A stretch of 64,000 bases of DNA, taken from Thermodesulfobacteriota bacterium (GTDB lineage: Bacteria > Desulfobacterota_D > UBA1144 > Nemesobacterales > Nemesobacteraceae). Positions 1 to 64,000 of the stretch are shown here, piece after piece. The stretch spans positions 1,016,434 through 1,080,433 of the forward strand of contig OZ246948.1 in assembly GCA_965232155.1 (NCBI GenBank), written 5' to 3'. Every line of letters starts with the position of its first letter. The stretch's first letter is position 1. The notes beneath the pieces were generated by a model. It searched no databases. It worked only from the letters and a program-made list of their open reading frames with translations, and had not been told where the DNA came from. A program made the translations under genes and the position numbers.

Positions 1-754
1 TCTTCAGTTCCTGCGGTCCTCCGCCCTTTATGTCTTTTTGTATCCTTTCCACGGAATTAAAGAGGGTAAGCGGTTTTCTGCTGTCGACGGCCATCAGGCA
101 GTCTACGTATTCGGTTCTTTTGCGAAGGTAATCCTCATCGGTGCCAAGCGCCCTTGAGATGCTGCCTCCCGATATTCTCGAGACAAGTCCCGGGTCATTC
201 CGTCCAGACTCCTCCTTTTCCAGAAACTCTCTTACCTGTCCTGCCTCAAGGGGCTGGAAGACCACCGACTGGCATCTTGACCTTATAGTCGGCATGAGCA
301 AATCCGCAAGCGTCGTTATGAGAATTATGACGGAGTTCGGCGGCGGCTCTTCAAGGGTTTTAAGAAATGCATTCTGGGCGTTGAAGTTCATTCTCTGCGC
401 GCCGTCAATTATGAAGACCTTGTAAGGGTTCTCATAGGGCGCCAAGTGAATCAGGCGCTCTATATCCTGTCTTACATGATCCACTTTTATCGTCTTCTCA
501 CCCGGGTATCCGAACACTAAAACGTCGGGGTTAAGCCCTTTTTCGGTTTTCGCGCACGAGGTGCATTCGCAGTCAAGGTTCTCCGTTCCGCTTTCGGCGC
601 AGTTTATGAGTTTTGCGAAGCCGGTTGCGACCAGTTTTTTCCCCACGCCCTCGGGTCCCGAGAAAAGATATGCGTGCGAGATCCGGTTTTTGCGCACCGA
701 ATTTCGAAGAAATTCCTTCTGGGGTTCGTGTCCTATGATCTGTGGAAATCCCAT
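1..754 (-). CDS. holB: DNA polymerase III delta-prime subunit (HolB); N-terminal part only, gene runs off the window start
   Basis: Reverse-strand translation starting at the ATG at 754 reads MGFPQIIGHEPQKEFLRNSVRKNRISHAYLFSGPEGVGKK...CECTSC...IIDGAQRMNFNAQNAFLKTLEEPP. This is the Walker-A-like delta-prime N-domain, Zn module and sensor motifs. It is absent from the ORF track because the window edge truncates it. Confidence 0.8.
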   Translation of the reverse strand, partial: MGFPQIIGHEPQKEFLRNSVRKNRISHAYLFSGPEGVGKKLVATGFAKLINCAESGTENLDCECTSCAKTEKGLNPDVLVFGYPGEKTIKVDHVRQDIERLIHLAPYENPYKVFIIDGAQRMNFNAQNAFLKTLEEPPPNSVIILITTLADLLMPTIRSRCQSVVFQPLEAGQVREFLEKEESGRNDPGLVSRISGGSISRALGTDEDYLRKRTEYVDCLMAVDSRKPLTLFNSVERIQKDIKGGGPQELK

Positions 755-804
755 GATCTTTATCTTACCGGCAGGCAAGGATGTCTTCTATGACCGGGAG
801 ATGG

Positions 805-3654
805 TTATTTCGCATCTTTAGCCGATATGCATTCTTCGAGAAGCAGGGCTACGTGGACCGGAACTGCCCCGGTGAAATGGGAGACCTGCTCGAGACATGA
901 TACGCCAGTTACGCAGACCCTTTCCGATTCTCCCAAGTCCCTTATTTTCGGGAAAAGACCGCATTCTCCCATGGCTTTTGATATCTCGTAGTGCTCTTTT
1001 TCGTAACCGAAGCTCCCTGCCATGCCGCAGCACCCGGCGTCACTGGACCTCGCGTCGTATCCAAGCCCGTTAAGAAGGGACAGGGTCTTTTCAAAATCGC
1101 CAACGGATCTTTCGTGGCAGTGTCCATGAACGAGCATCCCTCCGCGTCCTTGCTTCCCGGGACCCAGGAAATTATCACCTTGCGCGCAGACAAATTCGCA
1201 GACCGAGTGTGTGTTCGGAAGGAGAGCGTCCAGTGATTCGTTCTCCGGAAGAAGATCGGCGTATTCATCCCGAAACGCGGAGAGGCAGCTGGGTTCTGAA
1301 AAGACCACCGGGATATTCTTTCTGGCGTAGCCTGAGAGAACGTTTACGTTATGAACTGCGTTCTCCCTGGCTTTCTCCACCATGCCGGTACTCAGCATCG
1401 GCCGCCCGCAGCATTTTCTTTTTCTCTCCAGAAGCACCTCGAAACCAAGGCTCTCAAGCACCCCGATAGCGGCTTTTCCTATCTCGGGGTAGAAAAACTC
1501 AGACCACGTGTCGTGGAAATAAACCACCTGTTTTGCCTTCCGGGAATTTTTGTTTCTTTTGCGGAACCACCCGCTGAGAGTGTCTTCGGCAATCGGGGGA
1601 AGTGATCTTCTTCGGGAAATTCCCGCAAGCGAAAGCAGCCCCCGGGGAAGAGAACTCTCAAGTGCCCGGTTTAAAAAGCGGGGAAGAGTGCTACGCACAG
1701 AACTTATCTCGTGCACTCGGGCGAACAGGCTGTCCCTTGCCGTAAACCCGGTCTTATTCTTGTAGAGCGCCAGGAACTCGGTTTTCATCTTGCCGACGTC
1801 AACCCCGGAAGGACATTCGCTGCGGCACGCCTTGCATCCCACGCAAAGATCGAAAACGTCGTAGAATCCTTTCTCATAGATCATATCTGCGTCCATGTGA
1901 CCCAGCAGAAGTTCCCGGAGCAGGTTGGCGCGAGCCCTTGTGGTATCGCCTTCGTCAAGAGTCGCCCTGTAGGAGGGGCACATTATTCCCTCGGCCGTCT
2001 TTCTGCAGACTCCCTGGCCGTTGCACATCGCGGCCGCCGCGGCGAGACCTCCCTCACGGGACCAGTCAAGAAAAGTGGTGATATCCCCTGCGGATTTCCC
2101 CATCCTAAGACTCGAGGAAGAATCGGCCCCGCGGACGACTTTTCCCGGATTGAGCACTCCCCGAGGGTCAAATATCTCCTTTAGTTTTTTCATCACTGAG
2201 TAAAGAGCCTCTCCGAAGAGTCTTTCGTTAAGATAGCTTCTCTGAATACCGTCTCCGTGCTCTCCGCTCATTACCCCCGAGTAGCGAAGGACGAGTTCGA
2301 GGGTGCGCTCTGAAAGGGCTGCCATGTCGGATACTCCCTTCTGCTCCCGAAGGTCGAGAAGGGGCCTTATGTGCAGGCATCCGGCGCTTGCGTGGCCGTA
2401 GAAAGCGGCTTTGAGACCGAATTCGTCAAGAAGCGAGATCACATCCCTGGTGTAGCGGGCTAGATTCTCCGCTGGAACCGAGACGTCTTCTATGCAGGGC
2501 ACGGGTTTCTGGTTGCCCCTGTCGCTCATCAGGATTCCGAGTCCCGCCTTTCTTAAGTCCCAGATTTTTTTCTGTTCCTCCCGCCCTAGCAAGGCAACTG
2601 CTGAATCCACGGATTTTGCGAGGTTTTTCGCCTTCTCGCCGGTATGGTTTTCGTCGTCTCCCTGGAATTCAACCACCAGAATAGACCCCGGGGTTCCGTC
2701 AATAAGGGAGAGGGAGTGCGAAAACCCTTTTTTTCTTCTCGCAAGACCTATCAGGGTTCCGTCAATAAGTTCTATCGCCGAGGGATCGTGGGAGAGAATT
2801 TCCAGGACCGAGTCCATTGCCTCCGGAATTTCGCGAAACGGGATGACGCAAAGCGCGCTTGAGAGAGGTTTTCTGACGAGATTAAGCTCAAAATCGGTTG
2901 AGACCGCGAGGGTGCCTTCCGAGGAGGCAAGAAGTTTCGCGGGATTGAATTCCCCGTCAAGAAGGTAGTTAAGTGAATACCCCGAAGCTCTTCTCCAGTG
3001 TTTTGGAAAGTCGGTTTTTACAGATTCCTCGCTTTCCTTTATAAGCGCGGCGAGTTTTTCGAAAAGACTCTCCGCGATGCCGGGTCCTACGCCGCGTCTT
3101 TTGTAATTTTCTCCGGAAAGTTCGAGAGAAGATCCGTCCGCCAGCACGACATTTGAGGAAATCACGTGATCGCCCGCCATTCCGTAAAGTATGGAGTGAG
3201 CTCCCGTGGCGTTATTCGCGACGGCTCCCCCTACGGTGGCAACGCTTGCGCTTGAAGGGTCCGGTCCGAACATGAGTCCCAGGGGCGAGAGGTTTCTGTT
3301 AAGGCTGTCGATCGAGATTCCGGGCTCAACCCTGACTTTTCTCCCTTCGGCGTCCACGTCGATCACCCTGTTCATGTACTTTGACAGGTCGAGGATCACT
3401 CCTTCTCCAACGGCCTGTCCCGCAAGGCTTGTCCCGGCCCCGCGTACCGTGACCGGTATGTCTCGGGCGGAGGCTTCGGAGACGGTGATCTCTATGTCCT
3501 GAGGGGTTTTCGGGATTACGACCGCTTCGGGGAGAATTCTGTAGTTGCTTGCGTCCGTGCTGTAGATGGTCCGGTCAACGAGGCTTTTTCTTATCTCGCC
3601 CCGGATCTGTGTGGCGAGCGTCCTGCTCAGATCTTCGATTTTTGATTTCTCCAT
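805..3654 (-). CDS. FAD-linked oxidase fused to a Fe-S (CCG/4Fe-4S) domain; glycolate oxidase GlcD/GlcF-type or YdiJ-like 2-hydroxyacid dehydrogenase
   Basis: 949 aa. N-terminal FAD-binding PCMH domain (GAGTSLAGQAV), central FAD-oxidase C-domain, C-terminal CxxCxxCxxxCP plus cysteine-rich CCG-like repeats (CGRPMLSTG, CCGMAGSFG). Confidence 0.8.
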   Translation of the reverse strand: MEKSKIEDLSRTLATQIRGEIRKSLVDRTIYSTDASNYRILPEAVVIPKTPQDIEITVSEASARDIPVTVRGAGTSLAGQAVGEGVILDLSKYMNRVIDVDAEGRKVRVEPGISIDSLNRNLSPLGLMFGPDPSSASVATVGGAVANNATGAHSILYGMAGDHVISSNVVLADGSSLELSGENYKRRGVGPGIAESLFEKLAALIKESEESVKTDFPKHWRRASGYSLNYLLDGEFNPAKLLASSEGTLAVSTDFELNLVRKPLSSALCVIPFREIPEAMDSVLEILSHDPSAIELIDGTLIGLARRKKGFSHSLSLIDGTPGSILVVEFQGDDENHTGEKAKNLAKSVDSAVALLGREEQKKIWDLRKAGLGILMSDRGNQKPVPCIEDVSVPAENLARYTRDVISLLDEFGLKAAFYGHASAGCLHIRPLLDLREQKGVSDMAALSERTLELVLRYSGVMSGEHGDGIQRSYLNERLFGEALYSVMKKLKEIFDPRGVLNPGKVVRGADSSSSLRMGKSAGDITTFLDWSREGGLAAAAAMCNGQGVCRKTAEGIMCPSYRATLDEGDTTRARANLLRELLLGHMDADMIYEKGFYDVFDLCVGCKACRSECPSGVDVGKMKTEFLALYKNKTGFTARDSLFARVHEISSVRSTLPRFLNRALESSLPRGLLSLAGISRRRSLPPIAEDTLSGWFRKRNKNSRKAKQVVYFHDTWSEFFYPEIGKAAIGVLESLGFEVLLERKRKCCGRPMLSTGMVEKARENAVHNVNVLSGYARKNIPVVFSEPSCLSAFRDEYADLLPENESLDALLPNTHSVCEFVCAQGDNFLGPGKQGRGGMLVHGHCHERSVGDFEKTLSLLNGLGYDARSSDAGCCGMAGSFGYEKEHYEISKAMGECGLFPKIRDLGESERVCVTGVSCLEQVSHFTGAVPVHVALLLEECISAKDAK

Positions 3655-3714
3655 GGAAACCGGTGCCGGCCGGAACGTTTCGGGACAGAAGACTGCGGAC
3701 GGGAGAGAAAGTCT

Positions 3715-4914
3715 TCAGGCCCCGCCGTTTTCAAACGTTTTCAGTATCCCGTAGGTCGTGTCGCGTTCGGCCGGGATTCTGCCTATTTCTCTGGTGAGTT
3801 TTCTGAACTCCTCGGGCGGGAAGTACTGTCCGTAACTTGCACCGGCGAAACGGGATATCTGCTCTTCCATCAGCGTTCCCCCGAAATCGTTTGCCCCGGC
3901 GGTGAGAGAGAACTGGGCGAACTCGGGTCCCTGCTTTACCCAGGAGACCTGTATGTTGTTTATCCATCCCCGAAGCATCATTCGGGAGACCGCGTACATT
4001 TTCAGCTGGTCAAGATCGGTCGGGCCCTTTCTCACCTTCCCCTTGGAGTGAATAAAGAGCCTCGTGTTCCAGGGAATGAACCGAAGCGGAACGAACTCAG
4101 TGAACCCTCCAGTCTCTTTCTGTATGTCCCTCAGGATTCCAAGGTGTATGGCCCAGTGATGGCGCTTGTCCAGGTGACCGTACATTATGGTCGAAGTGGT
4201 TCTCATTCCCTCCCTGTGGGCTTTTTTAACCACCCTTATCCATACCTCGGTCGGTATCTTCCTGGGAGCGATTACCTTTCTTACTTCTTCAACCAGAACC
4301 TCGGCCGCGGTGCCTGGGAAGGTGTTGTGACCGACATCCTTGAGTCTTCTTATGAATTCCTCTTCCTCTATGCCGAGAGTCTTGGCGCCGTAGTAGATCT
4401 CGTAGGGGGAGAAAGCGTGGGTATGCATCTCGGGCACGGCTTTTTTAACCGTCTTTATAAGTTCGATGTAGAAATTGCCGTCTATCTCGGGATGCATGCC
4501 TCCCTGCATGCATACTTCCGTCGCGCCTATCTCCCAGGCTTCAACGGTTCTCTCCGCGACTTCGTCCATCGAGAGGAAATACGCTCTCTCGTCGCCCTCG
4601 TCCGCCATAAAATTGCAGAAGCCGCAGTAGACATCGCATATGTTGGTGAAGTTTATGTTTCTGTTAACGACGTAGGTAACCACATCCCCGACATCTTCCT
4701 TTCTTATCTGATCGGCCGCGAGAGCCAGGGCGGATATCTCGTCTGTATCCTCTATGCTGAAAAGATGGATTCCGTCCTCAACCGAGATCTCTTTTCCCGA
4801 AAGCGCGTCCTCGATTATGCGGCCCGTTGTGCCGTTTATACGCGACATCACCCCGTCGACACCGAGGGGCCTTCTCTGCTCTATGGACTCTATTATTTTG
4901 TTTATGTCTTCCAT
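3715..4914 (-). CDS. cofH: Radical SAM enzyme, CofH-like (FO synthase subunit 2); MqnC/MqnE not excluded
   Basis: NINFTNICDVYCGFCNF radical-SAM motif and C-terminal TAGANDFGGT. It lies 3 nt downstream of a CofG-like gene, the same domain order as FbiC. Confidence 0.55.
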   Translation of the reverse strand: MEDINKIIESIEQRRPLGVDGVMSRINGTTGRIIEDALSGKEISVEDGIHLFSIEDTDEISALALAADQIRKEDVGDVVTYVVNRNINFTNICDVYCGFCNFMADEGDERAYFLSMDEVAERTVEAWEIGATEVCMQGGMHPEIDGNFYIELIKTVKKAVPEMHTHAFSPYEIYYGAKTLGIEEEEFIRRLKDVGHNTFPGTAAEVLVEEVRKVIAPRKIPTEVWIRVVKKAHREGMRTTSTIMYGHLDKRHHWAIHLGILRDIQKETGGFTEFVPLRFIPWNTRLFIHSKGKVRKGPTDLDQLKMYAVSRMMLRGWINNIQVSWVKQGPEFAQFSLTAGANDFGGTLMEEQISRFAGASYGQYFPPEEFRKLTREIGRIPAERDTTYGILKTFENGGA

Positions 4915-4916
4915 TT

Positions 4917-6176
4917 TCAGTTTACGGGAACGTATCCTCTCTCATCAACGCGTTCTCTTACCTTGCCGAGAACATAGGGGTCTATCCACCGCTCGTCTAT
5001 GTACTCGGGATATACGGGAAGCCTTTCCCGAAGCTCATAACCCAGTGCGCTTACCTCCCTTTCCATTCTCTCAACCTGAGGCCAAGGGGCCTCGGGGTTC
5101 ACATAGTCTATCGTGAGAGGCGACACGCCGCCCAGGTCGTTTACGCCGGCCGTCAGGTAAAAAGTGAAATTCCTGTTGTTAAGGTTAGGGGGTATCTGTA
5201 TGTTCATTTCCCCTCCGAATATTAGCCTCGAGATGGCTACGATCTTCAGCATCTCGAGAAAATCGGCGGGAGGGTACTCCTCCATCTTTATTCCTTCCTT
5301 GGGGTTGAAGTTCTGGATTATTATTTCCTGCAGGTGACCGTACCCGCGGGAGAGTTCAAGCAGGGCGTAAAGCGAGTCCACTCTCTCCTCGAACGTTTCC
5401 CCGATTCCCACCAGTATGCCGCTTGTCCAGGGGATACTGAGATCTCCTGCGTGCTCCATTGTCTCCATCCTGAGCTTCGGGACCTTGTCGGCGCAGCCGT
5501 GATGGGCGTTTCCCCGCTTAAGCAGCCTCTCGCTTATATTCTCTAGCATGAGACCCATGCTGGGGTTGCTTTTTCTGAACCCGGAGAGTTCTTCCGGTGT
5601 TGAGAGCCCGAGGTTCGTGTGGGGGAAGATTCCGTGCTCAAGCCCTGTTTTTCCCATGTCAATCAGGTACTCCGCCGTCGTTTCGTAACCGATTTCCCCG
5701 AGCGCGTCCCTGTATACCTGGTAGGCGAGTTCCGGCTTGTCGCCCGTGACGAAAAGAAGTTCCGTACATCCCGCTTCCGCTCCTTTTTTCGCCATGTCGA
5801 CGACCTCTTCCGGAGTCATGAACAGCTCTCCCTCTCCCGGCTCTATCTTGAACGTGCAGTACCCGCAGCGGTCCCTGCAGAGCTGGGTCAGGGGTACGAA
5901 AACGTTTTTGGAATAAGTTACGGTCTTTCCCTTCGAGCGGTTCCTGATGGCCGATGCGGCTAGAAGAAGAAAAGGGATTTCCCTTGGAAAAAGCTCCGCG
6001 AGGTAAAGTGCGTCTTCACGCGTAATGCTTTCTCCCTCTATCGCTTTTGATATTATTTTTTCAAGCTTTGGGGAGGGACTAAGCTCCGAGAAGTCTCCTG
6101 CGCCGAACGTTTCAAGCAGCATGGCGCTTTCGCTTATGCCGAATGTTTTTTCCCAAGTCTCAGATAAAAGGCCCAT
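4917..6176 (-). CDS. cofG: Radical SAM enzyme, CofG-like (FO synthase subunit 1)
   Basis: TYSKNVFVPLTQLCRDRCGYCTF carries the CxxxCxYC motif typical of CofG and the FbiC N-terminal half; TAGVNDLGG near the C-terminus. Confidence 0.6.
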   Translation of the reverse strand: MGLLSETWEKTFGISESAMLLETFGAGDFSELSPSPKLEKIISKAIEGESITREDALYLAELFPREIPFLLLAASAIRNRSKGKTVTYSKNVFVPLTQLCRDRCGYCTFKIEPGEGELFMTPEEVVDMAKKGAEAGCTELLFVTGDKPELAYQVYRDALGEIGYETTAEYLIDMGKTGLEHGIFPHTNLGLSTPEELSGFRKSNPSMGLMLENISERLLKRGNAHHGCADKVPKLRMETMEHAGDLSIPWTSGILVGIGETFEERVDSLYALLELSRGYGHLQEIIIQNFNPKEGIKMEEYPPADFLEMLKIVAISRLIFGGEMNIQIPPNLNNRNFTFYLTAGVNDLGGVSPLTIDYVNPEAPWPQVERMEREVSALGYELRERLPVYPEYIDERWIDPYVLGKVRERVDERGYVPVN

Positions 6177-6354
6177 ATCCAGAAACCACCCATTACGCTT
6201 CCCGCGACAGAAACAATTTCAACTCTGCCAACCCCGCCTCTAAGTATCTTATATGGAGGTTGTTTTTGTCAAGGAATGCGGCGAGGATTTATGAGGGAGC
6301 GGCGGAGCACTTAGTTCGAAAGCATGCTAGGTTCAGGGTACTGTTTTACCTGAA

Positions 6355-7356
6355 ATGGTTTCTCTTAATTCAGGCGGACTGTCGGGTACGCCGATTCCGC
6401 CGCGTCGGAAAAATATCCGCACGCGGGAGCGCACACGTCTGCGGCACTTCTCCCCAATTTTTTGCGGTCCCTGGCGCATCGCAACGGGCTTTTTCCTTCT
6501 TGCCGCCATCATACTCGGCGCGCAGCTGGGACCGGCCCGCGCACAGACCGACTCGGAATCGGCCACCTACACAGTAACATTTGAAGGTAACTGGAACACC
6601 GACAGCACGCCCGGCGGGGTTGTGGGCGGTGCCCATTTCACGACGCTGATCGGCGCCGTACACAACAGCGATGCGACCTTCTGGGCAGCGGGCGAGATGG
6701 CCACCGCTGGCGTGGAAAGGGTGGCGGAACTTGGCATCACGGGCGCGTTCGAGACAGAAATCAGCAATGCCGAAGAAGGAACTGTAAAATCCCTCGTCAA
6801 GCAAAGCGGCACCTCCTCCACGGGTACGAGGACATTTGAAGTCGAATTCAGCCGTACTCATCCCCTGCTTACGCTTCTGTCGATGATCGGTCCCAGCCCG
6901 GACTGGTTCGTAGGCGTCTCCGGTCTGTCTCTACTGGACAGATCGGATGCCTGGCTGCTCTCTCACACAGTAGAACTGTTTTCCTACGACGCCGGAACCG
7001 AGAACGGGGAAGAATTTTCGCTGAGCAATCCACCCACAAGTCCCCAGGAAACCATCATCAGTCTCAAGGGACAGGGCAAGTTCTCCGACACACCCATGGC
7101 AAGGTTGAGCTTCACTCTCAACGCAGAGCCTTTAACGGGGGAGATTGACGGACTGTCGGCGGAAGCCGGGGAGGTGGACGACGGCGGTGGAGGCTGCACT
7201 CTTGGAGGAAGTGATAGCGGCAGTGCGTTCGGGCTGTTTCTTGCAACGTTGGCGCTGCTTCTTGCGGTTTTGCTTAACAGAAATAGGCAGAAGACAAAAC
7301 GCATTGAGATGAGGCGAAGGCATTTTTCTGAGAACGGCTTAAGAGAAACGGAGTAA
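6355..7356 (+). CDS. Secreted Spondin_N-domain protein with a C-terminal Gly-rich/Cys, TM helix, basic-tail sorting signal (GlyGly-CTERM-like or MYXO-CTERM-like)
   Basis: Signal-peptide-like GFFLLAAIILGAQLGPARA. TYTVTFEGNW and PSPDWFVG are the spondin-N hallmarks. C-terminus is GGGGCTLGGSDSGSAFGLFLATLALLLAVLLNRNRQKTKR. The true start is uncertain because no ATG lies immediately before the signal peptide. Confidence 0.5.
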   Translation: MVSLNSGGLSGTPIPPRRKNIRTRERTRLRHFSPIFCGPWRIATGFFLLAAIILGAQLGPARAQTDSESATYTVTFEGNWNTDSTPGGVVGGAHFTTLIGAVHNSDATFWAAGEMATAGVERVAELGITGAFETEISNAEEGTVKSLVKQSGTSSTGTRTFEVEFSRTHPLLTLLSMIGPSPDWFVGVSGLSLLDRSDAWLLSHTVELFSYDAGTENGEEFSLSNPPTSPQETIISLKGQGKFSDTPMARLSFTLNAEPLTGEIDGLSAEAGEVDDGGGGCTLGGSDSGSAFGLFLATLALLLAVLLNRNRQKTKRIEMRRRHFSENGLRETE

Positions 7357-7503
7357 GTAATCTGGTTTTTATGGTGAACCTTCATCACGTGATGTATAAT
7401 TACACCCGATCAGTCTTTAAAATTCCCTTAGGGTTTTTCGTCCGACGGGATTTGAAAATTCGAAAAGATTCGTCAATCAGGTTTTAGAGAAACCGGTAAA
7501 TTC

Positions 7504-9453
<1,950 letters not shown>

Positions 9454-9554
9454 ACCGCGTGAATGGTCCGACCTGCCGGTTTTCAGACTCCTTAGCGAGT
9501 AGAAGAAAATAAAACTTTACAAATCCGGAATTGTATTCCGTAATTGTAAAGAAT

Positions 9555-9695
9555 ATGATAAGGCGAACCATAGAGAACAAGCTTCTTAGTCTGGCCCGTC
9601 GGTATCCCGTCATTACGATTACGGGGCCCCGTCAGTCCGGTAGAACAACGGTCTCGACAAAATGTTTTCCGGAGTACCTTAAGAGATCGGTTCTG
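9555..9695 (+). pseudogene. Remnant of an AAA ATPase (AAA_14/DUF4143 family) N-terminus
   Basis: MIRRTIENKLLSLARRYPVITITGPRQSGRTT matches the start and P-loop of DUF4143 ATPases (normally about 400 aa). The ORF degenerates and stops after about 70 aa. Confidence 0.3.
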
Positions 9696-9765
9696 ATCTA
9701 TACGGGTCGTGAAAAAACAAACCGGTACGGGCACAAATGCCTACCTTTCTGGAGAGTTTGATCAA

Positions 9766-10521
9766 ATGAGGCTTAACAGGTTTCTTTCCGAGTGCGGAAT
9801 AACATCAAGAAGAAAAGCGGATAACCTTATAAAGGCGGGACGGATAACTGTAAACGGGGAGGTCGTTCGTACTCTCGGTTCCGTGGTGGACGAGCTTGCT
9901 GACACCGTGGCGCTTGACGGAAAACCCGTGCGCAAGGAAAGAAAAAGATACGTGATGCTTAATAAGCCTCCTTTTTACCTCACTTCTCTCAAGTCCATGG
10001 AAGATGGAAAGAAAACGATAACGTCCTTTCTTGGAGACATAGAGCAGAGGGTTTATCCTGTCGGCAGGCTTGACTACGACTCTGAGGGACTTCTGATTCT
10101 CACAAACGACGGAGAACTTGCAAACAGAATACATCACCCCAGGTACAAGGTGGTAAAGACTTACCTGGCCGAGGTTTCGGGAGAGGTGCCAGATGAGCTA
10201 GAAACGGTACTTGGTGAAGGAACGGAAATTGAGAAACGTTTTACGAAGCCGGATTCAGTGAGTGTCCTTCAAGTGTCTCCAGGGCGCGCGCGGGCGAGCA
10301 TCTCATTTCACGAGGGAAGAAAGCATCTCGTGAAAAAGTACTTTGAGGCCTTCGGTTTTCGCGTTAGAAGGCTTAAGAGAATTTCGTGCGGCAACGTGCG
10401 TCTCGGCGAGCTTGAGAAGGGAGCGTGGCGCGACCTCAGCTCGGGGGAACTGAGGAACCTTCGAAAGATGACGGGACTTCTGCCCCGAGGTGAGGAGAAA
10501 ATGCCGGGAGGTGCTGTGTGA
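9766..10521 (+). CDS. RNA pseudouridine synthase, RsuA/RluB family (S4 domain plus catalytic domain)
   Basis: MRLNRFLSECGITSRRKADNLIKAGRITVNG (S4 domain) and VGRLDYDSEGLLILTNDG (catalytic Asp motif). GGAGAG ribosome-binding site 10 nt upstream of the ATG at 9766; the track ORF begins earlier, at 9709. Confidence 0.8.
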   Translation: MRLNRFLSECGITSRRKADNLIKAGRITVNGEVVRTLGSVVDELADTVALDGKPVRKERKRYVMLNKPPFYLTSLKSMEDGKKTITSFLGDIEQRVYPVGRLDYDSEGLLILTNDGELANRIHHPRYKVVKTYLAEVSGEVPDELETVLGEGTEIEKRFTKPDSVSVLQVSPGRARASISFHEGRKHLVKKYFEAFGFRVRRLKRISCGNVRLGELEKGAWRDLSSGELRNLRKMTGLLPRGEEKMPGGAV

Positions 10522-11126
10522 GCAGATTTATCACGTTCGAGGGAATAGACGGAAGCGGCAAATCAACCCAGGCGAGACTTCTGGCCGATTACCTTTCCAG
10601 TAAGGGAATCAAGGTGTTTCTCACAAAGGAACCGGGCGAGGGTAAACTCGGCGAGGCGATAAGAACCGAGATTCTCGACCGGAGGGATATCGATATTGAG
10701 CCCTACGCCGAACTCTGTCTTTTCTGCGCGGACAGGGCCCAGCACGTAAGGGAGCTCATACTGCCCAAGCTAAAAGACGGTTACACGGTTATCTGCGACA
10801 GGTACTACGATTCGACCCTTGCTTACCAGGGTTCGGGAAGGGAGCTTGATCCTGACCTGGTTTTCCGCATGGCCATGGCTTCGAGCCTTGGCGTTGAGCC
10901 CGACGTCACTTTTTTTCTTTCGATACCGGTTGAGCAGGCGCTTTTGAGGCTCAAGGACCGCGACAAAGAAAGAAACAAGATGGACGAGGAACCGTTTGAG
11001 TTCCACAGCAGGGTGGATGAGGGCTACAGACAACTGATTGAAAAAGGGATCCCAAGGATCAAGGTAATAGAAGCTTCCGGTTCACTCGAGGAAACCCAAA
11101 TGGAGATACGACGCTTTTTTGAGTGA
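10518..11126 (+). CDS. tmk: Thymidylate kinase
   Basis: MSRFITFEGIDGSGKSTQ P-loop and DRY motif. GTG start overlaps the upstream stop (GTGA). Confidence 0.9.
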   Translation: MSRFITFEGIDGSGKSTQARLLADYLSSKGIKVFLTKEPGEGKLGEAIRTEILDRRDIDIEPYAELCLFCADRAQHVRELILPKLKDGYTVICDRYYDSTLAYQGSGRELDPDLVFRMAMASSLGVEPDVTFFLSIPVEQALLRLKDRDKERNKMDEEPFEFHSRVDEGYRQLIEKGIPRIKVIEASGSLEETQMEIRRFFE

Positions 11127-11621
11127 TCACGCGTCCTGGACCGAATCTTTTGTCCTCTCGACTAACTGCTCCACTCTGGGATACATGTAGATATGCAGGA
11201 TGATTCCTATTACCGAGAAAGGAATCATATCTTGGGGATTTTTGCTCAGAAACGCGAGCACAAATCCAAGCAGCACAACGGTCTCGTTTATTCCCCAGGG
11301 AACCACGTGCGGGAGCAGTAGACGGTTTGAGAGTTCCTCAATCCTTTTTTCCGGTTCCTGACCCTGCGTTGAGAGAAATTTCTTGCGAAGAGATTTCTCA
11401 GAAAGGGTAAACCTGTATATAAGAAGGGAAATTACTCCAAGTGCCGCCCCTCCCAGAAGAAATACCGCCTTTACGTTTTCTGCGACATCCGGCGCCTCGG
11501 GCGATTTGAAAATAAAAACCACCGCGGCGTAGGCGAGCATGGCAAGCAGCAGGGCGAACCAGACTATTTTCAGAGCGCTCTGGTTCTTTGCGACTGATGA
11601 GACGCGGTTTTTGCTTTCCAT
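11127..11621 (-). CDS. Hypothetical integral membrane protein (4 predicted TM helices)
   Basis: 164-aa ORF with hydrophobic segments; no recognisable family. Confidence 0.4.
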   Translation of the reverse strand: MESKNRVSSVAKNQSALKIVWFALLLAMLAYAAVVFIFKSPEAPDVAENVKAVFLLGGAALGVISLLIYRFTLSEKSLRKKFLSTQGQEPEKRIEELSNRLLLPHVVPWGINETVVLLGFVLAFLSKNPQDMIPFSVIGIILHIYMYPRVEQLVERTKDSVQDA

Positions 11622-11650
11622 GACTCTGGGTGGGGGGCGAGATTGTGCGC

Positions 11651-11860
11651 TCAGGATGTGATCTTGGCGAAAACCACGCTCAGGATTATAAGAGCGACCA
11701 GGATTCCCATCATGTAAAAAGGCACGCTTGGGTTATATCCCTTTTCTATGTTCGGAACCCTTTTCTGGGACCAGATTATTGGGGCCGCTTCGTTTTCATC
11801 CGGCGCCTCGGTTTCCTGCTCCGCCATTTCTTCTGTTTTCTGCTCTTCGGTCTCCGCCAT
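11651..11860 (-). CDS. Small acidic protein with a C-terminal TM helix (hypothetical)
   Basis: MAETEEQKTEEMAEQETEAPDE...MMGILVALIILSVVFAKITS. The antisense plus-strand ORF 11630..11875 was judged less likely. Confidence 0.3.
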   Translation of the reverse strand: MAETEEQKTEEMAEQETEAPDENEAAPIIWSQKRVPNIEKGYNPSVPFYMMGILVALIILSVVFAKITS

Positions 11861-12002
11861 TTTAAGGTTTCCTAGGACTGAGCGTACGAAGAAATTATCA
11901 CGCAACCCTCCCCGAAAATCAAGTTTCCCATAGGGCCGGCGACCCTTGGGTTTCCTTGAAAACCCGGTCCCGTGTATTTATACTTACCCCAACATTGTAA
12001 AA

Positions 12003-12022
12003 GGCCGCGAAGTTCCGCGGCC
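12003..12022 (+). promoter_or_regulatory. Perfect 7-bp stem hairpin (GGCCGCG-aagttc-CGCGGCC) immediately upstream of the rhodanese ribosome-binding site
   Basis: Read directly from the sequence; no T-tract follows, so it is not a terminator. Sits in the divergent promoter region. Confidence 0.3.
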
Positions 12023-12039
12023 GGACGGAGGTTTTAGAG

Positions 12040-12882
12040 ATGGCGGATTACGCAAATCCCGATGTTTTGGTGAGCACGGACTGGGTAGAGGAGCATATAG
12101 ACGACCCTGATATCGTTATAGTGGAATCGGATGAGGATATATTGCTTTACGAAATAGGACACATAAGAAATTCGGTGAAATTCGACTGGCAGACCGAACT
12201 TCAGGATCAACTTGTAAGGGACTACGTGAGCAGGGAGAACTTCGAGGCGCTGCTTTCGGAAAAGGGAATTTCAAACGACCACGCGGTGGTCTTCTACGGG
12301 GACAGAAGCAACTGGTGGGCCTGCTACGCGTTCTGGACCTTCAAGGTTCTGGGGCATGAGAAATGCCTCATAATGGACGGCGGAAGGCAGAAATGGGTCG
12401 ACGAGGGAAGAGATATGGTAAAAGATGTTCCCGAGAGGGCCAAAACGAACTACAAAGTGTCGGCGGTCGATGAGTCAATAAGGGCCTTTCGCGACGACGT
12501 GCTGGAGCACATGGGCTCGGGCAGACCACTTGTGGACGTCCGTTCCCCGAAAGAGTATTCTGGAGAACTTCTTCACATGGAGGCTTATCCCCAGGAAGGC
12601 GCGCTTCGCGGAGGACATATTCCGGGTGCGGTAAACGTTCCCTGGGCTACGGCGGCGAACGAGGACGGAACTTTCCGCTCGGCCGATGAACTTGTCGAGA
12701 TATACGAAAAGGGACAGGGGCTTAGCAAGGATCAGGACGTGATCGCCTACTGCAGGATAGGGGAGCGCTCTTCTCACACATGGTTTGTCCTTACCTATCT
12801 TCTCGGGTTTGAGAATGTCAGAAATTACGACGGTTCGTGGACCGAGTGGGGGAACCTTGTAAGGGCTCCGATAGAAAAATAA
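12040..12882 (+). CDS. sseA: Tandem-rhodanese sulfurtransferase (thiosulfate/3-mercaptopyruvate sulfurtransferase family)
   Basis: Two rhodanese domains with active-site loop CRIGERSS in the second; typical [17 protein letters not shown]-terminus. Confidence 0.8.
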
Positions 12883-12912
12883 AAGGAGAAACGTTTTTGC
12901 GTGAATGAGAAA

Positions 12913-12951
12913 GGATGTGGTCTTAAGGGTCCGCATCCTTTTTTTTTTGAA
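12913..12951 (+). terminator. Rho-independent terminator after the rhodanese gene
   Basis: GGATGTGGTC-ttaagg-GTCCGCATCC stem followed by T10. Confidence 0.55.
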
Positions 12952-12962
12952 ATCGCGGGAAA

Positions 12963-13388
12963 ATGGCCAGCATAGAGGAAATAGTAGAGGAATTCCAGGT
13001 GGCGGACCGTCAGGGGATGATTGACCTGCTCAAGGACTACTCCGAGGAGCTGCCGGAGGTTCCCGAAAGGGTTCTCAGCCTGATGGACAGGGACGCCAAC
13101 CGTGTGCACGAGTGCGAAACCCCCGTTTTCATCTGGGTTGAGAGGGAAAACGGTGCCGTAATGATATTCGCCGACGTGCCGGGACCGTATCCGACCGTCA
13201 GGGGGCTTGTTTCGATTCTCGTAACCGCGTTTTCCGGCCTGAGCCCCGAGGAGATAGAGTCAGCTCCCCCTGATTTCATTTCCCAACTCGGACTTGCGCA
13301 GTTGCTCGGAACCAGGAGGATGTGGGGGATTTCCGCCGTCTACTCGAGAATAAAGAGCGAGGTGGGGAAAACGAAGGAGGCGCCATGA
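12963..13388 (+). CDS. sufE: SufE-family sulfur acceptor protein
   Basis: VHECETPVFIWVE aligns with SufE active-site region QGCQSQVWIV. The downstream blocks (RGLVSILVTAF...SPEEI; LGLAQLLGTRRMWGISAVYSRI) follow the SufE pattern. Confidence 0.7.
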   Translation: MASIEEIVEEFQVADRQGMIDLLKDYSEELPEVPERVLSLMDRDANRVHECETPVFIWVERENGAVMIFADVPGPYPTVRGLVSILVTAFSGLSPEEIESAPPDFISQLGLAQLLGTRRMWGISAVYSRIKSEVGKTKEAP

Positions 13389-13774
13389 TAGAAGAGCAGA
13401 GAATGAAGATGATCATGGATCACTACGAAAATCCGAGAAACTTCGGTCCGCTTGAGAACCCGACGGTGACGCTTAGAGGTGGCAACCCGAATTGCGGAGA
13501 CACGCTGAATATCTATATTCGCACAGCCGATGGGGGAGTCATAGAAGATATAAGTTTTGACGGGGAAGGCTGCACGATAAGCCAGGCCGCGGCTTCCCTT
13601 CTTACGGAGTTTATAAAGGGAAAGACTGTGGAGCGGCTCAGAGAGCTCGACTCTGACTACCTCAAGGAACTTCTTGGCAAGGACATCATGGTAACTCGCC
13701 CGAAATGCAGCCGCCTCGCCCTTGAAACCCTCAAATCATGGGCAAGGGATTTCGAGAGGGGAAAAACCGCCTGA
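13385..13774 (+). CDS. sufU: SufU/IscU-type Fe-S cluster scaffold / sulfur-transfer protein (NifU N-terminal domain)
   Basis: NPNCGD, GEGCTISQAAAS and PKCSRLALE three-Cys pattern. AGGAGG ribosome-binding site; 4-bp overlap with sufE. Confidence 0.75.
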   Translation: MIEEQRMKMIMDHYENPRNFGPLENPTVTLRGGNPNCGDTLNIYIRTADGGVIEDISFDGEGCTISQAAASLLTEFIKGKTVERLRELDSDYLKELLGKDIMVTRPKCSRLALETLKSWARDFERGKTA

Positions 13775-13826
13775 TTTTTGGTATACTTCTCTTTATTACT
13801 CAACCAGATTCAAGGAGATTCAAACG

Positions 13827-15161
13827 ATGAAAAACGGCAAACTCGATAAAACGGTTCTAAGCGAAAGGATTGAAGAAGCGCTTAAATACCCGCTTTTTGA
13901 TTCCATATTCAACAGGCGCTCAAGAAGATTCGGTCTTGGAATGGAGCTTAAGGACAGCACCCTTGAGTTCAAGTCGAACTACGATCCCGTGCCTCTCACA
14001 GAGATGGAGGAAGCGCTTCTGGTGTGGGCCGGAACGGGGCTCACCGGGCTTTGCCTCGCTGACCTGCCGCCAGAGAACGGGATAGACCTTCTATGCCAGT
14101 GGACGGGAAGAACCTGGCCTTCTGCGTGCAATAACCACGGGACTGAGCTTTTTTTCACAAATGATAACGGTCTTTACCACGTGGACGTAAAGAACATGCT
14201 TCCCAAGGAACATGAGATCGATCTGTTTTTCAAGCTCTCCCGCGAGGAGAAAATCGCGAGGGTTCTGGAACTCTACAGGGAAAGCATTAACAAGCTTGAG
14301 GACGGAAGGGCCGACATGCCCGACAAGATGCCGGGACTTTTTGAGTTTAACCAGTGGAATACAAACAAGCCCGGCACCACGCTTTTTGTTCCGGTGACGG
14401 ACGTCACCGAGGAGTACCTGAATCTTCTTACCCTTTACTGCAGCCACAGCTACGGATTCACGATCATAGACGATCTTACCGGAAAGCCCGCGGGCGTTGA
14501 GAAATGGGTGGAGACAGGCAGGCTCAAGGGCGATATAAAGCTTTCTCTATTCGATCTCGAGGTAAGAATTCTTACGGGACTTAACGTTGAGCAGGCGTTT
14601 ATCACGCAGAACATGGCCCTTGCTCTCCAGCCCCTGGGGCTTGCGGGATGGGCGTTTACGGGCTTCATACCGAGGTTCGCCATGGGAGCCGCTCCGAATC
14701 TGTTCAAGGGTCTCGGATTCCGTTTCGTTCAGCCGAAAAAAGGTACGATCGATCCTCCCACCACCGTTCCCGTAGGAAAGGACGGGGTTTTTGAAGCTTA
14801 CTGTCCACCCTACTATGAGAACATGGATGATGCGATTGATCACTTCTTGGCCCATAAATGGAGAGCGTGGGAATCCGACAAGCCTTTCCCGTACACGGAA
14901 CCCGACAGGCATCTCATGAAGGCCCCGAGGCCCACGGATACCACCATAGAGATTGTAAGGGCTGTCGCTAACTATATTTATGACACTTACGGCAGATTCC
15001 CAGCGTTTGTGGATCCCATGTACATGAGGCTAGTTTTTCAGGCGATGCACATAGACGTGGATTTCTATGACCAGTATTACCCGAAGGGTTCCTATTCGGA
15101 CAGGCATCTGCAAGCTTTTCTCGAGAACAATCCGGACCAGAGAGAGCGGTTTAAAGAGTAG
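13827..15161 (+). CDS. Enlarged nitroreductase-superfamily protein (444 aa), function unknown
   Basis: N-terminal FNRRSRRFG (RRSxRxF nitroreductase signature) and C-terminal ITQNMALALQPLGLAGWAFTGF (QNxxLAxxxLGLG), with about 250 extra residues between. Ribosome-binding site AAGGAG 8 nt upstream of the ATG at 13827. Confidence 0.5.
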   Translation: MKNGKLDKTVLSERIEEALKYPLFDSIFNRRSRRFGLGMELKDSTLEFKSNYDPVPLTEMEEALLVWAGTGLTGLCLADLPPENGIDLLCQWTGRTWPSACNNHGTELFFTNDNGLYHVDVKNMLPKEHEIDLFFKLSREEKIARVLELYRESINKLEDGRADMPDKMPGLFEFNQWNTNKPGTTLFVPVTDVTEEYLNLLTLYCSHSYGFTIIDDLTGKPAGVEKWVETGRLKGDIKLSLFDLEVRILTGLNVEQAFITQNMALALQPLGLAGWAFTGFIPRFAMGAAPNLFKGLGFRFVQPKKGTIDPPTTVPVGKDGVFEAYCPPYYENMDDAIDHFLAHKWRAWESDKPFPYTEPDRHLMKAPRPTDTTIEIVRAVANYIYDTYGRFPAFVDPMYMRLVFQAMHIDVDFYDQYYPKGSYSDRHLQAFLENNPDQRERFKE

Positions 15162-15217
15162 CGCCTGCCCTGTGAGTAGAGTTTGACCCGGTTTGCGGTA
15201 GGGGGAGAGAATCAGGC

Positions 15218-16550
15218 ATGCGCGTAGCTATCATCGGAAATGGGGTAACGGGGGTTGCGGCCGCCCTGAGTATACGCAGGCTCCAGCCCGACTGGGAGAT
15301 CATCATGATCTCGGGGGAGTCCTCTTTTCACTATTCCCGCCCGGCGCTCATGTACATATTCATGGGCCACATGAGCTACAAGGACACCAAGCCTTACGAG
15401 GACAGTTTCTGGAGGAAAAACCGCATTGATTTGGTAAGGGGATGGGTTACAGAAATTGATGCCGCCGGGAAAAAGCTCATTATGCACGAAAAAGATCCCG
15501 TTTCGTTCGATAAGCTGCTTGTCGCCACGGGATCCAAGTCAAACAAGTTCGGTTGGCCCGGCCAGGGTCTTGGAGGAGTACAGGGCTTCTACAGCCTTAT
15601 GGATCTCAGGCTTCTTTACGAGAACGTAAAAGGAGCCCGAAGTCGTCGGAGGTGGCCTGATCGGGATCGAGCTTGCTGAATGCTCCATTAAAAGGAGCCC
15701 GAAGCGCCGTTATCGTCGGAGGTGGCCTGATCGGGATCGAGCTTGCTGAGATGCTCCATTCGCGCAATATCCACGTCACACTGGTGAGAGAAGAGTCCTA
15801 CTGGATAACGTCCTTCCGATTGAGGAATCACGGATGATAAACCGCGTGATTCTGGAGCAGGGGATTGATCTCAGGCTCTTAACGGAGCTAAAGGAGATAG
15901 TAGGGGACGATTCGGGGAGAGTGCGGGGAGTCGTAACCAGCAAGGAGGAATTCATAGAATGCCAGATCGTCGGTCTTACCGCGGGAGTAAGTCCCAACAT
16001 AGCTCTTGCCAAGGCAAGCGGGATAAAGACAGGGAGGGGGATTCTGGTTGACCGCAGCTTCAGGACCGATACCCCGGATGTGTTTGCCGCCGGGGACTGC
16101 GCCGAGATAATCACTGAGGGGGATGGAAGGAACCTTATTCAGCAGGTCTGGTACACCGGCAAGAACCAGGGAAAAGTGGCTGGAGAGGCGATAGCCGGCC
16201 GACACAGCGTGTATGACCCCGGAATCTGGTATAACTCGGCTAAATTCTTCGATCTTGAGTACCAGACTTACGGTAACGTGAGAAACGTTCCTGCCCAGGG
16301 GGAGGACAGTTTTTACTGGGAGCATCCCGATCACAGCCGTTCAGTAAGAATCGTTACGAAAGACGGAGCCGTCTGCGGCATAAACGTCATGGGTCTTCGC
16401 TACAGCCACAGGGTTTGCGAGAGCTGGGTGGCGGAGAAAAGGCCCCTTGACTATGTGCTCGATCATCTGGGGGATGCCAATTTCGATCCGGAATTCTATG
16501 AAGAATGTGAAGCGGAAATAATAAGGGAGATAAGGAAACAGGCCGCCTGA
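15218..16550 (+). pseudogene. NAD(P)H-dependent FAD oxidoreductase of the pyridine-nucleotide-disulfide family (ferredoxin/rubredoxin-reductase or NirB-N-like), disrupted
   Basis: N-terminus MRVAIIGNGVTGVAAA...YSRPALMY (no redox-active Cys), second Rossmann RSAVIVGGGLIGIELAEML, C-terminal GDCAEI. The reading frame is broken by an imperfect 62/71-nt tandem duplication (15628-15760) and a 1-nt deletion near 15804 (GG vs GGG). Confidence 0.6.
15628..15760 (+). repeat. Imperfect tandem duplication (62 nt plus 71 nt) inside the flavoprotein gene
   Basis: Copy 1 is aaaaggagcccgaagTcgtcgg...gctgaAtgctccatt. Copy 2 carries an extra CGCCGTTAT and an extra G. Deleting copy 1 restores ...ENVKGARSAVIVGGGLIGIELAEMLHSRNIHVTLVREESYW. 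Confidence 0.8.
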
Positions 16551-17944
16551 TGGAACAAAATATTACAGGCTACGATTTTGACGAAGAAGCCCTTGGTTTT
16601 GAGGAACCGGAGAAGGCCCCGGACAAGCCGCTTGGAACCGGAGAAAGACTTTCTCTTGCCGTTTTGGGCTTCGGAATACTAATGTTTGCCCTTCAGTCCA
16701 TGGGTATGCCTCCGGGCGGCACGTGGGCCGGATTTCTTCTGGTATTTCTTCCTGTTTGCTTCGGTACGGCGTTTTACTTCTACCTTAATTTTAAGAGCAC
16801 CGTTCCGGGAATAAAACATGACAACATCTACTTCAGGGGAATAACCAACAAGGGGATTCTCGGCTGGCTTGTCGGCATTGTGTTCACCGGTTTCTACATA
16901 GCTCTCTACTGGTTTCCCGAATATCTGGCGGGGGGAATAAAGATCGTAAACCCCCTTTCTCAGGCCCTTTCAGGTTCTCCGGCCAACAACTGGTTTTTCT
17001 ACGGTTTTCTCTACACAGTGGCCGTTTTCGTTTTCGGCGCGAGAATGTTCATGAAATACAGGCATAACCGCTACCAGCAGATAAGAACGGCCTCCGTGAT
17101 GTTTTTCCAGCTCGGGTTCGCGTTTCTCATTCCCAACATCCTCAGGCTCTTTAACCAGCCCGAGTTCTACCTGAGCTATTTCTGGCCGCTCAAGCCCGAG
17201 TACCTGTTCCCCGGCACGTTCAGCTATTTAGTGAACCACCCCGGCGGTCTCGGAATGTTCCTTGTTTTCTGGGGAGCCGTGATGACCTTCATCGCCACTC
17301 CGCTTCTTACCTACTATTTCGGCAAGAGATGGTACTGCTCCTGGGTGTGCGGCTGCGGAGGGCTTGCTGAAACCATGGGAGACCCTTGGAGGCAGCTTTC
17401 CGACAAATCGAAAAAGGCATGGAGGATAGAGCGCTGGATCGTGCATTCCGTGCTGGTGTTTATCGTCGTTACGACGGTTCTTCTCTGGGTTAACTCCACA
17501 ACCTCGGGGGCGGTGTTCGGAGAAGCCTCGATGTCTCTTAAAAAATGGTATGGATTCTACATAGGGGCCATTTTTTCTGGAGTCATAGGAGTTGGTTTCT
17601 ATCCCATAATGGGAAGCAGGGTGTGGTGTCGGTTCGGTTGCCCTATGGCGGCTATTCTAGGGATTTTCCAGAGGTATCTTTCGAGATTCAGGATTACAAC
17701 AAACGGCGACCAGTGCATGTCATGCGGCAACTGTTCCACTTACTGCGAGATGGGCATAGATGTCAGGGCTTACGCTCAGAAGGGCGAGAACATAGTGAGA
17801 GCGTCGTGCGTTGGATGCGGGGTGTGCTCGGCCGTGTGTCCCAGGGGGGTGCTTAAGCTTGAAAACGGGGGAACTTTCAAGGACAGGTTCTCGGGGGCGG
17901 ACAAGCCGCTTGGGGCACTTATCGATTCACTTAGACATGTCTAG
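16550..17944 (+). CDS. Membrane polyferredoxin of the NapH/MauN/CcoG(FixG)-like family
   Basis: Multiple TM helices carrying WYCSWVCGCGG and RVWCRFGCPMAAILG (CxxxC-P motifs as in NapH/CcoG). C-terminal 2x[4Fe-4S] domain CMSCGNCSTYCEMG...CVGCGVCSAVCPRG. Confidence 0.65.
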   Translation: MEQNITGYDFDEEALGFEEPEKAPDKPLGTGERLSLAVLGFGILMFALQSMGMPPGGTWAGFLLVFLPVCFGTAFYFYLNFKSTVPGIKHDNIYFRGITNKGILGWLVGIVFTGFYIALYWFPEYLAGGIKIVNPLSQALSGSPANNWFFYGFLYTVAVFVFGARMFMKYRHNRYQQIRTASVMFFQLGFAFLIPNILRLFNQPEFYLSYFWPLKPEYLFPGTFSYLVNHPGGLGMFLVFWGAVMTFIATPLLTYYFGKRWYCSWVCGCGGLAETMGDPWRQLSDKSKKAWRIERWIVHSVLVFIVVTTVLLWVNSTTSGAVFGEASMSLKKWYGFYIGAIFSGVIGVGFYPIMGSRVWCRFGCPMAAILGIFQRYLSRFRITTNGDQCMSCGNCSTYCEMGIDVRAYAQKGENIVRASCVGCGVCSAVCPRGVLKLENGGTFKDRFSGADKPLGALIDSLRHV

Positions 17945-18005
17945 CTTCGGCGCCCGAAGTCTTTATTTTCCGATCCTTAAAATGCCCGACACAACAGCTA
18001 AGCGC

Positions 18006-18458
18006 TCAGATATTGAGAAACTTGACGGATTCCAGACTTTCCTTTTTCCCGCGGTCGGCTCTTTCGATTATCTCGCCGCTTTCTATGTCAAATATGAAGC
18101 AGGATATACCGGAAAGTATTTCCATGTTAAACTCCAGAAAGTTGTTGACGTATAGCTTGGAGTCTTCAACAATTTCCTTTTTGTCGGCTTTCTCCGGTTT
18201 TCTTACTAAAATAAAATACGCGCACAGAAAATCCGGAAGATCCGGGTTGTGGGCAAATACCGCTTTTGAATCGTATTTCAGGATTACATTATTGTTGAAA
18301 TAGCGCTGGTATCCAGCAATTAGCGGCTGATTCAGATGAGACAGCGCGTAAACTATTGCGCAGGCGATTTTGCTCTGGTTCTCAATCATGAAATCAAGCG
18401 CTTCCTTGTTGAACCGCTCGAGTGTTTTTTCCGCTTCCTCTTTTCTTCGTGGTGACAT
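18006..18458 (-). CDS. Hypothetical protein (150 aa) in a locally AT-rich segment
   Basis: ORF only; no recognisable motif. Confidence 0.35.
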   Translation of the reverse strand: MSPRRKEEAEKTLERFNKEALDFMIENQSKIACAIVYALSHLNQPLIAGYQRYFNNNVILKYDSKAVFAHNPDLPDFLCAYFILVRKPEKADKKEIVEDSKLYVNNFLEFNMEILSGISCFIFDIESGEIIERADRGKKESLESVKFLNI

Positions 18459-18560
18459 TTTATCCTCCTTGAGAAGTTCCCTTCGCCGGTTTTCCCCTTT
18501 AAGTGGTGGTGCTAATATACCATAAACCTTAAAGCGGGGGTGGAAGTGCCGTTGCGTTCT

Positions 18561-20117
18561 CTATGAAGCATACGCCGTTGCCCTGCTTTCCCTTATGACC
18601 ATGATTTTTATCTGGCCCGGATAAACGACCTCTTTTTCTATCTTCTTGGCTATCTCATGCGAAAGGATAGCTCCCTCCTCGTCGCTTACTTGGTCGCTTT
18701 CCACTATCACCCTTACCTCTCTTCCCGCCTGGATCGCATAACATCTCTCAACGCCGGGAAAAGAGCTGGCGACGCCTTCTATGCTCTCGATTCTTTTCAC
18801 GTAGTTCTCATACGTTTCCCTCCGGGCGCCTGGGCGGGCGGCGGAAATGGCGTCGGCCGCCTGTACGAGAAGCGGCAGGATTCCTTGGGGCTGAGGGTCA
18901 TGGGTTTTTTCAAGCGCGTCAATGATTTCGGGGGGTTCGCCGTATTTTTTGACGATGTTTGTCCCTATATCCACATGCGAGCCTTCAACCTCGTGGTCGA
19001 CCGCTTTTCCTATGTCGTGGAGTAGTCCGGCTCTTTTGGCGAGTTTCTCGTTGTAACCGATTTCGGAAGCAAGCATTCCGCAGATGAACCCCACCTCAAT
19101 TGAGTGATTGAGTATGTTCTGCGAATAGCTAGTTCTGTACTTAAGCATCCCAAGATTGTTTATCAGTTCCGGATGCATACCGCTTATGCCGAGATCAAAA
19201 AGCGCCTGTTCCCCTTCTTTCTGTATTTCCCTTTCTATTTCCTTTTCAACCTCGGTTACCACTTCTTCGATTCTTGCCGGATGAATTCTCCCGTCCGCTA
19301 TCAGACGCTCAAGCGAGATTTTCGCCACTTCCCGCCTGATGGGATTAAAGCACGAGATCACAACCGTCTCGGGCGTGTCGTCGATAATTATGTCCACCCC
19401 GGTACGAAGCTCTATGGAGCGGATGTTGCGTCCTTCTCGCCCGATAATTCTTCCCTTCACGTCGTCGCTCGGAAGATTGACGACCGACACCGTTTTCTCG
19501 CTCGTGTAGCTTCCGGAATATCTCTGGATGGCAAGGGATATTATGTCCTTCGCCTTCCGCTCGGCCGATGAATTGCACTCTTCCTCTATATGCTTGAGTC
19601 TTTTCGCCGCCTCGTGTCTTGCCTCGTTCTCAACCAGGCTTACGAGTTCGGCCTTCGCCGCCTCGCGGGTAAAACCTGATACCTCTTCTATTTTCCCCTT
19701 TATCTCTTCGATGTTCTCATCAAGAGCTCTCTGCTTTTCCTCGAGAGTCAGGTTCTTGCTCTCCAGTTCCGCCTGCGCTTTCTCAAGTTCCGTATTCTTC
19801 CTGTCAATCTCCTCGTGTTCTTTGCCAAGTTTCTCTTCCCTTGCCTTTAGCTTTTTTTCAGTAGCGGAGAATTCCTTGCGCTTTTCGCTTGACATTCTCT
19901 GCATCTGAGAGTTTTTATCCTTAACGAGTTTTTTCGCCCTGTTATCCGCTCTGTTTTTTATCTCTTCCGCCTGTTTCTCCGCTTTTCGGATTATGCCCTG
20001 TGCCTGCTCTTGGCTTTTGGTGATTCTGTTTTTCTCCATGATCATTCTGTAGATGAAATGGGCGGCGAATCCAAGTCCGAAGAGCAGCAAAAGCAGTAAT
20101 ATTGATTGTGCTTGCAT
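18561..20117 (-). CDS. rny: Ribonuclease Y
   Basis: N-terminal TM helix, long coiled coil, KH domain (GRIIGREGRNIRSIE) and HD domain (LLHDIGKAVDHE). Confidence 0.9.
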   Translation of the reverse strand: MQAQSILLLLLLFGLGFAAHFIYRMIMEKNRITKSQEQAQGIIRKAEKQAEEIKNRADNRAKKLVKDKNSQMQRMSSEKRKEFSATEKKLKAREEKLGKEHEEIDRKNTELEKAQAELESKNLTLEEKQRALDENIEEIKGKIEEVSGFTREAAKAELVSLVENEARHEAAKRLKHIEEECNSSAERKAKDIISLAIQRYSGSYTSEKTVSVVNLPSDDVKGRIIGREGRNIRSIELRTGVDIIIDDTPETVVISCFNPIRREVAKISLERLIADGRIHPARIEEVVTEVEKEIEREIQKEGEQALFDLGISGMHPELINNLGMLKYRTSYSQNILNHSIEVGFICGMLASEIGYNEKLAKRAGLLHDIGKAVDHEVEGSHVDIGTNIVKKYGEPPEIIDALEKTHDPQPQGILPLLVQAADAISAARPGARRETYENYVKRIESIEGVASSFPGVERCYAIQAGREVRVIVESDQVSDEEGAILSHEIAKKIEKEVVYPGQIKIMVIRESRATAYAS

Positions 20118-20118
20118 T

Positions 20119-20760
20119 TCAGTCTCCTTGTTTTGCCAGACAGTCGATGGCTCCCTCTTCTGTGATTATGCAACCTGTCTTAACATCGGTTTCGTCCGAA
20201 GGGACGCTTTCCAGCACTTGGAACCGGTAGGCCAGTCCGAAGCGCATCTGCCTGGGTATATCTTTTAAAAATCTGTCGTAAAAACCTTTTCCATAACCGA
20301 TTCTGTTTCCAGAGGGATCAAAAGCCACTCCCGGTACCAGTACGAGGTCGAGCTCATCACTGCGGGCGCGTTCGGCGTCCGCCGGGGGTTCCGGGATGGA
20401 AAAGCCCCCGGGAGTGAGTTCCTCAATATTTCTCGTTCTCAGGAAAACAAGATCGGAGTCTAGTGTTTTTGGAAAAAAAACCTTTTTTTCAAGATCAACG
20501 CATTCTCTGAATATTTCGCGGGTATCGACTTCGCCGTTTACGGGGAAATAAAGAGCTACGTTCAATGCGTCGCAGAAAGCCTTCTCGGAGAGAAGAAACT
20601 TGAGAATCAGGGCTGATTTTTCCCGTCGAAGAGACTGGGGAAGATTCCTTCTTTTCTCGAGAAGATCTCTTCTCAGCCTGTTTTTTTCCTTAAGGACGGG
20701 ACCCTGCGGGCTGGTTTCCCGGGGACCGTTTACGTATGTGGAACCGGAGCGGGTCTCAGA
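20119..20760 (-). CDS. 5-formyltetrahydrofolate cyclo-ligase; start unresolved
   Basis: Catalytic core ...LNVALYFPVNGEVDT...VPGVAFDPSGNRIGYGKGFYDR. The ORF runs upstream to 20934 with a low-complexity extension overlapping zapA. No canonical start codon near the expected N-terminus (about 20700-20760). Confidence 0.7.
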   Translation of the reverse strand, partial: SETRSGSTYVNGPRETSPQGPVLKEKNRLRRDLLEKRRNLPQSLRREKSALILKFLLSEKAFCDALNVALYFPVNGEVDTREIFRECVDLEKKVFFPKTLDSDLVFLRTRNIEELTPGGFSIPEPPADAERARSDELDLVLVPGVAFDPSGNRIGYGKGFYDRFLKDIPRQMRFGLAYRFQVLESVPSDETDVKTGCIITEEGAIDCLAKQGD

Positions 20761-21103
20761 AGCTGCTTCCTCTTGAGCTGAAAGGGTCTTCGGGGCTTTC
20801 TTCAACAAGGGCGGGTTCTTTTTGGCTTCCGGGCGATTCGAGCAGTCCGACCAGTTCTTCTGTTTTTCTTTGCGCGGTTCTCTTGAACTCATCAAATTCC
20901 CTCTGCAGTGCGAAGAAATCATCGACGATCTCAAGAGAAGCCAGAAAAACGGGAGGGGAAACGGTTATCGGTACGCCGTCTCCGGCTGATTTGACAATTC
21001 TTTGTTCAAGATAATCTACAATTTTCATAAGGTAACTTTTTTCAGCATCCGTAAGGACTGAATATTCCGTGCCAAAGAAAACTACTTTTATCCTGTCTTT
21101 CAT
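20756..21103 (-). CDS. zapA: Cell division protein ZapA-like
   Basis: MKDRIKVVFFGTEYSVLTDAEKSYLMKIVDYLEQRI...TVSPPVFLASLEIVDD follows the ZapA pattern (MxxVxVxILGxxYxI...E.......A..L..K). Confidence 0.6.
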   Translation of the reverse strand: MKDRIKVVFFGTEYSVLTDAEKSYLMKIVDYLEQRIVKSAGDGVPITVSPPVFLASLEIVDDFFALQREFDEFKRTAQRKTEELVGLLESPGSQKEPALVEESPEDPFSSRGSSF

Positions 21104-21309
21104 ACCGATTCTTCGCCAAGGTGCTGTTCGATTATCCGTATCATGTTGTCGACGCGTGTTCCGAGGCGCTCCTTTTCGGCTTCAAGAGAAACGACATTCT
21201 CTCTGAGCACCTTAATTTCCTCAAGCAATTTGTTGTGTTCTTCAGCGGCCTTGGCGTTTTTATCTACAAACTCTCTGATTTTTCTCTCAAGAATCTCCAA
21301 TGATTCCAT
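21100..21309 (-). CDS. zapB: ZapB-like coiled-coil protein
   Basis: MESLEILERKIREFVDKNAKAAEEHNKLLEEIKVLRENVVSLEAEKERL; 69-aa heptad coiled coil upstream of zapA. Start taken at the ATG at 21309. Confidence 0.5.
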   Translation of the reverse strand: MESLEILERKIREFVDKNAKAAEEHNKLLEEIKVLRENVVSLEAEKERLGTRVDNMIRIIEQHLGEESV

Positions 21310-21312
21310 AAT

Positions 21313-21329
21313 TGATACAAATTGTATCA
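21313..21329 (+). promoter_or_regulatory. Perfect 17-bp palindrome TGATACAA-A-TTGTATCA in the zapB/prfA divergent intergenic region (candidate operator)
   Basis: Read directly from the sequence, 4 nt upstream of the zapB start; TATAAT-like boxes lie nearby. Confidence 0.4.
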
Positions 21330-21430
21330 CTATGACTACATTATTACAAGAATCATGGCTCATGCCTCTTTACTGGGGTCGCAAAGGGAATTTTTTACGT
21401 TTTGAAGACTTTTTGTCTATAATTTCTGCC

Positions 21431-22519
21431 ATGCAGACAAGTCCTGTCGAAGATAAGAAGCTGTTTGAGAAACTCGAGGAGCTTGAGCGGAGGTTTGTTG
21501 AGCTTGAGGGGGCGCTCGGTGATCCTGACATCTCCGCTCAGCAGAGAATCAAGTGCTCCAAGGAACGCGCGGAGCTTGAGAACGTGGTCTCCGTCTACGC
21601 GCGGCTAAAGGAAGTCGCCGAGGCTGCTGAGGAGAATCGCAAACTGCTTGATGACAGTGAACTTGCTCCCCTTGCCCGCGAGGAACTCGATGAGCTCTCG
21701 GAGGAGAAAAGCGAGCTTGAAAAGAGACTGAGAGAGCTTCTTCTGCCCAAAGATCCGAATCTCGGGAAAAACGTTTTTCTTGAGATAAGGGCCGGAGCCG
21801 GAGGGGATGAGGCGGCGCTTTTTGCGGCCGACCTTCTCAGGATGTACTCGAGATACTGCGAGAACCGACGCTGGAAGGTTGAAACCATAACTCTTAACGA
21901 AACCGGGATCGGCGGGATAAAGGAACTTGTGGTAAGGATCGAAGGACGGGAGGTTTACGGCAAGCTAAGGTATGAAAGCGGGGTTCACAGGGTCCAGAGA
22001 ATACCCTCGACCGAGGCCGGCGGCAGAATACACACATCAACGGCGACCGTCGCCGTGCTTCCGGAGGCTGACGAGGTTGACGTGGGGGTGGACGAGAAGG
22101 AACTCAAGGTGGATACTTTCAGGTCTTCCGGTCCCGGGGGTCAGCATGTCAACAAGACGGATTCCGCGATAAGGATAACCCATCTTCCAACGGGAATCGT
22201 CGTACAGTGCCAGGATGATCGCTCACAGCAGAAAAACAGGGTTCATGCAATGAGCATGCTTCGCGCGAAGCTTTACGAGATTGAGGAGCAAAAGCGCGCA
22301 AGCGAGATCTCCCGCACCAGAAAAACCCAGGTCGGAAGCGGAGACAGAAGCGAAAAGATAAGAACCTACAACTTCCCTCAGGGGAGAATAACCGACCACA
22401 GAATAGGTTTCACTCTCCATAAGATGGAGTCAGTGCTTGGGGGAGATCTTGATCCTCTTCTGGAGCCTCTCGCTGCCCATTTCCAGGCCGAAAGTCTTAA
22501 GAATCTGTCGGAGAACTGA
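21431..22519 (+). CDS. prfA: Peptide chain release factor 1
   Basis: MQTSPVEDKKLFEKLEELERRF..., PST tripeptide motif region (RIPSTEAGGRIHTSTATVAVLPE), GGQ motif SSGPGGQHVNKTDSAIRITHLPTGI. The track ORF begins spuriously at 21143. Confidence 0.9.
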   Translation: MQTSPVEDKKLFEKLEELERRFVELEGALGDPDISAQQRIKCSKERAELENVVSVYARLKEVAEAAEENRKLLDDSELAPLAREELDELSEEKSELEKRLRELLLPKDPNLGKNVFLEIRAGAGGDEAALFAADLLRMYSRYCENRRWKVETITLNETGIGGIKELVVRIEGREVYGKLRYESGVHRVQRIPSTEAGGRIHTSTATVAVLPEADEVDVGVDEKELKVDTFRSSGPGGQHVNKTDSAIRITHLPTGIVVQCQDDRSQQKNRVHAMSMLRAKLYEIEEQKRASEISRTRKTQVGSGDRSEKIRTYNFPQGRITDHRIGFTLHKMESVLGGDLDPLLEPLAAHFQAESLKNLSEN

Positions 22520-22570
22520 CGACTTTTCCCGATTTGTATTTGCCGGGCCAAGCAATAGAATATAGCTTCA

Positions 22571-23374
22571 ATGAATGTTATATACTTGATTTCCGCCCTT
22601 TACCTGATTTCTTCTCTTCTTTACGGCACTTACCTCTGGTCGCAGAAAAGAAAAATCTCCCGGGCGGGCGTTTATTTCGCCGTTGCGGGAGTTCTCGTTC
22701 ATACCGCCCTGCTCGTTGTTTTCCTCATGCGCGGCGACGTACTGGCCGGAAGCACGTCAAGGCCCCTTTTTATTTTCTCGTGGCTTATAGCGCTTGTCTT
22801 TTTAGTCTCGCAACTGAGGTTCAAGACCCCCGTGCTTGGTGCGTTCGTGCTCCCCGTGGCTTTCCTCGGGACTTTGCCCTACGTGATTATTCCGGATGGG
22901 ATGATTACTCAGGACCCGACGCTTGGAAACCCATGGGTGCTTGCGCACATACTGTCCATTTTCCTTGGAGAGGCATTTTTCGCGATATCGTTTCTAACTG
23001 GTGTGATCTACATATTCCAGGAAAACCAGCTGAAATCGAAAAGAGTCGGGAGCCACCTGAAAAAACTTCCTTCCCTTATAACGCTTGACAGGATAAATCA
23101 CCTGAGCCTCCTGCTCGGGTTTCCGCTTCTCACCGTGAGTCTGGTGATCGGTTTCGTACTGGCAAAAGAGATATGGAGCGATGTATGGACTTGGGGAGCT
23201 AAGGAAACGTGGTCTACCGTTACTTGGCTTCTTTACGCTTTTTTGATAAACGGACGACTCTCCCTTGGATGGAGGGGCAGAAGGGCGGCGCTTGGAGCCG
23301 TGATCGGATTCTGTATCGTGGTGGTGACATTTGTTATGGGATATATCTTCCCGGGGCAGCACAGATTTGGGTGA
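22571..23374 (+). CDS. Cytochrome c assembly protein CcsA/ResC family (HemX-like)
   Basis: Polytopic membrane protein with the tryptophan-rich WWD-like motif WSDVWTWGAKETWSTVTWLLYAFLINGRL. Confidence 0.6.
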   Translation: MNVIYLISALYLISSLLYGTYLWSQKRKISRAGVYFAVAGVLVHTALLVVFLMRGDVLAGSTSRPLFIFSWLIALVFLVSQLRFKTPVLGAFVLPVAFLGTLPYVIIPDGMITQDPTLGNPWVLAHILSIFLGEAFFAISFLTGVIYIFQENQLKSKRVGSHLKKLPSLITLDRINHLSLLLGFPLLTVSLVIGFVLAKEIWSDVWTWGAKETWSTVTWLLYAFLINGRLSLGWRGRRAALGAVIGFCIVVVTFVMGYIFPGQHRFG

Positions 23375-23383
23375 TGCAGCCGG

Positions 23384-23413
23384 TTTACAATGATTTGGAA
23401 ATAGCGTTATAAT
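23384..23413 (+). promoter_or_regulatory. Sigma-70-like promoter for the dodecin gene (TTTACA-N18-TATAAT)
   Basis: -35 TTTACA at 23384-23389 and consensus -10 TATAAT at 23408-23413. AGGAGG ribosome-binding site at 23446 and ATG at 23457. Confidence 0.5.
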
Positions 23414-23456
23414 ATATTCCCCAATTAAGACAAAAACTGTTTTAAGGAGGACTACA

Positions 23457-23660
23457 ATGGCTGTAGCTAGAGTAACAGAGGTTATAGGATCATCCGAGAA
23501 GTCATGGGATGATGCTGTGCAGGAGGCTCTTGACAGGGCCAACAAGACGATAAGGGGTCTTACCGGAATCGAGGTGACGAAAATGAACGCCCATATAGAG
23601 GACGGAAAGATCACCGAGTACCGTTCCCACGTCAGGATTACCTTCATTCTGGAGGATTAG
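23457..23660 (+). CDS. Dodecin (small flavin-binding protein)
   Basis: 67 aa, ARVTEVIGSSEKSWDDAVQEALDRANKTIRGLTGIEVTKMNAHIEDGKITEYRSHVRITFIL. It aligns along its whole length with Thermus and Halobacterium dodecins (KVxELxGxSxxSWxxAxxxAxxxAxKTxR...YR...V.F.L). Confidence 0.85.
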   Translation: MAVARVTEVIGSSEKSWDDAVQEALDRANKTIRGLTGIEVTKMNAHIEDGKITEYRSHVRITFILED

Positions 23661-23699
23661 CATCTTCTTCCGGAATATTTTCCCAAAACTGAAAACGAC

Positions 23700-24598
23700 G
23701 TGATGAATTGTTTCGTAAAATCACACGGGTTGGGAAATGACTATATCGTCCTAGACAGTGCCGAAATAGATTTTGATCTCGGCAAATCCGCCATAGAACT
23801 TATATGCCACAGGAATTACGGCATAGGTTCGGACGGCATACTGCTTCTGGTTCCCCCTGCAAGGGGGGATTTCGGGCTCAGGATTCTCAATCCTGACGGA
23901 AGCGAGGCGGAAAAAAGCGGAAACGGGCTCAGGATTTTCGCAAAGTATCTCTACGAGAGAAAACACGCCTCGGACAAGACTTTTTCCATAGATACTCCCG
24001 GCGGTCTTGTTACTGCCGAAGTTGAGGAAGAAGACGGAAAAGTCCACCACGTCACTGTGGAGATGGGCGCTGCGACTTTCAGGGCGGATGAGATACCGGT
24101 AGATATAGAAGAGGAAGAAGCGGTGGCGCAGCGTCTGGTTCTCGGCGCGGGAGAATTTGATTTTACCGCCGTTTCGGTGGGGAATCCCCACTGCGTTATT
24201 TTCTTCGAAGAGCTAAGAGAAGATCTGATAAGAGAACTCGGACCCGAAATAGAAACCCATCCCGTCTTTCCTAACAGAACTAATGTTCAGTTCGCCCAGG
24301 TGATCTCGCCCGACAGTGTTCGTATTTTGATCTGGGAGAGGGGGGCTGGCTACACTCTTGCCTCAGGAAGCAGTTCCTGCGCGGTCGCCGCCGCGTGTGT
24401 GAAGTCCGGTCTTACGGACCGGAAGCTCAGGGTGCTGATGCCTGGCGGGCATCTCGACATAAGCGTCGGGGAGGACTGGGCGATCACTATGCGCGGCGAG
24501 GTGGAAGAAGTCTTTCTCAGGAATGTTAAGCGACGATCTTCTTTACAAGCTAAGAAATCCTTCCTCTATAAACTTATAGGGCAACCGGTTCATTTTTT
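23700..24598 (+). CDS. dapF: Diaminopimelate epimerase; no stop codon before the downstream amidohydrolase start (apparent in-frame fusion)
   Basis: NCFVKSHGLGNDYIVLD, GNGLRIF, SVGNPHCVIF and ERGAGYTLASGSSSCAVAAA: both DapF half-domains with catalytic Cys residues. Frame continues ...GEVEEVFLRNVKRRSSLQAKKS...MERLLLAADVV. Confidence 0.85.
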
Positions 24599-25855
24599 GA
24601 TGGAGAGACTGCTTTTAGCGGCGGATGTGGTGATTCCGGTAAGTTCTGAACCGATTCGCAATGGAGCCATCGTGGTGGACGGGGGACGTATCATTGACAT
24701 CGGAACATCAGATAGAATCGAGGCTGACTATCCCGGCTTGCAGAAAATAAGAAAGCCGAACTCTATAATACTCCCTGGGTTCGTAAACGCCCACACCCAC
24801 CTTGAACTCAGTTGGACAAAGGGGAAGATCAGGGGTTTCGAAGATTTCACCGGATGGCTCGAGAGGCTGATCACTCTTAAAGCCGGCGGGGTTGATCAAG
24901 ATCTTGTGGAGGATTCAATGAGGGCGGGGATTCGCGACGTCATTGAGAGCGGAGTCACCACAGTCGGAGAGATATCTTCCCTGGATTTCGGCGGGAGGGA
25001 GATTCTTAGAAGCTCGGGAATGAGAATTATTGCATTTCTTGAACTTTTTGACCGCATCTCCCAAGACTTTCCTCGCTCGAATTTCAAAGAGAGGGCCTCT
25101 ATGAGGAAAGACCTTTTCCTCATGCGCCTTATTCCTGCGGGCCGGGGCTTCTGGAGGCGGTTTTTGCCTGTGCGCGCGAAAACGCGGTTGCGGCGGGAAT
25201 CCACCTGGGCGAGAGTCCCGATGAAGTCGATTTTCTGAAGAACCTGCCCAATGAATTTGAACGGAAAATCTTTCCGCTCATAAAAAAAGAAATCTTCAAA
25301 AGGCCACGGGCCGATACTCCGACACGCTACATAAACAGATTCCTCCGCGGAAAAAACATAAGACTCTCCGCAGTTCACATGGTTCAAGTGGCGGATGAAG
25401 ATATGGAGATAATCCGAGGCGCCGATATCGGCATTATTCTCTGCCCAAGAAGCAATGTTTTTCTCAGAGTGGGCAAACCTAACCTGAGCCAGATGCTTGA
25501 TCATAAAAGAGTAGGGCTCGGGACCGACGGACTTTCAAGCAACTCGGATCTTGATTTCTTTCAGGAGATCAGGTTCCTGCATGAAATTATGGTTGAGCAG
25601 GGAATACGGCAAAGCACCCGTCTGGCGGTCTACTTTGCGACTCTGGGCGGAGCAAGGGCTCTTTTTATCGAGAAGAAGACGGGGAGTCTTGAGGTCGGAA
25701 AAAGTGCTGATGTCATATGCATTGGGTGCAAAGGGGCAATTGCCCCGGACCCCTATTCCTCGATAGTGTCTTCAAAGCCGGAGGACCTCCAGTTCTCAAT
25801 TGTAGGAGGGAATTTCATCTACAAAAAGGACTCTCCGGCTCCTTGTGAGCATTAG
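24599..25855 (+). CDS. Amidohydrolase-superfamily deaminase (MtaD/SsnA/aminofutalosine-deaminase-like), frameshifted near 25115
   Basis: ADVVIPVSSEPIRNGAIVVDGGRIIDIGT...ILPGFVNAHTHLELS. A -1 frameshift then follows in a CCC run (should read ...RKDLFPHAPYSCGPGLLEAVF...HLGESPDEVDFL...). It continues as track ORF 25379..25855 (GTDGLSSNSDLDFFQE...GSLEVGKSADVI). Confidence 0.6.
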
Positions 25856-25872
25856 TTTCCTCAGTATCTGCG

Positions 25873-26949
25873 ATGGCTGAACCTAAGCCCGAAAAGCTTT
25901 TTGTCTATGGAACCCTGCGAAAGGGCGGGGTAAGAAGCGGGCACCTTGAGCGATGCAGGTTGCTCAGGATGATAAAAGTTCCCGGGATTCTTTACCGTAC
26001 GCCTTTTGATTATCCGGCGGCCGTGTTTGACGAGACTTCCCCGCTTGCCGTCCTGGGAGAGCTTTATGAACTTCCCCCGGATTCTGAAGTCTTCATCGGA
26101 AGCGTGGACCGTCTCGAAGGGGTGAATGAAAAGCTTTTTTCAAGATCCGTTATCTGCTTGGAAGAGGAGTTTTTTTACGCCTATGAACCCGGCCCTGAGC
26201 TCAGAAGGCAGATTAGCGATGCGGACATAATAAAAAGCGGCAACTGGTTCTCGGGCCCCGACATCTGCGGCGCGGATCCTTTTTCTTTTGCCGTCAGTTT
26301 TGAAAACATCCAGAAGCGGTATTACAGGATGAAATCTGACGGTCGCTCAGAAGACAATATTTTTCTTGAAGGCACGGTCCCGGTTCTGGTTACCTGTCCG
26401 CACTCAACCGCTCACACGAGAATGGGAAAACTGAAACGCCATGAGTTCTATACCGCCGCTCTGGGAGCCGTGCTGCATATGGTTCTCGGCTGCCACTTTC
26501 TTTACGCGAACAGGGAACAGGAAACAGACCCGAATTACTATGACGACTGCGGTTTTAAGTCTGCGCTCGGAAGAGTTCTCTCCGCGAAGAAAATAGATCT
26601 GGTTGTGGACATACACGGTACCGGAAACGAGAGGTCCGAGGACCTGTTTCCAGGCGTGGGGGTTGGAAGGGAGTTCCTTCTTTCGGCGCCTGATGTTCTT
26701 GACAGATTTTATCTTGTCGCCGAAGAACATGGAATTGTGACCGGAAGCGCCGATATATTCCCCGCCGCAAGGCAGATGACCGTGGCCAAGTTCGCTGCGA
26801 AGCGGTTTTCGGTTCCCGCAATCCAGGTTGAGATAAGCGACAGGCTCAGGATGCCATGGCGACGGGAAGATGAGTTCCGCCGTCTCATAGGATTTCTTCT
26901 CGGATTTGTTGAAAAAGTAATCTCGGAGAAAACTGGCCAGAGCGGATAA
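25873..26949 (+). CDS. Fusion of a gamma-glutamyl cyclotransferase (AIG2/GGCT-like) domain and an N-formylglutamate-amidohydrolase-like (FGase/zinc-hydrolase) domain
   Basis: N-terminus KLFVYGTLRKGG...YPAAVF...GELYEL (GGCT fold motifs). C-terminus VLVTCPHSTAHTR...VDIHGTGNERSED resembles FGase/succinylglutamate-desuccinylase-type metal sites. Confidence 0.5.
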   Translation: MAEPKPEKLFVYGTLRKGGVRSGHLERCRLLRMIKVPGILYRTPFDYPAAVFDETSPLAVLGELYELPPDSEVFIGSVDRLEGVNEKLFSRSVICLEEEFFYAYEPGPELRRQISDADIIKSGNWFSGPDICGADPFSFAVSFENIQKRYYRMKSDGRSEDNIFLEGTVPVLVTCPHSTAHTRMGKLKRHEFYTAALGAVLHMVLGCHFLYANREQETDPNYYDDCGFKSALGRVLSAKKIDLVVDIHGTGNERSEDLFPGVGVGREFLLSAPDVLDRFYLVAEEHGIVTGSADIFPAARQMTVAKFAAKRFSVPAIQVEISDRLRMPWRREDEFRRLIGFLLGFVEKVISEKTGQSG

Positions 26950-26959
26950 TGGAATAAAA

Positions 26960-27793
26960 TTACTCGCAGAGAATATCAAGCATTGGGTTCTCGGCTATGA
27001 TTCCCTTTGCGCGGGCTTTTTCAAAAAGATACTCAAGAGCCCCGGTTCCGCTCTCGCCAAGATCCCTGGTCCACTCGTTTACGTACATTAAAACGAACTT
27101 CTCTCCCGTATCCTCGCTCATCCCCCTTCCAAAGCGCATTGCGTAATCAAGAGCCTCCTTTTTGTTTGAAAGTGCGTACTCTATGCTTTCTTTGTGTACC
27201 CGAAGAACTTCGGCGTCAAGCCCCGGGGGTATGTCTCTTCTAAGCACGTTAAGTCCAAGCGGCATCGGAAGATCGGTCTCCTCGGCCCACATTGCCCCGA
27301 GATCGAACAGAAGCTCAAGCCCCGTCTCTTCGTAGGTAAGCTGTCCTTCATGTATAAGAAGACCCGCGTCCGCCTCTCCTTCCAGTACCTTGTCCATGAT
27401 CTTGTCAAAGGGCTCTTCCACAGGGATGAAGTCATCAGCATAGAGACTCAGAAGAAGATATGCGGTAGTAAGCTTTCCAGGCACCGCGACGGTTTTTCCC
27501 CTGAGGTCAGAAACTTTCTCCTTGGCGACCACAATGGGGCCGTACCCTTTCCCCATGCTGGCACCGCAGGAAAGAATCCGATAGCGGTCCTGCACGCTAA
27601 GGTATCCGTGGGCGGAGATTGCCGTGACTTCGAGTTCCGCCTTCATCGCTCTGTTATTAAGGGACTGTATGTCTTCAATCACGTGCTCGAAGTCGATTTC
27701 CTCCGAAGCCACCTTTCCGTTCGCTATGGCGTAGAACATGAACGCGTCGTCCGCGTCGGGGCTGTGCCCCAGCTTCATCATCCGTTTTTCCAT
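26960..27793 (-). CDS. mqnD: 1,4-dihydroxy-6-naphthoate synthase (futalosine pathway)
   Basis: MKLGHSPDADDAFMFYAI matches the MqnD signature GxSPCPNDTFxFxAL; MqnA/MqnD periplasmic-binding-protein-like fold family. Confidence 0.7.
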   Translation of the reverse strand: MEKRMMKLGHSPDADDAFMFYAIANGKVASEEIDFEHVIEDIQSLNNRAMKAELEVTAISAHGYLSVQDRYRILSCGASMGKGYGPIVVAKEKVSDLRGKTVAVPGKLTTAYLLLSLYADDFIPVEEPFDKIMDKVLEGEADAGLLIHEGQLTYEETGLELLFDLGAMWAEETDLPMPLGLNVLRRDIPPGLDAEVLRVHKESIEYALSNKKEALDYAMRFGRGMSEDTGEKFVLMYVNEWTRDLGESGTGALEYLFEKARAKGIIAENPMLDILCE

Positions 27794-27816
27794 TCTCGTC
27801 TCCTTTTGGATTTCGT

Positions 27817-28653
27817 CTACGACGGGTCTGTGTAGAAGTTGATTTCGTTTTTCTTCTCTATTTCGTTCAGCTCAAAAAGAAAGTCGCGGTATTTGATGAG
27901 CCCGTCAATTTTGGGACCGTCAAGGTCGTATTTAATTCTTTTTTGAAGGTAAGTCATACACTGTTCCCTGTTGAGTCCAAGTTTTCGAGATTCGATATCT
28001 ACTATCTCCGGGATGAGTTCCACTCCCTGTTCTCTTATCGAAACGAGGCATTTGCAGCCCTGCGCGGTAGCGTCATCTCCTTTTTTCATCGCCATTACCG
28101 CATATACAAAGGGAAGGGCGGTTTCCCTAGTCCAGAGTTCCCCTAGGTCGTACGTGAAAGCGGATTTTTCTGCGGAAAGGTAACGGGCCCTAAGACCCGC
28201 GTTGCCGATAAGCATCCCGGCGTCAACTCCCTCAAGGAAACCGTTTCCGGGCTCTCTTTTTACGTATTCGGGTTTAAGCCCCAAAAAGAGTTCGAGAACG
28301 ATTCTGAGCAGGGCCGTTGAACTCCTGGACCTGCTGTCAACCGATACGCTCCTTATTTCCGTTATTTTTTTCCGTGCCTTGAGTATGACACTGTCGACTT
28401 TTCCGAAAGAGGATATGGAAATGTGGGGCAGAATGCAGTAGTTGTCGGTTCTTAGAAATTCAACCGAGGGAATGGGTGCGATATCCACTACTCCTTCCGA
28501 CAGGTTCTCCGAAAGAAGGAAAGGGTCAAAATACATTATATTGAAATTGTGCTCCACAACGCCCTTTTCCAGAGGATAAACAAACGGTCGCATGTTAAGA
28601 AAAGGCGCTGCTCCGAGGTTTATCAAGGACCTGTCCCCACTTTCCTGACTCAT
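27817..28653 (-). CDS. mqnA: Chorismate dehydratase (futalosine pathway)
   Basis: LINLGAAPFLNMRPFVYPL matches the MqnA signature (GxIxYLNxxPL). Start taken at MSQESG, whose ATG overlaps the dgt stop by 4 bp; the track ORF extends to 28761. Confidence 0.7.
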   Translation of the reverse strand: MSQESGDRSLINLGAAPFLNMRPFVYPLEKGVVEHNFNIMYFDPFLLSENLSEGVVDIAPIPSVEFLRTDNYCILPHISISSFGKVDSVILKARKKITEIRSVSVDSRSRSSTALLRIVLELFLGLKPEYVKREPGNGFLEGVDAGMLIGNAGLRARYLSAEKSAFTYDLGELWTRETALPFVYAVMAMKKGDDATAQGCKCLVSIREQGVELIPEIVDIESRKLGLNREQCMTYLQKRIKYDLDGPKIDGLIKYRDFLFELNEIEKKNEINFYTDPS

Positions 28654-29720
28654 AAGTGCGCTTCCCCTGTCTCCTGGCCTTTTGTCCATCTGCTCGGAAG
28701 GAATATCTTCTGGTAAAGCGAAAGTGCGTAAAGGTCGGACATTCCCGCTATGAAGTCGCATACCTCTCTTTGCAGGGTTTCACCCTCCCGCACGGGCGAT
28801 TTACGGAAGGTCTCGCGGAAGATTTTCTCGTTCTCGCAGAAATACAGATAAAGTTCCTTTACGACTTTCTTGGATTTGTTGTGAAGCGAAAGCAGCCGCT
28901 CGCTTACGTAGACATTCTCGTAGAGATACCTTCTGAGCCCCAAAAGCGCTTCGAACACTTCTTCGCTCATCAGAATTCTCATTCTGTCTCTTTCGATGGT
29001 CTGCTCAATGATGTCCACTACCATCGTGTTTATTCTTTGCGAAGCCGTATCTCCGAGGACCGAGATATATTCTGCGGGAACGTCGCCGGGCGATATGATA
29101 CCCGAGCGGATTGCGTCATCAAGATCGTGATTCGTGTAAGCGACAAGATCCGAAATCTTGGTTACCTGGCCTTCAAGGGTAAGCGGCCTGTTTTCCTTGG
29201 TATCTATTCCTTCCTTGCCCCATCCCTTGGAATGTTTAGCTATTCCCTCTCTGACTTCGTGCGTCAGGTTGAGTCCCGTTCCGTCGCGTTCCAGCACATC
29301 CACGATCCTTACGCTCTGATGAACGTGCTTGAATCCGCCCGGGAACACTTCGTTCAGCCCTTCCTCGCCGGAGTGGCCGAAGGGAGTGTGACCGAGGTCG
29401 TGACCGAGTGCTATGGCTTCGGTCAGGTCTTCGTTAAGCATAAGTGCTTTCGATATCGTCCTGGCTATCTGGGAGACCTCTATTACATGAGTCAGCCTTG
29501 TGCGGTAATGATCGTTGGTCGGAGAGATGAATACCTGGGTTTTATGCTTGAGCCTTCTGAAGGCCTTGGAGTGAATTACCCTGTCCCTGTCCCTCTGAAA
29601 GCACGTTCTTATATCGCATTCGCGCTCGGGGTTTACTCTTCCTTTGGATTCACAGCTCAGCGTCGCCATCGGACAGAGCAGTTTTTTTTCGTTTTCTTCG
29701 GTCTGCTTTCGTATGAGCAA
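28650..29720 (-). CDS. dgt: dGTP triphosphohydrolase-like HD-domain protein
   Basis: FQRDRDRVIHSKAFRRLKHKTQVF...HYRTRLTHVIEVSQIAR...HDLGHTPFGH: dGTPase family motifs. Confidence 0.85.
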   Translation of the reverse strand: MLIRKQTEENEKKLLCPMATLSCESKGRVNPERECDIRTCFQRDRDRVIHSKAFRRLKHKTQVFISPTNDHYRTRLTHVIEVSQIARTISKALMLNEDLTEAIALGHDLGHTPFGHSGEEGLNEVFPGGFKHVHQSVRIVDVLERDGTGLNLTHEVREGIAKHSKGWGKEGIDTKENRPLTLEGQVTKISDLVAYTNHDLDDAIRSGIISPGDVPAEYISVLGDTASQRINTMVVDIIEQTIERDRMRILMSEEVFEALLGLRRYLYENVYVSERLLSLHNKSKKVVKELYLYFCENEKIFRETFRKSPVREGETLQREVCDFIAGMSDLYALSLYQKIFLPSRWTKGQETGEAHL

Positions 29721-29738
29721 TGTATCTTGAACCTCTTT

Positions 29739-30500
29739 TTACGGCAGTCTTACCAGCACCCCTTTTTTCGACAGGAACTCTTTCGCCTCGTTTATTGAAT
29801 ATTTGCCGTAATGGAAAATCGAGGCGCACAAAACAGCGTCTGCCCGTCCTTCTTCCACGGCTTCAACCAGATGTTCGAGCCGCCCCGCGCCTCCGGAAGC
29901 TATGACGGGAATGCCGACGGTCTCGGAGATGGTTCTTGTGAGTTCAAGATCGTACCCGTCCTCCGTGCCGTCCCTGTCCATGCTTGTGAGAAGGATTTCT
30001 CCGGCTCCGAAATCCTCCATCTTCGCGGCCCACCCGACGGCGTCTATTCCGGTCGGGTTGCGTCCTCCGTGGGTGAAGACCTCCCATCCGTCGCCGTCTC
30101 TTCTCCTTGCGTCTATGGCTACCACTATGCACTGGCTTCCGAATCTGTCAGAAGCCCGCCTTACGAAATCCGGGTCTGTTATGGCCGCTGTGTTGATCGT
30201 AACCTTGTCCGCCCCGGCCAGCAGAAGTTCTCTTACGTCTTCCACGGTTCTCAGCCCCCCTCCGACCGTCAGAGGAACGAATACCTCGCTTGCGGTCCGC
30301 CCGACCACGTCTATCATGGTTTTTCTCTTTTCGTGCGAGGCGGTGATATCGAGAAAGGTTATCTCGTCAGCGCCCTCTTCGCTGTACTTTTTCGCTACCT
30401 CGACCGGGTCTCCGGCGTCCCTGAGGTTAACGAAACGCACCCCTTTCACCACCCTCCCGTCCTTTACGTCAAGACATGGAATTATTCTTTTTGAAACCAT
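29739..30500 (-). CDS. hisF: Imidazole glycerol phosphate synthase cyclase subunit
   Basis: [16 protein letters not shown]...[12 protein letters not shown]...VGGGLRT; full-length HisF. Confidence 0.95.
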
Positions 30501-30502
30501 GT

Positions 30503-31225
30503 TTACTGAAACCTTTGTATGCTGTCTTCAAGATCTATGGAACCTGAGTAGAGCGATCTCCCTAATATTGCTCCCAGTAGATTGTCATTTCCGATGCGCT
30601 GTATCTCGCTTAGGTCAGAAAGCGACGCGATGCCGCCTGAAACGATTACCGGAAGGGGGCACAGGGAAAGAAAGCCTTTTATTGAAGCCACATCCACTCC
30701 CTCCATAGTTCCATCCCTGTCCACGTTTGTGTGAATCACGAGCGACACACCTATATCGCGGAATTCAAGCATTGTCCGGGAGATGCTCGTATCTATTGTC
30801 TCTTTCCATCCCCGCAGGGCTATTTTTCCTCCCTTCGTATCAACCCCGACGGCTATTTTCCCGGGGAATTCCCTGCAGATATCCTTGAGAAAATCTCTGT
30901 CGGTAAAGGCCGAAGTGCCTATTATCACTCTCTTGATGCCGACTTCAAGATACTTCTCAACGGTGGCGATTTTTCTTATCCCCCCACCGACCTGAACATT
31001 TGAGGAAACGGAGCGCGCTATTGCCTCTACAGCTTCGAAATTTCTTGGATTACCCCTGAATGCTCCGTCAAGGTCTACGACGTGAATCCACTCGGCTCCG
31101 CACCGCTCCCACTTTTTTGCGGTATCGGAAGGGTTGTTTGAAAATACGGTCTCCGTACCTTCTTCTCCTTTTAAAAGCCGTACGCAGTCTCCGTTTTTTA
31201 AGTCTATGGCGGGGATTATGAACAA
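30503..31225 (-). CDS. hisA: ProFAR isomerase
   Basis: [17 protein letters not shown]...HVVDLDGA...GGGIR; 2 nt after hisF. Confidence 0.9.
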
Positions 31226-31324
31226 TTCAAAACCTCATTGAACTAAAAACCACGGGAAATAATACACAAGCCAAGAGGTTATTATAAGAATATTTCGAAA
31301 AATACCGATTTAATTTGCTCAGTC

Positions 31325-31401
31325 TTAAGAATCACTCAGTACTTGCTCCCTGATTTCCCTGAGCGTGAACCTGCGTGACTTGAGTTCGTTTATTAATCTT
31401 A
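31325..31401 (-). pseudogene. C-terminal piece of a short MerR-family regulator gene, separated from its N-terminal piece by the TnpB element
   Basis: Minus-strand frame reads INELKSRRFTLREIREQVLSDS* and continues in frame with ...QEMVERIRL upstream of the element once the element and one TAAGAT repeat are removed. Confidence 0.6.
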
Positions 31402-31415
31402 TGGGAATTATATAC
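31402..31415. repeat. Terminal inverted repeat of the element (low-coordinate end), 1 nt from the tnpB stop codon
   Basis: TGGGAATTATATAC. Confidence 0.8.
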
Positions 31416-32666
31416 TTAGCTACCATATGGCAACCTCGTATCAATTTCACGGTTCGCAGGGACTGTGCTAATACCAGAACCCTCCCCGTGCAGTCGCGCC
31501 ATTCCCAGACGCCTTATGTTTATTGCCGCATTCGTGTCCGCATTGGACGCATAGCCGCAACTCACACACAGGAACCGTGCTTGGGTTTTTCGGTTCTCTT
31601 TATCTGTATGCCCGCACTCGGAGCATGTCTGACTCGTGTATGCGGGATTTACTTCTATTAGTCTCCCGCACTTGTACTCAAGATTTCTTCTAAGTTCTCC
31701 CAAGGCTGTATCAAGCATTGCCCTGTTAAGTCCCGCCTTCTGCTTTACGTTCTTTCCCGGATTCTCTATCGTACCCTTTGCGGAAGCCGTCATATTCTTC
31801 ACCTTCAGATCTTCCACAACTATTGTTCCGCACTTGTCCGCAATTTCCCTGGTGGTCTTGTGAATCCAGTCCTTGCGGATACTGGCTATCTTTCTGCTCA
31901 CCTTCGCAAGTTTCTTCTTCGTGTCCTTCCGCCTGTTAGACCCCTTTATCTGTCTTGCAATCCTTCGCTGATACCACTTTCGCCTTGCTTCTTTCTTCTT
32001 TAAGTCGGGCAGGAAGTAAAAGTTTCCATCCGAAGTGGCTACCTGACGTGCGTTCATGTCAACGCCCAGAATCTCACCGTCATCCGGTCTTTTCTCCACT
32101 TCCACTTCATAGAATACGAATGCCCGCCACCTGTGCCCGTCATGGCGAAGCACTACCTGCCTGGGTACGCCATCTTCCCAGGGGTTTCCTCCCCTGCGGG
32201 TCATCTTTACCCAACCGACCTTGGGGATAAGAAGCAGAGAGTATTTTTTATCAATATTTTTTATTCTGAAGTTCTCCTTGCTTGGAAGCGTGAAGCTGGG
32301 TACGTGCCTGTTTCTGCTTATGGGCTTCGGAAAACCTTTCTTGCCAGCCATCGCCTCTTTCAATGCATCCGCAAAATACTTGAGGGTATGCTTTACAGGA
32401 TTGGCGGGAAGTTCAAGCATCCACTCCGTCTCATGCCTTAGCCTGGTGAACTCCACACCGAGACTGAAATAACTGGTATGCGGTCTCTGCCCTTTGTCAT
32501 TCTTGAATGCCTGGTAGTCGGCAAGGTTCTTTTCCCTGAAATGGTTCCAGACATATCTACAGGCTCCCGCTATCTGGAACATCTTGGTTGCCTTAGCCTT
32601 AGCAGTAGGCAGAACGACAAACTCTACGGTACGTATTTGTTTAGTCATTGCAATATATCGTATCAT
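31416..32666 (-). CDS. tnpB: TnpB (IS200/IS605-family OrfB, RuvC-like RNA-guided endonuclease); alternative start at M7 (32648)
   Basis: N-terminus RTVEFVVLPTAKAKATKMFQIAGACRYVWNHF. RuvC-I GVDMNARQ, RuvC-II IVVEDLKVKNM, C-terminal NPAYTSQTCSECGH...FLCVSCGYASNADTNAAINI (Zn ribbon plus RuvC-III). All three catalytic acidic residues are present. No tnpA adjacent. Confidence 0.85.
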   Translation of the reverse strand: MIRYIAMTKQIRTVEFVVLPTAKAKATKMFQIAGACRYVWNHFREKNLADYQAFKNDKGQRPHTSYFSLGVEFTRLRHETEWMLELPANPVKHTLKYFADALKEAMAGKKGFPKPISRNRHVPSFTLPSKENFRIKNIDKKYSLLLIPKVGWVKMTRRGGNPWEDGVPRQVVLRHDGHRWRAFVFYEVEVEKRPDDGEILGVDMNARQVATSDGNFYFLPDLKKKEARRKWYQRRIARQIKGSNRRKDTKKKLAKVSRKIASIRKDWIHKTTREIADKCGTIVVEDLKVKNMTASAKGTIENPGKNVKQKAGLNRAMLDTALGELRRNLEYKCGRLIEVNPAYTSQTCSECGHTDKENRKTQARFLCVSCGYASNADTNAAINIRRLGMARLHGEGSGISTVPANREIDTRLPYGS

Positions 32667-32682
32667 TTGTAGTGGTAATTAT

Positions 32683-32696
32683 GTATATAATTCCCA
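32683..32696. repeat. Terminal inverted repeat of the element (high-coordinate end), 17 nt upstream of the tnpB start
   Basis: GTATATAATTCCCA. Confidence 0.8.
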
Positions 32697-32858
32697 ATCT
32701 TATCCTTTCAACCATCTCCTGCGCGTAGAGCTGATACCCGGCTTCGGTAATTTCGGCTACTTCGAGCAAACCTTCTTTGGTCTAGTGGCGTATGGTGGAA
32801 TTTCTCTGGTTGACCAATTTTGCCAGCTCGCCGATTTTAAGCAGGGGACCCCTGTCAT
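32697..32858 (-). pseudogene. N-terminal piece of the MerR-family regulator gene: HTH region, with an in-frame TAG at the conserved Tyr and a probable G-run frameshift after the start codon
   Basis: Minus strand reads ATGACAGGGG-TCCCC..., then (frame-corrected) PLLKIGELAKLVNQRNSTIRH-TAG-TKEGLLEVAEITEAGYQLYAQEMVERIRL. This is the canonical MerR pattern IGELAK...TIRYYEKEGLL...GYRLY; it is then cut by the TIR of the element. Confidence 0.6.
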
Positions 32859-33013
32859 AATCTGCATCATTTTTGCCTTCAGCCACCTTGAGATATATAT
32901 CAAGTGGACGGCCAACTGCCCGTGCGACAATTTGTGGACAATATTCTGGAGACATGCTTTTCACTCGATTGCTTGGTGTTGAATACGAATCCCCGCCCGC
33001 TATAATTCAGACC

Positions 33014-33427
33014 ATGAACTACTGGCTTGTTAAATCAGAACCGTTTAAGTATTCATGGGAAGAGTTCCTCCGCGACGGCTGGACATACTGGGACGGGGTT
33101 AGGAACTATCAGGCCAGAAATAACCTGAAGAGCATGAAAAAGGGAGATCAGGTCCTTTTCTACCACAGCAACAAGGGTCTTGAGGTGGTAGGCATATCCG
33201 AGGTCATAAGGGAATATTATCAGGATCCCACTACGGAGGATGAAAGGTGGGTAGTGGTGGATCTTAAGCCTTTGGAAACGCTTGAGAGTCCGGTATCCCT
33301 CAAGCAGATAAAGAACGACGAAAGACTCGAGGGCATCTCCCTTGTAAGGCAGAGCAGGCTTTCGGTCATGCAGGTTGAAAAGAAGCATTTTGACGTGATC
33401 GTCGAGCTTGGAAGAAAAAGCCTCTGA
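33014..33427 (+). CDS. EVE (PUA-like) domain protein
   Basis: MNYWLVKSEPFKYSWEEFLRDGWTYWDGVRNYQARNNLKSMKKGDQVLFYHSN is the typical EVE/YTH-like N-terminus. The track ORF 32873.. has a spurious N-terminal extension. Confidence 0.75.
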   Translation: MNYWLVKSEPFKYSWEEFLRDGWTYWDGVRNYQARNNLKSMKKGDQVLFYHSNKGLEVVGISEVIREYYQDPTTEDERWVVVDLKPLETLESPVSLKQIKNDERLEGISLVRQSRLSVMQVEKKHFDVIVELGRKSL

Positions 33428-33596
33428 CTTCCGTGAGAATGTGTAGAGACCGTCTGCTCCCGCATGCGGTCTGCCGGGGAGATTCGTTTCGGTGAAACGC
33501 TGAACGGAAGCTCCAACCTGCCGGCAAGCCTATTTTCTTACATCGGCCTCTTGCGGTTATACTTACCGAAATAACTGATTTATATTTCAACATCCT

Positions 33597-35090
33597 ATGA
33601 GCACCCAACTCATCATCAACTCGCTTTTTAACGAAACGAGAATAGCGGTTCTAGAGAAAAGCAGGCTGATCGAGCTTTTCATCGAAAGAAAATCCAGTTC
33701 CTCAATGGTGGGGAACATCTACAAGGGCAAAGTCGAGAAGATAGTCCCCGGAGTGCAGGCGGCGTTTGTCGGCATGGGAGACAGCAGGTCCGGGTTTCTC
33801 TCCGCCGAGGATGTGTATGAAGAATCGCTTAGCGAACTTTTTCTTGAAGAGGAAGAGACAAAAAAGGCCTCCAGAAAAAACCACCAGCCGATACAGAAGG
33901 TGCTGCGTCAGGGTCAGGAAGTGATGGTTCAGGTGACAAAGGAACCCACCGGAAACAAGGGTCCCAAGCTTACCTCTCACGTAGGCATACCGGGCAAGTA
34001 TCTTGTTCTGCTTCCCGGGTCAGATTCGGTGAACGTTTCCCGCAAAATAACCGACAGAAAAAGCAGGAAAAGATTTTCCGAGATCATGCGGAATAAGCCC
34101 GAAGACATGGGTTTTATAGTGAGAACGGCGTCTGTGGAAGCGGATGAGAAGGACATCAAGACCGAGATGAGAGCGCTTGTGAGAAAGTGGAGAAGGATAA
34201 AGAAAAAATATGAAGAATCGAAGACTCCGGGTGTGATATACGAAGAGGCCGATACCTGTATCAGGGTCGTCAGGGACCTGATGGGGAACGGCCTTAAGAA
34301 AATTGTCGTTGATTCCCCCAAAGCCCACGGCAGGATTACCAAGTACTTTTCTGACAAGATTAAGAAGGATGGCTTCAAAGTCGATATTTACGACAAGGAA
34401 GAACCCATATTCGATAGATACGGAATCGAGAGCCAGATCGAAAAAATGTACAGAAAAAAGGTCTGGATGAAGTCGGGAGGTTACCTGATCATAGACGAGG
34501 CCGAGGGACTCACCGTGATAGACGTTAACTCCGGGAAACTCGTCGGAGAGGAATTTCACAAGAAAACAATAATGAGAACGAACGAAGAAGCCGCAGTTGA
34601 AGCCGCAAGGCAGATAAGGCTTCGCAATCTGGTCGGAATCATAGTTATCGATTTCATAGACATGCAGTCTGTTAGATCCAGAAGAAAAGTGGAGTCACTT
34701 TTCGCAGATGAGATGAAAAAGGATAAGGCTAGGACCACGATCCAGGAAATATCGTCTTTCAGCGTAATACAGCTTACCAGACGCAGAATCAGGGAAAGTA
34801 TACTTTCCGACTTGACCGAACCTTGCGATACCTGCGAGGGGAGCGGACGGATAAAGTCGATATACACCACCTGTTACGAGATACTGAGGGATATTGATCA
34901 ATGGACAAGGCAGAGCGCTAAAGGACCTCTTGTAGTGCAGGCCAACAAAAAGGTCATAGCGAAGCTCAGAGAAATAGAAGGAAGATCCATAAGAAAAATC
35001 CAGCGGGAGAGGGGCGTAAAGATAAAGTTCAAATCGACTGAAGATGGATTCGAGGGGTTCACCATTTCCGGAGAAGGAAGCTCCGGTTAG
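33597..35090 (+). CDS. rng: Ribonuclease G/E family endoribonuclease
   Basis: S1 domain (GNIYKGKVEKIVPGVQAAFVGMG), DNase-I-like and Zn-link regions (GLTVIDVNSGK...IVIDFIDM, CxxCxGxG). Confidence 0.85.
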   Translation: MSTQLIINSLFNETRIAVLEKSRLIELFIERKSSSSMVGNIYKGKVEKIVPGVQAAFVGMGDSRSGFLSAEDVYEESLSELFLEEEETKKASRKNHQPIQKVLRQGQEVMVQVTKEPTGNKGPKLTSHVGIPGKYLVLLPGSDSVNVSRKITDRKSRKRFSEIMRNKPEDMGFIVRTASVEADEKDIKTEMRALVRKWRRIKKKYEESKTPGVIYEEADTCIRVVRDLMGNGLKKIVVDSPKAHGRITKYFSDKIKKDGFKVDIYDKEEPIFDRYGIESQIEKMYRKKVWMKSGGYLIIDEAEGLTVIDVNSGKLVGEEFHKKTIMRTNEEAAVEAARQIRLRNLVGIIVIDFIDMQSVRSRRKVESLFADEMKKDKARTTIQEISSFSVIQLTRRRIRESILSDLTEPCDTCEGSGRIKSIYTTCYEILRDIDQWTRQSAKGPLVVQANKKVIAKLREIEGRSIRKIQRERGVKIKFKSTEDGFEGFTISGEGSSG

Positions 35091-35109
35091 TCGAAAGAGG
35101 CGTTCTAAG

Positions 35110-35532
35110 TTGGGAAAAAACGGATTTCTTTATCATGTGGCGATCGCCGTGAAAGATATCAAGAAAGCTGAGGATATCTACTGCAACCTACTCGGACTTC
35201 GGGTTGTCCACAGAGAGGATGTGGTCAACTATGGGGTCAAAACATCGATGCTTTGCTCCGAATCGGAAGAGGGCACTGCGATTGAGCTTATCGAGCCTTT
35301 GGACGAGAATTCTCCGATTTCGCAGTTCCTGGAGAAAAGAGGGGAGGGCGTTCACCACATCTGCTTTCTTGTGGACGATATAGAATCTTCTCTCCGGGCC
35401 CTAGAAAAAGAAGGAGTCAGGCTTATCGATGAACATCCGAGGCCGGGATCTTACAACTGTAAAGTCGCCTTTATACACCCCAAGTCAATGAACGGAGTGC
35501 TGGTGGAACTTGCGGAGAAAATGGAGGACTGA
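35110..35532 (+). CDS. mce: Methylmalonyl-CoA epimerase (VOC/glyoxalase family)
   Basis: YHVAIAVKDIKKAEDIY...IELIEPLDENSPISQFLEKRGEGVHHICFLVDDIE...VAFIHPKSMNGVLVEL. TTG start at 35110 with AAGAGG ribosome-binding site; the track ORF starts earlier, overlapping rng. Confidence 0.7.
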   Translation: MGKNGFLYHVAIAVKDIKKAEDIYCNLLGLRVVHREDVVNYGVKTSMLCSESEEGTAIELIEPLDENSPISQFLEKRGEGVHHICFLVDDIESSLRALEKEGVRLIDEHPRPGSYNCKVAFIHPKSMNGVLVELAEKMED

Positions 35533-35547
35533 GGAGAGGGTTTTTGA

Positions 35548-35727
35548 TCAGGTGCCGCTTTGCCCTTCTTCCTTATTGTCTGAGTCGTCGTCTTTTAGAG
35601 ATTTCCTGAATCCGCTTATTCCCTTGCCGAGCGAAGACCCCAGATCTCCGAGCCTGCTTGGACCGAAGATTATAAGCAGGATTGCCAGTATCAGGATTAA
35701 TTCCCATATGCCGAATTGTCCGAACAT
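35548..35727 (-). CDS. tatA: Twin-arginine translocase subunit TatA/TatE (59 aa)
   Basis: Minus-strand translation MFGQFGIWELILILAILLIIFGPSRLGDLGSSLGKGISGFRKSLKDDDSDNKEEGQSGT matches the TatA TM helix plus FGPxKLPxLGxxLGKxIxxFK amphipathic motif. Below the 60-aa cutoff, so absent from the ORF track. Confidence 0.75.
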   Translation of the reverse strand: MFGQFGIWELILILAILLIIFGPSRLGDLGSSLGKGISGFRKSLKDDDSDNKEEGQSGT

Positions 35728-35887
35728 ATAACGGAAATAATACCCGAATACTTCTGCTTCTCAAATGTTTTCAGGGTGATACTCTGAATTTTCCGATATT
35801 GCGTCTGCACAGGCGGAACTCGGATTCAGGTCGGGTCGCTTGTGGATATCGCGTTGAACACGCAGTCGCCTGATGGTTAGCGGCAGG

Positions 35888-37978
35888 TCAGATTTTCGAG
35901 AAATCGGCAATCATGAAAAACAGATCTTTTATTTCATTGAGCAAAGCCAGACGGTTGTCTCTGATCTTCTCATCTTTGTCCATGACCATTACCGCGTCAA
36001 AGAAACGATCTATGGGAGCCGCAAGTGCTTTCATGGACTCAAGGGAATTTGTGTAATCGATCTGTCTGGGAGTTTTTTCGGGATTGTCCAGTCTTTTTAA
36101 AACCGCGGCCCGTGTCTTGGTAAAAACTTTATGGAGATCTTTTTCTTCCTTTTCTCTGAATAGTTTTTTATCAAGCCGCGAAGATGGCCTAGTTTTCGCT
36201 ATGTTGAAAACCCTTTTAAAGGCTGTAGCTAGAGTCTCAAAATCCTTTCGTTTTGCGAATTTCCCAAGCGCGTTTATCCTGCGGTAGGAGTCAAGGGGAT
36301 TATCGAAACCTGCCGAGATCACGGATTCGACGACATTTCTCTCGTAACCTGACTCTGTCATTAGGTTGCGGAATCTCTCGGAGAAAAACACGAGAATGTT
36401 TTCTTTAAATTTCTCTTCGGACAGTGTGCCATCGTGGGTTTTTTGCGCGTCCATGGAATTGAGCACGAGCCTTATGCTGCGTTCAAGCAGTGGAGAGAGA
36501 GAAATATCAAATTTCTTCTCTATAGCGATTCTGATTATTCCGAGGGTCTGTCTTCTCAGTGCATAGGGATCAGAAGACCCGGTAGGTGCGAGATCCGCGA
36601 TGAAGCATGAACAGATGTTGTCTGTTTTATCCACTATGCTTAGAAGCGCCCCGGTTTTCGTTCGCGGGAGTTCACCGGTTCTCGTAAGCGGCATGTATTG
36701 TTCCTCGATCGCGTTCGCGACGGCTTTTTTCTCCCCGGAAGCAAGCGAGTAATACTTGCCCATGACACCCTGGAGTTCGGCGAATTCAAAGACCATCTGG
36801 GTTGCAAGATCAGACTTTGAGAGTTTCGCGGCCCTTTCAAGATCGGGGCTGCCAAAGATGTCGGCGGCAAGCATCCTCATACGCTCGACTTTTTCTCTGT
36901 AGGTTCCTATATCAGATAGAAACACCATGCTCTCAAGATCTTCTGTGTGGTCGCTCAGACTTTTCTTCGTATCTTCGGAGAAAAAGAATTCGGCGTCGTT
37001 AAGTCTTGCCCTTATTACCCGCTCGTTTCCCCTTATAATTACCTGTTTATCCTTAACCGGGGTTCCGCAGACAAAAATGAAGCAGGAAAGGGGCTTGCCG
37101 GTCTTCTCAGAATAAACGGGGAAATATTTCTGGTGGTTTTTCATCACGCTTATCAGCACCTCTGCGGGCAACCGCAGGTATTTTTTCTCGAACTCTCCTA
37201 CCAGAACCGTCGGGTGCTCCACCAAGTTCACCACGGTTTCAAGCAGTTCGGGGTCTTCCTTTATGGTTCCTCCTATCTTTTTGGCAGACGCCTCTGTTCC
37301 CCTTCTTATGACTTTCTTCCTTTTCTCCGGGTCCGCTACTACGTTGTTTTTCTCAAGGGTTTTCAGATAATTTCCCCAGGATGACACTCGAAACGGTTTC
37401 GGGGAAGTGAACCTGTGACCGAAGCTTCGGTCAGAACTTTTGATATTTTCAACGCTGAATTTTACTGGCTTGCCATCGTAGAGCGCCGCTATCCACCTTA
37501 TGGGTCTTGCGAAGGTCAGTTTTCCGTCACCCCATCTCATTGATTTCCGGAAGGGAACCGATGAGATCACTCCCGGAAGAATCTCTTTTAGAACGGATGA
37601 AGTTTTTTTCCCTTTTACAGTTTTCCTTACGCAGAGGAATTCCCCGGTATCCCTTTTTGCGATGACGAGTTTCCCAACATCGACTTTCTGGGATCTGGCG
37701 AAACCCACAGCGGCCTTGGATGGCTCCCCGTCTTCGTCAAACGCTATACGTTTGGGCGGTCCGAAGTTCTCGATCGTGCGGTCTTTTTGCTTTCTCTCAA
37801 GCCCGCTTACCCTTGCCGAGAGCCTTCTCGGGGTATAGAAGATTTCCATTTCCTCAAATTCAATACCCTTGTCGCGGAGTTCTCCGCTTAGGATATCGCC
37901 CAGATCCTCCCGGGCCTTTTCAAGGAAGAGAGCCGGTATTTCCTCCGTTCCGATTTCGAGTATCAGTTCTTTTTCCAT
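35888..37978 (-). CDS. glyS: Glycine--tRNA ligase beta subunit
   Basis: [26 protein letters not shown]... full-length GlyS; start taken at the ATG at 37978. Confidence 0.95.
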
Positions 37979-38850
37979 GGGTTGTTTCTCAGAAGAGGGA
38001 ATCCCAGGTTTTCTCTGGTCTGCAGATACGAAGTCGCGCACAGGTTCGCAAGCGCTCTTACCCTCGCTATGTACGAGGCCCGCTCGGCCACCCCTATCGC
38101 TCCTCTGGCGTCAAGAAGGTTGAAGGTGTGCGAACTTTTGAGACAGTATTCGTAAGCGGGAAGGGGGAGCTGCTTTTCGATTAGGGACATGCATTCCTGC
38201 TCGTACATGTTAAATAGGTCGCTTAGCATCGCGGGATCGGATTCCTCGAAGTTGTATTTTGAGAACTGGACTTCGCTTTGATGATGAATCTCTCCGTACG
38301 TTATTCCCTTTGTCCATTCAAGATCGTAAACGCTTTCCACTTCCTGCAGGTACATCGCTATTCTCTCGGTTCCGTATGTTATCTCGGCCGATATCGGATC
38401 GAGATCTATTCCGCCGGCCTGCTGAAAATATGTGAACTGCGTTATCTCCATACCGTCGAGCCAGACTTCCCACCCAAGTCCCCACGCTCCGAGCGTCGGG
38501 GATTCCCAGTCGTCCTCAACGAACCGTATGTCGTGCTCAAGCGGGTTTATTCCGAATGACTTTAGGCTGTCGAGGAAAAGTTCCTGAATATCGTCGGGGG
38601 AAGGCTTTATTATCACCTGGAACTGATAGTAGTGCTGAAGCCTGTTGGGATTATCTCCGTATCTTCCGTCGGTCGGTCTCCTCGAAGGTTCTACGTAGGC
38701 CACGTGCCAGGGTTCGGGACCAAGGCACCGCAGGAAAGTAGCCGGATGAAAAGTTCCTGCGCCTTTTTCTATGTCGTAGGGCTGGACTACCAAGCATCCC
38801 TTGGATGACCAGTAATCCTGAAGCGCCAGAATAAGTTCCTGGTAAGTCAT
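37963..38850 (-). CDS. glyQ: Glycine--tRNA ligase alpha subunit
   Basis: [26 protein letters not shown]...[23 protein letters not shown]; overlaps the glyS start by 16 bp. Confidence 0.95.
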
Positions 38851-38971
38851 GACCGGTGAAATACTACCATTAAAATAGAAGAATCAAATATGCCGACACG
38901 TTTGTAAGGACTGTACCCGCAGGTAATTTTGATGGTCTGCAGACATGATTGCTATAAAGTTGTTTATGGTT

Positions 38972-40297
38972 TCAGCAAGAAACGGACACACGGCAAGAAG
39001 AGTTGTACGCATCTATGCTCTCCATGGCTCTCTGAGCGATGATTTCCCGCTTTTTTCGTTTCCCCATTTTCCCCTCAATCTTGGGGAAAAGCCCGAAGTT
39101 TATGTTCATCGGCTGAAATCCGGTTTTTCCCGGGGTTGAGATGTACTCAAGCAGTGAACCTGTGGATGTCTCCCTCGGTAAGGGGACAGGCGGGAGTCCG
39201 AGGGCTTTTCTCGAGGCGTTTATTCCGCAGACGATTCCGGTTGCCGCGGACTCGACGTATCCTTCAACTCCCGTGATCTGTCCGGCGAAAAAGACGCTTG
39301 GGCGGGAACTCAGGGAAAGGTCTTTTTCAAGGAGCCTCGGGGAATCTATATACGTGTTTCTGTGCACGCTTCCGTATCTTAGAAACTCAGCCTCCTCAAG
39401 CCCCGGGATCTTTCTGAAAACGGCCCTCTGCTGCGGGTATCTTAGCTTTGTCTGAAATCCCACCATGTTATACATCGTTTCTTCGCTGTTCTCCGTTCTT
39501 AGCTGCAGGACGGCAAAGGGAGTCTTGCCGGTCTTCGGGTCAATCAGGCCGACGGGTTTTAGGGGCCCGAATCGAAGAGTATCTCTTCCCCTCTCGCACA
39601 TGACCTCAACCGGCATACAACTTTGGAAATAAATTGCCTTCTCGAACTCTCTGGTTTCCACTTTTTCTCCACGAATCAGGTCGTCCACAAGCTCGTAGTA
39701 CTGATCCTCGGAGAGCGGACAGTTGAGATAATCTCCCCCTTCAGAGTCTCCGTGGTCATATCTCGACCCTCTGAAGATTTTCGAACGGTCGATTGTATCT
39801 GCGTCGATTATCGGCGAGATAGCGTCATAGAAGTAAAGATATTCCGATTCCGTGAGCGAGGAAACCTCCGCGCAAAGTGCGTCCGAAGTGAGTGGACCGG
39901 TGGCAACGATCACGATTCCCTCTTCGGGCATTTTCGCTACCTCCTCCCTTTTTAGGTCTATAAGTCTGTTATCCTGGATTTTTCGCGTTATGTAATCCGA
40001 GAATATCTCTCTGTCTACCGCGAGAGCTTTTCCGGCAGGAACCCTTGATGCCTCGGCCGCCTCGATCACAAGCGAACCGAGAAGCCTCATTTCCTCTTTA
40101 AGTATTCCGGAGGCGTTCTCCATGGATGCCGATTTAAGAGAATTGCTGCACACAAGCTCCGCGAGATCCGAGGTTCTGTGTGCGGCTGTTTTCCTGCGGG
40201 GTCTCATTTCATAGAGAGTAGCCCTTATTCCGAACTTCGTTATCTGGTTTGCGGCTTCAATTCCGGCTAGTCCTGCGCCGATTACGGTTATTGACAA
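38972..40297 (-). CDS. trmFO: Methylenetetrahydrofolate--tRNA-(uracil54-C5)-methyltransferase
   Basis: SITVIGAGLAGIEAA...LYEMRP...AELVCSNSL; TTG start. Confidence 0.9.
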   Translation of the reverse strand: MSITVIGAGLAGIEAANQITKFGIRATLYEMRPRRKTAAHRTSDLAELVCSNSLKSASMENASGILKEEMRLLGSLVIEAAEASRVPAGKALAVDREIFSDYITRKIQDNRLIDLKREEVAKMPEEGIVIVATGPLTSDALCAEVSSLTESEYLYFYDAISPIIDADTIDRSKIFRGSRYDHGDSEGGDYLNCPLSEDQYYELVDDLIRGEKVETREFEKAIYFQSCMPVEVMCERGRDTLRFGPLKPVGLIDPKTGKTPFAVLQLRTENSEETMYNMVGFQTKLRYPQQRAVFRKIPGLEEAEFLRYGSVHRNTYIDSPRLLEKDLSLSSRPSVFFAGQITGVEGYVESAATGIVCGINASRKALGLPPVPLPRETSTGSLLEYISTPGKTGFQPMNINFGLFPKIEGKMGKRKKREIIAQRAMESIDAYNSSCRVSVSC

Positions 40298-40618
40298 CTG
40301 TTTATACCACGGTCCTTAAGCTTGATTAGCACCTTCGGTTTTCCCATCACCGGAAGCAGGGAGAGAAGCAAGGCGATGAAACATAGAGCGGTAATCTGTG
40401 TACTTCATATTTGATTTCTCGTGTAATTTTCAATCTAGTATTTTAACAGATTGCGGGTCATCATATCTGTCGCGATCCTTTTTGAACGAAGGACGGACAT
40501 AAGATAGAATAACGGTCTGTGGTGTTCAGCAGTATGCGGCGGGCTTGGCGTTTTTGATTGACAGCTTCAACATAGTCGGTTCGAAAATTTTAGAGATACC
40601 ACAATTCAGTGCGGAACT

Positions 40619-41278
40619 ATGAGTTACGGAGCAGTTGTATTTGATCTTGACGGAACCCTGATTGACTCTCTTGAGGATCTTGCCGATGCGGTGAATCAGG
40701 CGCTTGCAATAAGCGGGTTTCCGCCTCGTGCGACAGAGTGTTTCAAGTATTTCATAGGAAAAGGTCCCAAGGTCATGGTGTCCAGGGCCCTTCCCGAAGA
40801 CGGAAGAAACGATGACTCAGTCGTTGAAAAATGCCTTGAGGACTTCAACAGCATCTACAGCCGGGCCTTCAATGTGAAAACCGCGCTTTATGACGGCATC
40901 CCCGATCTTCTGGACGAGATTTCGGACAGGGGCCTTAAAAAGGCGATTCTTACCAACAAGCCGCACGTGTTTACCGAAAAATACGTGGAGGACCTGCTTG
41001 CGGACTGGAATTTCGAGGTGGTCATAGGTCAAAGGGATGAAATTCCCAGAAAACCCGACCCTTCCGGAGCGCTTCGGATATCAAGGGAGCTTGGAATTGA
41101 GTCGTCACGGATGGTTTACCTTGGAGACTCCGGGGTGGACATGCGTACCGCCGTCGGGGCGGGTATGCTTCCGGTGGGGGTTCTCTGGGGGTTTCGAACC
41201 GGAGACGAGCTTCGCGAAAACGGGGCCGAGCACCTTATAGAAACTCCGATGGAACTGCTCTCGATTATTGACTTGTAG
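40619..41278 (+). CDS. HAD-IA family hydrolase (phosphoglycolate-phosphatase-like)
   Basis: AVVFDLDGTLIDS motif I, ...LTNKP..., YLGDSGVDMRTAVGAG motifs III/IV. Confidence 0.75.
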   Translation: MSYGAVVFDLDGTLIDSLEDLADAVNQALAISGFPPRATECFKYFIGKGPKVMVSRALPEDGRNDDSVVEKCLEDFNSIYSRAFNVKTALYDGIPDLLDEISDRGLKKAILTNKPHVFTEKYVEDLLADWNFEVVIGQRDEIPRKPDPSGALRISRELGIESSRMVYLGDSGVDMRTAVGAGMLPVGVLWGFRTGDELRENGAEHLIETPMELLSIIDL

Positions 41279-41288
41279 TTTCCGGCAC

Positions 41289-42443
41289 ATGGCGACAATG
41301 GATTTTGAACAGGTAAAACTGGGGATTCTCGGAGGCGGACAGTTGGGGAAAATGCTTTGCCTCGCGGCAAGCAACTGGAATCTCCGCACCTACGTACTCG
41401 ACCCTTCCCCCGATTGTCCGGCGGCGTCGGTGTGCACCGGATTTACCCACGGAAATTTCAGAAATTACGAGGATGCTTACGAATTTGGCAAGAATGTCGA
41501 CATCCTGACAATAGAGATTGAGCACGTGAACCTGAAGGCGCTTTTCCGACTCCAGGAGCAGGGAGTTGTCATAAGGCCCGAACCCCACGCGCTGGAACTC
41601 ATACAGGACAAGGCGAAGCAGAAGGAGTTTTATGTCTCAAATGGGCTTCCCACAGCAGATTTTTCGGTTTTTCCGGGGAAAGAGGCTATAGTCGCGGCCG
41701 TCGGGTCCGGGGAAATAGAAATTCCTTTCGTCCAGAAACTTTCAAGGACGGGTTATGACGGAAGAGGAGTTTATGTCGTTAGAGAAAAGGAACAGCTCGA
41801 CGATCTTTTAGAAGGAGAATCCGTCATTGAAGACCTGGTCGATGTGGAAAAGGAGATTTCCGTTATAGTTTCGCGTAACGCCGCCGGAGAAACGAAATGT
41901 TTTCCTCCGGTGGAAATGCTGTTTAACAGCCGTGCAAACATAGTTGAATTTCTGATAAGTCCCTGCGAGCTTGATGACGCGCTGTCCGCCCGGGCATGTG
42001 AACTTGCCGAGCGCACGATAAAATCTTTTGACATGTGCGGGATACTCGCGGTTGAGATGTTTGTTTCCAAAAAAGGCGATATTCTAATAAACGAATCCGC
42101 TCCGAGACCGCATAACAGCGGGCATCACACGATTGAGGCCGCCCGCACTTCGCAGTATGAGCAGTGCCTGAGATCGATCCTTGATCTTCCCCCGGGCGAT
42201 ACTGAAATACAAACTCCTTCTGTTATGATTAATATTCTCGGGCAGCCGGGTTTTGAGGGTGAGGCAAGGTACGAGGGACTTCGTGGATGCATGGGCGTTG
42301 AGGGAGCCAGGTTCCACATATACGGCAAGACCACGACCAAGCCCTACAGGAAGATGGGACATGTGACTGTGCTTGACGACGATATTTCAGGCGCACTTGA
42401 GAAGGCGAGATTCATAATGAACAACCTTAGGGCAATAGCATGA
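41289..42443 (+). CDS. purK: N5-carboxyaminoimidazole ribonucleotide synthase
   Basis: [17 protein letters not shown]..., ATP-grasp motifs. Overlaps purE by ATGA. Confidence 0.9.
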
Positions 42444-42979
42444 AACCTTTAGTAAGCGTTATTATGGGCTCTGACTCGGATCTTCCGGTTATGTCAGAAG
42501 CGGTTGAGGTCTTGGAACAATTCGGCGTAGCACATGAAGTTACCATAGTCTCGGCGCACAGAACTCCGGAACGTCTTGTCGATTTTTCAAAGAAAGCCCA
42601 TAAAAGGGGAATTAAGGTGATAATAGCTGGAGCTGGGGGTGCTGCGCACCTTCCGGGAATGGTGGCCTCTGTTTCTCCCCTTCCGATTATAGGGATTCCG
42701 ATAAAATCCTCAAATTCGATTGATGGATGGGACTCCGTGCTTTCTATCCTGCAGATGCCCTCGGGCGTTCCGGTCGCCACGGTTGCTCTCGGCGGGGCGA
42801 AAAACGCCGGCATCCTTGCCGTTGAGATTCTTTCGGTTGCCGACCCTGAACTTGGGCGCGCGGTGGCTGAGTACAAAAAAAAGCTTTCTTCCGAGGTAAG
42901 GAAAAAGGCCGCGCAGCTTGAAAAACTGGGTGCCTCGGTCTACCTTGAGCGAATGAACTCGAAGACAGAGACCTCCTGA
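42440..42979 (+). CDS. purE: N5-CAIR mutase
   Basis: [14 protein letters not shown]...AHRTPERL...[16 protein letters not shown]. Confidence 0.95.
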
Positions 42980-42986
42980 AGTTTTC

Positions 42987-43409
42987 CTACTGTATGGTTT
43001 TTTTATCCGGTTCGTAGCCTCGAACGGGGATCGGCGAGGCATGGTGAAATATCATAAGCCACCTGCCGTTTTGCTTCTCGAATATGTTTGTTGACTGAGA
43101 GAGATTAAACATGACCGGGTCCCTTTTTATGTATACCATCTCCTGCAGGCAGGTAACCCAGGCGATGTTCTCGCTTATATCCACGGTCACGTTTGAAATG
43201 CTGATGTCAACCTGATCTTCGGGGTCAAAAACGCTTTCCCAGCTCTGCCTTATTGCTTCCCAGTTGCGAAGAGCTGTCCATCCCGGGTGGACGCAGCCGG
43301 ACCTAGAGTCCTTTATCCAGACCTCTCCCATCAGCTCTAGATTTCTGGTTCCCAAGGCCTCGTAAAAAAGGTTGTTGATCTCGAGTATTTTTTCGCTGTC
43401 CTTTTCCAT
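42987..43409 (-). CDS. NTF2-like (SnoaL/DUF4440-type) domain protein
   Basis: 140 aa; ILEINNLFYEALGTRNLELMGEVW...CVHPGW...FHHAS pattern typical of ketosteroid-isomerase-like folds. Confidence 0.45.
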   Translation of the reverse strand: MEKDSEKILEINNLFYEALGTRNLELMGEVWIKDSRSGCVHPGWTALRNWEAIRQSWESVFDPEDQVDISISNVTVDISENIAWVTCLQEMVYIKRDPVMFNLSQSTNIFEKQNGRWLMIFHHASPIPVRGYEPDKKTIQ

Positions 43410-43436
43410 GGTTATCGGCTTGCTCCTAAATTAATT

Positions 43437-45023
43437 TTACCGGAAAAGGTCTAAAATTCTGCCGAACTGCGAGAATATGTCTTCGCGCATCCTGAAAATG
43501 TCGTTGTACAGGGCTGCCGCCATGATAAAAATGAGAAAGGTAAATCCGATTCGCTGGGTTATCTCGAGGGTTTTTATGCTAAGCGGCTTTCTCTTTATTT
43601 TCTCGATGGCCAGATAAAGCAGGTGCCCTCCGTCGAGCATCGGTATGGGGAGAAGGTTTATCAGCGCGAGGTTTATGCTTATCAGCGAGGTGAACTGTAG
43701 GAGATTTGATATGCCGCTTTGAGCGACGTCCCCCGATACCTTGGCGATGAGAAGCGGTCCCGCGACCGTCTTTCCGGCTGTTGCGAGCGCTATTTTCCCG
43801 GTTACGAGCTTGAACAGAAACCCGAAGAAAAGAACTGTTATCTCAACCGTCATGCGTGCCGCTTCTGCTATTCCCCTTTGAAGCGATTCAAAAAAACCGT
43901 ATTTTTTAAGCACTCTGTCTGTGCTTGGAGTGACGCCGATTATGTAGCGTTCCATGCCTTCTTGCATTTCCGCCGCCAAGCGGAAATTCATCTTTTCTTC
44001 CCCGCGCTCAATCGTGAAATCAAGTTCCTTGCCGCTGCTTTCGGCTATTATGTCCGACATATGGTTCCAGTCCGTAACCTCTACGCCATCTATCGCCTTG
44101 ATCCTGTCTCCCGGACGTATTCCCGCTCTCCATGCGGGGAAGTCCCTAGTTGCCTCCGCTATGGTTGCGTCTATGGGCCTTGCGAATCCGGTCTCTACTC
44201 TGCCATCGGGACCGGCTTCGGCGAAAAGGGTGAGAGTTCTGGTTTCGTTTCCGGTTCTTACTTCGAATTCAAGCAGTGAATCGGGATTTGAGTGAACGGC
44301 AATGTTCACGTCCTTCCAGTTTTTGACTTCTTTTCCGTTTATGCTGAGTATCCTGTCGCCCGCTGCGAATCCTGAGATATGGGCGTGAGAGTCTTTCTTT
44401 ACGTAGGTTATGTCAGGAGGATCTTCCAGATAACCTGAGACGCTTATGCCGAACATGAACACAAGGGGCATGAAAAAGAAGGGAATTATGAAATTCATAG
44501 CGGGACCCGCTATGACCACCAGGAATCTGTCTGTTATAGACTTGCCGGCAAACCCCCTGTGGTAGTCCTTTTCGTAATAAGCCTCTATATCGTGAAGGGC
44601 TGGGTCGCTGACGGTTAGAGTGTGGACTCTCCCATCTCTTTCAACTTCGAATTCTTTTTCCTGGCGGGGGTCTGATTTTAGCGCGTAGAGAAGATTTTCC
44701 CAGCTTGCATACTGCTCAAGACTGAATCCTTTTATCCCGGTAATTCTGTCCCCTGAGGCAAGTGGCGACTCGGTATTCGAAACGCTTTCGACAATTACGT
44801 TATCCTCCTTGCCCTCACCGTACATCTTCACGTATCCGCCGAGGGGAAGGGCCGAAATCAGGTATTCCGTTTCGCCTCTTACAAAAGAAACTAGTTTCGG
44901 GCCGAAACCCAGAGAAAACTTCTCGACTCTGATATTGCTTCTTTTCGCGAGCAGAAAATGCCCCAATTCGTGAAAAAAGACCAGAATTCCTATTACGAAA
45001 ATAAAAGCCAGGATAGTAATCAT
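43437..45023 (-). CDS. rseP: RIP zinc metalloprotease RseP (site-2 protease, M50) with tandem PDZ domains
   Basis: FFHELGHFLLAKRSNIRVEKFSLGFGPKL (HExxH) and LDGG motif near the C-terminus. Start taken at MITILAF (45023), which avoids overlap with dxr; the track start at 45074 is also possible. Confidence 0.85.
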   Translation of the reverse strand: MITILAFIFVIGILVFFHELGHFLLAKRSNIRVEKFSLGFGPKLVSFVRGETEYLISALPLGGYVKMYGEGKEDNVIVESVSNTESPLASGDRITGIKGFSLEQYASWENLLYALKSDPRQEKEFEVERDGRVHTLTVSDPALHDIEAYYEKDYHRGFAGKSITDRFLVVIAGPAMNFIIPFFFMPLVFMFGISVSGYLEDPPDITYVKKDSHAHISGFAAGDRILSINGKEVKNWKDVNIAVHSNPDSLLEFEVRTGNETRTLTLFAEAGPDGRVETGFARPIDATIAEATRDFPAWRAGIRPGDRIKAIDGVEVTDWNHMSDIIAESSGKELDFTIERGEEKMNFRLAAEMQEGMERYIIGVTPSTDRVLKKYGFFESLQRGIAEAARMTVEITVLFFGFLFKLVTGKIALATAGKTVAGPLLIAKVSGDVAQSGISNLLQFTSLISINLALINLLPIPMLDGGHLLYLAIEKIKRKPLSIKTLEITQRIGFTFLIFIMAAALYNDIFRMREDIFSQFGRILDLFR

Positions 45024-45025
45024 CA

Positions 45026-46183
45026 CTAAGAAATAAAGCTCTCCATTATAGAACCGGCGGCGTTCCTCGACCACCTGTCCGCCTCTAATATATTGTCAAG
45101 AGATCCCGAGTCAAGTTTGTCGTGACGTTCGAGAGTCTCCCTGACTATCGGGATTATATCGGTAAATTTTATCCTCTCATCAAGAAACGCGGTTACTGCA
45201 ACTTCGTTCGCGGCGTTTAGCACAGTTGGATAAGTGCCGCCCATCCTGAGACATTCAATTGCCATCGCGGGAGCCTCGAATTTATCTGTGTCGAGCTTTT
45301 CGAACGTGATGTCCGAGAGATCGTCCGGCGAGGTGTCAGGGCGCCCGAGATCGAGTCTTTCGGGATAGGAGAGTGCTTGGGCTATAGGTATTTTCATGTC
45401 AGCGGCGGAAAGATGGGTTATGAACGAGCCATCAACATATTCAAGGATTGAATGCACGATGCTCTGGGGATGTACCCAGATTGATATTTTCTCGGCGGGC
45501 ATGTCAAAAAACCACCTTGCCTCTATGATTTCAAACCCCTTGTTCATCAGCGTCGCCGAATCTATGGTTATTTTTTCTCCCATTTTCCATGTGGGGTGGC
45601 AGAGCGCGTCGGCGACCGTGACTTTCTCCAAGTCTTTTTTGGGGGTTTTGCGAAACGGCCCGCCCGATGCCGTTATGATGATCCGTTTGAGGAATTCGCG
45701 GTCCTTTTCAAGAAGCGTCTGGAAAATGGCGCTGTGCTCGCTGTCCACGGGGAGGAGGGTAACGCCCTGGTTTCTTGCCTCGGAAATAAGGAGTCCTCCG
45801 GCGACCACAAGAGATTCTTTGTTTGCTATGGCAACGTTTTTTCCGGCCTGTATCGCGGACAGTGTGGGCAGAAGCCCCGGGAAACCCACCATGGAGGATA
45901 TAACCAGATCGCAATCGTCTTGCGCGGCAACTGCGATATTACCCTCGTCTCCGTAATGTATCCGTGTTTTCGGACCGGCGACTTCCCGGAGTCGTTCCGA
46001 GTCCTCCTTCCGGGTAACCGATACGATCTTCGGAGCGAATTCCGCTATCTGTTCTGCAAGAAGATCAATGTTTTTCCCCGCACACAGACCCGTTACCTCG
46101 AACCTCTCGGGAAATCTTCGTACTATCTCAAGCGTCTGCGACCCGATTGAGCCGGTTGATCCGAGTATGGAGATCTTCTTCAA
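45026..46183 (-). CDS. dxr: 1-deoxy-D-xylulose-5-phosphate reductoisomerase
   Basis: KKISILGSTGSIGSQTLEIV...LLPVDSEHSAIFQ. Confidence 0.95.
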   Translation of the reverse strand: MKKISILGSTGSIGSQTLEIVRRFPERFEVTGLCAGKNIDLLAEQIAEFAPKIVSVTRKEDSERLREVAGPKTRIHYGDEGNIAVAAQDDCDLVISSMVGFPGLLPTLSAIQAGKNVAIANKESLVVAGGLLISEARNQGVTLLPVDSEHSAIFQTLLEKDREFLKRIIITASGGPFRKTPKKDLEKVTVADALCHPTWKMGEKITIDSATLMNKGFEIIEARWFFDMPAEKISIWVHPQSIVHSILEYVDGSFITHLSAADMKIPIAQALSYPERLDLGRPDTSPDDLSDITFEKLDTDKFEAPAMAIECLRMGGTYPTVLNAANEVAVTAFLDERIKFTDIIPIVRETLERHDKLDSGSLDNILEADRWSRNAAGSIMESFIS

Positions 46184-46184
46184 T

Positions 46185-46925
46185 CTAGCGCCCTTTCTCC
46201 CGTATCTGCTCTCCTGTAAGTCCGAATCTTCTTTCCCTGTTGCGGTAATTGGCGATGGCCTTTAGCAGATGCCTTTTTCTGAAATTCGGCCAGAGGGTCT
46301 TGGTGACGTATATTTCCGCATAGGCCAGTTGCCACAACAGAAAATTCGAAAGTCTCATTTCTCCCCCGGTTCTTATGAGCAGATCCGGTTCCGGCAAGCC
46401 GGAGGTATAGAGGTATTCCTGAAAATCCTTTTCGGAAACCGGTTTTTTCTTTCCCTCCGCGATTATGCTGTTCACGGCGTTGATTATCTCCTCTCTTCCC
46501 CCGTAGCTAAGAGCCAGGGTTACCGTCAGGGAGTCGCATTTTTCGGTCATTTTCATCACGCGCCCGAGAAGTTCACGTATGTCCTGCGGAAGGTTAGAGA
46601 GATTCCCGATCGCGTTCAGCCTGGTGTTCTGCGCAAGCAGCTTCTCGCCTTCATTTGAGAGGTAGTGCCTTAAAATATCCATAAGCGCGAGAACCTCTTC
46701 TCCCGGTCTGTTCCAGTTCTGGGCGGAAAACGCGTAAAGAGTTACATATTTTATCCCGATCTCCCGCGCGGCGCGGACCACCGACCTTGCCGATTTTATT
46801 CCTTCTCTGTGACCGATAAGCCTGTCAAGATTCTTTCGCCGCGCCCATCTTCCGTTGCCGTCCATTATTATGACAACGTGCCTGGGGATAGGACCCAGCG
46901 TGGAAATGTTATGGCTCTTCTGCAT
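46185..46925 (-). CDS. uppS: Undecaprenyl-diphosphate synthase
   Basis: HVVIIMDGNGRWA...TLYAFSAQNWNRP...RTGGEMRLSNFLLWQ. Confidence 0.95.
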   Translation of the reverse strand: MQKSHNISTLGPIPRHVVIIMDGNGRWARRKNLDRLIGHREGIKSARSVVRAAREIGIKYVTLYAFSAQNWNRPGEEVLALMDILRHYLSNEGEKLLAQNTRLNAIGNLSNLPQDIRELLGRVMKMTEKCDSLTVTLALSYGGREEIINAVNSIIAEGKKKPVSEKDFQEYLYTSGLPEPDLLIRTGGEMRLSNFLLWQLAYAEIYVTKTLWPNFRKRHLLKAIANYRNRERRFGLTGEQIREKGR

Positions 46926-46965
46926 TACGAGACCCTGTTTGAGATTTTCGCTGACGCCCGCCGTT

Positions 46966-47202
46966 TCAGATTGCTGCCTGATAGATGTAAGAAACGGGAT
47001 ATGCGATCAGAACGACCGTAGCAATTACCACCAAGGCCACGATCAGGGCGACCGGGCATATGAGAAGTGCCCCCAGGTAGAAAAGGGCTCTTTTCAGCGG
47101 AACCCACTCCCGGGATGCTTCGGGAAGGTCGGAAACGCAGCTTTTGACAAATCCTGATATTATTCCAGTAAAAAGTGTGGACATATAAGTGAACCGATCC
47201 AC
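46966..47202 (-). CDS. Small hypothetical membrane protein
   Basis: 78-aa ORF with one clear TM segment (LGALLICPVALIVALVVIATVVLIAY); it occupies the position where cdsA is usually found. Confidence 0.3.
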   Translation of the reverse strand: MDRFTYMSTLFTGIISGFVKSCVSDLPEASREWVPLKRALFYLGALLICPVALIVALVVIATVVLIAYPVSYIYQAAI

Positions 47203-47310
47203 CGTAAACCTATCTTATTTCCCCTTTTTCATCAAGGGCGAAAACTCTGGTTTACTCGCTTAATCCAAAAAAAATTCCTTTCAGGTAAACTACAGGAAAC
47301 GTAGGTCGCA

Positions 47311-48450
47311 ATGACAAAGCTCCGCTTTTTTTTCATAGTATACGCGTTAATTCCGGCTTCTCTTTTTTCAACCCCAATCCTCGCAAAAGAGGATACGTAC
47401 AGAGGCCTTTCCGACTTCGCAAAGGCCCTGAACCTGATAGAGAAAAACTATGTGGAAGAGGTTTCCTCCGAGCAGCTGACCCAAAGCGCCATAAAGGGCA
47501 TGTTCGATTCCCTTGATCCCTACTCGGTTTACCTTTCATCTGAGAGCCTGAGAAACCTTGAGATAGGAACCAGGGGGGAATTTGAGGGCATAGGAGTCGA
47601 GATTACGGTGCGCGACGGGGTTTTGACCGTTATATCTCCGATTGAAGGGAGTCCCGCGCAGAAAGCCGGCGTGAAATCGGGAGACGTGATCGTCTCCATA
47701 GATGGGGAAAATGCCGAAAAGACCAACATAGTTGACGCTCTTGACCGCATAAGGGGTAGAGAAGGAACTGAAGTTGATATAGTTGTCAAAAGAGACGCAA
47801 CCGAGGAAACCCATAAGTTCACCATCACAAGACGGGTAGTGAAACTTAGAAGCGTCGAGTCCAGGCTGATCGAAAAAAATATAGGTTATATAAAGCTCTC
47901 GCAGTTCCACAGGGATTCTGCGGATGAGTTTCTCAGTTCTTACAGGGTGCTTGAGGAAGAAAACGGCGCGAAGCTCGGAGCGCTTGTGCTTGACCTCAGA
48001 AATAACCCCGGGGGATTGCTTGAACAGGCGCTTGCGCTTAGTGATATGTTCATGGATAAAGGGCTTATTCTGAATGTGAAGGGAAGGTCCGAACTGACTT
48101 CGAAGGAATATTTCGCCAGGGAGGGAATGGAGATACCGACCAGTCACGTTGCCGTAATCGTAAACCGGGGAAGTGCAAGCGCTTCCGAAGTTCTTGCCGG
48201 AGCGCTTAAAGACAGCGGCAGGGCGAAGATAGTTGGCACAAGGACATTCGGCAAGGGTTCAGTTCAGTCCGTAATAGAACTTTCAGGGGAAACGGGAGTA
48301 AAAATAACCACTGCGAGACTTCTTACCCCCAAGGGCATTCTGATAGATGACAAGGGGATAGAGCCTGATATTTTTGTTGAAGGTAGCGATAAGGACGCCC
48401 CCTCGGATCCGCAGCTTGCAAGGGCATTGGAAACCGTAAAGCACATGTGA
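47311..48450 (+). CDS. ctpA: Carboxyl-terminal processing protease (S41)
   Basis: Signal peptide, PDZ domain, NPGGLL...GSASASEVLAGAL catalytic region. Confidence 0.85.
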   Translation: MTKLRFFFIVYALIPASLFSTPILAKEDTYRGLSDFAKALNLIEKNYVEEVSSEQLTQSAIKGMFDSLDPYSVYLSSESLRNLEIGTRGEFEGIGVEITVRDGVLTVISPIEGSPAQKAGVKSGDVIVSIDGENAEKTNIVDALDRIRGREGTEVDIVVKRDATEETHKFTITRRVVKLRSVESRLIEKNIGYIKLSQFHRDSADEFLSSYRVLEEENGAKLGALVLDLRNNPGGLLEQALALSDMFMDKGLILNVKGRSELTSKEYFAREGMEIPTSHVAVIVNRGSASASEVLAGALKDSGRAKIVGTRTFGKGSVQSVIELSGETGVKITTARLLTPKGILIDDKGIEPDIFVEGSDKDAPSDPQLARALETVKHM

Positions 48451-48463
48451 GGAGATAAGGCGC

Positions 48464-49354
48464 TTGAGTCAGAAGAAGCGAACGAGAAAAAAACAGCCTA
48501 CGGCAAAAACCGGCGGAAAAAAAAGCACGTTAAGGCTCACCCACGCAGTTTTAGTCCTGATTTTCTTTTTCGCCTTTTCAATTTTCGGCCTCAAGTATAT
48601 CGAAAGATTTTTTGACGAACGGTCACCCCGGGAGGCTACTCCTACTGTGGTGGATAAGATTGAGGAGAAAAAGCCCCAGCGTCCGGGAGTTATTCTCATA
48701 ATAGATGATTTGGGTCATAACAAGGAGTCGATTGACAGAATACTCAGGATTAAACAGCCGCTTAATTTAGCCGTGCTTCCGCATCTTCCCCATTCCCTGT
48801 ACGCTGCGCACGCTGCTTACCGCGGGGGAAGGGACGTGATTCTCCACCTACCCATGGAACCCAAGTATTCTTCCGGTTATACGGCCGATGACGCTGGAGA
48901 AGGAGTTCTGCTGCTCGGCTTCTCGATAGACCAGGTGAGGCAGGAGCTCAGAAGAAACATCATGGCCGTCCCAAACATAGCGGGAGTCAACAATCATATG
49001 GGCTCCAAGTTCATGGAGAATGAAGAGCTGGTAAAGACGGTAATGCAGGAACTTAAGACCAGAGGACTTTATTTTGTCGACAGCTTTACGACCCCCAACT
49101 CCCGCGGATACAGCGTAGCGAGGCAGTTTGGAGTAAAGACGCTTAAAAGGGATGTCTTTATTGACCAGAGCGAGCGGGGCAAGGAATATACTATGGAGCA
49201 GCTTGACCGGTTGGTGAGGATCGCTGAGAAAAACGGCATAGCGGTAGGTATAGGCCATCCTTACCCGCAGACGATAGACGCTCTCGAGGAATATATTCCC
49301 AAGATTGAGGAAAAGGTTGAATTTATGAAAATATCGGCGACCGCTTTGAACTGA
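48464..49354 (+). CDS. Divergent polysaccharide deacetylase family protein (YibQ-like)
   Basis: N-terminal TM anchor, IDDLGHN...LPHLPHS...NHMGS... family pattern; its position after ctpA parallels the envC-yibQ arrangement. Confidence 0.75.
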   Translation: MSQKKRTRKKQPTAKTGGKKSTLRLTHAVLVLIFFFAFSIFGLKYIERFFDERSPREATPTVVDKIEEKKPQRPGVILIIDDLGHNKESIDRILRIKQPLNLAVLPHLPHSLYAAHAAYRGGRDVILHLPMEPKYSSGYTADDAGEGVLLLGFSIDQVRQELRRNIMAVPNIAGVNNHMGSKFMENEELVKTVMQELKTRGLYFVDSFTTPNSRGYSVARQFGVKTLKRDVFIDQSERGKEYTMEQLDRLVRIAEKNGIAVGIGHPYPQTIDALEEYIPKIEEKVEFMKISATALN

Positions 49355-49390
49355 AACGGTTGCGGCGAAATCACCTGAAAGAGGATTGTC

Positions 49391-49579
49391 ATGGGACTTG
49401 TAGATGAAATCAGAGACAGACGGGATTCCTGGAACCGGAGACTTGAAGAGCAGAGGGTCTCCCAGGAGCCCTACGATCATGAATTTGAGAAACGGAACGC
49501 CCGCAGCATCGAAGAAGAAATAAGAAAGAACCGGGAGATGGTTGGAAAATTCCCGATTCTGGAAAAACAATCGAAATAG
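49391..49579 (+). CDS. Hypothetical small charged protein (62 aa)
   Basis: ORF with AAGAGGA ribosome-binding site; no homology recognised. Confidence 0.25.
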
Positions 49580-49671
49580 TCGGCGAAAAAGGGCCGCTGG
49601 CGGGTGATTTGACAATCTTTTTTTTATCCTTTAGGGTTTTTCACCCCCGTTGGGATGGAGGTTTTGATTTT

Positions 49672-49860
49672 TTGCCAGGAATAACAGTAGGTAGCAGCGA
49701 AAGTATTGACAGTGCCTTAAAAAGGTTTAAGAAACAGGTTGAAAAGGGTGGGGTTCTTTCTGAAGTAAGGAAGAGAGAATACTACGAAAAACCGAGCGAG
49801 AAGAAAAAAAAGAAGCTGTTTGCCGCCAAAAAGCGCAGTTCAAGCAGAAGAAGAAGGTAA
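49672..49860 (+). CDS. rpsU: 30S ribosomal protein S21
   Basis: TTG start giving [48 protein letters not shown]... (S21 pattern ALRRFKR..EK.G.L.E.RRRE.YEKP). GGAGG ribosome-binding site 11 nt upstream. Confidence 0.85.
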
Positions 49861-49928
49861 ACTGTCTTAGTTTGCGCGGTTTTCACCGGAAGTTATTTCT
49901 GAAGGTCCCCCCGATTAAGTCGCTTTGA

Positions 49929-51723
49929 ATGAAGAACTATTCTTCCACATCAGCGATAGCGGATATAAAAGCAAGGCTCAGCATAGTAGATGTTATACAG
50001 GGCTTTGTTTCCCTTAAAAAATCTGGAAAGAACCATATCGGGCTCTGCCCGTTCCACGACGACAACAACCCTTCCATGCAGGTAAATGATGAGAAGGGTT
50101 TTTTTCATTGCTTCAGCTGCGGAGCCGGAGGAGATGTATTCGGCTTCCTGATGAGATACAGCAATATAGGCTTCCCCGAAGCCTTAAAAGAACTTGCCAA
50201 GAAAGCCGGAGTCAGACTCCCGGCTCCGCGTCGGCGCACCGAAAGTGAGAAGAAAAAAGAGGCCACTTCGGCGAGGTTTTTCAAGATAAATTCTCTTGTC
50301 TGTTCGTTTTACAGCGATAATCTCCACAAGGTCGGGAAAAAACTCCGCGCGGGCTAGAAAGTACCTGGAATCCAGAGGAATCGGTCCAGAGATAATCGAG
50401 GAGTTCAAGCTTGGCTTTGCCCCAGACAGCTGGGATGCCGTTGTGAAATTCGCTTCAGCGAAAAATATAGGTATCAAGGAACTCGAAAAACTTGGTCTTG
50501 TCGCTGCGAAGAAGAGCGGAAGCGGCCATTACGATCGGTTCCGAAACAGGATTGTTTTTCCCATAGATGAGATAACGGGACAAATTTGCGGTTTCGGCGG
50601 CAGAACTCTGAGCGAAGATGAACCCAAACAGCCGAAATACATGAATTCCCCTGAATCCCCGGTTTTCGACAAAAGGAGCATTCTTTACGGAATTTACCGC
50701 TCGAAAAATGAAATCGGAAGAGAACGGAAAGCCGTTTTGGTTGAAGGCTACATGGATTTCATAAAGCTCTACGCAAATGGAATACGCAACGTGGTCGCCA
50801 CCTTGGGGACGGCTTTTACGAATGACCACGCCAGGCTTCTGCGACGTTTCTGCGAGGAGGTGGTGATTGTCTACGACGGCGATACCGCCGGGATACGTTC
50901 CGCTGTCCGGGCCGGAGAGATTCTTCTTGAGCAGGGGATTTCTTCAAGCATTTGCCGTATTCCCGATGGCCTCGACCCCGATGATTATCTGGAGGAGCAC
51001 GGATCTGAGAGTCTCGCCGGGCTGATCGAAGCCGCCGTTGATGTCTCGGATTTTATTATTGACGACACTTTTGCAAGGTACAGGGAAAAGAAAATGTCTT
51101 CCGGAGAGTCGATAAAATTTCTTGTGGATTTAGTTTCAAAAATAAAAGACCCGGTCAGAAGGGCTGAAGCTGTTTCCAAGGTAACAGGGCTTTTCGGGAT
51201 AAGGGAGTCTGAGTTCCTCTCTATGGTGAAGACTTCGGATCCGGGGAGAAACCGCGGGTCGCTTGCGCCGGCGACCCTGATTCCGGAAAAGAACATTCAT
51301 GAGAGAGAAATTGTTAGGATACTGCTTAAATTTCCCCACCTGATGAACGCCGAGAAGATTGAAAATATCGGTAGGCATTTTGAAAATGGTGATTTAAAGG
51401 TTATTCTCAAACGTGTGGGTGAAGGGGAGTTTACCGAAGTTTCCTCCCTGATGAGTTCTTTTGAGAAAATCGAGATGCAGCAACTGCTGAGCGAATTGAT
51501 TTTTTCTTCGGATAATTTGGTAGATGAGACGATTTCGGAGAAAATATTAAAGGACTGCGTGAAGGAGCTTGAACTGAAAAATATAGCTTTTAAGCGTAAT
51601 GAAGTAATAGAGAGAATCCGCAAGCAGCGTGACTCTTCGGATAAGAACCTCGAAAGAAAACTTGTTGAACAATACAGGGATCTGGTGAGTATGGAAAAGA
51701 CCATAAAAGAGGCTGCAAGTTGA
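49929..51723 (+). CDS. dnaG: DNA primase, with an apparent +1 frameshift in an A6 run near 50325
   Basis: Zn-finger [30 protein letters not shown], then ...[12 protein letters not shown]| after which the frame shifts to [14 protein letters not shown]... (removing one A restores the frame). TOPRIM EGYMDF...VYDGDTAGI. Confidence 0.85.
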
Positions 51724-53213
51724 ACCCAAACGACGAGACCAACGGACTGGGAAACGAAGTCGGCATGCAGGATGAAGGGGAGTTCCCTGAGTCCGGACAG
51801 GGTTTTCAAAGTCCCCCGTCTGATTCTCAAGCGGAAGACAAGCTCAAACACGTAAAGAGTCCTGATTCCGACCAAGATCCTATAAGGTCTTACATTCTCG
51901 CTATTGCGCAGCACTCCCTCCTTTCCAAGGAGGAAGAAGTTGAGATAGCAAGACAGATTGAAAAAGGTAAGAAAATAATCGCGAGAATGATAATAGAGAA
52001 CCCCTTCATGATGAAAAAGGTTCTCAAACTCGAAGAAGAGATAAAAGAAGGCACGCTCGGTGCGGGCGACAGTTCCTACCAGGGCGAGTACATAGAATCC
52101 TCCGCTGACGGCGAAACATATAGAAATTCCGCAAAGAACTTTCTTCCAATCAAGGAACTTTTTGCTGAGACCGAAGAGCTGAGAAAAAAACTCGATACTA
52201 CGACGCTTTCAGATAGCGAACGAGCGAAGATCTCTAAGCAAATCAGAAAGAACAACGAGCGGACCGTAGAACTTCTTGACGAAATCGATTTTTCCTCTGC
52301 GCAGGCCAGCAGGATATACAACCTGGCCGTCGAGTATGTGGACAGGATTGAGGGCGGGGATTGTGACTGCATTATGGATGGTTCAGACGATGGGATCGGC
52401 AATGGTTCGAGATCTGAATATTCCGAGGAGGAAATCGCTTCTCTTAAAAAGGTGCTTAGTAGGTTTGAAAAAGCAAAGAAGGCTACTAAGAAAGCCAGAA
52501 AAACACTTATCGAGTGCAACCTCAGACTTGTAGTCAGTATAGCGAGAAAATACGTTAACAGAGGCCTGCCGTTCCTCGATCTGGTTCAAGAAGGCAATAT
52601 GGGGTTGATGAAAGCGGTTGAAAAGTTCGAACATGGAATGGGATACAAATTTTCAACCTGTGCCACGTGGTGGATAAAGCAGGCAATTACGCGCGCAATA
52701 GCTGATCAGGGAAGTCTTATAAGAATTCCTGTTCACATGACCGAAAATATAAACAGGCTGAACAAAATCTCGAGATCCCTGATGCAGAAACTGGGGAGAG
52801 AACCCAAGCCGGAAGAGATAGCCGAGGCAATGGACATACCTCTTGATAAGGTCTTGAAGATCATGAAGGTGTCACGTGACCCGATTTCCCTGGAGTCCCC
52901 GATTGGCGAGGACGAGTGCAGGCTGATGGATATTATCTCGGACCCGGCTTCCGCTTCTCCTCTTGACATGCTCGAGACCAAAGAATTGAACCGTATCATG
53001 CGCAACGCGCTCTGCACCAGTCTCAGTAACGGAGAGGAAGGAGTCGTTAAAATGCGTTTTGGTATAGATGAAGACAAGGAATACACCCTTGAAGAAATAG
53101 GGAAGAAGTTGAACGTTACCCGCGAGAGGATAAGACAGATCGAGGTAAAGGCCATTAAGAAGCTTAAAAGGTTCGGAAGAGCTCTTCCCATACGGGGTCT
53201 TAACACTGACTGA
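51720..53213 (+). CDS. rpoD: RNA polymerase sigma-70 factor RpoD (alternative ATG start at 51765)
   Basis: Region 1.2 [21 protein letters not shown], region 2 [41 protein letters not shown], region 4 [29 protein letters not shown]. Confidence 0.9.
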
Positions 53214-53221
53214 TATTCCAG

Positions 53222-53250
53222 CTTGACATTACTTTTTTCAATGGTAGTTT
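53222..53250 (+). promoter_or_regulatory. Possible promoter for the 5S rRNA (consensus -35 TTGACA; weak -10)
   Basis: TTGACA at 53222-53227, about 30 nt before the mature 5S 5-prime end. Confidence 0.3.
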
Positions 53251-53258
53251 TCTGATTC

Positions 53259-53372
53259 TAGGGTGGCTATGCTGAAGGGGAAGCACCCGGTCCCATCCCG
53301 AACCCGGAAGTTAAGTCCTTATAGGCCGATGATACTGCTCCTTTCAGGAGTGGGAAAGTAGGTGGCTGCCCT
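53259..53372 (+). rRNA. rrf: 5S ribosomal RNA, not linked to 16S/23S within this window
   Basis: GGGTGGCTATGCTGAAGGGGAAGCACCCGGTCCCATCCCGAACCCGGAAGTTAAGTCC...GCCGATGATACTG...GGGAAAGTAGGTGGCTGCCC carries the universal 5S loop motifs (CCCATCCCGAAC, GAAGTTAAG, GGGAAAGTAGGT) and 5-prime/3-prime helix I complementarity. Followed by T6. Confidence 0.85.
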
Positions 53373-53402
53373 TTTTTCTTTCCTTGCTTTCTCAACTTTC
53401 CG

Positions 53403-54014
53403 GTGCCTGCGATGTCAAAGACCAACGTTGCCGTGTTTGTTTCCGGAAGCGGAACAAATCTTCAGGCAGTGATAGATTCCGGCATAGAATCTGCAAACAT
53501 AGCCGTGGTTGTCTGTGATACTCCAGGAGTCATGGCAATTGAGAGGGCCAGGAAACACGGTATTCCCTTAGAACTCGTAAACAGCAGGGATTTTGAATCA
53601 AAGGAAGAGTTCGAAAGGCAGATAGTAGCGAAAATCGACAGATATGACATAGGTCTTGTCGTACTTGCCGGGTTCATGAGGATATTTACTCCTTATTTCA
53701 TAGGCCGTTTCGCGAACCGCATCATCAATATTCATCCTTCCTTGCTTCCTTCTTTTCCGGGAACAAATTCGGTAAGACAGGCACTTGACTACGGAGTGAA
53801 ACAGACGGGTTGTACCGTCCACTTCGTGGAAGAGAAAGTTGACGCTGGTCCGATTATTTTTCAGGCAGTTGTTCCGGTTACGGAGGAAGATACGGAAAAG
53901 ACTCTGCTTGAAAAAGTCCATACCGAGGAACACAGGATACTGCCTGAAGCCATAAGGCTTTTCTGCGAGGGAAAACTGACCCTCAGTGGAAGAAAAGTCC
54001 TGATTTCCTCCTAA
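53403..54014 (+). CDS. purN: Phosphoribosylglycinamide formyltransferase
   Basis: VAVFVSGSGTNLQAV...LAGFMRI...NIHPSLLPSFPG. Confidence 0.9.
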   Translation: MPAMSKTNVAVFVSGSGTNLQAVIDSGIESANIAVVVCDTPGVMAIERARKHGIPLELVNSRDFESKEEFERQIVAKIDRYDIGLVVLAGFMRIFTPYFIGRFANRIINIHPSLLPSFPGTNSVRQALDYGVKQTGCTVHFVEEKVDAGPIIFQAVVPVTEEDTEKTLLEKVHTEEHRILPEAIRLFCEGKLTLSGRKVLISS

Positions 54015-54028
54015 TATCCGAGAAATCT

Positions 54029-55048
54029 CTAAACGGTTCTTCCAATGGCTTCGGCAACGGGGGCAGCTTTTTCCATCAGATTTTTGAATGTTTTCGGTTT
54101 AAGCGACTGAGCTCCGTCACTAACGGCTATCTCAGGATTATCATGAACCTCGACTATTACTCCGTCCGCTCCGGCGGCTATTGAAGCTAGAGTTACCGGG
54201 ATTACGTACTGCCAGTAGCCGGTTCCATGGCTGGGGTCGGCGAAAACAGGCAGATGGGTCTTTTCCTTAAGTACCGGGATAGCGTTCAGATCGAAAGTGT
54301 TTCTGGTTGCAGTCTCAAAGGTCCTTATTCCCCGTTCGCAGAGCATTACGTTACTGTTGCCCTCCGACAGTATATATTCTGCACACATGAGAAACTCGTT
54401 TATAGTTGTCGACATACCCCGTTTTAGCAAGATGGCCTTTTTTGTCTTGCCGACATGCCTTAAAAGCGAATAGTTCTGGGAATTTCTCGCTCCGATCTGA
54501 AGCACATCCGCGTATTCCTCGACCAGTTCAAGATCGTCCGGGCTCATTACTTCGGTCACTATGGGCAGTCCGGTCACTTCTTTTGCCTTGACGAGAAGTT
54601 CCAGTCCCTCTTTCCCAAGACCTTGGAAAGAATATGGGGAAGTTCTGGGTTTAAACGCCCCGCCTCTGAGCATTGACGCCCCTGAATCTTTTATGGAAGC
54701 TGCGATTGTCATTATCTGTTCTTCGCTTTCAACCGAGCAGGGTCCCGCAATTATGGGGATATTCCTGTCCCCTACTGCAACGCCTCCCACATTGAAAACG
54801 GAGGTTTCATCGTTCACTTCCCTGCTTGTTAGCTTGTAGGGCTGAAGCACAGGAACGACCTTTTCGACTCCCTGCAGCTGTTTGAGGATGTCGAGGTCAT
54901 GCGGCTTTCCTCTATCGTCTCCGACCACTCCGATGACAGTCCTGAGAATTCCTTCGATCGGATGCGGCGAATAGCCAAGTTCCTCTATAACGGATTTGAC
55001 CTTGTCTATATCTTCCTTGGTCGCCTTCTGCTTCATTACTACTATCAT
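54029..55048 (-). CDS. aroF: 3-deoxy-7-phosphoheptulonate synthase, class I-beta with N-terminal regulatory domain
   Basis: N-terminal ferredoxin-like domain [25 protein letters not shown], then [10 protein letters not shown]...[19 protein letters not shown] catalytic barrel. Confidence 0.9.
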
Positions 55049-55152
55049 TTAAAGAACCTCCATATTTTGTGCGGAACGGACAAACTTAATACATAGAACA
55101 TTCTTAATGTCAATTGCAATGGCTTTATATATCGACGTATTGAGCTTATTTG

Positions 55153-55761
55153 CTAGGGAAGATTTAGAAAAACGGCACTGAATATCTTTTGCGAGGCTTC
55201 CCTGAAATGCTTTTCGAATTTTGTTTCTGCTTCTTCTCTTGGAGCCTCAACGAAACCGGGTGGAGGGTGCGCGGGGCGGAACGAGCGACTTCTTTTGAAT
55301 TCGGACACTATCTGCTCAATGTAGCTCAACTGATCGGTCTTTATTACGATCCTCCCGCTTTTCGTAAGCACTCTTGCCAGGCAGCTTATAAATTCCCGGT
55401 TGAACATTCTGTGCTTTGAGTGTCTTTTCTTCGGCCAAGGATCGGGAAAGTTCACTAGAACAAGATCAAACATTCTTTCCCTGAAGACCTGTCTGAGGGC
55501 GATTTCAGCTTCAATGTGGAGGAACTTTAAGTTTTCCAGGGAGAGCTCTCCCGCAACACGCACCGCTTTTCGGAACCTTCCTCTCTTGATCTCGATACCA
55601 AGGTAGTTTCTGCTTGCATCGCGCTGCGCTGCGTTTAAGAGAAATTCTCCTTCTCCAAAGCCGATTTCAAGTACCAGAGGTTTTTCGTCGCAGAAAATGT
55701 CTTTTTTGCCGATGGGAAGCGAAAATAAGGAGATATCCACCGCGGGCTCGGTTGAGTTCAT
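55153..55761 (-). CDS. trmB: tRNA (guanine46-N7)-methyltransferase
   Basis: LVLEIGFGEGEFL...LGIEI...VNFPDPWPKKRHSKHR. Confidence 0.85.
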   Translation of the reverse strand: MNSTEPAVDISLFSLPIGKKDIFCDEKPLVLEIGFGEGEFLLNAAQRDASRNYLGIEIKRGRFRKAVRVAGELSLENLKFLHIEAEIALRQVFRERMFDLVLVNFPDPWPKKRHSKHRMFNREFISCLARVLTKSGRIVIKTDQLSYIEQIVSEFKRSRSFRPAHPPPGFVEAPREEAETKFEKHFREASQKIFSAVFLNLP

Positions 55762-55769
55762 TTTCCGTG

Positions 55770-56870
55770 TCAGGATCTAAAAGCGGAAATTATGGTCTGC
55801 TCCCCGATCTTTATTCCGTGATCTTCCCCATGTTTTTTCATCTTGCCTATGCACTCGGGAAGCGACATTTCTATATTGCCTTTTCTGGCTTTCTTGTCGA
55901 TCTTCATAACGTCGATTATTTTCCCGACGTTTACCCCGCTTGGAGGCTCGGTAGGAAGTCCCGCCCTTTCCAGAAGAAGGGTGAGCCTCTCCTGCTCTTT
56001 TTCGCTCCACCCTGTTTCACCAAGGGCGATTTTCCCCTCAATTACCATCCCCGCGGAAATCGCTTCTCCGTGGGAGATTGTATAGTCAGATAGCTGCTCA
56101 ATTGCGTGGCCGACCGTGTGTCCGAAATTAAGGATTTTCCGCAGATTCTGCTCCTTTTCGTCTTTCTCGACCACTTCTGCCTTGATCCTGCAGCCTGTCT
56201 CTATTACTTTGAACAGCGCTTCGTCGTCAAATTCGTAGATTTTCTCGATATTTGCTTCTAGATAATGGAAGAAATCCTCACTTCTTATTACGCCGTATTT
56301 GATTATCTCGGCAAGCCCCTCCGCGAGCTGTTTCGGTTCGAGGGTCTTAAGCGTGTCTGTGTCCACATACACTCGCCATGGCTGATAGAAGGCACCGATG
56401 AGGTTTTTTCCGTGAGGGGTATCTACAGCGGTTTTTCCTCCCACCGAACTGTCAACGCAGGCAACCAGGCTTGTGGGCACCTGAACACAGGGGACTCCCC
56501 TCATGTAAGTGGCGGCCACGAATCCTGCTATGTCTCCCACGACCCCGCCGCCGAGTGCTATGACCGAAGAGTCCCTGCCGAATCCCGATTCAAGCATTCT
56601 GTCTTCTATGAAGGACTTGATTTCTCTGGTTTTGCTTTGTTCTCCCGCCGGGAAGACAATCATACTGACTTCCGGGAGTGCTTCCTCAAGATCGCTCAGA
56701 AGTTTCGCTCCGTAGAGATCCGCCACGTTTGAATCGGTTACTAGGGCGTAGGAGTGAGCTATGGAGGCCTCGCTCAGATCGCCCGCAATCTGCCTCACAA
56801 GACCTTGCCCGATCAGTATTTCATAGGAATTATCTTCGTTTGAACTGACTTTGACTGCTATCTTTTTCAA
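55770..56870 (-). CDS. aroB: 3-dehydroquinate synthase
   Basis: ALGGGVVGDIAGFVAATYMRGVPCVQVPTSL...DSSVGGKTAV...NFGHTVGHAIE. Confidence 0.9.
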   Translation of the reverse strand: MKKIAVKVSSNEDNSYEILIGQGLVRQIAGDLSEASIAHSYALVTDSNVADLYGAKLLSDLEEALPEVSMIVFPAGEQSKTREIKSFIEDRMLESGFGRDSSVIALGGGVVGDIAGFVAATYMRGVPCVQVPTSLVACVDSSVGGKTAVDTPHGKNLIGAFYQPWRVYVDTDTLKTLEPKQLAEGLAEIIKYGVIRSEDFFHYLEANIEKIYEFDDEALFKVIETGCRIKAEVVEKDEKEQNLRKILNFGHTVGHAIEQLSDYTISHGEAISAGMVIEGKIALGETGWSEKEQERLTLLLERAGLPTEPPSGVNVGKIIDVMKIDKKARKGNIEMSLPECIGKMKKHGEDHGIKIGEQTIISAFRS

Positions 56871-56873
56871 TCT

Positions 56874-57431
56874 TTACCCCGGCATTTTAAGTAGGGACCA
56901 GACAGGGTGGGGGGAAAGGACCTCGGCACCCTTGAGCCCAGCAAGCTCTACGAGGAAAAGGTATCCTACGACGCTTCCTCCCAGTTCTTCCACCAACCGT
57001 CCGGTGCTGTGTGCCGTTCCTCCCGTGGCCAGAAGATCATCGACAATTACCGCGCTGCTTTTGTCGTTTATCGCGTCTTTGTGAATTTCCAGAACGTCTT
57101 TTCCGTACTCAAGATCATATGAAACGCTTGCGGTGTCGCTTGGCAGCTTGCCAGATTTCCTCACTAGGATTAACTCTTTTTCAAGCTTATAGGATAAGGC
57201 GGCGGCGAATATGAAGCCTCGGCTCTCGGGCGCGACAAGTGAGGTTATCTCCTTGTCGGCGAGTATCTCGGCCATCATGTCAACGGATTTTCGGAAAGCC
57301 CCAGCGTTTTTAACAAGCGTGGTTATATCGTAGAAGAGTATTCCTTTGCTCGGGAAATCGGGAACGCGTCTTATCTGGTTTTCGATTTCTTCCAGTGCTC
57401 TTTCTTTCTGCTTGTTCGGGGAGGTTTTCAT
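56874..57431 (-). CDS. apt: Adenine phosphoribosyltransferase
   Basis: FPSKGILFYDITTL...APESRGFIFAAALSYKL...VIVDDLLATGGT PRPP-binding motif. Confidence 0.9.
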   Translation of the reverse strand: MKTSPNKQKERALEEIENQIRRVPDFPSKGILFYDITTLVKNAGAFRKSVDMMAEILADKEITSLVAPESRGFIFAAALSYKLEKELILVRKSGKLPSDTASVSYDLEYGKDVLEIHKDAINDKSSAVIVDDLLATGGTAHSTGRLVEELGGSVVGYLFLVELAGLKGAEVLSPHPVWSLLKMPG

Positions 57432-57898
57432 CAGGCCTTTTCCCTGAGGGAGGATAGCTCAAAGGCTGTTCTCACTGCTTGTTCCGGGGTTTCGCATTTG
57501 ATAATTTCCTCAGAGACATCCCAGGTGTCAAGCCCGATAACAGGAATTCCGGACTTAAGTGCGAACGATATCTCCGACAGGGTGCCGAGCCTGCCTCCAA
57601 TGGCGATTATGGAATGGCTTGACTTTGCTACTATCACGTTTCTTGCTTCACCCATCCCCGTAACTATCGGTATGTCGATGAATCTGTTGGCCGACGAGGC
57701 TTCGGGGCCGGGGAGAATTCCGATTGTCTTGCCCCCGGCTGATTTCGCTCCCCGGCACGCGGCTTCCATAACTCCTCCCATTCCGCCACAGAGCAGAAAA
57801 CAATCTCTTTTGGCAATTAGAACTCCGACCTCCTCAGAAGTTCTTTTTTCCTCCTCACTTGCGTTTGCCGCTCCGATTACTCCTATGATCGTTTCCAT
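57431..57898 (-). CDS. LOG/TIGR00725-family Rossmann-fold protein
   Basis: IGVIGAANASEEE...LLCGGMGGVMEAACRGAKSAGGKTIGILP...IVTGMGEARN...IAIGGRLGTLSEI: typical lysine-decarboxylase-like/LOG motifs (GGxGxME, PGGxGTxxE). Confidence 0.6.
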   Translation of the reverse strand: METIIGVIGAANASEEEKRTSEEVGVLIAKRDCFLLCGGMGGVMEAACRGAKSAGGKTIGILPGPEASSANRFIDIPIVTGMGEARNVIVAKSSHSIIAIGGRLGTLSEISFALKSGIPVIGLDTWDVSEEIIKCETPEQAVRTAFELSSLREKA

Positions 57899-58004
57899 TA
57901 AAGTTTCACCGCGTTGTGGTTAACAAGCTTGTATAAAACGGTTAAAATCACAGGTCCCAAAGTATACCACGGGTTTAAGCGATTTATATCACGGGAAAAC
58001 CTTA

Positions 58005-58625
58005 ATGTATTGCGCAAGAACTTGGCTTACGCTTATTTTTTCAGTTTGCTTCCTCTTCCCCTTTCCTCTTGAGGGAAGCCAGGTGAATCTCAGGATTCCC
58101 CACGGTTTTGAATTCGGGATTTCTAGAAAAGACGCACTTAGTCTGATCGAATTTTCCAAACTCGAGATTATTTCTGATCGCAAATACTCGAACGATCTAC
58201 GAAAAGTCGTTCTGGGCGGTTCCTTGTCCGGAGTTGCTCTTGAACCGCCGCCCGAACATGAAACCCGGCTTGAATTTTATAAAGACAATCTTATGTCAAG
58301 CTCCATACTGTTCAGTTTTGAGAATGAGACCCGTTTTGCGTCCGCGAAAACCGAACTTGTCGGTGATCTGGCTAGTGTTCTCGGCGATGTTTTCGAGCGG
58401 GAGAAAATGTTTTCTTACGAAGTTCTGTCGTGGAATCTTTCGGACACAGTAGTACTTGCAAGCGTGAACTCTAAAAAAAGAACAATAGAAATTGAATATA
58501 TTCATAAAGCTGTTCTGGAAAAAAAGACGGCGAAGGACCTGCGCCGCAAACGCAGGGGGGATCCAGGAGACCCCGCAAGGCAGATGTTTATTGATAGCAA
58601 CTTCTCAGCGCAGAAAAATCGCTAA
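58005..58625 (+). CDS. Hypothetical secreted protein
   Basis: N-terminal signal-peptide-like segment; no recognisable domain. Confidence 0.4.
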   Translation: MYCARTWLTLIFSVCFLFPFPLEGSQVNLRIPHGFEFGISRKDALSLIEFSKLEIISDRKYSNDLRKVVLGGSLSGVALEPPPEHETRLEFYKDNLMSSSILFSFENETRFASAKTELVGDLASVLGDVFEREKMFSYEVLSWNLSDTVVLASVNSKKRTIEIEYIHKAVLEKKTAKDLRRKRRGDPGDPARQMFIDSNFSAQKNR

Positions 58626-58763
58626 CCCCCAAAAACAATTGTTCTTCTCCTGAATCTTGCGACCTGCCGCGAACTCTTAAAACCGGATCGGGTGAGTTTG
58701 AGAACTCTTCTAGACTGACAGAGCGTGAGAAAGCTAAGCGGTTCCTAATTTCCTCTTTGCGCT

Positions 58764-59084
58764 TTACGAAGGTCTTCCGTAAAGATTTAGAAGTGTTCCT
58801 ATGTGGAAAGCCAGGGCTACGTATATACCGCAGAGAAAGAGCTTCTGATAGCCGGCAAGATACTTGTTTACCAGGAATATAAGCGAGAGAAGCAAAAGAA
58901 ACCATCCTATGGTTTCTAAAATTAGATGCACGAGCCTCTGTACCGGCACTTCAGCGCTCCCGCTGGCTCTTGATCTGAAGACCTCCGGCAACTGCATGAA
59001 AACGAGAGAGAAGAAAGTCCCCAGTATATATGTACCTGCGAGAAATCCGAGTAGAACAAACAGAATGAGCAGCAAAAGCTCCAT
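58764..59084 (-). CDS. Hypothetical membrane protein (3-4 TM helices)
   Basis: 106-aa hydrophobic ORF. Confidence 0.35.
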   Translation of the reverse strand: MELLLLILFVLLGFLAGTYILGTFFSLVFMQLPEVFRSRASGSAEVPVQRLVHLILETIGWFLLLLSLIFLVNKYLAGYQKLFLCGIYVALAFHIGTLLNLYGRPS

Positions 59085-59235
59085 GGTTAAGCGACCTCGG
59101 TAAAAATAATATCATATTGCCGTGTTATTATGTATACGCGCTCTTGTTTTTGCCTCTATGCATGTGAATTGTTGCTTCTTAGGCGGTAGGGTGTAAATCT
59201 GGTATCTTTGTCCTAGGATAAGTTGCGTTTCAAAC

Positions 59236-61155
59236 TTGAATCCACGAATAGAAATGGATAGCCCTATATCTTCTTCTGACCGCAACGATAGCAGCAACTT
59301 CCCGCGCGAATTCTTCTGCATACCTCAATGCACCGCTTTTTTACTTTCGGGACTTTTTTCTCTTTTTGTGCTTTTTCCCTTGGCCTCGGACATTAGCGCC
59401 GAGGAGTTGGAGAAGGACGAAACGGTTTTTATCTCCGGGATCAAAATAAAGGGGTTAAAAGATATAGAACTCGACAGGATAAAGGACTCCATGATAACCC
59501 CTTTTCCCTCCTGGAGACCTTGGAGAAAACGTCCGGAGTTCAACGAGCAGTTTCTTGAGGACGATATAAAAAGAATAGAACAGGTTCTCAGGGAACATGG
59601 CTATTACGGTTCCACAGTAACCCATACCTTAGATTTCCGGGATGAAGACCGAAAAGTGGATATAGAAATAAGGGTGGACCAGGGAGATCCCGTAATAGTG
59701 GAGACTCTGAACATAGCAGTTCTTGGGAACCATCCGGACGATTACGTCTCCGATGTCGCCGAGGTGATTCTCTTGGAAGAGGGGAAACCTTTTTCCCAGA
59801 TAAGCTACCAGAAGTCAAAAGTTCTTATCACGGAGCTGTTTTCCGATAGGGGTTATCCTCTGGCGGATATAAAATCCGAGGCGGTTGTGAGTTTGAGGAG
59901 CAGGGAGGTCAATGTTGAATTCACCATTGATCCGGGTCAGGAGTATTATTTCGGCGACGTAATATTCAAGGGAAATTCCAATATTGCCACTAGACTTCTC
60001 GAGCGGGAGATAGAGTACGAGAAAGGGGACCTGTTCTCTCTCAAAGAGACTCAGAAATCACGGGCGAATATTTTTGAAACCGGCCTTTTTAATTCCGTTA
60101 TAGTGGACACTGATTACGACGAGCGGAAGTTCGAGGTTCAGACTATATACAGTGTTACCGAGAGAAAACTCGGAACGATAAGGCTTGGAGCTGGATACGC
60201 CACGGAGGACAATCTAAGGGTACGGCTATCTTGGAGCCAGAGGAACTTTTTTGACGGCGGAAGGACTCTGCAGATTACCTCCAGTTATTCATCCCTGACA
60301 CGGGGATTACTGGCCAGACTTGATCAGCCCCACTTAGCCGGCAGGAATTCCAGCCTTGCTTTTTTGCTTGACGTGAGAAGGGATGACTTCCCGGGCTATC
60401 AGGGTTTGAGTTTCGATTTTAACAGTACTTTGTCCAAGGAGTTTTTTGATTCTCTCACACTTTTCAGTTCCCTGGCCGTCTTATACGCGGATATAGACTC
60501 TCAAGTGGTAAGAACGCCGATTGAAAGTGCCCGCGACAGCGTCTTCCTTACGGTCGTTGATCTGGGAGTTGAGTATGACCTGACCGACAGCCTTATAAAT
60601 CCTACCAGCGGAATGCGGCTGTTTTTACTCATGGAGAAGCCGATTCAGAGTACTAGCTCCTCCCGCACCGATTACCTGAAATTTCTGGCCGAGTTAAGAT
60701 ACTACAAGGATGTTTCCGGGATCGTTCTGGGAAAAAGGGCGACGTTCGGAAATATCACCACACTTGGGGACACTGACTCGCTTGACGTACCGATTTTCAA
60801 GCGGTTCTTCGCCGGAGGCAGTGCAAGCATGAGGGGCTATTCATTTCAGCATCTGAGTCCGCTTAATTCGGATCGGGACCCCCTTGGGGGTAACTCCATG
60901 TTCGTTGGCAACGCTGAAGCCCGTTTCGGGCTTTTTAGTAAGCTTGGAGCGGTAATTTTCTTCGATTACGGAAATGTTTATTCAAAGAGTTTCGGTTTCA
61001 GTGCTTCCGATCTGAAGTACGCGGCCGGTGCCGGATTGAGATACCATACGATTATCGGGCCGATCAGGGCGGATTTCGGTTACCTTCTAAATCCCGAGGA
61101 CGAGGAGAGAGACGACAGGTTCAAGATCTTTATAAGCATAGGACAGGCTTTTTAG
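59236..61155 (+). CDS. Omp85-family outer membrane protein assembly factor (BamA/TamA-like) with POTRA domains
   Basis: Signal/TM segment, POTRA-like repeats, C-terminal beta-barrel ending ...[18 protein letters not shown]...[11 protein letters not shown] (Omp85 C-terminal signature). Confidence 0.8.
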
Positions 61156-62348
61156 GAGCCGTGGTTGTTCTGAAGTAGCTTCCTGACTCCTCTTGCCGCT
61201 TGAGTTATTCTGTTCTCGTTCTCAACAAGCGCAAGTCTTACGAATCCTTCTCCGTAGTTTCCGAATCCCACTCCGGGGGATACGGCGACTTTTGATTTCT
61301 CTATAAGAAGTTTCGAGAATTCAAGCGACCCCATTTGCGCAAACTCTTCAGGTATCTGTGCCCATACGAACATCGTGGCTTTCGGTTTCGGGATTTCCCA
61401 TCCGGCCCTTGCGAATGATTCGATCAGCTTGTCTCTTCTGGACCTGTAGATTTCCCTTATATCTTCTATAGGTTCCGGAGGTCCGTTGAGAGCGGTAATT
61501 GCAGCTATCTGGATCGGCTGAAATATTCCGTAGTCAAGGTAACTTTTTATCCTTTTCAGTGCGGAAACGATTTCCGGGTTTCCCACCATGAAGCCTACCC
61601 TCCAGCCGGGCATGTTGTAGGTTTTGGAAAGCGAATAGAATTCCACCGCGACATCTTTGGCTCTCTTTACCTGCATTATGCTCGGAGCCTTGTATCCATC
61701 ATAGCACAGTTCTGCGTAAACCAGATCGTGCACTACTATAAGACCCGTTTCATGTGCCAGATCACAGATTTTTTCGAAGAAATCAATGTCCACGACTTGT
61801 GTGGTCGGATTGTTTGGGAAGGAAAGGATAAGCACTTTGGGTTTTGGCCACACTTCCTTTATCGCTTTTTCTATTGACTCTATCAAGTCTTCTTTTTCAC
61901 CCATGGGACAGCTGTGAGTGTCTCCTCTTGCTATGATTACGGAGTAGCTGTGTATTGGGTAGCTAGGGCCGGGAACTATCGCTATATCTCCTGGGGAGAG
62001 TATGGAGAGCATTAGATGCGATATGCCTTCTTTTGACCCTATAGTGACGACGGCTTCGGAGTCCGGATCAAGGTCAACATCGTATTTTCTTCTGTACCAG
62101 TCGGTTATGGCCAGACGAAGTTTGGGCAATCCGGCGGAAGCGGAGTATCTGTGGTTTCTGGGTTCTCTTACTGCCTCGCGCAGTTTTTCCACTATATGAT
62201 CCGGAGTTGCCTGATCAGGATTCCCCATCCCGAGGTCTATTATATCCTCTCCTCTGGCGCGCGCCTGATGCTTAAGTTCATTGACTACGCCGAGTACATA
62301 AGGGGGAATTCGGTTTATCAGGGAAAAATTATAATCCGGCCGGTTCAT
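61152..62348 (-). CDS. alaC: Class I/II aminotransferase, AlaC(YfdZ)-like glutamate-pyruvate transaminase
   Basis: Aligns colinearly with E. coli AlaC: [16 protein letters not shown]...[21 protein letters not shown]..., [32 protein letters not shown] (PLP lysine). Confidence 0.85.
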
Positions 62349-62479
62349 CGTATCTGCCTGTTTTCTGGTGGCACTATTTTATAATAACCGCTTATAATCT
62401 CAAGATTTCGGGCGGTAGAACTGGTATTTCCGGCATGCCGGTGTCTGCTGGGGAGTCCGTTATGGTAAAATAAGGGCTT

Positions 62480-63145
62480 ATGATCTGGGTCAGATTTGCT
62501 GTTTTGATTGCGTTTTTTGCGGTCGGTTGCTCTTTTCCTTCAGGTTCTCCGAGGTGGGAAAGCCGGGATTTTCAGCGGCCCAAGTCGACCGATACCGTAC
62601 AGTACGGCAAGGCTTCCTGGTATGGGGACAAGGAGCATGGCAAGAAGTCTGCAAGTGGCGAGGTGTTTAACAGAAATGCCTATACTGCGGCGCACAAGGA
62701 ACTTCCTTTTGGCACTATCGTACGTGTTACCAATCGGGAGAATGGCAAGCAGGTAAAGGTCAGGATAAATGACAGGGGTCCTTATATAAGGGGCAGGGTG
62801 ATAGATCTCTCCTATGCGGCTGCGAAATCCATCGGACTTGTCAGAAGTGGTGTTGCGAAAGTGAAAATAGAGGTGCTGTCGACGCCCTCTAAAAGGTCAG
62901 AAAGCCTTTTCATCTCCCTCTACACAGTCCAGGCCGGCTCTTTTCGAAGCAAGAGGTCGGCCAACGAACTCAAAAGAAAGCTTTTGCGTGTCACGGACGA
63001 TGAGGTGAGGGTGGAATCTTTTGCCTTTGAGGGGGATACTTATTACCGGGTGAGAGTGGGCAGGTTCAAGAAAAGGAAAGACGCCGAGAGGCTTCGCGTA
63101 GTTTTGAGAAGACGTGGATACTCAGCCAGAATATACGTTGAGTGA
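62480..63145 (+). CDS. rlpA: Septal ring lytic transglycosylase RlpA family (DPBB domain) with C-terminal SPOR domain
   Basis: GKASWYGDKEHGKKSASGEVFN...LPFGTIVRVTNRENGKQVKVRINDRGPY (DPBB), then SPOR-like YTVQAGSFRSKRSANELKRKL...YRVRVGRFKKRKDAERL. Confidence 0.85.
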   Translation: MIWVRFAVLIAFFAVGCSFPSGSPRWESRDFQRPKSTDTVQYGKASWYGDKEHGKKSASGEVFNRNAYTAAHKELPFGTIVRVTNRENGKQVKVRINDRGPYIRGRVIDLSYAAAKSIGLVRSGVAKVKIEVLSTPSKRSESLFISLYTVQAGSFRSKRSANELKRKLLRVTDDEVRVESFAFEGDTYYRVRVGRFKKRKDAERLRVVLRRRGYSARIYVE

Positions 63146-63177
63146 TCCCCCGCAGCATCCAAAAGAAATAGAGTCGA

Positions 63178-63981
63178 ATGATGAAGAAGCTGAGAACAAC
63201 TGATTTTCGCAAGATGAAGGAGCGGAGCGAGAAAATCGCCATGATAACGGCGTACGATGCTACCATTGCCGCGATAGTGGACGCGGCGGGAGTAGACGTG
63301 GTTCTGGTCGGGGATTCTCTTGGTAATGTGGTTCAGGGCCTTGAAGATACGCTTTCCGTTACGCTGGATGAAATGATTTATCACACGAAGATTGTTTCAA
63401 GAGGCGTGAACCGGGCTCATTTGTGCTCGGATATGCCCTTTCTTTCCTATCAGAAGTCTCCCGAGGATGCTATAGAGAGCGCCGGAAGACTTTTAAAGGA
63501 GGGAAGAGCCGAGTCGGTTAAGCTAGAGGTGAATGACGCGTACATAGATACCGTGTACCGCATCCAGAAAGCCGGAATTCCAGTCGTTGCTCATATAGGG
63601 CTTTGTCCGCAGTCTGTTCACGTAATGGGTGGTTACAAGATACAGGGAAGTCTGCCGGGCGAGCGCGAAACGCTTTTGGACCTCGCCAAGTCCTGTGAGC
63701 AGGCGGGTGCTTTCATGGTTCTTATTGAAAGCGTTTTATCTGAGGTGGCCAGAGATGTTACCGAGAGTCTAGGAGTACCGACAGTCGGGATAGGGTCCGG
63801 GGTGGATTGCGACGGACAGGTGCTCGTTGTAAATGACATGATCGGCCTGACGCCGGAGCCTGTCCCCAAGTTCGTCAAGAAATACGCGAAGGTCTCAGAG
63901 ACAATCTCCGATTCGACAAAAAAATATGTGGAAGAGGTAAAAAAAGGGACTTTCCCTTCACAGGAGCAGTCTTATGGATAG
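63178..63981 (+). CDS. panB: 3-methyl-2-oxobutanoate hydroxymethyltransferase
   Basis: KIAMITAYDA...VDVVLVGDSLGNVVQG...VKLEG full-length PanB; a further ORF begins at 63975, overlapping the stop. Confidence 0.9.
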   Translation: MMKKLRTTDFRKMKERSEKIAMITAYDATIAAIVDAAGVDVVLVGDSLGNVVQGLEDTLSVTLDEMIYHTKIVSRGVNRAHLCSDMPFLSYQKSPEDAIESAGRLLKEGRAESVKLEVNDAYIDTVYRIQKAGIPVVAHIGLCPQSVHVMGGYKIQGSLPGERETLLDLAKSCEQAGAFMVLIESVLSEVARDVTESLGVPTVGIGSGVDCDGQVLVVNDMIGLTPEPVPKFVKKYAKVSETISDSTKKYVEEVKKGTFPSQEQSYG

Positions 63982-64000
63982 CGTGGAAGCGCTTTCCGTG

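What the first reader, a model, noticed from the sequence alone, without database searches (positions are those of the whole stretch)
23700..25855. DapF and an MtaD-like amidohydrolase in one reading frame (read-through fusion)
The diaminopimelate epimerase ORF has no stop codon. After the last DapF motif (ITMRGEVEEVF) a 25-residue basic linker runs directly into MERLLLAADVVIPV..., the start of a class-III amidohydrolase (PGFVNAHTHL; HAPYSCG; GTDGLSSN; GSLEVGKSAD). Either a real bifunctional fusion exists, or a single T-run error near 24512-24530 removed the DapF stop (frame +2 gives ...EVFSQEC*). With mqnA and mqnD 2 kb away, the amidohydrolase is a candidate aminodeoxyfutalosine deaminase; an MtaD/SsnA function is equally possible.
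Basis: partly seen in the sequence, partly recalled or inferred. Interest (0 to 1): 0.5.

Follow-up and report, generated by a model that had tools for sequence, protein, structure and literature searches.

The report
Frameshift artefact joining two separate genes
The apparent DapF–amidohydrolase fusion comes from two single-base indels found only in this one assembly, almost certainly consensus errors, and every relative has two ordinary, separate neighbouring genes; a side observation is that this DapF has serine in place of both catalytic cysteines.

Summary
The ORF is real as written: 23700/23703..25238 reads DapF, 28 odd residues, then the amidohydrolase start. It is not "one reading frame". 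The amidohydrolase C-terminal 264 residues (HAPYSCG, GTDGLSSN, GSLEVGKSAD) lie in another frame (25061..25855).

In 17 orthologous loci (47–94% identity), dapF (287–292 aa) and the amidohydrolase (411–429 aa) are always separate, 2–72 nt apart. The window differs by one extra base in CTTTCTC (24512–24518) and one missing base after 25060. Undoing both gives a gapless 2153/2153 alignment, a 291-aa DapF with the ortholog tail (…EVFSGMLSDDLLYKLRNPSSINL*) and a 418-aa amidohydrolase. The "linker" is dapF's tail and the 20-nt spacer read out of frame.

The fused protein occurs once, on the 1.51-Mb source contig. That contig also has a frameshifted dnaG and an indel-riddled 62-nt duplication in an oxidoreductase gene. 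Substitution patterns show no relaxed selection. Verdict: consensus errors, about 0.8; recent real lesions, about 0.12.

The amidohydrolase scores best against the aminofutalosine deaminase family but falls below its cutoff.

Side observation: this DapF belongs to a large subfamily with serine at both catalytic cysteine positions. I found no description of it.

The parts
23703..24579 (+). dapF, true gene. It is read 23703..24512 in the ORF frame, then, after one surplus base within CTTTCTC (24512-24518), 24514..24579 in the next frame. The stop is TAG 24577-24579. The repaired product is 291 aa. It carries Ser at both canonical catalytic Cys positions (S72, S221).
   Evidence: Orthologs are 287-292 aa. 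DNA alignments show the single extra base only in the window. The repaired protein scores 245.8 bits against TIGR00652 over profile positions 3-269/270, and its tail is identical to the L003 ortholog. Ser/Ser is seen in the alignments.
24512..24518 (+). Site of the +1 indel: window GTCTTTCTC versus GTCTTCTC, GTTTTTTC or GTCTTTTC in relatives. It removes the dapF stop from the reading frame. The position is a T/C polymorphic site among relatives.
   Evidence: Pattern scans found 4 genome and 2 metagenome loci, all with the 38-nt (no-insertion) form.
24516..24599 (+). The '28-residue basic linker'. It is the out-of-frame translation of the last 20 dapF codons and its stop, plus the 20-nt dapF-amidohydrolase spacer (24580-24599).
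   Evidence: The spacer length equals that of orthologs L001-L004.
24600..25855 (+). Amidohydrolase gene (cog0402-type metal-dependent deaminase). The N-part 24600..25060 is in the ORF frame and the C-part 25061..25855 is one frame back, because one base is missing after 25060. The repaired product is 418 aa.
   Evidence: All close homologs are 418 aa with 100% coverage. Alignment. Gapless 2153/2153 alignment after repair. The metal and catalytic residues H65, H67, H202, E205, H260 and D310 are invariant in the family and present here.
25059..25061 (+). Site of the -1 indel: window ATCTC-CCAAG versus ATTTCGCCAAG or ATTTCACCAAG. The lost base is the third position of a Ser codon, which is polymorphic among relatives.
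25062..25238 (+). Out-of-frame tail of the as-read ORF (58 meaningless residues plus the stop).
25873..26949 (+). GGACT-domain protein (358 aa), the third member of the conserved dapF-amidohydrolase-GGACT gene trio.
   Evidence: Pfam PF06094. It lies immediately downstream of the amidohydrolase in all loci examined.
26960..28641 (-). Two PF02621 (VitK2_biosynth, MqnA/MqnD-type) genes, convergent with the trio.
   Evidence: Precomputed Pfam calls on the orthologs. NCBIfam gave no hit at 1e-5.

Best explanation
The window carries two ordinary, separate, co-directional genes: dapF (291 aa) and a 418-aa metal-dependent deaminase of the amidohydrolase superfamily, 20 nt apart. They sit in a conserved cluster: dodecin, dapF, amidohydrolase, GGACT-domain gene.

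In this one deposited assembly (a single 1.51-Mb contig), a surplus base near the 3' end of dapF shifts translation off the dapF stop. In relatives the amidohydrolase lies one frame behind dapF, so the +1 error happens to put its start in frame, and no stop intervenes in the 28 out-of-frame codons. A missing base 548 nt further on throws the amidohydrolase out of frame again.

I infer that both indels are consensus or assembly errors. They probably arose at strain-variable positions of a long-read metagenome assembly; that specific origin is inference, not shown. They are not biology. In the organism, DapF and the deaminase are made as separate proteins.
For: 1. In 17 orthologous loci at 47-94% identity the two genes are separate, with spacers of 2-72 nt and lengths of 287-292 and 411-429 aa.
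2. The window's two indels are absent from all ten close relatives. Undoing them gives a gapless 2153/2153 alignment.
3. The repaired products have exactly the ortholog lengths. The DapF tail after the shift is 20/20 identical to L003.
4. All catalytic residues downstream of the second shift are intact.
5. Window-lineage codon changes downstream of the amidohydrolase shift are 18 synonymous to 14 non-synonymous. Intact L008 also shows 18:14 and L001 shows 13:9, so there is no sign of relaxed selection.
6. The 511-aa product exists on one contig only. In its 90%-identity cluster of 169 members, the other listed members are 288-295 aa.
7. The same contig carries other frame-breaking defects:
   - dnaG, an essential gene that is 597 aa in nearly all close relatives listed (a few are 592-604 aa or contig-truncated fragments), is split at 50329-50342, around an A6 run. 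The source's own gene call is a 475-aa fragment.
   - A Pyr_redox_2 gene carries a 62-nt tandem copy that differs from its twin only by an 8-nt and a 1-nt deletion, plus a further -1 at 15806.
   - That makes five frame-breaking defects in four genes within about 37 kb that could be compared.
8. An exhaustive HMMER search of 1.84 billion representatives with the fused ORF found no DapF+amidohydrolase protein among the best 150. The real DapF fusions there are with LysA, Mur ligase, alanine racemase and GNAT.
Against: - No reads are available, so the indels cannot be shown to be errors.
- No independent assembly of the same lineage exists in the collections. The nearest proteins are 92-95% identical, so a very recent real mutation cannot be excluded.
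- The source genome (1.51 Mb) is the smallest among the relatives' large contigs seen here (about 1.5-2.4 Mb). A lineage undergoing gene decay is therefore conceivable.
- Only the dnaG indel lies at an unambiguous homopolymer run (A6). The dapF and amidohydrolase sites are at most short T or C runs, and 15806 is not a homopolymer.
Confidence: 0.82

Rival explanations
1. The indels are real, very recent mutations. This Dadabacteria lineage would carry a DapF with an aberrant C-terminal extension (DapF 1-272 + 28 residues + 154 residues of amidohydrolase N-terminus + 58 junk residues) and a dead amidohydrolase, meaning incipient pseudogenes in a shrinking genome.
For: The deposited sequence says so, and the public gene calls match it. 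The genome is small at 1.51 Mb. Four broken genes in about 37 kb could also be read as ongoing decay.
Against: One of the broken genes is dnaG, which is essential. There is no excess of non-synonymous change and no second lesion downstream of any shift. The damaged 62-nt duplicate differs from its twin only by deletions and has no substitutions, which points to a consensus artefact rather than an aged duplication. No relative shares any of the lesions.
Confidence: 0.12
2. A genuine, functional bifunctional DapF-amidohydrolase fusion protein.
For: The two genes are always adjacent and co-directional, sometimes only 2 nt apart. That is the kind of arrangement from which fusions arise. DapF does form natural fusions with other partners.
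Against: The amidohydrolase part of the ORF stops being amidohydrolase after 154 residues, so three of the metal and catalytic positions (H202/E205, H260, D310) are out of frame. The linker is out-of-frame dapF sequence. No fusion appears in any ortholog or among the best 150 of 1.84 billion representatives.
Confidence: 0.02
3. Programmed ribosomal frameshifting or transcriptional slippage restores the normal proteins from the shifted DNA.
For: The dnaG shift lies at or near an A6 run.
Against: No relative has the shifted arrangement, so nothing is conserved. The runs are very short (T3, C3, A6). From general knowledge of slippage at poly(A) tracts, they are too short for efficient slippage. 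No slippery heptamer is evident at 24513 or 25061.
Confidence: 0.01

Closest known systems
Indel (frameshift) errors in metagenome-assembled genomes that create split or falsely fused gene calls
   Same: Single-base indels are unique to one assembly and restore ortholog-length genes when undone. Several genes on the same contig are affected, including the essential dnaG. An indel-only corrupted tandem copy is also present.
   Different: The sequencing platform and read support could not be checked here. Only the dnaG indel sits in an unambiguous homopolymer run.
Diaminopimelate epimerase DapF (TIGR00652 / PF01678)
   Same: The repaired protein gives a full-length match well above the cutoff (245.8 vs 114.65 bits). 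It has two DAP_epimerase domains and keeps the motifs GNDY, NPDGSE, GNG, GNPH, RTNVQF and WERGAG. From memory, unverified here, these include the DAP-binding positions.
   Different: Both catalytic cysteines of characterised DapFs are serines here (EKSGNG, TLASGSS). The same holds in a large sister subfamily.
Aminofutalosine (aminodeoxyfutalosine) deaminase, EC 3.5.4.40 (NCBIfam NF006269; PDB 7lkj from H. pylori; 3v7p/4m51, which I recall, unverified, to be Nitratiruptor Nis0429)
   Same: It is the best-scoring NCBIfam family, with one colinear full-length alignment. The amidohydrolase metal and catalytic residues are conserved. MqnA/MqnD-type genes lie 1-2 kb away in most Dadabacteria loci.
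   Different: The score of 180.5 is far below the 320 cutoff. MTA/SAH-type deaminase structures score as well or better (3lnp, 4dzh, 4f0r). The conserved gene partners are dapF and a GGACT-domain gene, and in two lineages (L014, L017) no mqn genes are nearby.
Natural DapF fusion proteins (LysA-DapF, DapF-Mur ligase, DapF/alanine racemase, DapF-GNAT)
   Same: They show that DapF does get fused to pathway neighbours.
   Different: None has an amidohydrolase partner. In those proteins both domains are complete and in frame.

Membership tests
Bifunctional gene fusion (DapF + amidohydrolase) | One uninterrupted ORF containing both complete domains | tested here: not met
   The ORF ends at 25238. 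The amidohydrolase C-terminal 264 residues are in another frame.
Bifunctional gene fusion (DapF + amidohydrolase) | The fusion is present in orthologs or in independent genomes | tested here: not met
   0 of 17 loci. 0 of the best 150 representatives. The fused product is on one contig only.
Bifunctional gene fusion (DapF + amidohydrolase) | The linker is a bona fide coding segment rather than shifted sequence | tested here: not met
   The linker is the dapF tail plus the 20-nt spacer read out of frame. In the other frame it encodes the conserved tail SGMLSDDLLYKLRNPSSINL*.
Diaminopimelate epimerase DapF (TIGR00652) | Profile score above the curated cutoff, full length | tested here: met
   245.8 bits against a cutoff of 114.65, profile positions 3-269/270, after repair.
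Diaminopimelate epimerase DapF (TIGR00652) | Pair of catalytic cysteines (thiol/thiolate two-base mechanism; Cys73/Cys217 in H. influenzae numbering, from established literature) | tested here: not met
   Ser72 and Ser221 align with the Cys of 3ejx, 2otn and 9mro. This is conserved in all orthologs.
Diaminopimelate epimerase DapF (TIGR00652) | Conserved substrate-binding motifs (GND, N-DGS, GNG, GNPH, N-QF, ERG) | tested here: met
   The motifs are identical or conservative in the alignments to solved DapFs. Assigning them to DAP contacts is from memory.
Aminofutalosine deaminase (NF006269, EC 3.5.4.40) | Profile score above the curated cutoff | tested here: not met
   180.5 bits against a cutoff of 320. 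It is nevertheless the top family and aligns full length (8-376 to 6-375/408).
Aminofutalosine deaminase (NF006269, EC 3.5.4.40) | Amidohydrolase metal ligands and catalytic Glu (HxH, HxxE, H, D) | tested here: met
   H65, H67, H202, E205, H260 and D310 are invariant in 23 homologs including the repaired window protein.
Aminofutalosine deaminase (NF006269, EC 3.5.4.40) | Genomic association with futalosine-pathway genes | tested here: inconclusive
   Two PF02621 genes lie 1-2 kb downstream (convergent) in L001-L004, L011-L013 and L016. They are absent near the gene in L014 and L017.
Aminofutalosine deaminase (NF006269, EC 3.5.4.40) | Residues that bind the futalosine carboxylate; deamination of aminofutalosine | not tested
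   The primary papers (Goble 2013; Feng 2021) are not held in the library.
MtaD (MTA/SAH deaminase, NF012037) and SsnA (NF005540, TIGR03314) | Profile score above the curated cutoff | tested here: not met
   MtaD scores 91.9 against 779. SsnA scores 78.7 against 444 and 67.9 against 455.5.

The most novel reading that the evidence does not exclude
The fusion itself has no novel reading left beyond 'recent real lesions' (about 0.12, low interest).

The most novel thing inside the finding's coordinates is the DapF. It belongs to a large, phylogenetically broad subfamily in which both catalytic cysteines are invariant serines.
- 80 of 135 aligned representatives are Ser/Ser.
- All 120 best hits to a Ser/Ser profile are Ser/Ser.
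- Members come from Dadabacteria, Planctomycetota, Armatimonadota, Methylomirabilis, Spirochaetes and Actinomycetota.
- The conserved DapF motifs are kept, and Ser/Ser domains are fused in nature to LysA, Mur ligase and alanine racemase.

If these proteins are active meso-DAP-forming epimerases, they would use a non-thiol two-base mechanism. I could not find this described, and cysteine-to-serine mutants are reported to hinder catalysis.
Probability: 0.3. Interest if true: 0.6.

Novelty: not a real feature. Interest (0 to 1): 0.1.

Why it matters
For the finding as stated, the value is negative knowledge. The fused "bifunctional" ORF, already present in public protein collections as a 511-aa product, should not be propagated as a new domain architecture. 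The source MAG should be treated as carrying indel errors, since at least four genes are broken in about 37 kb checked.

Three things remain biologically useful:
- dapF, the deaminase and a GGACT-domain gene form a conserved trio across distant lineages. This is a better functional clue for the deaminase than the nearby mqn genes.
- The deaminase is only a candidate aminofutalosine deaminase.
- The Ser/Ser DapF subfamily deserves an enzymological look, because it challenges the textbook thiol/thiolate mechanism or marks a mis-annotated family.

Tried and rejected
- Exact look-ups of the fused ORF and of the GGACT protein in the contig index found nothing. The same was true for the source's dnaG fragment P0330. 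The source record name, platform and reads therefore could not be obtained. The cluster table did confirm that the products exist on one 1,513,048-bp contig.
- A degenerate DNA pattern spanning the +1 site was scanned in genome contigs and metagenome contigs to find independent copies of the insertion. Only the uninserted form was found, 6 of 6.
- I looked for a near-identical independent assembly of the same lineage among all proteins fetched. None exists; the best are 92.6% (amidohydrolase), 95.2% (DapF) and 93.1% (DnaG).
- I tried to read the primary aminofutalosine deaminase papers to get specificity residues. They are not held, so no residue-level test of AFL versus MTA/SAH specificity was made.
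- A profile search of the PDB did not discriminate: 3lnp 175.5, 4dzh 173.1, 3v7p 170.8, 4f0r 155.8, 7lkj 152.4 bits.
- Programmed frameshifting is rejected for lack of conservation and of slippery sites.
- I checked other adjacent same-strand ORF pairs in the window for split genes (11130-11977, 13274-15158, 33579-35529, 40562-42440, 57243-58622). None shows a split domain.
- Three literature searches for a natural Ser/Ser DapF found nothing.
Full report
**1. What is in the sequence**

The ORF list and three-frame translation show an open frame from GTG 23700 / ATG 23703 to a stop at 25236-25238. It reads, in order:
- DapF up to …ITMRGEVEEVF;
- 28 residues, LRNVKRRSSLQAKKSFLYKLIGQPVHFL;
- MERLLLAADVVIPV…PGFVNAHTHL…, which continues as recognisable amidohydrolase for 154 residues;
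- 58 residues that match nothing.

Pfam and NCBIfam agree. DAP_epimerase/TIGR00652 covers residues 5-272 of the ORF. Amidohydro_1 profile positions 1-92 fall in the ORF, and positions 126-331 fall in the other frame. So there are two frame discontinuities, not one, and "one reading frame" holds only for the first 1.5 kb.

**2. What relatives look like**

A homolog search with the two amidohydrolase halves joined returned several dozen stand-alone proteins of 418 aa at 75-90% identity covering 100% of the query. The named ones are Candidatus Dadabacteria. None is longer than 433 aa.

Contigs encoding these homologs are syntenic with the window gene for gene: ZapA, RF-1, a cytochrome c assembly protein, dodecin, dapF, amidohydrolase, a GGACT-domain gene, two PF02621 genes, an HD gene and hisF. 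In them dapF is 291 aa, the spacer is 20 nt, and the amidohydrolase is 418 aa.

More distant homologs (65% and 44-47% identity) keep dapF, amidohydrolase and GGACT as three separate consecutive genes, with spacers of 2 to 72 nt. This holds in two different neighbourhoods.

**3. The two lesions**

DNA alignment against ten close relatives (88-94% identity) shows exactly two frame-breaking differences in this gene pair, both private to the window:
- One surplus base in GTCTTTCTC (24512-24518). Relatives have GTCTTCTC, GTTTTTTC or GTCTTTTC.
- One missing base after 25060. The window has ATCTC-CCAAG; relatives have ATTTC[G/A]CCAAG.

Removing one base and adding one gives a gapless 2153/2153 alignment from the dapF start to the amidohydrolase stop with seven relatives. 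The repaired DapF is 291 aa and ends …EVFSGMLSDDLLYKLRNPSSINL*, which is 20/20 identical to ortholog L003 after the shift point. The repaired amidohydrolase is 418 aa.

In relatives the amidohydrolase lies one frame behind dapF. A +1 error therefore brings it into the dapF frame. The "linker" is the dapF tail and the spacer read out of frame.

Both indels fall on positions that vary among relatives: T/C in GTC TT[C/T], and the third base of a Ser codon. That is what a consensus error at a strain-variable site would look like (inference).

**4. Is it real or an artefact?**

- A degenerate pattern across the +1 site found four species-representative genomes and two JGI metagenome contigs, all with the uninserted spacing.
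- The exact 511-aa product (P0391) and the 158-aa C-terminal fragment (P0406) are in the public protein collection, each on a single contig of 1,513,048 bp. This is the source genome. P0391's 90% cluster has 169 members, and the other 14 listed are 288-295 aa.
- No independent assembly of the same lineage is available. The nearest proteins are 92-95% identical.
- Lineage-specific codon changes show no relaxation downstream of the amidohydrolase shift. The window has 18 synonymous to 14 non-synonymous changes; intact L008 has 18:14 and intact L001 has 13:9.
- All metal and catalytic residues beyond the shift are intact.

The same contig has other defects. About 37 kb of the window (14.6-32.9 kb and 43.0-61.6 kb) could be aligned to relatives.
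- dnaG is split into a Zn-ribbon ORF (49929..50354) and a catalytic ORF in another frame (50290..51720) by one surplus base around an A6 run (50329-50342). Nearly all close relatives have a 597-aa DnaG (a few are 592-604 aa or contig-truncated fragments). The source's own gene call is a 475-aa fragment.
- A Pyr_redox_2 oxidoreductase gene is broken by a 62-nt tandem copy (15628-15689). This copy differs from its 71-nt twin only by an 8-nt and a 1-nt deletion, with no substitutions. The gene has a further missing base at 15806. Removing the copy and restoring the base gives an intact protein.

Five frame-breaking defects hit four genes, one of them essential. Each is private to this assembly and each is cleanly reversible. 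One of them is an indel-only corrupted duplicate. Together these point to consensus or assembly error (confidence about 0.82). Very recent real lesions remain possible (about 0.12). A functional fusion is essentially excluded, because its amidohydrolase part lacks three of the catalytic positions (about 0.02).

**5. Does such a fusion exist anywhere?**

An exhaustive HMMER search of 1.84 billion 50%-identity representatives with the 511-aa ORF gave only single-stretch DapF matches among the best 150. The long proteins in that list are DapF fused to LysA, Mur ligase, alanine racemase or GNAT domains. None has an amidohydrolase.

**6. What the amidohydrolase is**

The repaired protein scores best against NCBIfam NF006269, "aminofutalosine deaminase family hydrolase": 180.5 bits, colinear over 8-376 and 6-375/408. 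This is well under the 320-bit cutoff. The next families are:
- TRZ/ATZ hydrolase, 155 bits;
- 5'-deoxyadenosine deaminase, 125 bits;
- MtaD, 92 bits;
- SsnA, 79 and 68 bits.

Against the PDB, single-sequence and profile searches place MTA/SAH-type deaminases (3lnp, 4dzh, 4f0r, 4dyk) and AFL deaminases (3v7p/4m51, 7lkj) in the same score range. The AFL deaminases align in one full-length stretch.

Two PF02621 (MqnA/MqnD-type) genes lie 1-2 kb downstream in most Dadabacteria loci, but not in L014 or L017. In those two loci the dapF-amidohydrolase-GGACT trio persists without them. The best statement is this: a cog0402-type metal-dependent purine or nucleoside deaminase, a candidate aminofutalosine deaminase, unproven. 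Its conserved partners are dapF and the GGACT-domain gene.

**7. Side observation on DapF**

HMMER alignments to solved DapFs (3ejx, 2otn, 9mro) put Ser72 (EAEKSGNG) and Ser221 (TLASGSS) at the two catalytic cysteine positions (E.MCGNG, TLACGTG). The surrounding conserved motifs are kept. All orthologs share this.

- Among the aligned representatives of the exhaustive search, 80 are Ser/Ser and 49 are Cys/Cys. The two types fall into separate sequence clusters.
- A profile of 41 Ser/Ser representatives retrieves 120 of 120 Ser/Ser proteins. All named ones are called diaminopimelate epimerase. They come from Methylomirabilis, Armatimonadetes, Planctomycetota, Phycisphaerae, Spirochaetes, Deltaproteobacteria and Dadabacteria. 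Ca. Solincola (Actinomycetota) also carries the Ser/Ser form; this comes from the cluster look-up, not from the profile search.
- S72 and S221 are invariant within the subfamily.
- Ser/Ser domains are fused in nature to LysA, Mur ligase and alanine racemase.
- One Ser/Ser gene sits next to ddl and namZ, which ties the family to meso-DAP and peptidoglycan metabolism.

Three literature searches found no description of a natural Ser/Ser DapF. One paper notes that Cys-to-Ser mutation hinders catalysis in this enzyme class (PMC11602996). This is unexplained and worth a separate look.

**8. Verdict**

The finding is an assembly artefact over two ordinary genes, so its interest is low. The Ser/Ser DapF subfamily is the only item here with real novelty potential.

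Noticed in passing
window 23703-24579 (S72 codon AGC at about 23916-23918; S221 codon TCA at about 24363-24365): The DapF has serine at both canonical catalytic cysteine positions (EKSGNG, TLASGSS). This defines a large, taxonomically broad Ser/Ser subfamily. It is a separate sequence cluster: 80 of 135 aligned representatives are Ser/Ser, and 120 of 120 hits to a Ser/Ser profile are Ser/Ser. All are annotated as diaminopimelate epimerase. Some are fused to LysA, Mur ligase or alanine racemase. I found no description of it in the searchable literature.
   Followed up: partly
window 15627-15760 and 15806: A Pyr_redox_2 oxidoreductase gene (15176..16547) is broken by an imperfect tandem copy. 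The 62-nt copy differs from its 71-nt twin only by an 8-nt and a 1-nt deletion. One further base is missing at 15806 relative to L009. Removing the copy and restoring the base gives an intact protein. It looks like an assembly or consensus artefact.
   Followed up: partly
window 49929-51720 (shift at 50329-50342): dnaG is split into a Zn-ribbon ORF and a catalytic-core ORF by one surplus base around an A6 run. Nearly all close relatives have a 597-aa DnaG. The source genome's public gene call is a 475-aa fragment (P0330).
   Followed up: yes
window 23703-26949; loci L001-L004, L011-L014, L016, L017: dapF, amidohydrolase and a GGACT-domain protein (about 350 aa, C-terminal 230 aa without a Pfam hit) form a conserved three-gene cluster down to 44-47% identity. 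It occurs in two different neighbourhoods, one with MqnA/MqnD-type genes and one without. The functional link is unknown.
   Followed up: partly
window 26950: The window lacks 19-20 nt that all relatives have between the stop of the GGACT-domain gene and the stop of the convergent PF02621 gene. A terminator may have been lost, or this may be another assembly defect.
   Followed up: no
window 17959-17996: The window lacks 38 nt, plus small indels, relative to L007 and L009 in the intergenic region after the 16511..17941 gene. The 18456-18560 region also aligns poorly, with many small indels.
   Followed up: no
window 4920-6218 (-): A radical-SAM protein matches CofG (FO / F420 chromophore synthase; TIGR03550, 430.8 bits). 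F420-related genes (CofC) also flank the trio in L014 and L017.
   Followed up: no
window 6331-7353 (+): An ORF has a strong Spondin_N domain hit (136 bits). I recall this domain mainly from animal extracellular proteins, and I did not check that here.
   Followed up: no

What the first reader, a model, noticed from the sequence alone, without database searches (positions are those of the whole stretch)
25873..26949. Unusual fusion: gamma-glutamyl cyclotransferase-like domain plus N-formylglutamate-amidohydrolase-like domain
Residues 1-120 carry the AIG2/GGCT fold signatures (LFVYGTLRKGG, YPAAV, GELYEL). The remaining ~240 residues resemble the FGase / zinc-hydrolase family (CPHSTAH...DIHGTG...E). 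Joining a cyclotransferase that releases 5-oxoproline or cyclised gamma-glutamyl amines to an amidohydrolase suggests a two-step gamma-glutamyl or formyl-amide catabolic enzyme that has not been characterised as a single polypeptide.
Basis: inference. Interest (0 to 1): 0.5.

Follow-up and report, generated by a model that had tools for sequence, protein, structure and literature searches.

The report
Dadabacterial cyclotransferase–amidohydrolase fusion enzyme
This is a real, conserved two-domain gene of the uncultured Dadabacteria that joins a gamma-glutamyl cyclotransferase domain to a divergent, unannotated relative of N-formylglutamate amidohydrolase and poly-gamma-glutamate hydrolase; it probably breaks down a glutamate-containing amide in two steps, but its substrate is unknown.

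Summary
ORF 25873-26949 (+) encodes 358 aa. Residues 9-125 are a GGACT/AIG2-like domain (Pfam E=8e-10) with the YGTL motif and the catalytic Glu82 equivalent intact.

A profile of this domain finds 1,469 cluster representatives, mostly standalone or cell-wall-anchored "hypothetical proteins". Of 134 relatives tested, 66 hit PF05013. So "FGase-like" holds at superfamily level, as a new unannotated family.

The fusion is confined to class Candidatus Dadabacteria (35 species genomes), plus one degenerate Acidobacteriota copy. In all 40 distinct loci it directly follows an adenosine-type deaminase (aminofutalosine/MTA deaminase-like), and DapF lies upstream in 38.

Best mechanism, inferred: the metallo-amidohydrolase frees the alpha-amine of a gamma-linked glutamyl residue, and the cyclotransferase then releases 5-oxoproline plus the amine. 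The substrate is unknown, and a nucleoside/futalosine role is not excluded. This is a new variant of known kinds, of moderate interest.

The parts
25873..26949 (+). Whole gene: 358-aa two-domain protein (GGACT-like N-domain plus FGase/PghP-superfamily C-domain). No signal peptide is evident by eye, so it is presumed cytoplasmic.
25897..26247 (+). N-terminal GGACT/AIG2-like cyclotransferase domain (aa 9-125)
25906..25917 (+). Y12-G13-T14-L15, the YG(S/T)L substrate-pocket motif of GGCT-fold enzymes
   Evidence: Invariant or nearly invariant in 114 sequences. Aligns to Tyr7-Leu10 of GGACT.
26116..26118 (+). E82, the equivalent of catalytic Glu82 of human GGACT (motif DRLEG)
   Evidence: Aligned to LDDFE of 3jub. 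At least 90% conserved. Catalytic role taken from PMC12569754 and PMC2954230.
26236..26247 (+). S122-G-N-W125 motif at the end of the N-domain (G123 and W125 invariant); also present in YkqA and YtfP (SGDW)
26260..26928 (+). C-terminal domain (aa ~130-352): a divergent FGase/PghP-superfamily putative metallo-amidohydrolase belonging to an unannotated family
26398..26421 (+). P176-H177-S-T-A-H181-T-R183 motif. H177 is invariant across the broad family and is a presumed metal ligand equivalent to PghP His40. R183 is invariant. H181 is invariant only within the fusion family.
   Evidence: The ligand role is inferred from PMC6506827.
26527..26535 (+). D219-P-N221 loop (DPNYYD); D219 is nearly invariant family-wide and is a presumed metal or substrate contact
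26608..26622 (+). D246-I-H248-G-T250 strand-end motif. H248 is invariant family-wide and is a presumed metal ligand equivalent to PghP His103. D246 is invariant or nearly so.
26824..26850 (+). Q318-V-E320-...-R326. E320 is the presumed general base and aligns with PghP/PghL Glu165 (carboxypeptidase A Glu270). R326 aligns with PghP/PghL Arg171, which anchors a substrate carboxylate.
   Evidence: Profile alignment to 3a9l (E=0.11). Residue roles from PMC6506827. Invariance.
24600..25855 (+). Upstream operon partner: an Amidohydro_1 adenosine-type deaminase (aminofutalosine/MTA deaminase-like). In this window it is broken by a 1-nt deletion near 25061.
   Evidence: It directly precedes the fusion in 40 of 40 distinct loci.
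23700..24580 (+). dapF (diaminopimelate epimerase), first gene of the conserved trio. In this window a 1-nt insertion near 24515 removes its stop codon and joins its frame to the amidohydrolase.

Best explanation
The gene encodes a cytoplasmic bifunctional enzyme that degrades a glutamate-containing amide in two consecutive steps. Step 1: the C-terminal domain is a divalent-metal amidohydrolase of the FGase/PghP superfamily. Its presumed metal site is H177 and H248, with D246 or D219 as a third ligand; E320 is the presumed general base; and R183, K188 and R326 are presumed to bind substrate carboxylates. It hydrolyses an acyl-NH bond on the alpha-amine of a glutamyl residue, which is the bond type cleaved by both HutG (formyl-Glu) and PghP/PghL (gamma-Glu-Glu). 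Step 2: this frees the alpha-amino group of a residue whose gamma-carboxyl is still amide-linked. That is exactly the substrate a GGACT-type cyclotransferase needs. The N-domain (YGTL pocket, Glu82) then lets the free alpha-amine attack the gamma-amide, releasing 5-oxoproline and the amine or peptide. Candidate substrates are oligo-gamma-glutamyl chains (poly-gamma-glutamate fragments, or folate or F420 tails) and peptidoglycan stem peptides (L-Ala-gamma-D-Glu-mDAP). SHOWN: the domain identities, conservation of the catalytic residues in both domains, the restriction of the fusion to one lineage, and the conserved operon. INFERRED: metal dependence, the bond cleaved, the order of the steps, and the substrate.
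For: - The N-domain is a GGACT-family member with its catalytic apparatus intact.
- The best structural neighbours of the C-domain are FGase-family proteins and gamma-glutamyl hydrolases (2odf 16.7, 2q7s 16.1, 3a9l 15.4, 5onj 14.8; confirmed).
- The residues invariant family-wide (H177, H248, E320, R326) fall on PghP His40, His103, Glu165 and Arg171, by motif position or by profile alignment.
- Invariance of these residues across 1,469 clusters argues for an active enzyme.
- PghL stops at gamma-Glu di- and trimers and releases no free Glu (PMC6506827), so a cyclotransferase would be a logical finishing partner.
- Relatives of the C-domain are fused to SLH, CWB2, SH3_3 and Cu_amine_oxidN1 modules, which points to a cell-envelope polymer (peptidoglycan or poly-gamma-glutamate) as the ancestral substrate class.
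- dapF lies in the same conserved gene string in 38 of 40 loci, and an RlpA-like DPBB+SPOR gene lies upstream in synteny type B.
- The full-length model has pTM 0.91, which suggests a fixed arrangement of the two domains.
Against: - There is no direct evidence for any substrate.
- The second metal ligand of PghP (Glu45) has no obvious equivalent, and the metal site could not be checked in 3D.
- The PghP residue alignment is statistically weak (E=0.11).
- The one invariant neighbour is a nucleoside-type deaminase, which this model does not explain.
- No separate GGACT and C-domain genes were found adjacent in other genomes: 0 of 43 GGACT-only loci.
- Three standalone relatives show no glutamate-related neighbourhood.
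- Known GGACT enzymes act on L-gamma-glutamyl, whereas peptidoglycan contains D-Glu.
- The dapF adjacency may simply reflect inherited gene order within one class.
Confidence: 0.4

Rival explanations
1. The protein belongs to nucleoside or futalosine-pathway metabolism. The C-domain has the phosphorylase/hydrolase-like fold also used by PNP, MTAN and futalosine hydrolase. In this reading it processes the product of the upstream adenosine-type deaminase, for example as a non-orthologous futalosine (MqnB-like) hydrolase or another purine-derivative hydrolase in menaquinone biosynthesis.
For: - The gene directly follows an aminofutalosine/MTA deaminase-like amidohydrolase in 40 of 40 distinct loci, with overlapping reading frames in four of them (L002, L003, L005, L007).
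- An MqnA/MqnD-family pair is convergent immediately downstream in synteny type A and about 5 kb away in type B.
- Foldseek lists H. pylori futalosine hydrolase, MTAN and PNP at E about 1e-4.
- An unrelated standalone homologue (L091) lies after a Bmp-type nucleoside ABC transporter and a CDA-fold deaminase.
Against: - Sequence homology runs to PF05013, not PNP_UDP_1.
- The conserved His, His, Glu and Arg residues fit a metallo-amidase, not an MTAN-type Asp/Glu site.
- Futalosine has no glutamyl moiety, so the intact GGACT domain would have no role.
- dapF in the same string shows that the operon mixes pathways.
- The contexts of two other standalone relatives show nothing nucleoside-related.
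Confidence: 0.12
2. There are two independent activities on one chain. Both domains are active enzymes but act on different substrates, for example general gamma-glutamyl-amine clearance and a separate deacylase. The fusion would then reflect co-expression and not a sequential pathway.
For: - Both domain families occur overwhelmingly as standalone proteins.
- There is no Rosetta-stone adjacency elsewhere.
- The fusion arose essentially once, in a single class.
Against: - The fusion has been kept intact down to about 38% identity, with invariant residues in both domains and at the junction (G123, W125).
- pTM 0.91 suggests fixed packing of the two domains.
- Both parent superfamilies centre on glutamate-amide chemistry, which makes a shared substrate the simpler reading.
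Confidence: 0.25
3. The C-domain is a non-catalytic binding or regulatory module (a pseudo-enzyme) that targets or gates the cyclotransferase.
For: - An Acidobacteriota homologue (L044) keeps the GGACT domain but has lost the PHxxxH and DxHGT motifs in its C-domain.
- The window protein has no direct Pfam match.
Against: In the Dadabacteria family, and across 1,469 related clusters, the putative catalytic residues H177, H248, E320 and R326 are invariant. That is the pattern expected of an active enzyme.
Confidence: 0.05
4. The ORF is an artefact: two adjacent genes merged by an assembly indel. The window shows such errors in neighbouring genes.
For: The window has a +1 and a -1 indel in dapF and the amidohydrolase relative to a 91%-identical genome, and a split Pyr_redox_2 gene.
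Against: - The same uninterrupted 343-365-aa architecture occurs in 119 protein clusters and 35 independent species genomes.
- The model is a single compact chain.
Confidence: 0.01

Closest known systems
Gamma-glutamylamine cyclotransferase GGACT (human/mouse A2LD1; PDB 3jub, 3juc, 1vkb) and its bacterial relatives BtrG, YkqA and YtfP (PF06094)
   Same: The N-domain matches PF06094 above threshold. It has the YGTL motif and the Glu82 equivalent, and the same fold. By sequence it is closest to the BtrG/YkqA/YtfP branch (YkqA 3e-11, YtfP 2e-10 against GGACT about 1e-4).
   Different: Known members are single-domain proteins, or tandem cyclotransferase domains in the case of YkqA (PMC12569754). 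None carries an amidohydrolase domain. Substrate and stereospecificity are unknown here.
N-formylglutamate amidohydrolase family (HutG; PF05013; structures 2q7s and 2odf/Atu2144)
   Different: The window protein does not match PF05013 or TIGR02017. Identity to the structures is 17-19%. No hut genes lie nearby. The neighbouring deaminase is nucleoside-type, not HutF-like (HutF models score about 65 bits against about 215 for the aminofutalosine deaminase model).
Poly-gamma-glutamate hydrolases PghP and PghL/YndL (MEROPS M86; PF05908; 3a9l, 5onj)
   Different: There is no PF05908 match (only 1 of 134 relatives). The Glu45 zinc ligand has no clear counterpart. PghP and PghL are secreted or phage enzymes acting on a capsule polymer, whereas this protein is cytoplasmic and fused.
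MTAN, futalosine hydrolase (MqnB) and purine nucleoside phosphorylases (PNP_UDP_1)
   Same: They share the general phosphorylase/hydrolase-like alpha/beta fold (Foldseek E about 1e-4). The genomic neighbourhood contains an aminofutalosine deaminase-like gene and MqnA/MqnD-family genes.
   Different: Structural similarity is much weaker, there is no sequence relationship, and the conserved residues are of a different type.

Membership tests
GGACT / AIG2-like (PF06094, GGCT-fold superfamily) | Match to the family HMM above the curated threshold | tested here: met
   PF06094, aa 9-125, 39.7 bits against a cut-off of 22.8, E=8.4e-10
GGACT / AIG2-like (PF06094, GGCT-fold superfamily) | YG(S/T)L motif lining the substrate pocket (Tyr7-Gly8-Thr9-Leu10 in GGACT) | tested here: met
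   Y12-G13-T14-L15. Y12 and G13 are invariant, and T14 and L15 are at least 90% conserved in 114 sequences. Aligned to GGACT. Motif definition.
GGACT / AIG2-like (PF06094, GGCT-fold superfamily) | Catalytic glutamate (Glu82 of human GGACT) | tested here: met
   Window E82 (DRLEG) aligns with LDDFE of 3jub. Invariant in the 30-sequence alignment and at least 90% conserved in the 114-sequence alignment.
GGACT / AIG2-like (PF06094, GGCT-fold superfamily) | GGCT beta-barrel fold | tested here: met
GGACT / AIG2-like (PF06094, GGCT-fold superfamily) | Cyclotransferase activity releasing 5-oxoproline from a gamma-glutamyl amine | not testable with these tools
   Requires an enzyme assay
N-formylglutamate amidohydrolase, HutG (PF05013 / TIGR02017) | Match to the family HMM above the curated threshold | tested here: not met
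   No PF05013 hit at E<=10 for the window C-domain. No TIGR02017 hit. Only sub-threshold hits in 6 of 21 family members (best E=0.0074).
N-formylglutamate amidohydrolase, HutG (PF05013 / TIGR02017) | FGase fold | tested here: met
N-formylglutamate amidohydrolase, HutG (PF05013 / TIGR02017) | Sequence homology traceable to the family (superfamily membership) | tested here: met
   66 of 134 relatives found with the C-domain profile (E<=1e-32) hit PF05013, best 4.2e-12
N-formylglutamate amidohydrolase, HutG (PF05013 / TIGR02017) | Histidine-utilisation gene context (hutH, hutU, hutI, hutF) | tested here: not met
   No hut genes among 40 annotated ORFs of the window or in related loci. The neighbouring amidohydrolase is nucleoside-deaminase-like.
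N-formylglutamate amidohydrolase, HutG (PF05013 / TIGR02017) | Hydrolysis of N-formyl-L-glutamate | not testable with these tools
   Requires an enzyme assay
Poly-gamma-glutamate hydrolase PghP/PghL (PF05908, MEROPS M86) | Match to the family HMM | tested here: not met
   No PF05908 hit for the window protein. Only 1 of 134 relatives hits it.
Poly-gamma-glutamate hydrolase PghP/PghL (PF05908, MEROPS M86) | Zn ligands His40, Glu45 and His103 | tested here: inconclusive
   The two His positions have invariant counterparts (H177 after strand 169-175, and H248 at the end of strand 243-250). No Glu lies at the Glu45-equivalent position. A 3D superposition was not possible.
Poly-gamma-glutamate hydrolase PghP/PghL (PF05908, MEROPS M86) | Catalytic Glu165 and carboxylate-anchoring Arg171 | tested here: inconclusive
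   The profile alignment places the family QxE...R (window E320 and R326) on PghP E165 and R171, but at E=0.11 only. Residue roles.
Futalosine hydrolase / MTAN (PNP_UDP_1) | Sequence or close structural membership | tested here: not met

The most novel reading that the evidence does not exclude
The C-domain founds a large, unrecognised family (at least 1,469 clusters at 50% identity) of metallo-amidases that act on glutamate-containing cell-envelope or cofactor amides. In Dadabacteria its fusion to a BtrG/YtfP-type cyclotransferase, together with the always-adjacent adenosine-type deaminase, would form a previously undescribed cytoplasmic pathway. One version is peptidoglycan stem-peptide recycling, in which gamma-D-Glu-mDAP is split by cyclisation instead of hydrolysis; this would be the first D-gamma-glutamyl cyclotransferase and an alternative to MpaA. 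The other version is a new step linked to futalosine-route menaquinone synthesis.
Probability: 0.12. Interest if true: 0.7.

Novelty: new variant of a known kind. Interest (0 to 1): 0.42.

Why it matters
If the two-step model is right, the fusion works as a natural "Rosetta stone". It would assign glutamate-amide chemistry to an unannotated enzyme family of well over a thousand sequence clusters, many of them anchored to Gram-positive cell walls. It would also suggest a physiological role for bacterial BtrG/YtfP-type cyclotransferases, most of which have no known function. And it would add a catabolic or recycling route (gamma-glutamyl peptide to 5-oxoproline) to the metabolism of Dadabacteria, a widespread uncultured marine and subsurface class. 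If instead the link to the aminofutalosine deaminase-like gene is functional, it could point to an unknown step or variant of futalosine-route menaquinone biosynthesis. Either way, the protein is currently annotated only as "gamma-glutamylcyclotransferase", which ignores two thirds of it.

Tried and rejected
- **Direct annotation of the C-domain.** Pfam at E<=10, NCBIfam, and phmmer/hmmsearch against PDB sequences returned only chance hits (NEMO, WecD).
- **Broad-family profile against PDB.** It gave only a weak PghP alignment (E=0.11) amid chance hits.
- **AlphaFold-database fold search.** The library was unavailable.
- **Testing whether the two active sites face each other.** Model coordinates and PAE are not exposed to scripts.
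- **Rosetta-stone test.** No C-domain homologue lay within +/-4 kb of 43 standalone GGACT genes (L045-L087).
- **An apparent standalone close relative.** P0123 proved to be a fused gene truncated at a contig edge.
- **Neighbourhood statistics for the broad family.** tblastn against plasmids found nothing, and against phages found one unannotated contig. Only three standalone contexts could be read, and they disagree with each other.
- **Literature.** Searches for the fusion, for Dadabacteria menaquinone synthesis and for non-HutG PF05013 members found nothing relevant.
- **Merged-gene artefact.** Considered because neighbouring genes carry indels, and rejected because the fusion is present in 119 clusters and 35 genomes.
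- **Hut-pathway HutG.** Rejected: no family-model match, no hut context, and a nucleoside-type neighbouring deaminase.
Full report
**1. The observation**

The window contains an ATG-initiated ORF at 25873-26949 (+) of 358 aa.

The gene is real. A search of 5.8 billion proteins returned 119 clusters with the same length (about 343-365 aa) and full-length coverage, down to 38% identity. The window protein itself is not in the collection. Its nearest relatives are 90-91% identical and come from MAGs labelled Candidatus Dadabacteria or Thermodesulfobacteriota. NCBI ranks Candidatus Dadabacteria as a class of the phylum Thermodesulfobacteriota.

**2. N-terminal domain**

Pfam gives PF06094 (GGACT) over aa 9-125, at 39.7 bits against a cut-off of 22.8.

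A family profile hits B. subtilis YkqA (3e-11), E. coli YtfP (2e-10) and mouse and human GGACT (6e-5 to 9e-4).

In these alignments Y12-G13-T14-L15 lies on the YGTL motif, and window E82 (DRLEG) lies on LDDFE, which carries Glu82 of human GGACT. The literature defines the GGACT catalytic site as Tyr7, Gly8, Thr9, Leu10 and Glu82, among other residues, and names Glu82 as the proposed catalytic centre (PMC2954230; PMC12569754). These residues are invariant or at least 90% conserved in 114 family members.

**3. C-terminal domain**

Residues ~130-352 have no match in Pfam (even at E<=10), NCBIfam or PDB sequences. A naive domain annotation would thus not confirm "PF05013".

An AlphaFold2 model built on the 114-sequence alignment is confident (mean pLDDT 92.8, pTM 0.91).

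- Foldseek independently gives 2odf as the best C-domain hit, with 5onj and 3a9l close behind.

The sequence evidence is transitive.

- 6 of 21 family C-domains hit PF05013 weakly (best E=0.0074).
- A profile of the C-domain searched against 1.84 billion cluster representatives found 1,469 proteins at E<=1e-3, 1,004 at E<=1e-10 and 213 at E<=1e-30.
- Of 134 of these relatives, 66 match PF05013 (best 4e-12), and one matches PF05908 (PghP).

The domain is therefore FGase-like at superfamily level. It forms a distinct family with no curated model in NCBIfam, and public sources annotate its members only as "hypothetical protein" or by a partner domain.

**4. Likely active site of the C-domain**

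Across the broad family, three residues are invariant: window H177, H248 and E320. Nearly invariant are P176, R183, T194, D219, N221, K229, D246 and Q318. In 16 true standalone members, R183, K188, D219, D246, H248, Q318, E320 and R326 are invariant. H181 is not.

PghP and PghL bind zinc through His40/41, Glu45/46 and His103/102. They use Glu165, the counterpart of carboxypeptidase A Glu270, at the end of strand beta7. In PghL, Arg171 anchors a substrate glutamate carboxylate (PMC6506827).

The broad-family profile aligns its QxEI...R motif exactly onto PghP Q-L-E165-I-S-S-A-Q-R171, although at E=0.11 only. In the model, E320 lies in strand 316-322, H177 follows strand 169-175, and D246 and H248 end strand 243-250.

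My inference is a metal site formed by H177 and H248 with D246 or D219, a general base at E320, and three conserved basic residues that bind an anionic (carboxylate-rich) substrate.

**5. Distribution of the fusion**

Among the top 150 representatives, only the first ~8 full-length ones (plus fragments) are GGACT fusions. None of the 134 other relatives has PF06094. Their partner domains are SLH (7), CDC48_N-like (7), CWB2, Cu_amine_oxidN1, SH3_3 and GH18, or signal-anchor plus acidic linker segments. Many relatives are therefore extracytoplasmic, cell-wall-associated proteins of Bacillota.

In 185,579 species-representative genomes, the full-length fusion was found in 35. All are Dadabacteria-type MAGs, although a few are labelled Deltaproteobacteria, "uncultured bacterium" or, in one case, Spirochaetia.

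One Acidobacteriota MAG (L044) encodes a 339-aa protein with an intact GGACT domain and a weakly homologous C-domain (E=6e-5). That C-domain has lost the PHxxxH and DxHGT motifs.

**6. Genomic context**

There are 40 distinct fusion-carrying places: the window plus L001-L043, less four duplicates.

- In 40 of 40, the gene directly follows an Amidohydro_1 gene of 411-422 aa.
- In 38 of 40, dapF lies before that gene. One exception is a contig edge.
- The amidohydrolase and fusion genes overlap by 4-8 nt in L002, L003, L005 and L007, and lie 2-19 nt apart elsewhere.

The amidohydrolase scores best against the NCBIfam "aminofutalosine deaminase family" model (213-220 bits over its full length, below the 320-bit cut-off). 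Its closest solved structures are MTA/SAH deaminases and aminofutalosine deaminases (3lnp, 4dyk, 4f0r, 7lkj, 3v7p, 2imr). HutF models score only about 65 bits.

Two synteny types exist.

- **Type A**, which includes the window: dodecin-dapF-amidohydrolase-fusion, followed convergently by two MqnA/MqnD-family genes, an HD phosphohydrolase, hisF and hisA.
- **Type B**: an aminotransferase and an RlpA-like DPBB+SPOR gene upstream; a large FAD/FeS oxidoreductase, CofC and an aldehyde dehydrogenase downstream; and an MqnA-like gene about 5 kb away.

The trio is the invariant unit. In the window, a strong sigma-70-like site (11 of 12 positions) lies upstream of the dodecin gene.

The rest of the annotated window is housekeeping. 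It contains no hut genes, no further mqn genes, and no recognisable peptidoglycan-recycling genes.

**7. Mechanism**

The two best-characterised relatives of the C-domain both cleave an amide whose nitrogen is the alpha-amine of a glutamate. HutG cleaves formyl-NH-Glu, and PghP/PghL cleave gamma-Glu-NH-Glu. A GGACT-type enzyme needs a gamma-glutamyl amide with a free alpha-amine.

The simplest way to combine these two facts is a two-step reaction on one chain. The C-domain removes an acyl group from the alpha-amine of a gamma-linked glutamyl residue. The N-domain then cyclises that residue to 5-oxoproline and expels the amine. PghL stops at gamma-Glu di- and trimers and releases no free glutamate, so a cyclotransferase is a natural finishing activity.

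Candidate substrates are oligo-gamma-glutamates (capsule fragments, or folate or F420 tails) and peptidoglycan stem peptides. The peptidoglycan candidate is weakly suggested by the cell-wall modules of relatives, by dapF and by the RlpA-like neighbour.

This is inference. I put it at about 0.4.

**8. Rivals**

The strongest unexplained fact is the invariant nucleoside-type deaminase next door.

- The C-domain fold is shared at a distance with PNP, MTAN and futalosine hydrolase (Foldseek E about 1e-4, TMt about 0.4).
- One unrelated standalone homologue lies behind a Bmp-type nucleoside transporter and a CDA-fold deaminase.
- Against this, the fold and sequence affinities are clearly stronger to the metallo-amidases, the GGACT domain would have no role, and two other standalone contexts show nothing similar.

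I give this rival about 0.12. Two independent activities on one chain gets about 0.25, a non-catalytic C-domain about 0.05, and an assembly artefact about 0.01. The artefact reading is refuted.

**9. Verdict**

The domain calls are right, with the C-domain only at superfamily level, and the fusion is genuinely unusual and uncharacterised. The function remains untested.
- This is a new variant of known kinds. It is not categorically new.
- Interest is moderate. The most useful by-product is the recognition of a large unannotated FGase/PghP-like family, for which this fusion gives the first functional hint.

Noticed in passing
window 24515 and 25061 (genes at 23700-25855): Relative to a 91%-identical relative (L004, GCA_022822065.1), the window has a 1-nt insertion near the end of dapF and a 1-nt deletion inside the amidohydrolase. 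As a result dapF loses its stop codon and reads in frame into the first ~160 codons of the amidohydrolase, and the rest of that gene is in another frame. This could be assembly indels or real pseudogenisation; the fusion gene itself is intact.
   Followed up: partly
window 31416-32666 (-): A 416-aa ORF with OrfB_IS605 and Cas12f1-like TNB domains (a TnpB-type transposon protein) lies between hisA and the EVE-domain gene. The closest relative, L004, has no gene there, so this looks like a recent IS200/IS605-family insertion.
   Followed up: partly
window 15218-15679 and 15834-16550 (+): A Pyr_redox_2 oxidoreductase is split across two ORFs, covering profile positions 1-125 and 190-278. This is another probable frameshift and suggests an indel-prone assembly.
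   Followed up: no
window 53259-53374 (+): A complete 5S rRNA gene (86.7 bits) stands alone between rpoD (51720-53213) and purN (53403-54014). There is no 16S or 23S match and no tRNA anywhere in the 64 kb, so the 5S gene appears unlinked from the other rRNA genes.
   Followed up: partly
L044 3026-4045 (Acidobacteriota MAG DASXTB010000310.1): A 339-aa protein has an intact GGACT domain (YGTL, GEIY, DRLEG) and a weakly homologous C-domain (E=6e-5) in which the PHxxxHxR and DxHGT motifs are lost (VFPSKNP, VELEGDW). This is a degenerate or pseudo-enzyme version of the fusion outside Dadabacteria, without the dapF/amidohydrolase context.
   Followed up: partly
L091/L092 311-6678 (Thermoanaerobacterales MAG): A standalone C-domain homologue (P0132) lies downstream of a Bmp-type (nucleoside-binding) ABC transporter, a 150-aa CDA-fold deaminase and an HTH regulator. 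This is a second, independent adjacency of the family to a nucleoside or nucleobase deaminase. The sample is a single case, and two other standalone contexts do not show it.
   Followed up: partly
proteins P0130-P0265 (relatives of window aa 130-352): The C-domain defines a large family (1,469 clusters at 50% identity) with no NCBIfam model. Only sub-threshold or partial PF05013 matches were found. Members are annotated as hypothetical proteins, and many are fused to SLH, CWB2, SH3_3 or Cu_amine_oxidN1 modules or to a CDC48_N-like domain, or carry signal anchors.
   Followed up: partly
window 26960-28761 (-) and related loci: Two adjacent VitK2_biosynth (MqnA/MqnD-family) paralogues are convergent with the fusion gene, with only 10 nt between the two stop codons in the window. 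An aminofutalosine deaminase-like gene is on the other side. No MqnB, MqnC or MqnE was seen in the 64 kb.
   Followed up: partly

What the first reader, a model, noticed from the sequence alone, without database searches (positions are those of the whole stretch)
31325..32858. TnpB-only element with terminal inverted repeats and a target-site duplication, inserted into a MerR-family gene
A catalytically intact TnpB gene is bounded by perfect 14-bp inverted repeats (TGGGAATTATATAC at 31402-31415; GTATATAATTCCCA at 32683-32696). The repeats lie 1 nt past its stop and 17 nt before its start. RuvC-I D, RuvC-II E and RuvC-III D plus the CxxC...CxxC zinc ribbon are all present. The element is flanked by a 6-bp direct repeat (ATCTTA on the plus strand). 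Deleting the element and one repeat copy rejoins the two MerR fragments in frame (...QEMVERIRL|INELKSRRFTLREIREQVLSDS*). Canonical IS200/IS605 tnpB elements have neither TIRs nor TSDs, and they carry the omega-RNA scaffold in a right-end region beyond the tnpB stop. Here no right-end space exists. This architecture implies either cut-and-paste mobilisation in trans by a DDE-type transposase (tnpB as MITE-like cargo) or an undescribed IS type. Any omega-RNA would have to be embedded in the 3-prime coding region, with its guide derived from the MerR flank.
Basis: seen in the sequence. Interest (0 to 1): 0.75.

Follow-up and report, generated by a model that had tools for sequence, protein, structure and literature searches.

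The report
TnpB cassette with IS1595 transposon ends
A 1.3-kb mobile element in a Candidatus Dadabacteria genome carries only the RNA-guided nuclease gene tnpB but has the terminal repeats and 8-bp target duplication of the IS1595 (DDE) transposon family, so it is most likely moved in trans by a borrowed transposase rather than by the usual IS200/IS605 mechanism.

Summary
The element is window 31403-32695 (1,293 bp). It has a perfect 13-bp terminal inverted repeat (GGGAATTATATAC, imperfect to about 24 bp) and an 8-bp target-site duplication (AATCTTAT on the + strand), not 14 + 6. Two syntenic orthologous loci carry the intact MerR gene with one copy of the 8-mer. tnpB is full length with an intact D-E-D triad and zinc finger.

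The same ends recur at about 40 related Dadabacteria copies, with a different 8-bp duplication at each site. The same ends also bound more than 70 elements elsewhere. About half of those encode an IS1595-family DDE transposase, and the rest are short non-autonomous derivatives. No partner transposase was found in Dadabacteria.

Reduced synonymous variation and a conserved, covarying fold in the last ~200 nt of tnpB fit an embedded omega-RNA that runs through the repeat.

The right end also carries an outward-facing ribosome-binding site and ATG. In 15 related copies this ATG is in frame with a complete housekeeping gene whose own start codon the element displaced.

TnpB in DDE transposons is published, so this is a new variant.

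The parts
31403..32695 (-). The whole mobile element (1,293 bp): a non-autonomous IS1595-family cassette whose only gene is tnpB.
   Evidence: Boundaries come from the orthologous empty sites L081 and L082 and from alignment of the ends of about 40 related copies.
31395..31402 (.). Target-site duplication, copy next to the right end (AATCTTAT on +; ATAAGATT in tnpB orientation).
   Evidence: Present once in the empty sites L081/L082. An 8-bp duplication of different sequence flanks 17 independent related copies.
32696..32703 (.). Target-site duplication, copy next to the left end (AATCTTAT on +).
31403..31425 (-). Right-end terminal inverted repeat: perfect 13-bp core 31403-31415, imperfect extension to about 31425. 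It contains the tnpB stop codon.
   Evidence: The same terminus bounds IS1595-transposase elements.
32673..32695 (-). Left-end terminal inverted repeat: perfect 13-bp core 32683-32695.
31416..32648 (-). tnpB coding sequence (410 aa plus stop), with intact RuvC D/E/D and a CxxC...CxxC zinc finger.
   Evidence: Pfam, NCBIfam guided_TnpB, alignment to ISDra2 TnpB structures.
31403..31640 (-). Putative omega-RNA scaffold overlapping the last ~70 codons of tnpB and running through the right TIR. The guide would be read from 31402 downwards, i.e. the TSD plus the MerR flank.
   Evidence: Inferred. Synonymous diversity falls from about 0.40 to 0.10-0.23 in the last ~70 codons. RNAalifold gives a consensus fold with invariant and covarying stems. 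13 pairs show changes on both sides against 7.1 +/- 1.5 in shuffles. No expression data.
31424..31437 (-). Outward-reading translation start in the right end: GAGG (31434-31437) then ATG (31424-31426), 24 nt from the element end and overlapping the end of tnpB. Here it is in frame with the MerR C-terminal fragment (the ORF listed at 31325-31450).
   Evidence: In 15 related loci the homologous ATG is in frame with a complete host gene.
32704..32964 (-). 5' fragment of the disrupted MerR-family gene. It carries an extra in-frame TAG at 32782-32784 where homologues have Trp (TGG).
31325..31394 (-). 3' fragment of the disrupted MerR-family gene (...NELKSRRFTLREIREQVLSDS*).

Best explanation
The element is a non-autonomous member (a 'mobile insertion cassette') of an IS1595-family DDE transposon lineage, in which the transposase gene is replaced by tnpB. 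An IS1595-type transposase supplied in trans binds the ~23-bp terminal inverted repeats. It integrates the element through cuts staggered by 8 bp, which after repair gives the 8-bp duplication seen around the MerR insertion.

The tnpB gene came from an IS605-type (Y1 transposase-associated) lineage and is still a catalytically intact RNA-guided nuclease. Its omega-RNA is most likely encoded in the last ~200 nt of the gene and runs through the right TIR. The guide would then be the first ~16-20 nt of flank (TSD plus host sequence), letting TnpB cut element-free copies of the same site and so favour retention or homing of the element.

Shown: the boundaries, the TSD, the empty site, the recurrence at other copies, the shared ends with IS1595 elements, and the intact TnpB motifs.

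Inferred: trans-mobilisation, the omega-RNA, the guide and the homing role.
For: 1. Insertion. Orthologous syntenic loci L081 and L082 carry intact MerR with one ATAAGATT.
2. Recurrence. 42 close relatives (74-90% aa) in Dadabacteria genomes have the same LE GGGAATTATATAC and RE GTATATAATTCCC. There are 17 independent perfect 8-bp TSDs of different sequence.
3. Mobility. Three copies in one genome are 98.4-99% identical at different sites. The closest relative (95% aa) lies at another site.
4. Family of the ends. At least 20 metagenomic and 54 viral-contig elements have the same termini and perfect 8-bp TSDs. About half encode a protein matching PF12762 DDE_Tnp_IS1595, PF12760 and NF033547; the others are 121-1,477-bp non-autonomous forms. 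The L148 TIR is identical to the Dadabacteria right end over 23 of 23 nt. The 19-mer GGGAATTATATACTTGACT is present in at least 120 viral contigs. An 8-bp TSD and these two domains define the IS1595 family (PMC8101967).
5. Not IS605-like. None of the 42 loci has a Y1 transposase, whereas 8 distant relatives (33-44% id) do.
6. TnpB is intact.
7. Omega-RNA. Helix 10 pairs AUAC upstream with GUAU of the TIR, as reported for Fanzor RNAs in TIR transposons (PMC10711439).
Against: No IS1595 transposase was found in the 64-kb window or in the 3-kb flanks of the 42 related copies (tblastn). None was found in 20 kb around one further site. None of the top 120 homologues of an IS1595 transposase lies on a Dadabacteria-sized contig. 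Whole Dadabacteria genomes could not be scanned, so a partner in the host is unproven.

Most copies within a genome are only 76-94% identical, and some insertions are shared between species. Mobility is therefore mostly old and rare.

No element with both the transposase and tnpB was seen.

The omega-RNA evidence is indirect. The structure was derived from the same alignment on which it was scored, and part of the constraint could come from transposase binding or from the outward start signal. No full sigma-70 promoter was predicted in the region.
Confidence: 0.85

Rival explanations
1. It is an ordinary IS200/IS605-family IS1341-type element, mobilised by a Y1 (HUH) TnpA as single-stranded DNA. 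The inverted repeat and the flanking direct repeat would be coincidental.
For: TnpB-only elements are normally filed there. The nearest non-Dadabacteria relatives of this TnpB (33-44% id) sit next to IS200-like Y1 transposases.
Against: IS200/IS605 and IS1341-type elements have no TIRs and make no TSDs (PMC3627910; PMC13565253). Here the TIR and an 8-bp TSD of varying sequence recur at 17 or more independent sites, and the empty site shows a true duplication. No Y1 gene lies next to any of the 42 copies.
Confidence: 0.03
2. The element is no longer a transposon in practice. It would be a fixed, vertically inherited and possibly domesticated tnpB cassette, kept because it has become part of host gene expression (it supplies start signals) or because TnpB has a host function. 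The IS1595 ends would be relics.
For: Most copies are 76-94% identical. Several insertions are shared by different species (L004 = L035 = L038; L005 = L036; L009 = L037) while the ORFs stay intact. Many copies sit in the first codons of intact housekeeping genes. No transposase was found nearby.
Against: Three copies 98.4-99% identical lie at different sites in one genome. A 95%-identical copy lies at another site in another genome. The terminal 13 bp are perfectly conserved in many copies. The window copy disrupts a gene rather than serving one. This reading also concerns present activity, not origin or mechanism, so it overlaps with the main explanation.
Confidence: 0.1
3. TnpB itself, or TnpB with its RNA, mobilises the element, making this an undescribed autonomous IS type in which a RuvC-fold protein acts as the transposase.
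For: tnpB is the only gene. No transposase was found in the host sequences available.
Against: The ends and the TSD length are those of elements that encode a bona fide IS1595 DDE transposase, and of many cargo-less or other-cargo derivatives that have no TnpB at all. The ends therefore belong to that transposase, not to TnpB. TnpB is dispensable for transposition in the systems tested (PMC3627910).
Confidence: 0.02

Closest known systems
DDE-transposase-associated TnpB branches (DDE-1 to DDE-6) of Altae-Tran et al. 2023, PNAS (PMC10691335)
   Same: TnpB lies inside a transposon with symmetrical inverted terminal repeats. The 3' end of tnpB is close to the transposon end. Solo TnpBs with the same ends as transposase-bearing copies are inferred to be mobilised in trans.
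   Different: The DDE families named in the texts I could read are IS630, ISL2 and IS1031, which make 2-3-bp duplications. IS1595 is not mentioned in the main text, and the supplement was not available. Here no copy with a co-encoded transposase was found. The nearest TnpB relatives are Y1-associated. The tnpB stop lies inside the TIR.
IS1595 family (ISfinder; Siguier, Gagnevin and Chandler 2009), its passenger-carrying members, and mobile insertion cassettes (MICs, as for IS231)
   Same: TIRs start with GG and the TSD is 8 bp. The ends are identical to those of elements encoding Zn_ribbon_IS1595 + DDE_Tnp_IS1595 transposases. Sister elements carry other cargo, e.g. an MT-A70 methylase plus a BglII-like endonuclease in L145, or no transposase at all.
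   Different: This element has no transposase. Its cargo is an RNA-guided nuclease, which I found reported nowhere for IS1595.
IS1341-group TnpB-only elements of the IS200/IS605 family
   Same: tnpB is the single gene, the element is about 1.3 kb, and the omega-RNA is expected to overlap the 3' end of the gene.
   Different: Those elements have no TIRs and no TSDs and rely on Y1 TnpA. This one has both TIRs and TSDs.
Fanzor1 / Fanzor2* in eukaryotic and viral TIR transposons (Bao and Jurka 2013; Yoon et al. 2023, PMC10711439)
   Same: A TnpB homologue is the only gene of a non-autonomous cut-and-paste element with TIRs and TSDs. The TIR forms part of the guide-RNA scaffold. The eukaryotic Merlin superfamily is the relative of IS1595.
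   Different: This element is prokaryotic, and the protein is a typical 410-aa bacterial TnpB. In the Fanzor cases the TSD is also drawn into the scaffold. Here the TSD varies, so it is more likely the start of the guide.

Membership tests
IS200/IS605 family (IS1341 group) | No terminal inverted repeats; asymmetric ends with subterminal hairpins | tested here: not met
   There is a perfect 13-bp TIR, extending to about 24 bp, conserved in about 40 copies.
IS200/IS605 family (IS1341 group) | No target-site duplication; insertion 3' of a fixed tetra- or pentanucleotide | tested here: not met
   The 8-bp TSD is proven by the empty site and recurs with a different sequence at 17 or more sites.
IS200/IS605 family (IS1341 group) | Mobilised by a Y1 (HUH) TnpA, in cis or in trans | tested here: inconclusive
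   No Y1 gene lies beside any of the 42 copies, while 8 distant relatives have one. Whole genomes were not scanned.
IS1595 family (as a non-autonomous derivative) | 8-bp target-site duplication | tested here: met
   Family definition from PMC8101967.
IS1595 family (as a non-autonomous derivative) | Terminal inverted repeats matching those of elements that encode an IS1595 transposase | tested here: met
   The terminal 13-mer is shared with all such elements, and 23 of 23 nt are shared with L148. At least 25 transposase-bearing elements have these ends and 8-bp TSDs.
IS1595 family (as a non-autonomous derivative) | Encodes a transposase with Zn_ribbon_IS1595 and DDE_Tnp_IS1595 domains | tested here: not met
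   The only ORF is tnpB. The element is therefore a cassette of the family, not an IS in its own right.
IS1595 family (as a non-autonomous derivative) | A cognate transposase is available in the same cell | tested here: inconclusive
   None in the window or the flanks, none in 20 kb around L203-L211, and none recognisable among the top 120 homologues.
TnpB / OMEGA RNA-guided nucleases | RuvC-I D, RuvC-II E, RuvC-III D and a C4 zinc finger | tested here: met
   Alignment to ISDra2 TnpB structures 8exa/8h1j. NF040570 scores 228.8 bits against a cut-off of 100.
TnpB / OMEGA RNA-guided nucleases | Omega-RNA encoded at the 3' end of tnpB, with its guide read from the flank beyond the right end | tested here: inconclusive
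   Synonymous constraint, a conserved fold and covariation above controls support it. No Rfam match and no expression data.
TnpB / OMEGA RNA-guided nucleases | A defined TAM 5' of the target | not testable with these tools
   There is only a bias: position -1 is always a purine and TSD position 1 is A in 21 of 22 sites.
DDE-associated TnpB branches (Altae-Tran 2023) | Phylogenetic placement in one of the branches DDE-1 to DDE-6 | not testable with these tools
   The tree and supplementary files are not held.

The most novel reading that the evidence does not exclude
This Dadabacteria family may have evolved into a 'start-codon-resident' selfish cassette. Its right end carries a ribosome-binding site and an ATG that overlap the tnpB stop and read out through the TIR. 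That would let the element sit inside the first codons of essential host genes, co-oriented with them, with the host protein re-initiated as an 8-residue N-terminal fusion translationally coupled to tnpB.

The omega-RNA guide would then match the 5' coding sequence of that gene. Element-free alleles would be cut, and loss of the element would be doubly penalised.
Probability: 0.45. Interest if true: 0.8.

Novelty: new variant of a known kind. Interest (0 to 1): 0.6.

Why it matters
How the very abundant TnpB-only elements move is a long-standing question (PMC3627910, PMC9956272). This case gives a clear answer for one large family: it uses the ends of a DDE (IS1595) transposon.

It adds a transposase family to the short list of DDE partners of TnpB. 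IS1595 is the prokaryotic relative of eukaryotic Merlin, so the case is a bacterial parallel to Fanzor-carrying TIR transposons.

It also raises a functional question. Cut-and-paste excision already leaves a break, so what does an RNA-guided nuclease add? Here the omega-RNA has to run through a transposase-binding TIR, which constrains both functions and can be tested.

The compact 410-aa TnpB, with its RNA embedded in the gene, may interest genome-editing work.

If the outward start signal is functional, it would show how a selfish element can occupy essential genes in streamlined genomes without killing the host.

Tried and rejected
1. Rfam scan of 30500-33500 at a permissive E-value gave only two chance-level hits and no omega-RNA family.

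2. The metagenome scan with the 14-mer GTATATAATTCCCA returned no tnpB-containing locus at all. It was useless for adding Dadabacteria copies, but it unexpectedly revealed the IS1595 elements.

3. Search for the partner transposase in Dadabacteria found none. This covered tblastn of an IS1595 transposase against the window and all loci, the last protein search with the L148 transposase, and 20-kb gene tables around one tnpB site (nine places that turned out to be one orthologous site).

4. The 2.8-kb version in L042 looked like a candidate autonomous element. It is a nested IS5-like insertion (DDE_Tnp_1) with its own, different TIRs and a 4-bp duplication, so it was rejected.

5. Viral contigs hold no close TnpB relative; the best are 39-44% identical.

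6. The idea that 'TGA' or 'ATGA' upstream of the TSD is the TAM fits about half of the sites only, and it cannot be separated from the start-codon effect. I do not claim it.

7. Left-end translational coupling was examined: the host start codon opens a short ORF that ends at TAATG, on the tnpB start. It holds in some subfamilies (L003, L004, L018, L023, L029-31, L039) but not in others (L001, L002, L006, L007), so it is reported only as a partial observation.

8. No sigma-70 promoter with both hexamers was predicted in the region. The TATAAT inside the TIR is not claimed as a promoter.

9. The supplement of the 2023 PNAS paper is not held, so placement in its DDE branches could not be checked.
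Full report
1. THE OBSERVATION

The region was read directly. On the minus strand, 31416-32648 encodes a 410-aa protein. It matches Pfam OrfB_IS605 (1e-21) and Cas12f1-like_TNB (1.6e-18) and NCBIfam guided_TnpB at 228.8 bits against a cut-off of 100. Aligned to the solved ISDra2 TnpB (8exa, 8h1j), GVDM, VEDL and NADTNAA fall on the catalytic Asp, Glu and Asp. CSECG...CVSCG forms the zinc finger.

The inverted repeat extends to 24 nt at 88%. So the description is correct.

Comparison with other copies and with the empty site moves the boundaries by one base on each side:
- The element is 31403-32695 (1,293 bp).
- The perfect TIR core is 13 bp (GGGAATTATATAC).
- The flanking direct repeat is 8 bp (AATCTTAT on the + strand, at 31395-31402 and 32696-32703), not 6 bp.

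2. IT IS A REAL INSERTION

The two MerR pieces, joined after removing the element and one repeat copy, match uninterrupted homologues that read ...QEMVERIRLINELKSRRFTL... across the junction. Two of these homologues were traced to their contigs (L081, L082). Both lie in the same gene order as the window: RNase G, EVE, MerR, hisA, hisF, HD. Both carry the sequence GGATAAGATTAATAAACG with a single ATAAGATT. This is an orthologous empty site and proves an 8-bp target-site duplication.

The window's MerR also has an in-frame TAG (32782-32784) where all homologues have Trp. The gene is therefore decaying.

3. THE ENDS RECUR

The organism is a member of Candidatus Dadabacteria (names). A genome-collection scan returned 42 close relatives of the TnpB (74-90% identity) in about 20 Dadabacteria genomes. 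Nearly all have GGGAATTATATAC 33-64 nt upstream of the start codon and GTATATAATTCCC right after or overlapping the stop.

Seventeen independent sites have a perfect 8-bp duplication, each of a different sequence, and five more match at 7 of 8. The chance of one 8/8 match is about 1.5e-5.

Three copies in one chromosome (OY763921.1) are 98.4-99% identical at different sites. The closest known relative of the window's TnpB (95% aa) sits at yet another site. The family has therefore transposed.

Most copies within a genome are only 76-94% identical. Some insertions are shared between species-level genomes (L004 = L035 = L038, and others), so transposition is rare and many copies are old.

4. WHOSE ENDS ARE THEY?

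A metagenome scan for the right end plus the conserved following A returned 120 loci, none with a tnpB. More than 20 of them held elements bounded by the same termini and by perfect 8-bp duplications.

Twelve of those contain a ~300-aa protein with Pfam DDE_Tnp_IS1595 and Zn_ribbon_IS1595 and NCBIfam 'IS1595 family transposase'. One also carries a methylase and a BglII-like endonuclease. Six are 121-808-bp derivatives without a transposase.

The TIR of L148 (GGGAATTATATACTTGACTAACC) is identical over 23 nt to the right end of the Dadabacteria elements.

There were 54 complete elements with 8-bp duplications. About half had the IS1595 transposase, the rest were 277-1,477 bp without it, and none had a TnpB.

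IS1595-family elements are defined by exactly these transposase domains and an 8-bp duplication (PMC8101967). Non-autonomous cassettes bounded by IS ends are a known concept (PMC3129680). The window's element is therefore a non-autonomous IS1595-family cassette with tnpB as its only cargo.

5. WHERE THE TnpB CAME FROM

Outside Dadabacteria the nearest relatives are 33-44% identical. In eight of those loci they lie next to a divergent IS200-like Y1 transposase. None of the 42 Dadabacteria copies does.

The simplest history is capture of an IS605-type tnpB between IS1595 ends. The capture is tight: the tnpB stop codon lies within the extended TIR.

6. THE GUIDE RNA

No Rfam family matched. Across 36 copies, synonymous diversity is about 0.40 in mid-gene and drops to 0.10-0.23 in the last ~70 codons. 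Stretches such as AACATAAGGCGTCTGGGAATGGCGCAACTGCACGG and CCGTGAAATTGATACGAGG are invariant even at third codon positions.

RNAalifold on 33 copies gives eleven helices. They include invariant CACGG/CCGUG arms around a region that varies in sequence and length, and a terminal hairpin with compensatory changes. One helix pairs AUAC with the GUAU of the TIR.

On that structure 97% of cells are paired. Thirteen pairs show changes on both sides, against 7.1 +/- 1.5 in column shuffles (0 of 500 reach it) and 1-5 in slid controls.

The structure was derived from the same alignment, so this is support, not proof. It also parallels Fanzor RNAs, in which the TIR is part of the scaffold (PMC10711439). 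The guide would be the TSD plus the next bases of MerR.

7. WHAT WAS NOT FOUND

No IS1595 transposase was found in the window, in the flanks of the 42 copies or in 20 kb around a further site. None was recognisable as Dadabacteria-borne among the best 120 homologues of the L148 transposase. Whole genomes could not be scanned. The partner may sit elsewhere in these chromosomes, or it may arrive on phages, which carry many elements of this subgroup.

8. AN UNEXPECTED PROPERTY OF THE FAMILY

The right end carries GAGG, then 7 nt, then ATG, overlapping the last tnpB codons. The ATG lies 25 nt from the element end in most subfamilies and 24 nt in the window's subfamily. From there it reads outwards through the TIR in one of the two frames that are open there.

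In 15 independent loci this ATG is in frame with a long host ORF. That is 15 of 20 junction-spanning ORFs, against one third expected (P = 1.7e-4).

These ORFs are complete housekeeping genes. Their family profiles start to align right after the 8 element-encoded residues:
- QueA: residue 9 to profile position 2
- ProC: 12 to 2
- MurJ: 18 to 6
- RecJ: 31 to 3
- RuvC: 15 to 2
- a GalE-like epimerase: 10 to 2
- a glycosyltransferase: 9 to 1
- others

In the reconstructed empty sites the duplication starts at +4 of the host start codon in six cases (ATGA|TSD or ATGG|TSD). It starts at +3 or +9 in the 24-nt subfamily, and within -60 to +16 in most others. The element is always co-oriented with the gene.

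The base before the duplication is a purine at all 22 sites and the first duplicated base is A at 21 of 22. In transposase-bearing IS1595 elements, oriented by their transposase, these positions are mixed: A 9, C 8, T 7, G 1 at position 1, and mostly C or G at -1. The bias therefore does not come from the transposase. It comes either from selection (only insertions that restore expression of the gene survive in these compact genomes) or from a requirement of TnpB (a TAM). I could not separate the two.

In the window copy the same ATG happens to be in frame with the MerR C-terminal fragment, but that gene is broken.

9. COMPARISON WITH WHAT IS KNOWN

TnpB-only elements are generally described as lacking TIRs and TSDs (PMC3627910; PMC13565253).

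Altae-Tran et al. 2023 reported six TnpB branches associated with DDE transposases. All have inverted terminal repeats, and some solo TnpBs share ends with transposase-bearing copies (PMC10691335). A 2026 review names the partners as ISL2, IS630 and IS1031.

IS1595 is not mentioned in the main text of the 2023 paper, and no paper in the library links IS1595 and TnpB as element and cargo. The supplement was not available, so I cannot exclude that this family is one of their branches.

10. VERDICT

The kind is known but the partner family appears new, so this is a new variant of a known kind. The outward start signal and the start-codon residence of the family are the most surprising part and deserve follow-up.

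Noticed in passing
window 31424-31437 (-); L001, L002, L003, L006, L007, L011, L014, L015, L021, L023, L028-L031, L033 around positions 4215-4250: The right end of the element family carries GAGG + ATG overlapping the tnpB stop and reading outwards through the TIR. In 15 loci it is in frame with a complete housekeeping gene (QueA, ProC, MurJ, RecJ, RuvC and others) whose own start codon is left upstream of the element (ATGA|TSD). The 24- versus 25-nt distance from the ATG to the element end covaries with the offset of the host ATG.
   Followed up: yes
L003, L004, L018, L023, L029-L031, L039: left ends, about 2940-3003: In some subfamilies the reading frame opened by the displaced host start codon runs through the left end and stops at a TAA overlapping the tnpB ATG (TAATG). 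This suggests translational coupling of tnpB to the host gene's initiation signals. Other subfamilies (L001, L002, L006, L007) have an earlier in-frame stop.
   Followed up: partly
window 32782-32784 (-): The disrupted MerR-family gene has an additional in-frame TAG where all homologues have Trp (TGG). It is either a pseudogene decaying after the insertion or a sequencing error. Longer homologues are Fic-MerR fusions, so the window gene may already be a remnant.
   Followed up: partly
flanks of WIN, L001-L040 and L212 (4 nt upstream of the left-end TSD copy, plus the TSD): There is an orientation-specific target bias. The base before the TSD is always a purine (22 of 22), TSD position 1 is A (21 of 22) and position -2 is mostly G. 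Transposase-bearing IS1595 elements with the same ends do not show this. It could be a TAM, or a footprint of gene starts (ATG AAA...).
   Followed up: partly
L145 9705-12328; L173 7767-13763; L143 50-857; viral loci L293-L412: The IS1595 subgroup with GGGAATTATATACTTGACT ends is very widespread. It is in at least 120 viral contigs and carries varied cargo: an MT-A70 methylase plus a BglII-like endonuclease in L145, a 251-aa ORF with no family match in L143, and a 6-kb version in L173. Many are 0.1-1.5-kb non-autonomous forms.
   Followed up: partly
L042 4233-5700: A 1.5-kb IS5-like element (DDE_Tnp_1 + DUF772 transposase, own TIRs CCTCTTGCAAAATT, 4-bp TAAC duplication) is nested in the 3' end of a tnpB copy. 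It separates the copy from its right TIR.
   Followed up: yes
L005 4235-4280 and L036 4235-4280: A second, solo copy of the right-end TIR lies 20 nt beyond the element's own right end (GTATATAATTTCC ATTGAAAACTGTTTTCAGTT GTATATAATTCCC). It is possibly the scar of a neighbouring element.
   Followed up: no
L003 ~1199-1211; L022 ~139-151: The 13-mer of the TIR (GTATATAATTTCC) also occurs as an apparently ordinary -10-like sequence about 45 nt upstream of an unrelated, orthologous gene. The TIR core resembles a TATAAT box, although no complete sigma-70 promoter was predicted in the window's element.
   Followed up: no
L203-L208, about 13450-14633; L208 11763-12947: Further, more divergent tnpB genes (371-395 aa) lie within a few kb of the family copies in the same Dadabacteria genomes. 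These small genomes hold several TnpB lineages.
   Followed up: no

What the first reader, a model, noticed from the sequence alone, without database searches (positions are those of the whole stretch)
49929..51723. Homopolymer-associated frameshifts in essential and other genes point to a systematic sequencing-error signature
dnaG is split at an A6 run (50320-50330); removing one A gives a continuous primase. The amidohydrolase is split at a CC(C) run (~25115). The flavoprotein has a GG(G) lesion (~15804) and the MerR-like gene a GGGG(G) lesion (~32848). Four homopolymer indels in 64 kb, including one in an essential gene, are more parsimoniously explained by 454/IonTorrent/nanopore-type errors than by biology. 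Gene calls in this genome should therefore be frameshift-tolerant.
Basis: seen in the sequence. Interest (0 to 1): 0.5.

Follow-up and report, generated by a model that had tools for sequence, protein, structure and literature searches.

The report
Assembly-error frameshifts in a Dadabacteria genome

Summary
The window comes from a Candidatus Dadabacteria metagenome-assembled genome; the deposited contig is 1.51 Mb. dnaG really is split. The extra base is one A at 50328/50329 (CAC-AGG-TCG became CACAAGGTCG). It is not in the A6 run at 50337-50342, which relatives carry in frame.

Three more conserved genes are broken:
- a flavoprotein, by a degenerate 62-nt tandem copy plus 1-nt and 3-nt deletions within 180 nt
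- an amidohydrolase, by a 1-nt deletion at 25061, not 25115

The "MerR lesion" is not a frameshift. It is a real gene remnant with a TGG>TAG nonsense codon and a TnpB element insertion.

Minimal repairs restore proteins colinear with relatives (597/597, 291/291, 418/418, 423/424 aa). All 29 related genomes have intact dnaG. Substitution patterns show normal purifying selection. None of 382 coding homopolymers of 5 nt or more carries a lesion.

Best reading (about 0.8): local consensus or assembly errors in a long-read MAG. This is not a biological feature, so interest is low. The practical advice to use frameshift-tolerant gene calling stands.

The parts
49929..50357 (+). dnaG 5' ORF: zinc-binding domain plus 9 out-of-frame codons, ending at TAG 50355-50357
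   Evidence: Aligns to residues 1-134 of the 597-aa DnaG of relatives.
50328..50329 (+). The actual dnaG lesion: AA where relatives have a single base (CAC-AGG-TCG in L083). One extra nucleotide.
   Evidence: It is the only gap in the 1.8-kb alignment with L083, L004 and L006. Removing one A gives a 597-aa protein, 93.5% identical to L083 with 0 gap columns.
50337..50342 (+). It is ancestral and in frame (GGA AAA AAC) in relatives.
   Evidence: L004, L006, L008, L009, L011, L012 and L020 carry GGAAAAAAC, and L083 carries A7, all within intact genes.
50330..51723 (+). dnaG 3' part in the +1 frame (RNA-polymerase/Toprim and C-terminal domains), stop TGA 51721-51723
   Evidence: (P0060).
15218..16550 (+). 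Pyridine-nucleotide-disulphide oxidoreductase (flavoprotein) gene, 424 aa in relatives, broken here
   Evidence: Pfam Pyr_redox_2 matches are split over two ORFs. Relatives have 424 aa. The repaired protein is 423 aa, 92% identical to L001.
15627..15688 (+). 62-nt degenerate tandem copy of the following 71 nt (15689-15759). It lacks 8 nt (CGCCGTTA) and 1 nt (G) but is otherwise identical. Absent from all four relatives.
15780..15806 (+). Window-specific 3-nt deletion (15780/15781, loss of a Phe codon) and frame-breaking 1-nt deletion (15805/15806; relatives have TGG ACT/ACG AAC)
23703..24579 (+). dapF (diaminopimelate epimerase, 291 aa in relatives). A 1-nt insertion at 24516 (GTCTTT[C]TCAGG) shifts the last ~21 codons and fuses the ORF to the next gene.
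   Evidence: The repaired protein is 291 aa, 94.5% identical to L001 with 0 gaps, and has the same stop position.
24600..25855 (+). Amidohydrolase (418 aa in relatives; some sources name homologues MTA/SAH or aminofutalosine deaminase). 1-nt deletion between 25060 and 25061.
   Evidence: The repaired protein is 418 aa with 0 gaps.
32697..32955 (-). 5' part of a MerR-type HTH gene remnant. It corresponds to the C-terminal part of a Fic-MerR fusion in relative L001. In-frame TAG at 32782-32784 (TGG in L001). Not a frameshift.
31403..32695 (-). TnpB-encoding insertion element (tnpB 31416-32666) with 24-nt imperfect terminal inverted repeats. It is flanked by the 8-bp target duplication AATCTTAT (31395-31402 and 32696-32703) and splits the MerR remnant.
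31316..31394 (-). 3' end of the MerR remnant (…INELKSRRFTLREIREQVLSDS*) downstream of the element

Best explanation
The breaks in dnaG, dapF, the amidohydrolase and the flavoprotein are local consensus or assembly errors in the deposited long-read metagenome-assembled genome. They are not features of the organism's DNA. The real genes are ordinary, intact, single-frame genes.

The defects are a few isolated single-base indels at non-repetitive or 2-3-nt contexts, plus one short poorly resolved stretch (15627-15806). In that stretch a piece of sequence was laid down twice, the first time with deletions.

Inferred mechanism: the base-level contig was stitched from individual read fragments and polished in windows with too few or mixed-strain reads. 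That leaves occasional uncorrected indels and a mis-trimmed overlap. The insertions at dnaG (AGG/AAG giving AAGG) and dapF (TTT/TTC giving TTTC) have the form expected if both alleles of a strain SNP were retained by a partial-order consensus.

Shown: the lesions, their exact positions, their absence in all relatives, and normal selective constraint. Inferred: the sequencing platform, the pipeline and the consensus mechanism.
For: (1) Minimal repairs (-1 nt; -1 nt; +1 nt; -62 nt and +1 nt) restore proteins colinear with relatives: DnaG 597/597, DapF 291/291, amidohydrolase 418/418, flavoprotein 423/424, with 87-94% identity and 0-1 gap columns.

(2) Every relative is intact. About 60 DnaG clusters at 73-93% identity are 592-604 aa. 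dnaG is unsplit in all 29 Dadabacteria genome loci. The amidohydrolase is 418 aa in about 50 clusters. The flavoprotein (424 aa) and DapF (291 aa) are intact in L001, L002, L081 and L082.

(3) There is no relaxed selection. Window-branch N/S is 0.32 against 0.28-0.38 for relatives at 14.5-35.8 kb, and about 0.5 against 0.33-0.50 at 40.5-61.6 kb. On the dnaG terminal branch N/S is 17/22, against 11/13 in its intact sister L083, and the replacements are conservative. The neutral expectation, from my own knowledge, is about 2.5-3.

(4) Essential genes are hit (dnaG, dapF), and 4 of about 58 genes are split against 3 of 504 in relatives (p = 0.003).

(5) The lesions cluster. Five events fall within 180 nt of the flavoprotein gene. 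The duplicate copy is identical to the window's own downstream copy except for deletions of 8 nt and 1 nt. That points to a recent or artificial origin, not an old duplication.

(6) Related single-contig Dadabacteria genomes carry Sanger-style MAG titles and metaMDBG-style contig names (ctg522297l, ctg176520_2x_l). The sponge genome note PMC12648040 describes such MAGs as PacBio HiFi reads assembled with metaMDBG. metaMDBG concatenates read-derived k-min-mer sequences and then polishes in non-overlapping 500-nt windows by SPOA (PMC11392814).

(7) Another MAG of that kind (L012, OZ241855.1) shows the same type of local damage: six deletions within about 250 nt of purE.
Against: - No reads, coverage or second assembly of this strain could be obtained, so the errors are not directly demonstrated. 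Searches found the source not indexed, one search found no JGI match, and the closest independent sequence is only 93.8% identical.
- The platform and pipeline of the source genome are inferred by analogy with relatives.
- HiFi or consensus errors are usually homopolymer-associated, and these lesions are not clearly so.
- The window does contain genuine decay (the IS-disrupted MerR remnant with a nonsense codon), so real inactivating mutations occur in this lineage.
- The window's frame-split rate is about 10 times that of sister MAGs from apparently similar pipelines. That needs an ad hoc cause such as low coverage or strain mixture.
Confidence: 0.8

Rival explanations
1. The lesions are real, very recent inactivating mutations in a symbiont or streamlined genome that is starting to degenerate. 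Alternatively they are carried by the minority haplotype that the assembler happened to follow.
For: Genuine decay exists in the same window. The Fic-MerR gene is reduced to a remnant with a TGG>TAG codon and a TnpB element with a target-site duplication. Relatives appear to come from sponge metagenomes, where host-associated lineages can accumulate pseudogenes. The frame-split rate is about 10 times that of sister MAGs.
Against: dnaG and dapF are normally indispensable. N/S on the window branch equals that of relatives, both genome-wide and within the broken genes. There are no nonsense codons, large deletions or extra lesions elsewhere in the four genes, and each needs only the minimal repair. 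Five events within 180 nt of one gene, including an 87%-length copy that differs only by deletions, is not how pseudogenes decay. From my own knowledge, real bacterial indels concentrate in homopolymers, and these do not.
Confidence: 0.1
2. Classical homopolymer-length miscalling (454, IonTorrent or early nanopore) produced the indels.
For: Each single-base lesion can be written as a change in a very short run: A to AA at 50328; possibly CCCC to CCC at 25061 if the ancestor had TCC; possibly TT to TTT at 24515 if the ancestor had TTC.
Against: The A6 run in dnaG is intact relative to relatives. None of 382 coding runs of 5 nt or more, including 109 runs of 6-8 nt, is associated with a frame break. 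32% of positions touch a run of 3 nt or more by chance. The 62-nt degenerate duplication and the 8-nt and 3-nt deletions are not run-length errors. The MerR case is a substitution plus an IS insertion.
Confidence: 0.05
3. The dnaG frameshift is real and tolerated. Either occasional +1 slippage of the ribosome (or RNA polymerase) on the A6 run 8 nt downstream restores full-length primase, or the zinc-binding domain and the polymerase domain work as two polypeptides in trans.
For: A +1 slip of tRNA-Lys on AAA AAA C (50337-50343) would re-pair perfectly and give ...[14 protein letters not shown]..., a 597-aa primase that differs only in a variable linker. From my own knowledge, little primase is needed per cell and zinc-binding domains of DnaG can act in trans.
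Against: The frameshift is not conserved. All relatives, several with the same A6 run, encode dnaG in one frame, so the site did not evolve for recoding. From my own knowledge, A6 is short for efficient slippage. The 3' ORF has no Shine-Dalgarno-like sequence before its only early start, TTG 50296. Three other genes in the window carry comparable lesions with no slippery site.
Confidence: 0.03

Closest known systems
Residual consensus errors and frameshifted gene calls in long-read (PacBio or nanopore) metagenome-assembled genomes
   Same: Isolated 1-nt indels split otherwise conserved genes. There is a locally garbled stretch with a short duplicated segment. The lesions are unique to one assembly, and the genes are restored by minimal edits. 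A sister MAG (L012) shows a similar garbled stretch in purE.
   Different: Here long homopolymers are all correct and the lesions sit at non-repetitive or 2-3-nt contexts. The platform of this genome could not be verified.
Programmed +1 ribosomal frameshifting (prfB/RF2 type) and programmed -1 frameshifting (dnaX type)
   Same: An essential gene is read in two frames, with a slippery-looking A-rich run near the junction.
   Different: Programmed sites are conserved across relatives and have defined stimulators, namely an in-frame stop plus an upstream SD for prfB, or A AAA AAG plus a hairpin for dnaX (my own knowledge). Here no relative has the shift and the indel lies upstream of the run.
Poly(A)-tract slippage rescue of frameshifted genes in insect endosymbionts (Buchnera, Blochmannia)
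   Same: A frameshifted essential gene lies next to an A run that could in principle be read through by polymerase infidelity.
   Different: From my own knowledge, those tracts are about 9-10 A or longer, occur in AT-rich degenerate genomes and carry the lesion inside the tract. Here the run is A6, GC content is 50%, selection is normal, and the lesion is outside the run.
Pseudogenes of recently host-restricted symbionts
   Same: Several disrupted genes per 64 kb and an IS insertion in the neighbourhood. The MerR remnant is a true example.
   Different: The four conserved genes show no elevated N/S, no nonsense codons and no further decay, and they include dnaG and dapF.

Membership tests
Bacterial DnaG primase (the gene itself) | Zn-ribbon, DnaG_N and Toprim domain order in one polypeptide of about 580-600 aa | tested here: met
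   After removing one A at 50329 the product is 597 aa and colinear with 597-aa relatives that carry PF01807, PF08275 and PF13155/PF13662/PF01751. As deposited, the domains are split over two ORFs.
Bacterial DnaG primase (the gene itself) | Conserved operon context rpsU-dnaG-rpoD | tested here: met
   An S21-like ORF ends at 49860, dnaG spans 49929-51723 and rpoD spans 51720-53213. Relatives have the same order.
Homopolymer-length sequencing-error signature (454/IonTorrent/nanopore type) | Indels located inside homopolymer runs, with the error rate rising with run length | tested here: not met
   The dnaG indel is at CAC[A]AGG, not in the A6 run. 0 of 382 coding runs of 5 nt or more are affected. 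At most 2 of 4 single-base lesions touch a run of 3 nt or more, against 32% expected by chance.
Homopolymer-length sequencing-error signature (454/IonTorrent/nanopore type) | Lesions are single-base length changes only | tested here: not met
   A 62-nt degenerate duplication and 8-nt and 3-nt deletions occur in the flavoprotein gene.
Assembly or consensus artefact (general) | Lesion absent from all independent related sequences, and the gene restored by a minimal edit | tested here: met
Assembly or consensus artefact (general) | Lesion contradicted by the underlying reads or by an independent assembly of the same strain | not testable with these tools
   The source contig is not indexed, no same-strain sequence exists in the databases (best is 93.8% nt), and the JGI scan was empty.
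Programmed ribosomal frameshift | Frameshift conserved in orthologues | tested here: not met
   dnaG is unsplit in all 29 Dadabacteria genome loci, and about 60 protein clusters are full-length in one frame.
Programmed ribosomal frameshift | Shift occurs at a defined slippery site | tested here: not met
   The alignment places the extra base 8-9 nt upstream of the only slippery-looking run. The run itself is present in unshifted relatives.
Pseudogene / degenerating genome | Relaxed selection (elevated N/S) on the affected lineage or genes | tested here: not met
   Window-branch N/S is 0.32-0.5 against 0.28-0.50 for relatives. Unique-change N/S is 0.72 against 0.38-0.67. The dnaG terminal branch gives 17/22 against 11/13 for its sister.
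Pseudogene / degenerating genome | Multiple kinds of lesion (nonsense codon, IS insertion, deletion) in the same gene | tested here: met
   Met only for the MerR-like remnant: loss of the Fic part, TGG>TAG, and a TnpB element with a target-site duplication. Not met for dnaG, dapF, the amidohydrolase or the flavoprotein.

The most novel reading that the evidence does not exclude
The extra A in dnaG is real in the organism's DNA, and the cell survives in one of two ways. A low level of +1 slippage on the adjacent A6 run (AAA AAA C, 50337-50343) could restore full-length primase. Alternatively, the zinc-binding domain (142-aa ORF) and the polymerase/helicase-binding part (475-aa ORF) could function as a naturally split primase in trans.
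Probability: 0.03. Interest if true: 0.6.

Novelty: not a real feature. Interest (0 to 1): 0.08.

Why it matters
The value here is mainly quality control. This deposited genome carries about one frame-breaking defect per 10-15 kb. These defects split or fuse conserved genes: dnaG into 142-aa and 475-aa pieces, and dapF fused to the amidohydrolase N-terminus. Naive gene calls, completeness estimates, pseudogene counts and "gene loss" inferences for this lineage would therefore be wrong.

The work also corrects the diagnosis. The defects are not homopolymer miscalls, so homopolymer-aware polishing or run-length-tolerant callers would not fix them. Homology-guided frameshift repair or re-polishing with reads is needed.

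The one genuine piece of biology near the listed sites is the IS-disrupted Fic-MerR remnant. It should not be "repaired".

Tried and rejected
This gives an open 597-aa frame but the junction reads HKVGKNS. Relatives show S-G-K-N in the +1 frame before the run, so the lesion lies upstream. Rejected as the repair.

(2) Programmed frameshift. Rejected because the shift is not conserved.

(3) Degenerating-genome reading. Tested with three-taxon and leave-one-out counts of nonsynonymous and synonymous changes. There was no excess on the window branch beyond the range of relatives. The one outlier, 48464-49351 with 19/7, includes a non-conserved N-terminal and upstream stretch.

(4) Finding the source record or the same strain elsewhere. 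Exact-protein look-ups of P0060 and GlyQ failed. The cluster look-up gave no accession. The JGI pattern scan across the lesion was empty. The genome-contig scan returned only other species.

(5) More lesions outside the compared regions. Pfam coverage of the large ORFs at 1-14.5 kb, 35.8-40.3 kb and 61.6-64 kb is full-length. Comparison with L081 and L082 found only intergenic, in-frame or compensated differences. An apparent 1-nt difference near the 3' end of the Spondin_N gene lies in a non-conserved tail.

(6) A 500-nt periodicity of lesion positions, as expected from polishing windows. Not testable without the contig offset, and there is no common phase among the positions.

MAFFT aligns this stretch without gaps, and it is simply a diverged in-frame stretch.

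Full report
WHAT THE WINDOW IS. The window has 50% GC and no Ns. It encodes a typical bacterial housekeeping neighbourhood. Homology searches place it in Candidatus Dadabacteria, which NCBI titles file under Thermodesulfobacteriota. A repaired DnaG finds about 60 protein clusters at 73-93% identity, nearly all 597 aa, several named 'DNA primase [Candidatus Dadabacteria bacterium]'. One hit, P0060, is the 475-aa 3' ORF of this very gene at 100% identity. It sits on a 1,513,048-bp contig held by NCBI and ENA, so the split is present in the deposited assembly. Related genomes are syntenic with the window at 85-94% nucleotide identity.

THE dnaG OBSERVATION. dnaG is split into 49929-50357 (142 aa) and a +1-frame ORF ending at 51723 (475 aa from TTG 50296). 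The run is actually at 50337-50342. Removing an A from it does open the frame, but that is not the lesion.
- In relatives the run is present and in frame as TCx GGA AAA AAC (Ser-Gly-Lys-Asn). L083 has A7.
- In the window, Ser-Gly-Lys-Asn is already in the +1 frame before the run.
- In a four-way alignment of the whole 1.8-kb gene the only gap is one extra base in CAC[A]AGGTCG, at 50328/50329. The closest relative (L083, 93.8% nt, a short-read assembly) has CAC AGG TCG.
- Deleting one A gives a 597-aa protein, 93.5% identical to L083 with no gaps.

THE OTHER SITES. A gap census against four or more relatives over about 57 kb of the window gives the following.
- Flavoprotein (15218-16550; 424 aa in relatives). 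A 62-nt segment (15627-15688) is a copy of the next 71 nt. It lacks 8 nt and 1 nt and is otherwise identical. All relatives lack it. A window-specific 3-nt deletion and a frame-breaking 1-nt deletion lie 95 and 118 nt further on.
- dapF. A 1-nt insertion at 24516 (GTCTTT[C]TCAGG) shifts the last ~21 codons and fuses the ORF to the next gene. This explains why Pfam finds DAP_epimerase and the amidohydrolase N-terminus in one ORF.
- Amidohydrolase. A 1-nt deletion lies between 25060 and 25061 (ATCTC^CCAAG; relatives TCA CCG), not at about 25115.
- 'MerR-like' gene. This is on the minus strand and needs no frameshift at the GGGG/CCCC site. It is the C-terminal MerR part of a 329-aa Fic-MerR gene that is intact in L001 and absent in L002. 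In the window the Fic part is missing, a TGG codon is TAG (32782-32784), and the reading frame is interrupted. The interrupting 1,293-bp TnpB element has 24-nt imperfect terminal inverted repeats and an 8-bp target duplication, AATCTTAT. This is genuine decay of an accessory gene.
- Everything else. All other differences from relatives are intergenic, multiples of three, or compensated within a few bases in variable segments. Large ORFs in the stretches without comparators have full-length Pfam matches.

IS IT MORE THAN CHANCE, AND IS IT ABOUT HOMOPOLYMERS? Four of about 58 genes are frame-split. In the dnaG neighbourhoods of 30 related genomes, 3 of 504 orthologues are (Fisher p = 0.003). So the window is unusual. 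The homopolymer link fails, though.
- The window's coding sequence contains 382 runs of 5 nt or more, including 109 runs of 6-8 nt. None coincides with a frame break.
- 32% of all inter-base positions touch a run of 3 nt or more, and at most two of the four single-base lesions do.
- The lesions are clumped instead: five events within 180 nt of one gene, two events 545 nt apart, and one isolated.

ERROR OR BIOLOGY?
1. Repair. Minimal edits restore proteins colinear with relatives: 597/597, 291/291, 418/418 and 423/424 aa. None of the four genes has any other defect.
2. Selection. Counts of lineage-specific nonsynonymous and synonymous codon changes show the window branch behaving like its relatives. 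N/S is 0.32 against 0.28-0.38 at 14.5-35.8 kb, and about 0.5 against 0.33-0.50 at 40.5-61.6 kb. With the closest relative as sister, the dnaG terminal branch has N/S 17/22, against 11/13 for the intact sister, and the replacements are conservative. From my own knowledge, a gene drifting neutrally would approach about 3. The broken genes have therefore been under purifying selection for essentially the whole branch.
3. Gene identity. dnaG and dapF are normally indispensable.
4. The 62-nt copy. It is identical to the window's own downstream sequence apart from two deletions. It is thus either very recent or artificial. A duplicated, deletion-riddled segment next to further small deletions looks like a poorly supported stretch of consensus.
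5. Parallel case. A sister MAG (L012, OZ241855.1) shows the same kind of damage, six deletions within about 250 nt of purE.
6. Likely provenance.
   - The single-contig relatives have titles of the form 'MAG: Thermodesulfobacteriota bacterium isolate <UUID> ... chromosome' and contig names such as ctg522297l and ctg176520_2x_l.
   - A Wellcome Open Research genome note for a sponge describes such Dadabacteria MAGs as PacBio HiFi reads assembled with metaMDBG (PMC12648040).
   - The metaMDBG paper states that base-level contigs are made by concatenating read-derived fragments while discarding overlaps, and are then polished in non-overlapping 500-nt windows by partial-order alignment (PMC11392814).
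   - Both steps offer plausible routes to a mis-trimmed duplicate and to uncorrected indels where depth is low or strains are mixed.
   - That the window's genome came from the same pipeline is an inference from the shared sources and the similar contig size, not a demonstrated fact.

WHAT REMAINS UNCERTAIN. I could not obtain reads, depth or an independent assembly of this strain. The artefact reading is therefore strongly supported but indirect. Real, very recent mutations cannot be excluded (about 0.1). A tolerated dnaG frameshift, rescued by +1 slippage on the nearby A6 run or by trans-acting domains, is mechanistically conceivable but unsupported (about 0.03). The shift is not conserved, the run is ancestral in unshifted relatives, and three other genes carry similar lesions with no slippery site.

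VERDICT. The proposed homopolymer signature and three of the four site descriptions are wrong, one lesion was missed, and one 'lesion' is real biology of a different kind. This is not a biological feature, and interest is low.

Noticed in passing
window 31395-32703 (element 31403-32695, minus strand): A TnpB-only element (416-aa ORF; Pfam OrfB_IS605 and Cas12f1-like TNB) is bounded by 24-nt imperfect terminal inverted repeats, of which the outer 13 nt (GGGAATTATATAC) are perfect. It is flanked by an 8-bp target-site duplication, AATCTTAT. TIRs plus a TSD are not the hallmark of IS200/IS605-type tnpB elements, which from my own knowledge have neither. No second copy occurs in the window, and only single half-site matches occur in L013 and L020.
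   Followed up: partly
window 31316-31402 and 32697-32955 (minus); L001 16751-17740: The locus between hisA and the EVE-domain gene is variable. L001 has an intact 329-aa Fic-MerR fusion, L002 has nothing, and the window keeps only the MerR part, with a TGG>TAG codon and the TnpB insertion.
   Followed up: yes
L012 (OZ241855.1) about 1040-1300, purE: A related single-contig MAG has six deletions (2, 12, 4, 3, 15 and 1 nt) within about 250 nt of purE. This is a locally garbled stretch like the window's flavoprotein cluster.
   Followed up: partly
L019 (OZ219878.1) about 7700, S41 peptidase gene; L023 HAD hydrolase gene: Two other relatives have single frame-breaking lesions. L019 has a 2-nt loss in GTGCGCGA. 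L023 has a shift near HAD residue 178. These give a background of about 0.6% split genes among relatives.
   Followed up: partly
L008 (OZ242379.1) dnaG codons about 131-144: There is a perfect in-frame 21-nt tandem duplication (CGCAGTTCAGGAAAAAACTCC x2, RSSGKNS twice). It lies exactly in the DnaG linker where the window has its extra A. The linker between the zinc-binding and polymerase domains is a length-variable spot.
   Followed up: no
window 6331-9450 versus L081 5708-13417 and L082 7903-13420: The Spondin_N-domain protein varies in length (341 aa here, 487 and 605 aa in relatives), apparently by in-frame loss or gain of an internal block. L081 has two extra genes before the acetyl-CoA synthetase. 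Both relatives have a 414-aa Fic gene after it that the window lacks. The best acetyl-CoA synthetase matches (96%) come from contigs other than those of the nearest dnaG relatives.
   Followed up: no
window 23661-25235: Because of the two lesions at 24516 and 25061, the deposited sequence contains one stop-free frame running from dapF through the first 150 codons of the amidohydrolase. Automated annotation would probably report a spurious DapF-amidohydrolase fusion protein.
   Followed up: yes
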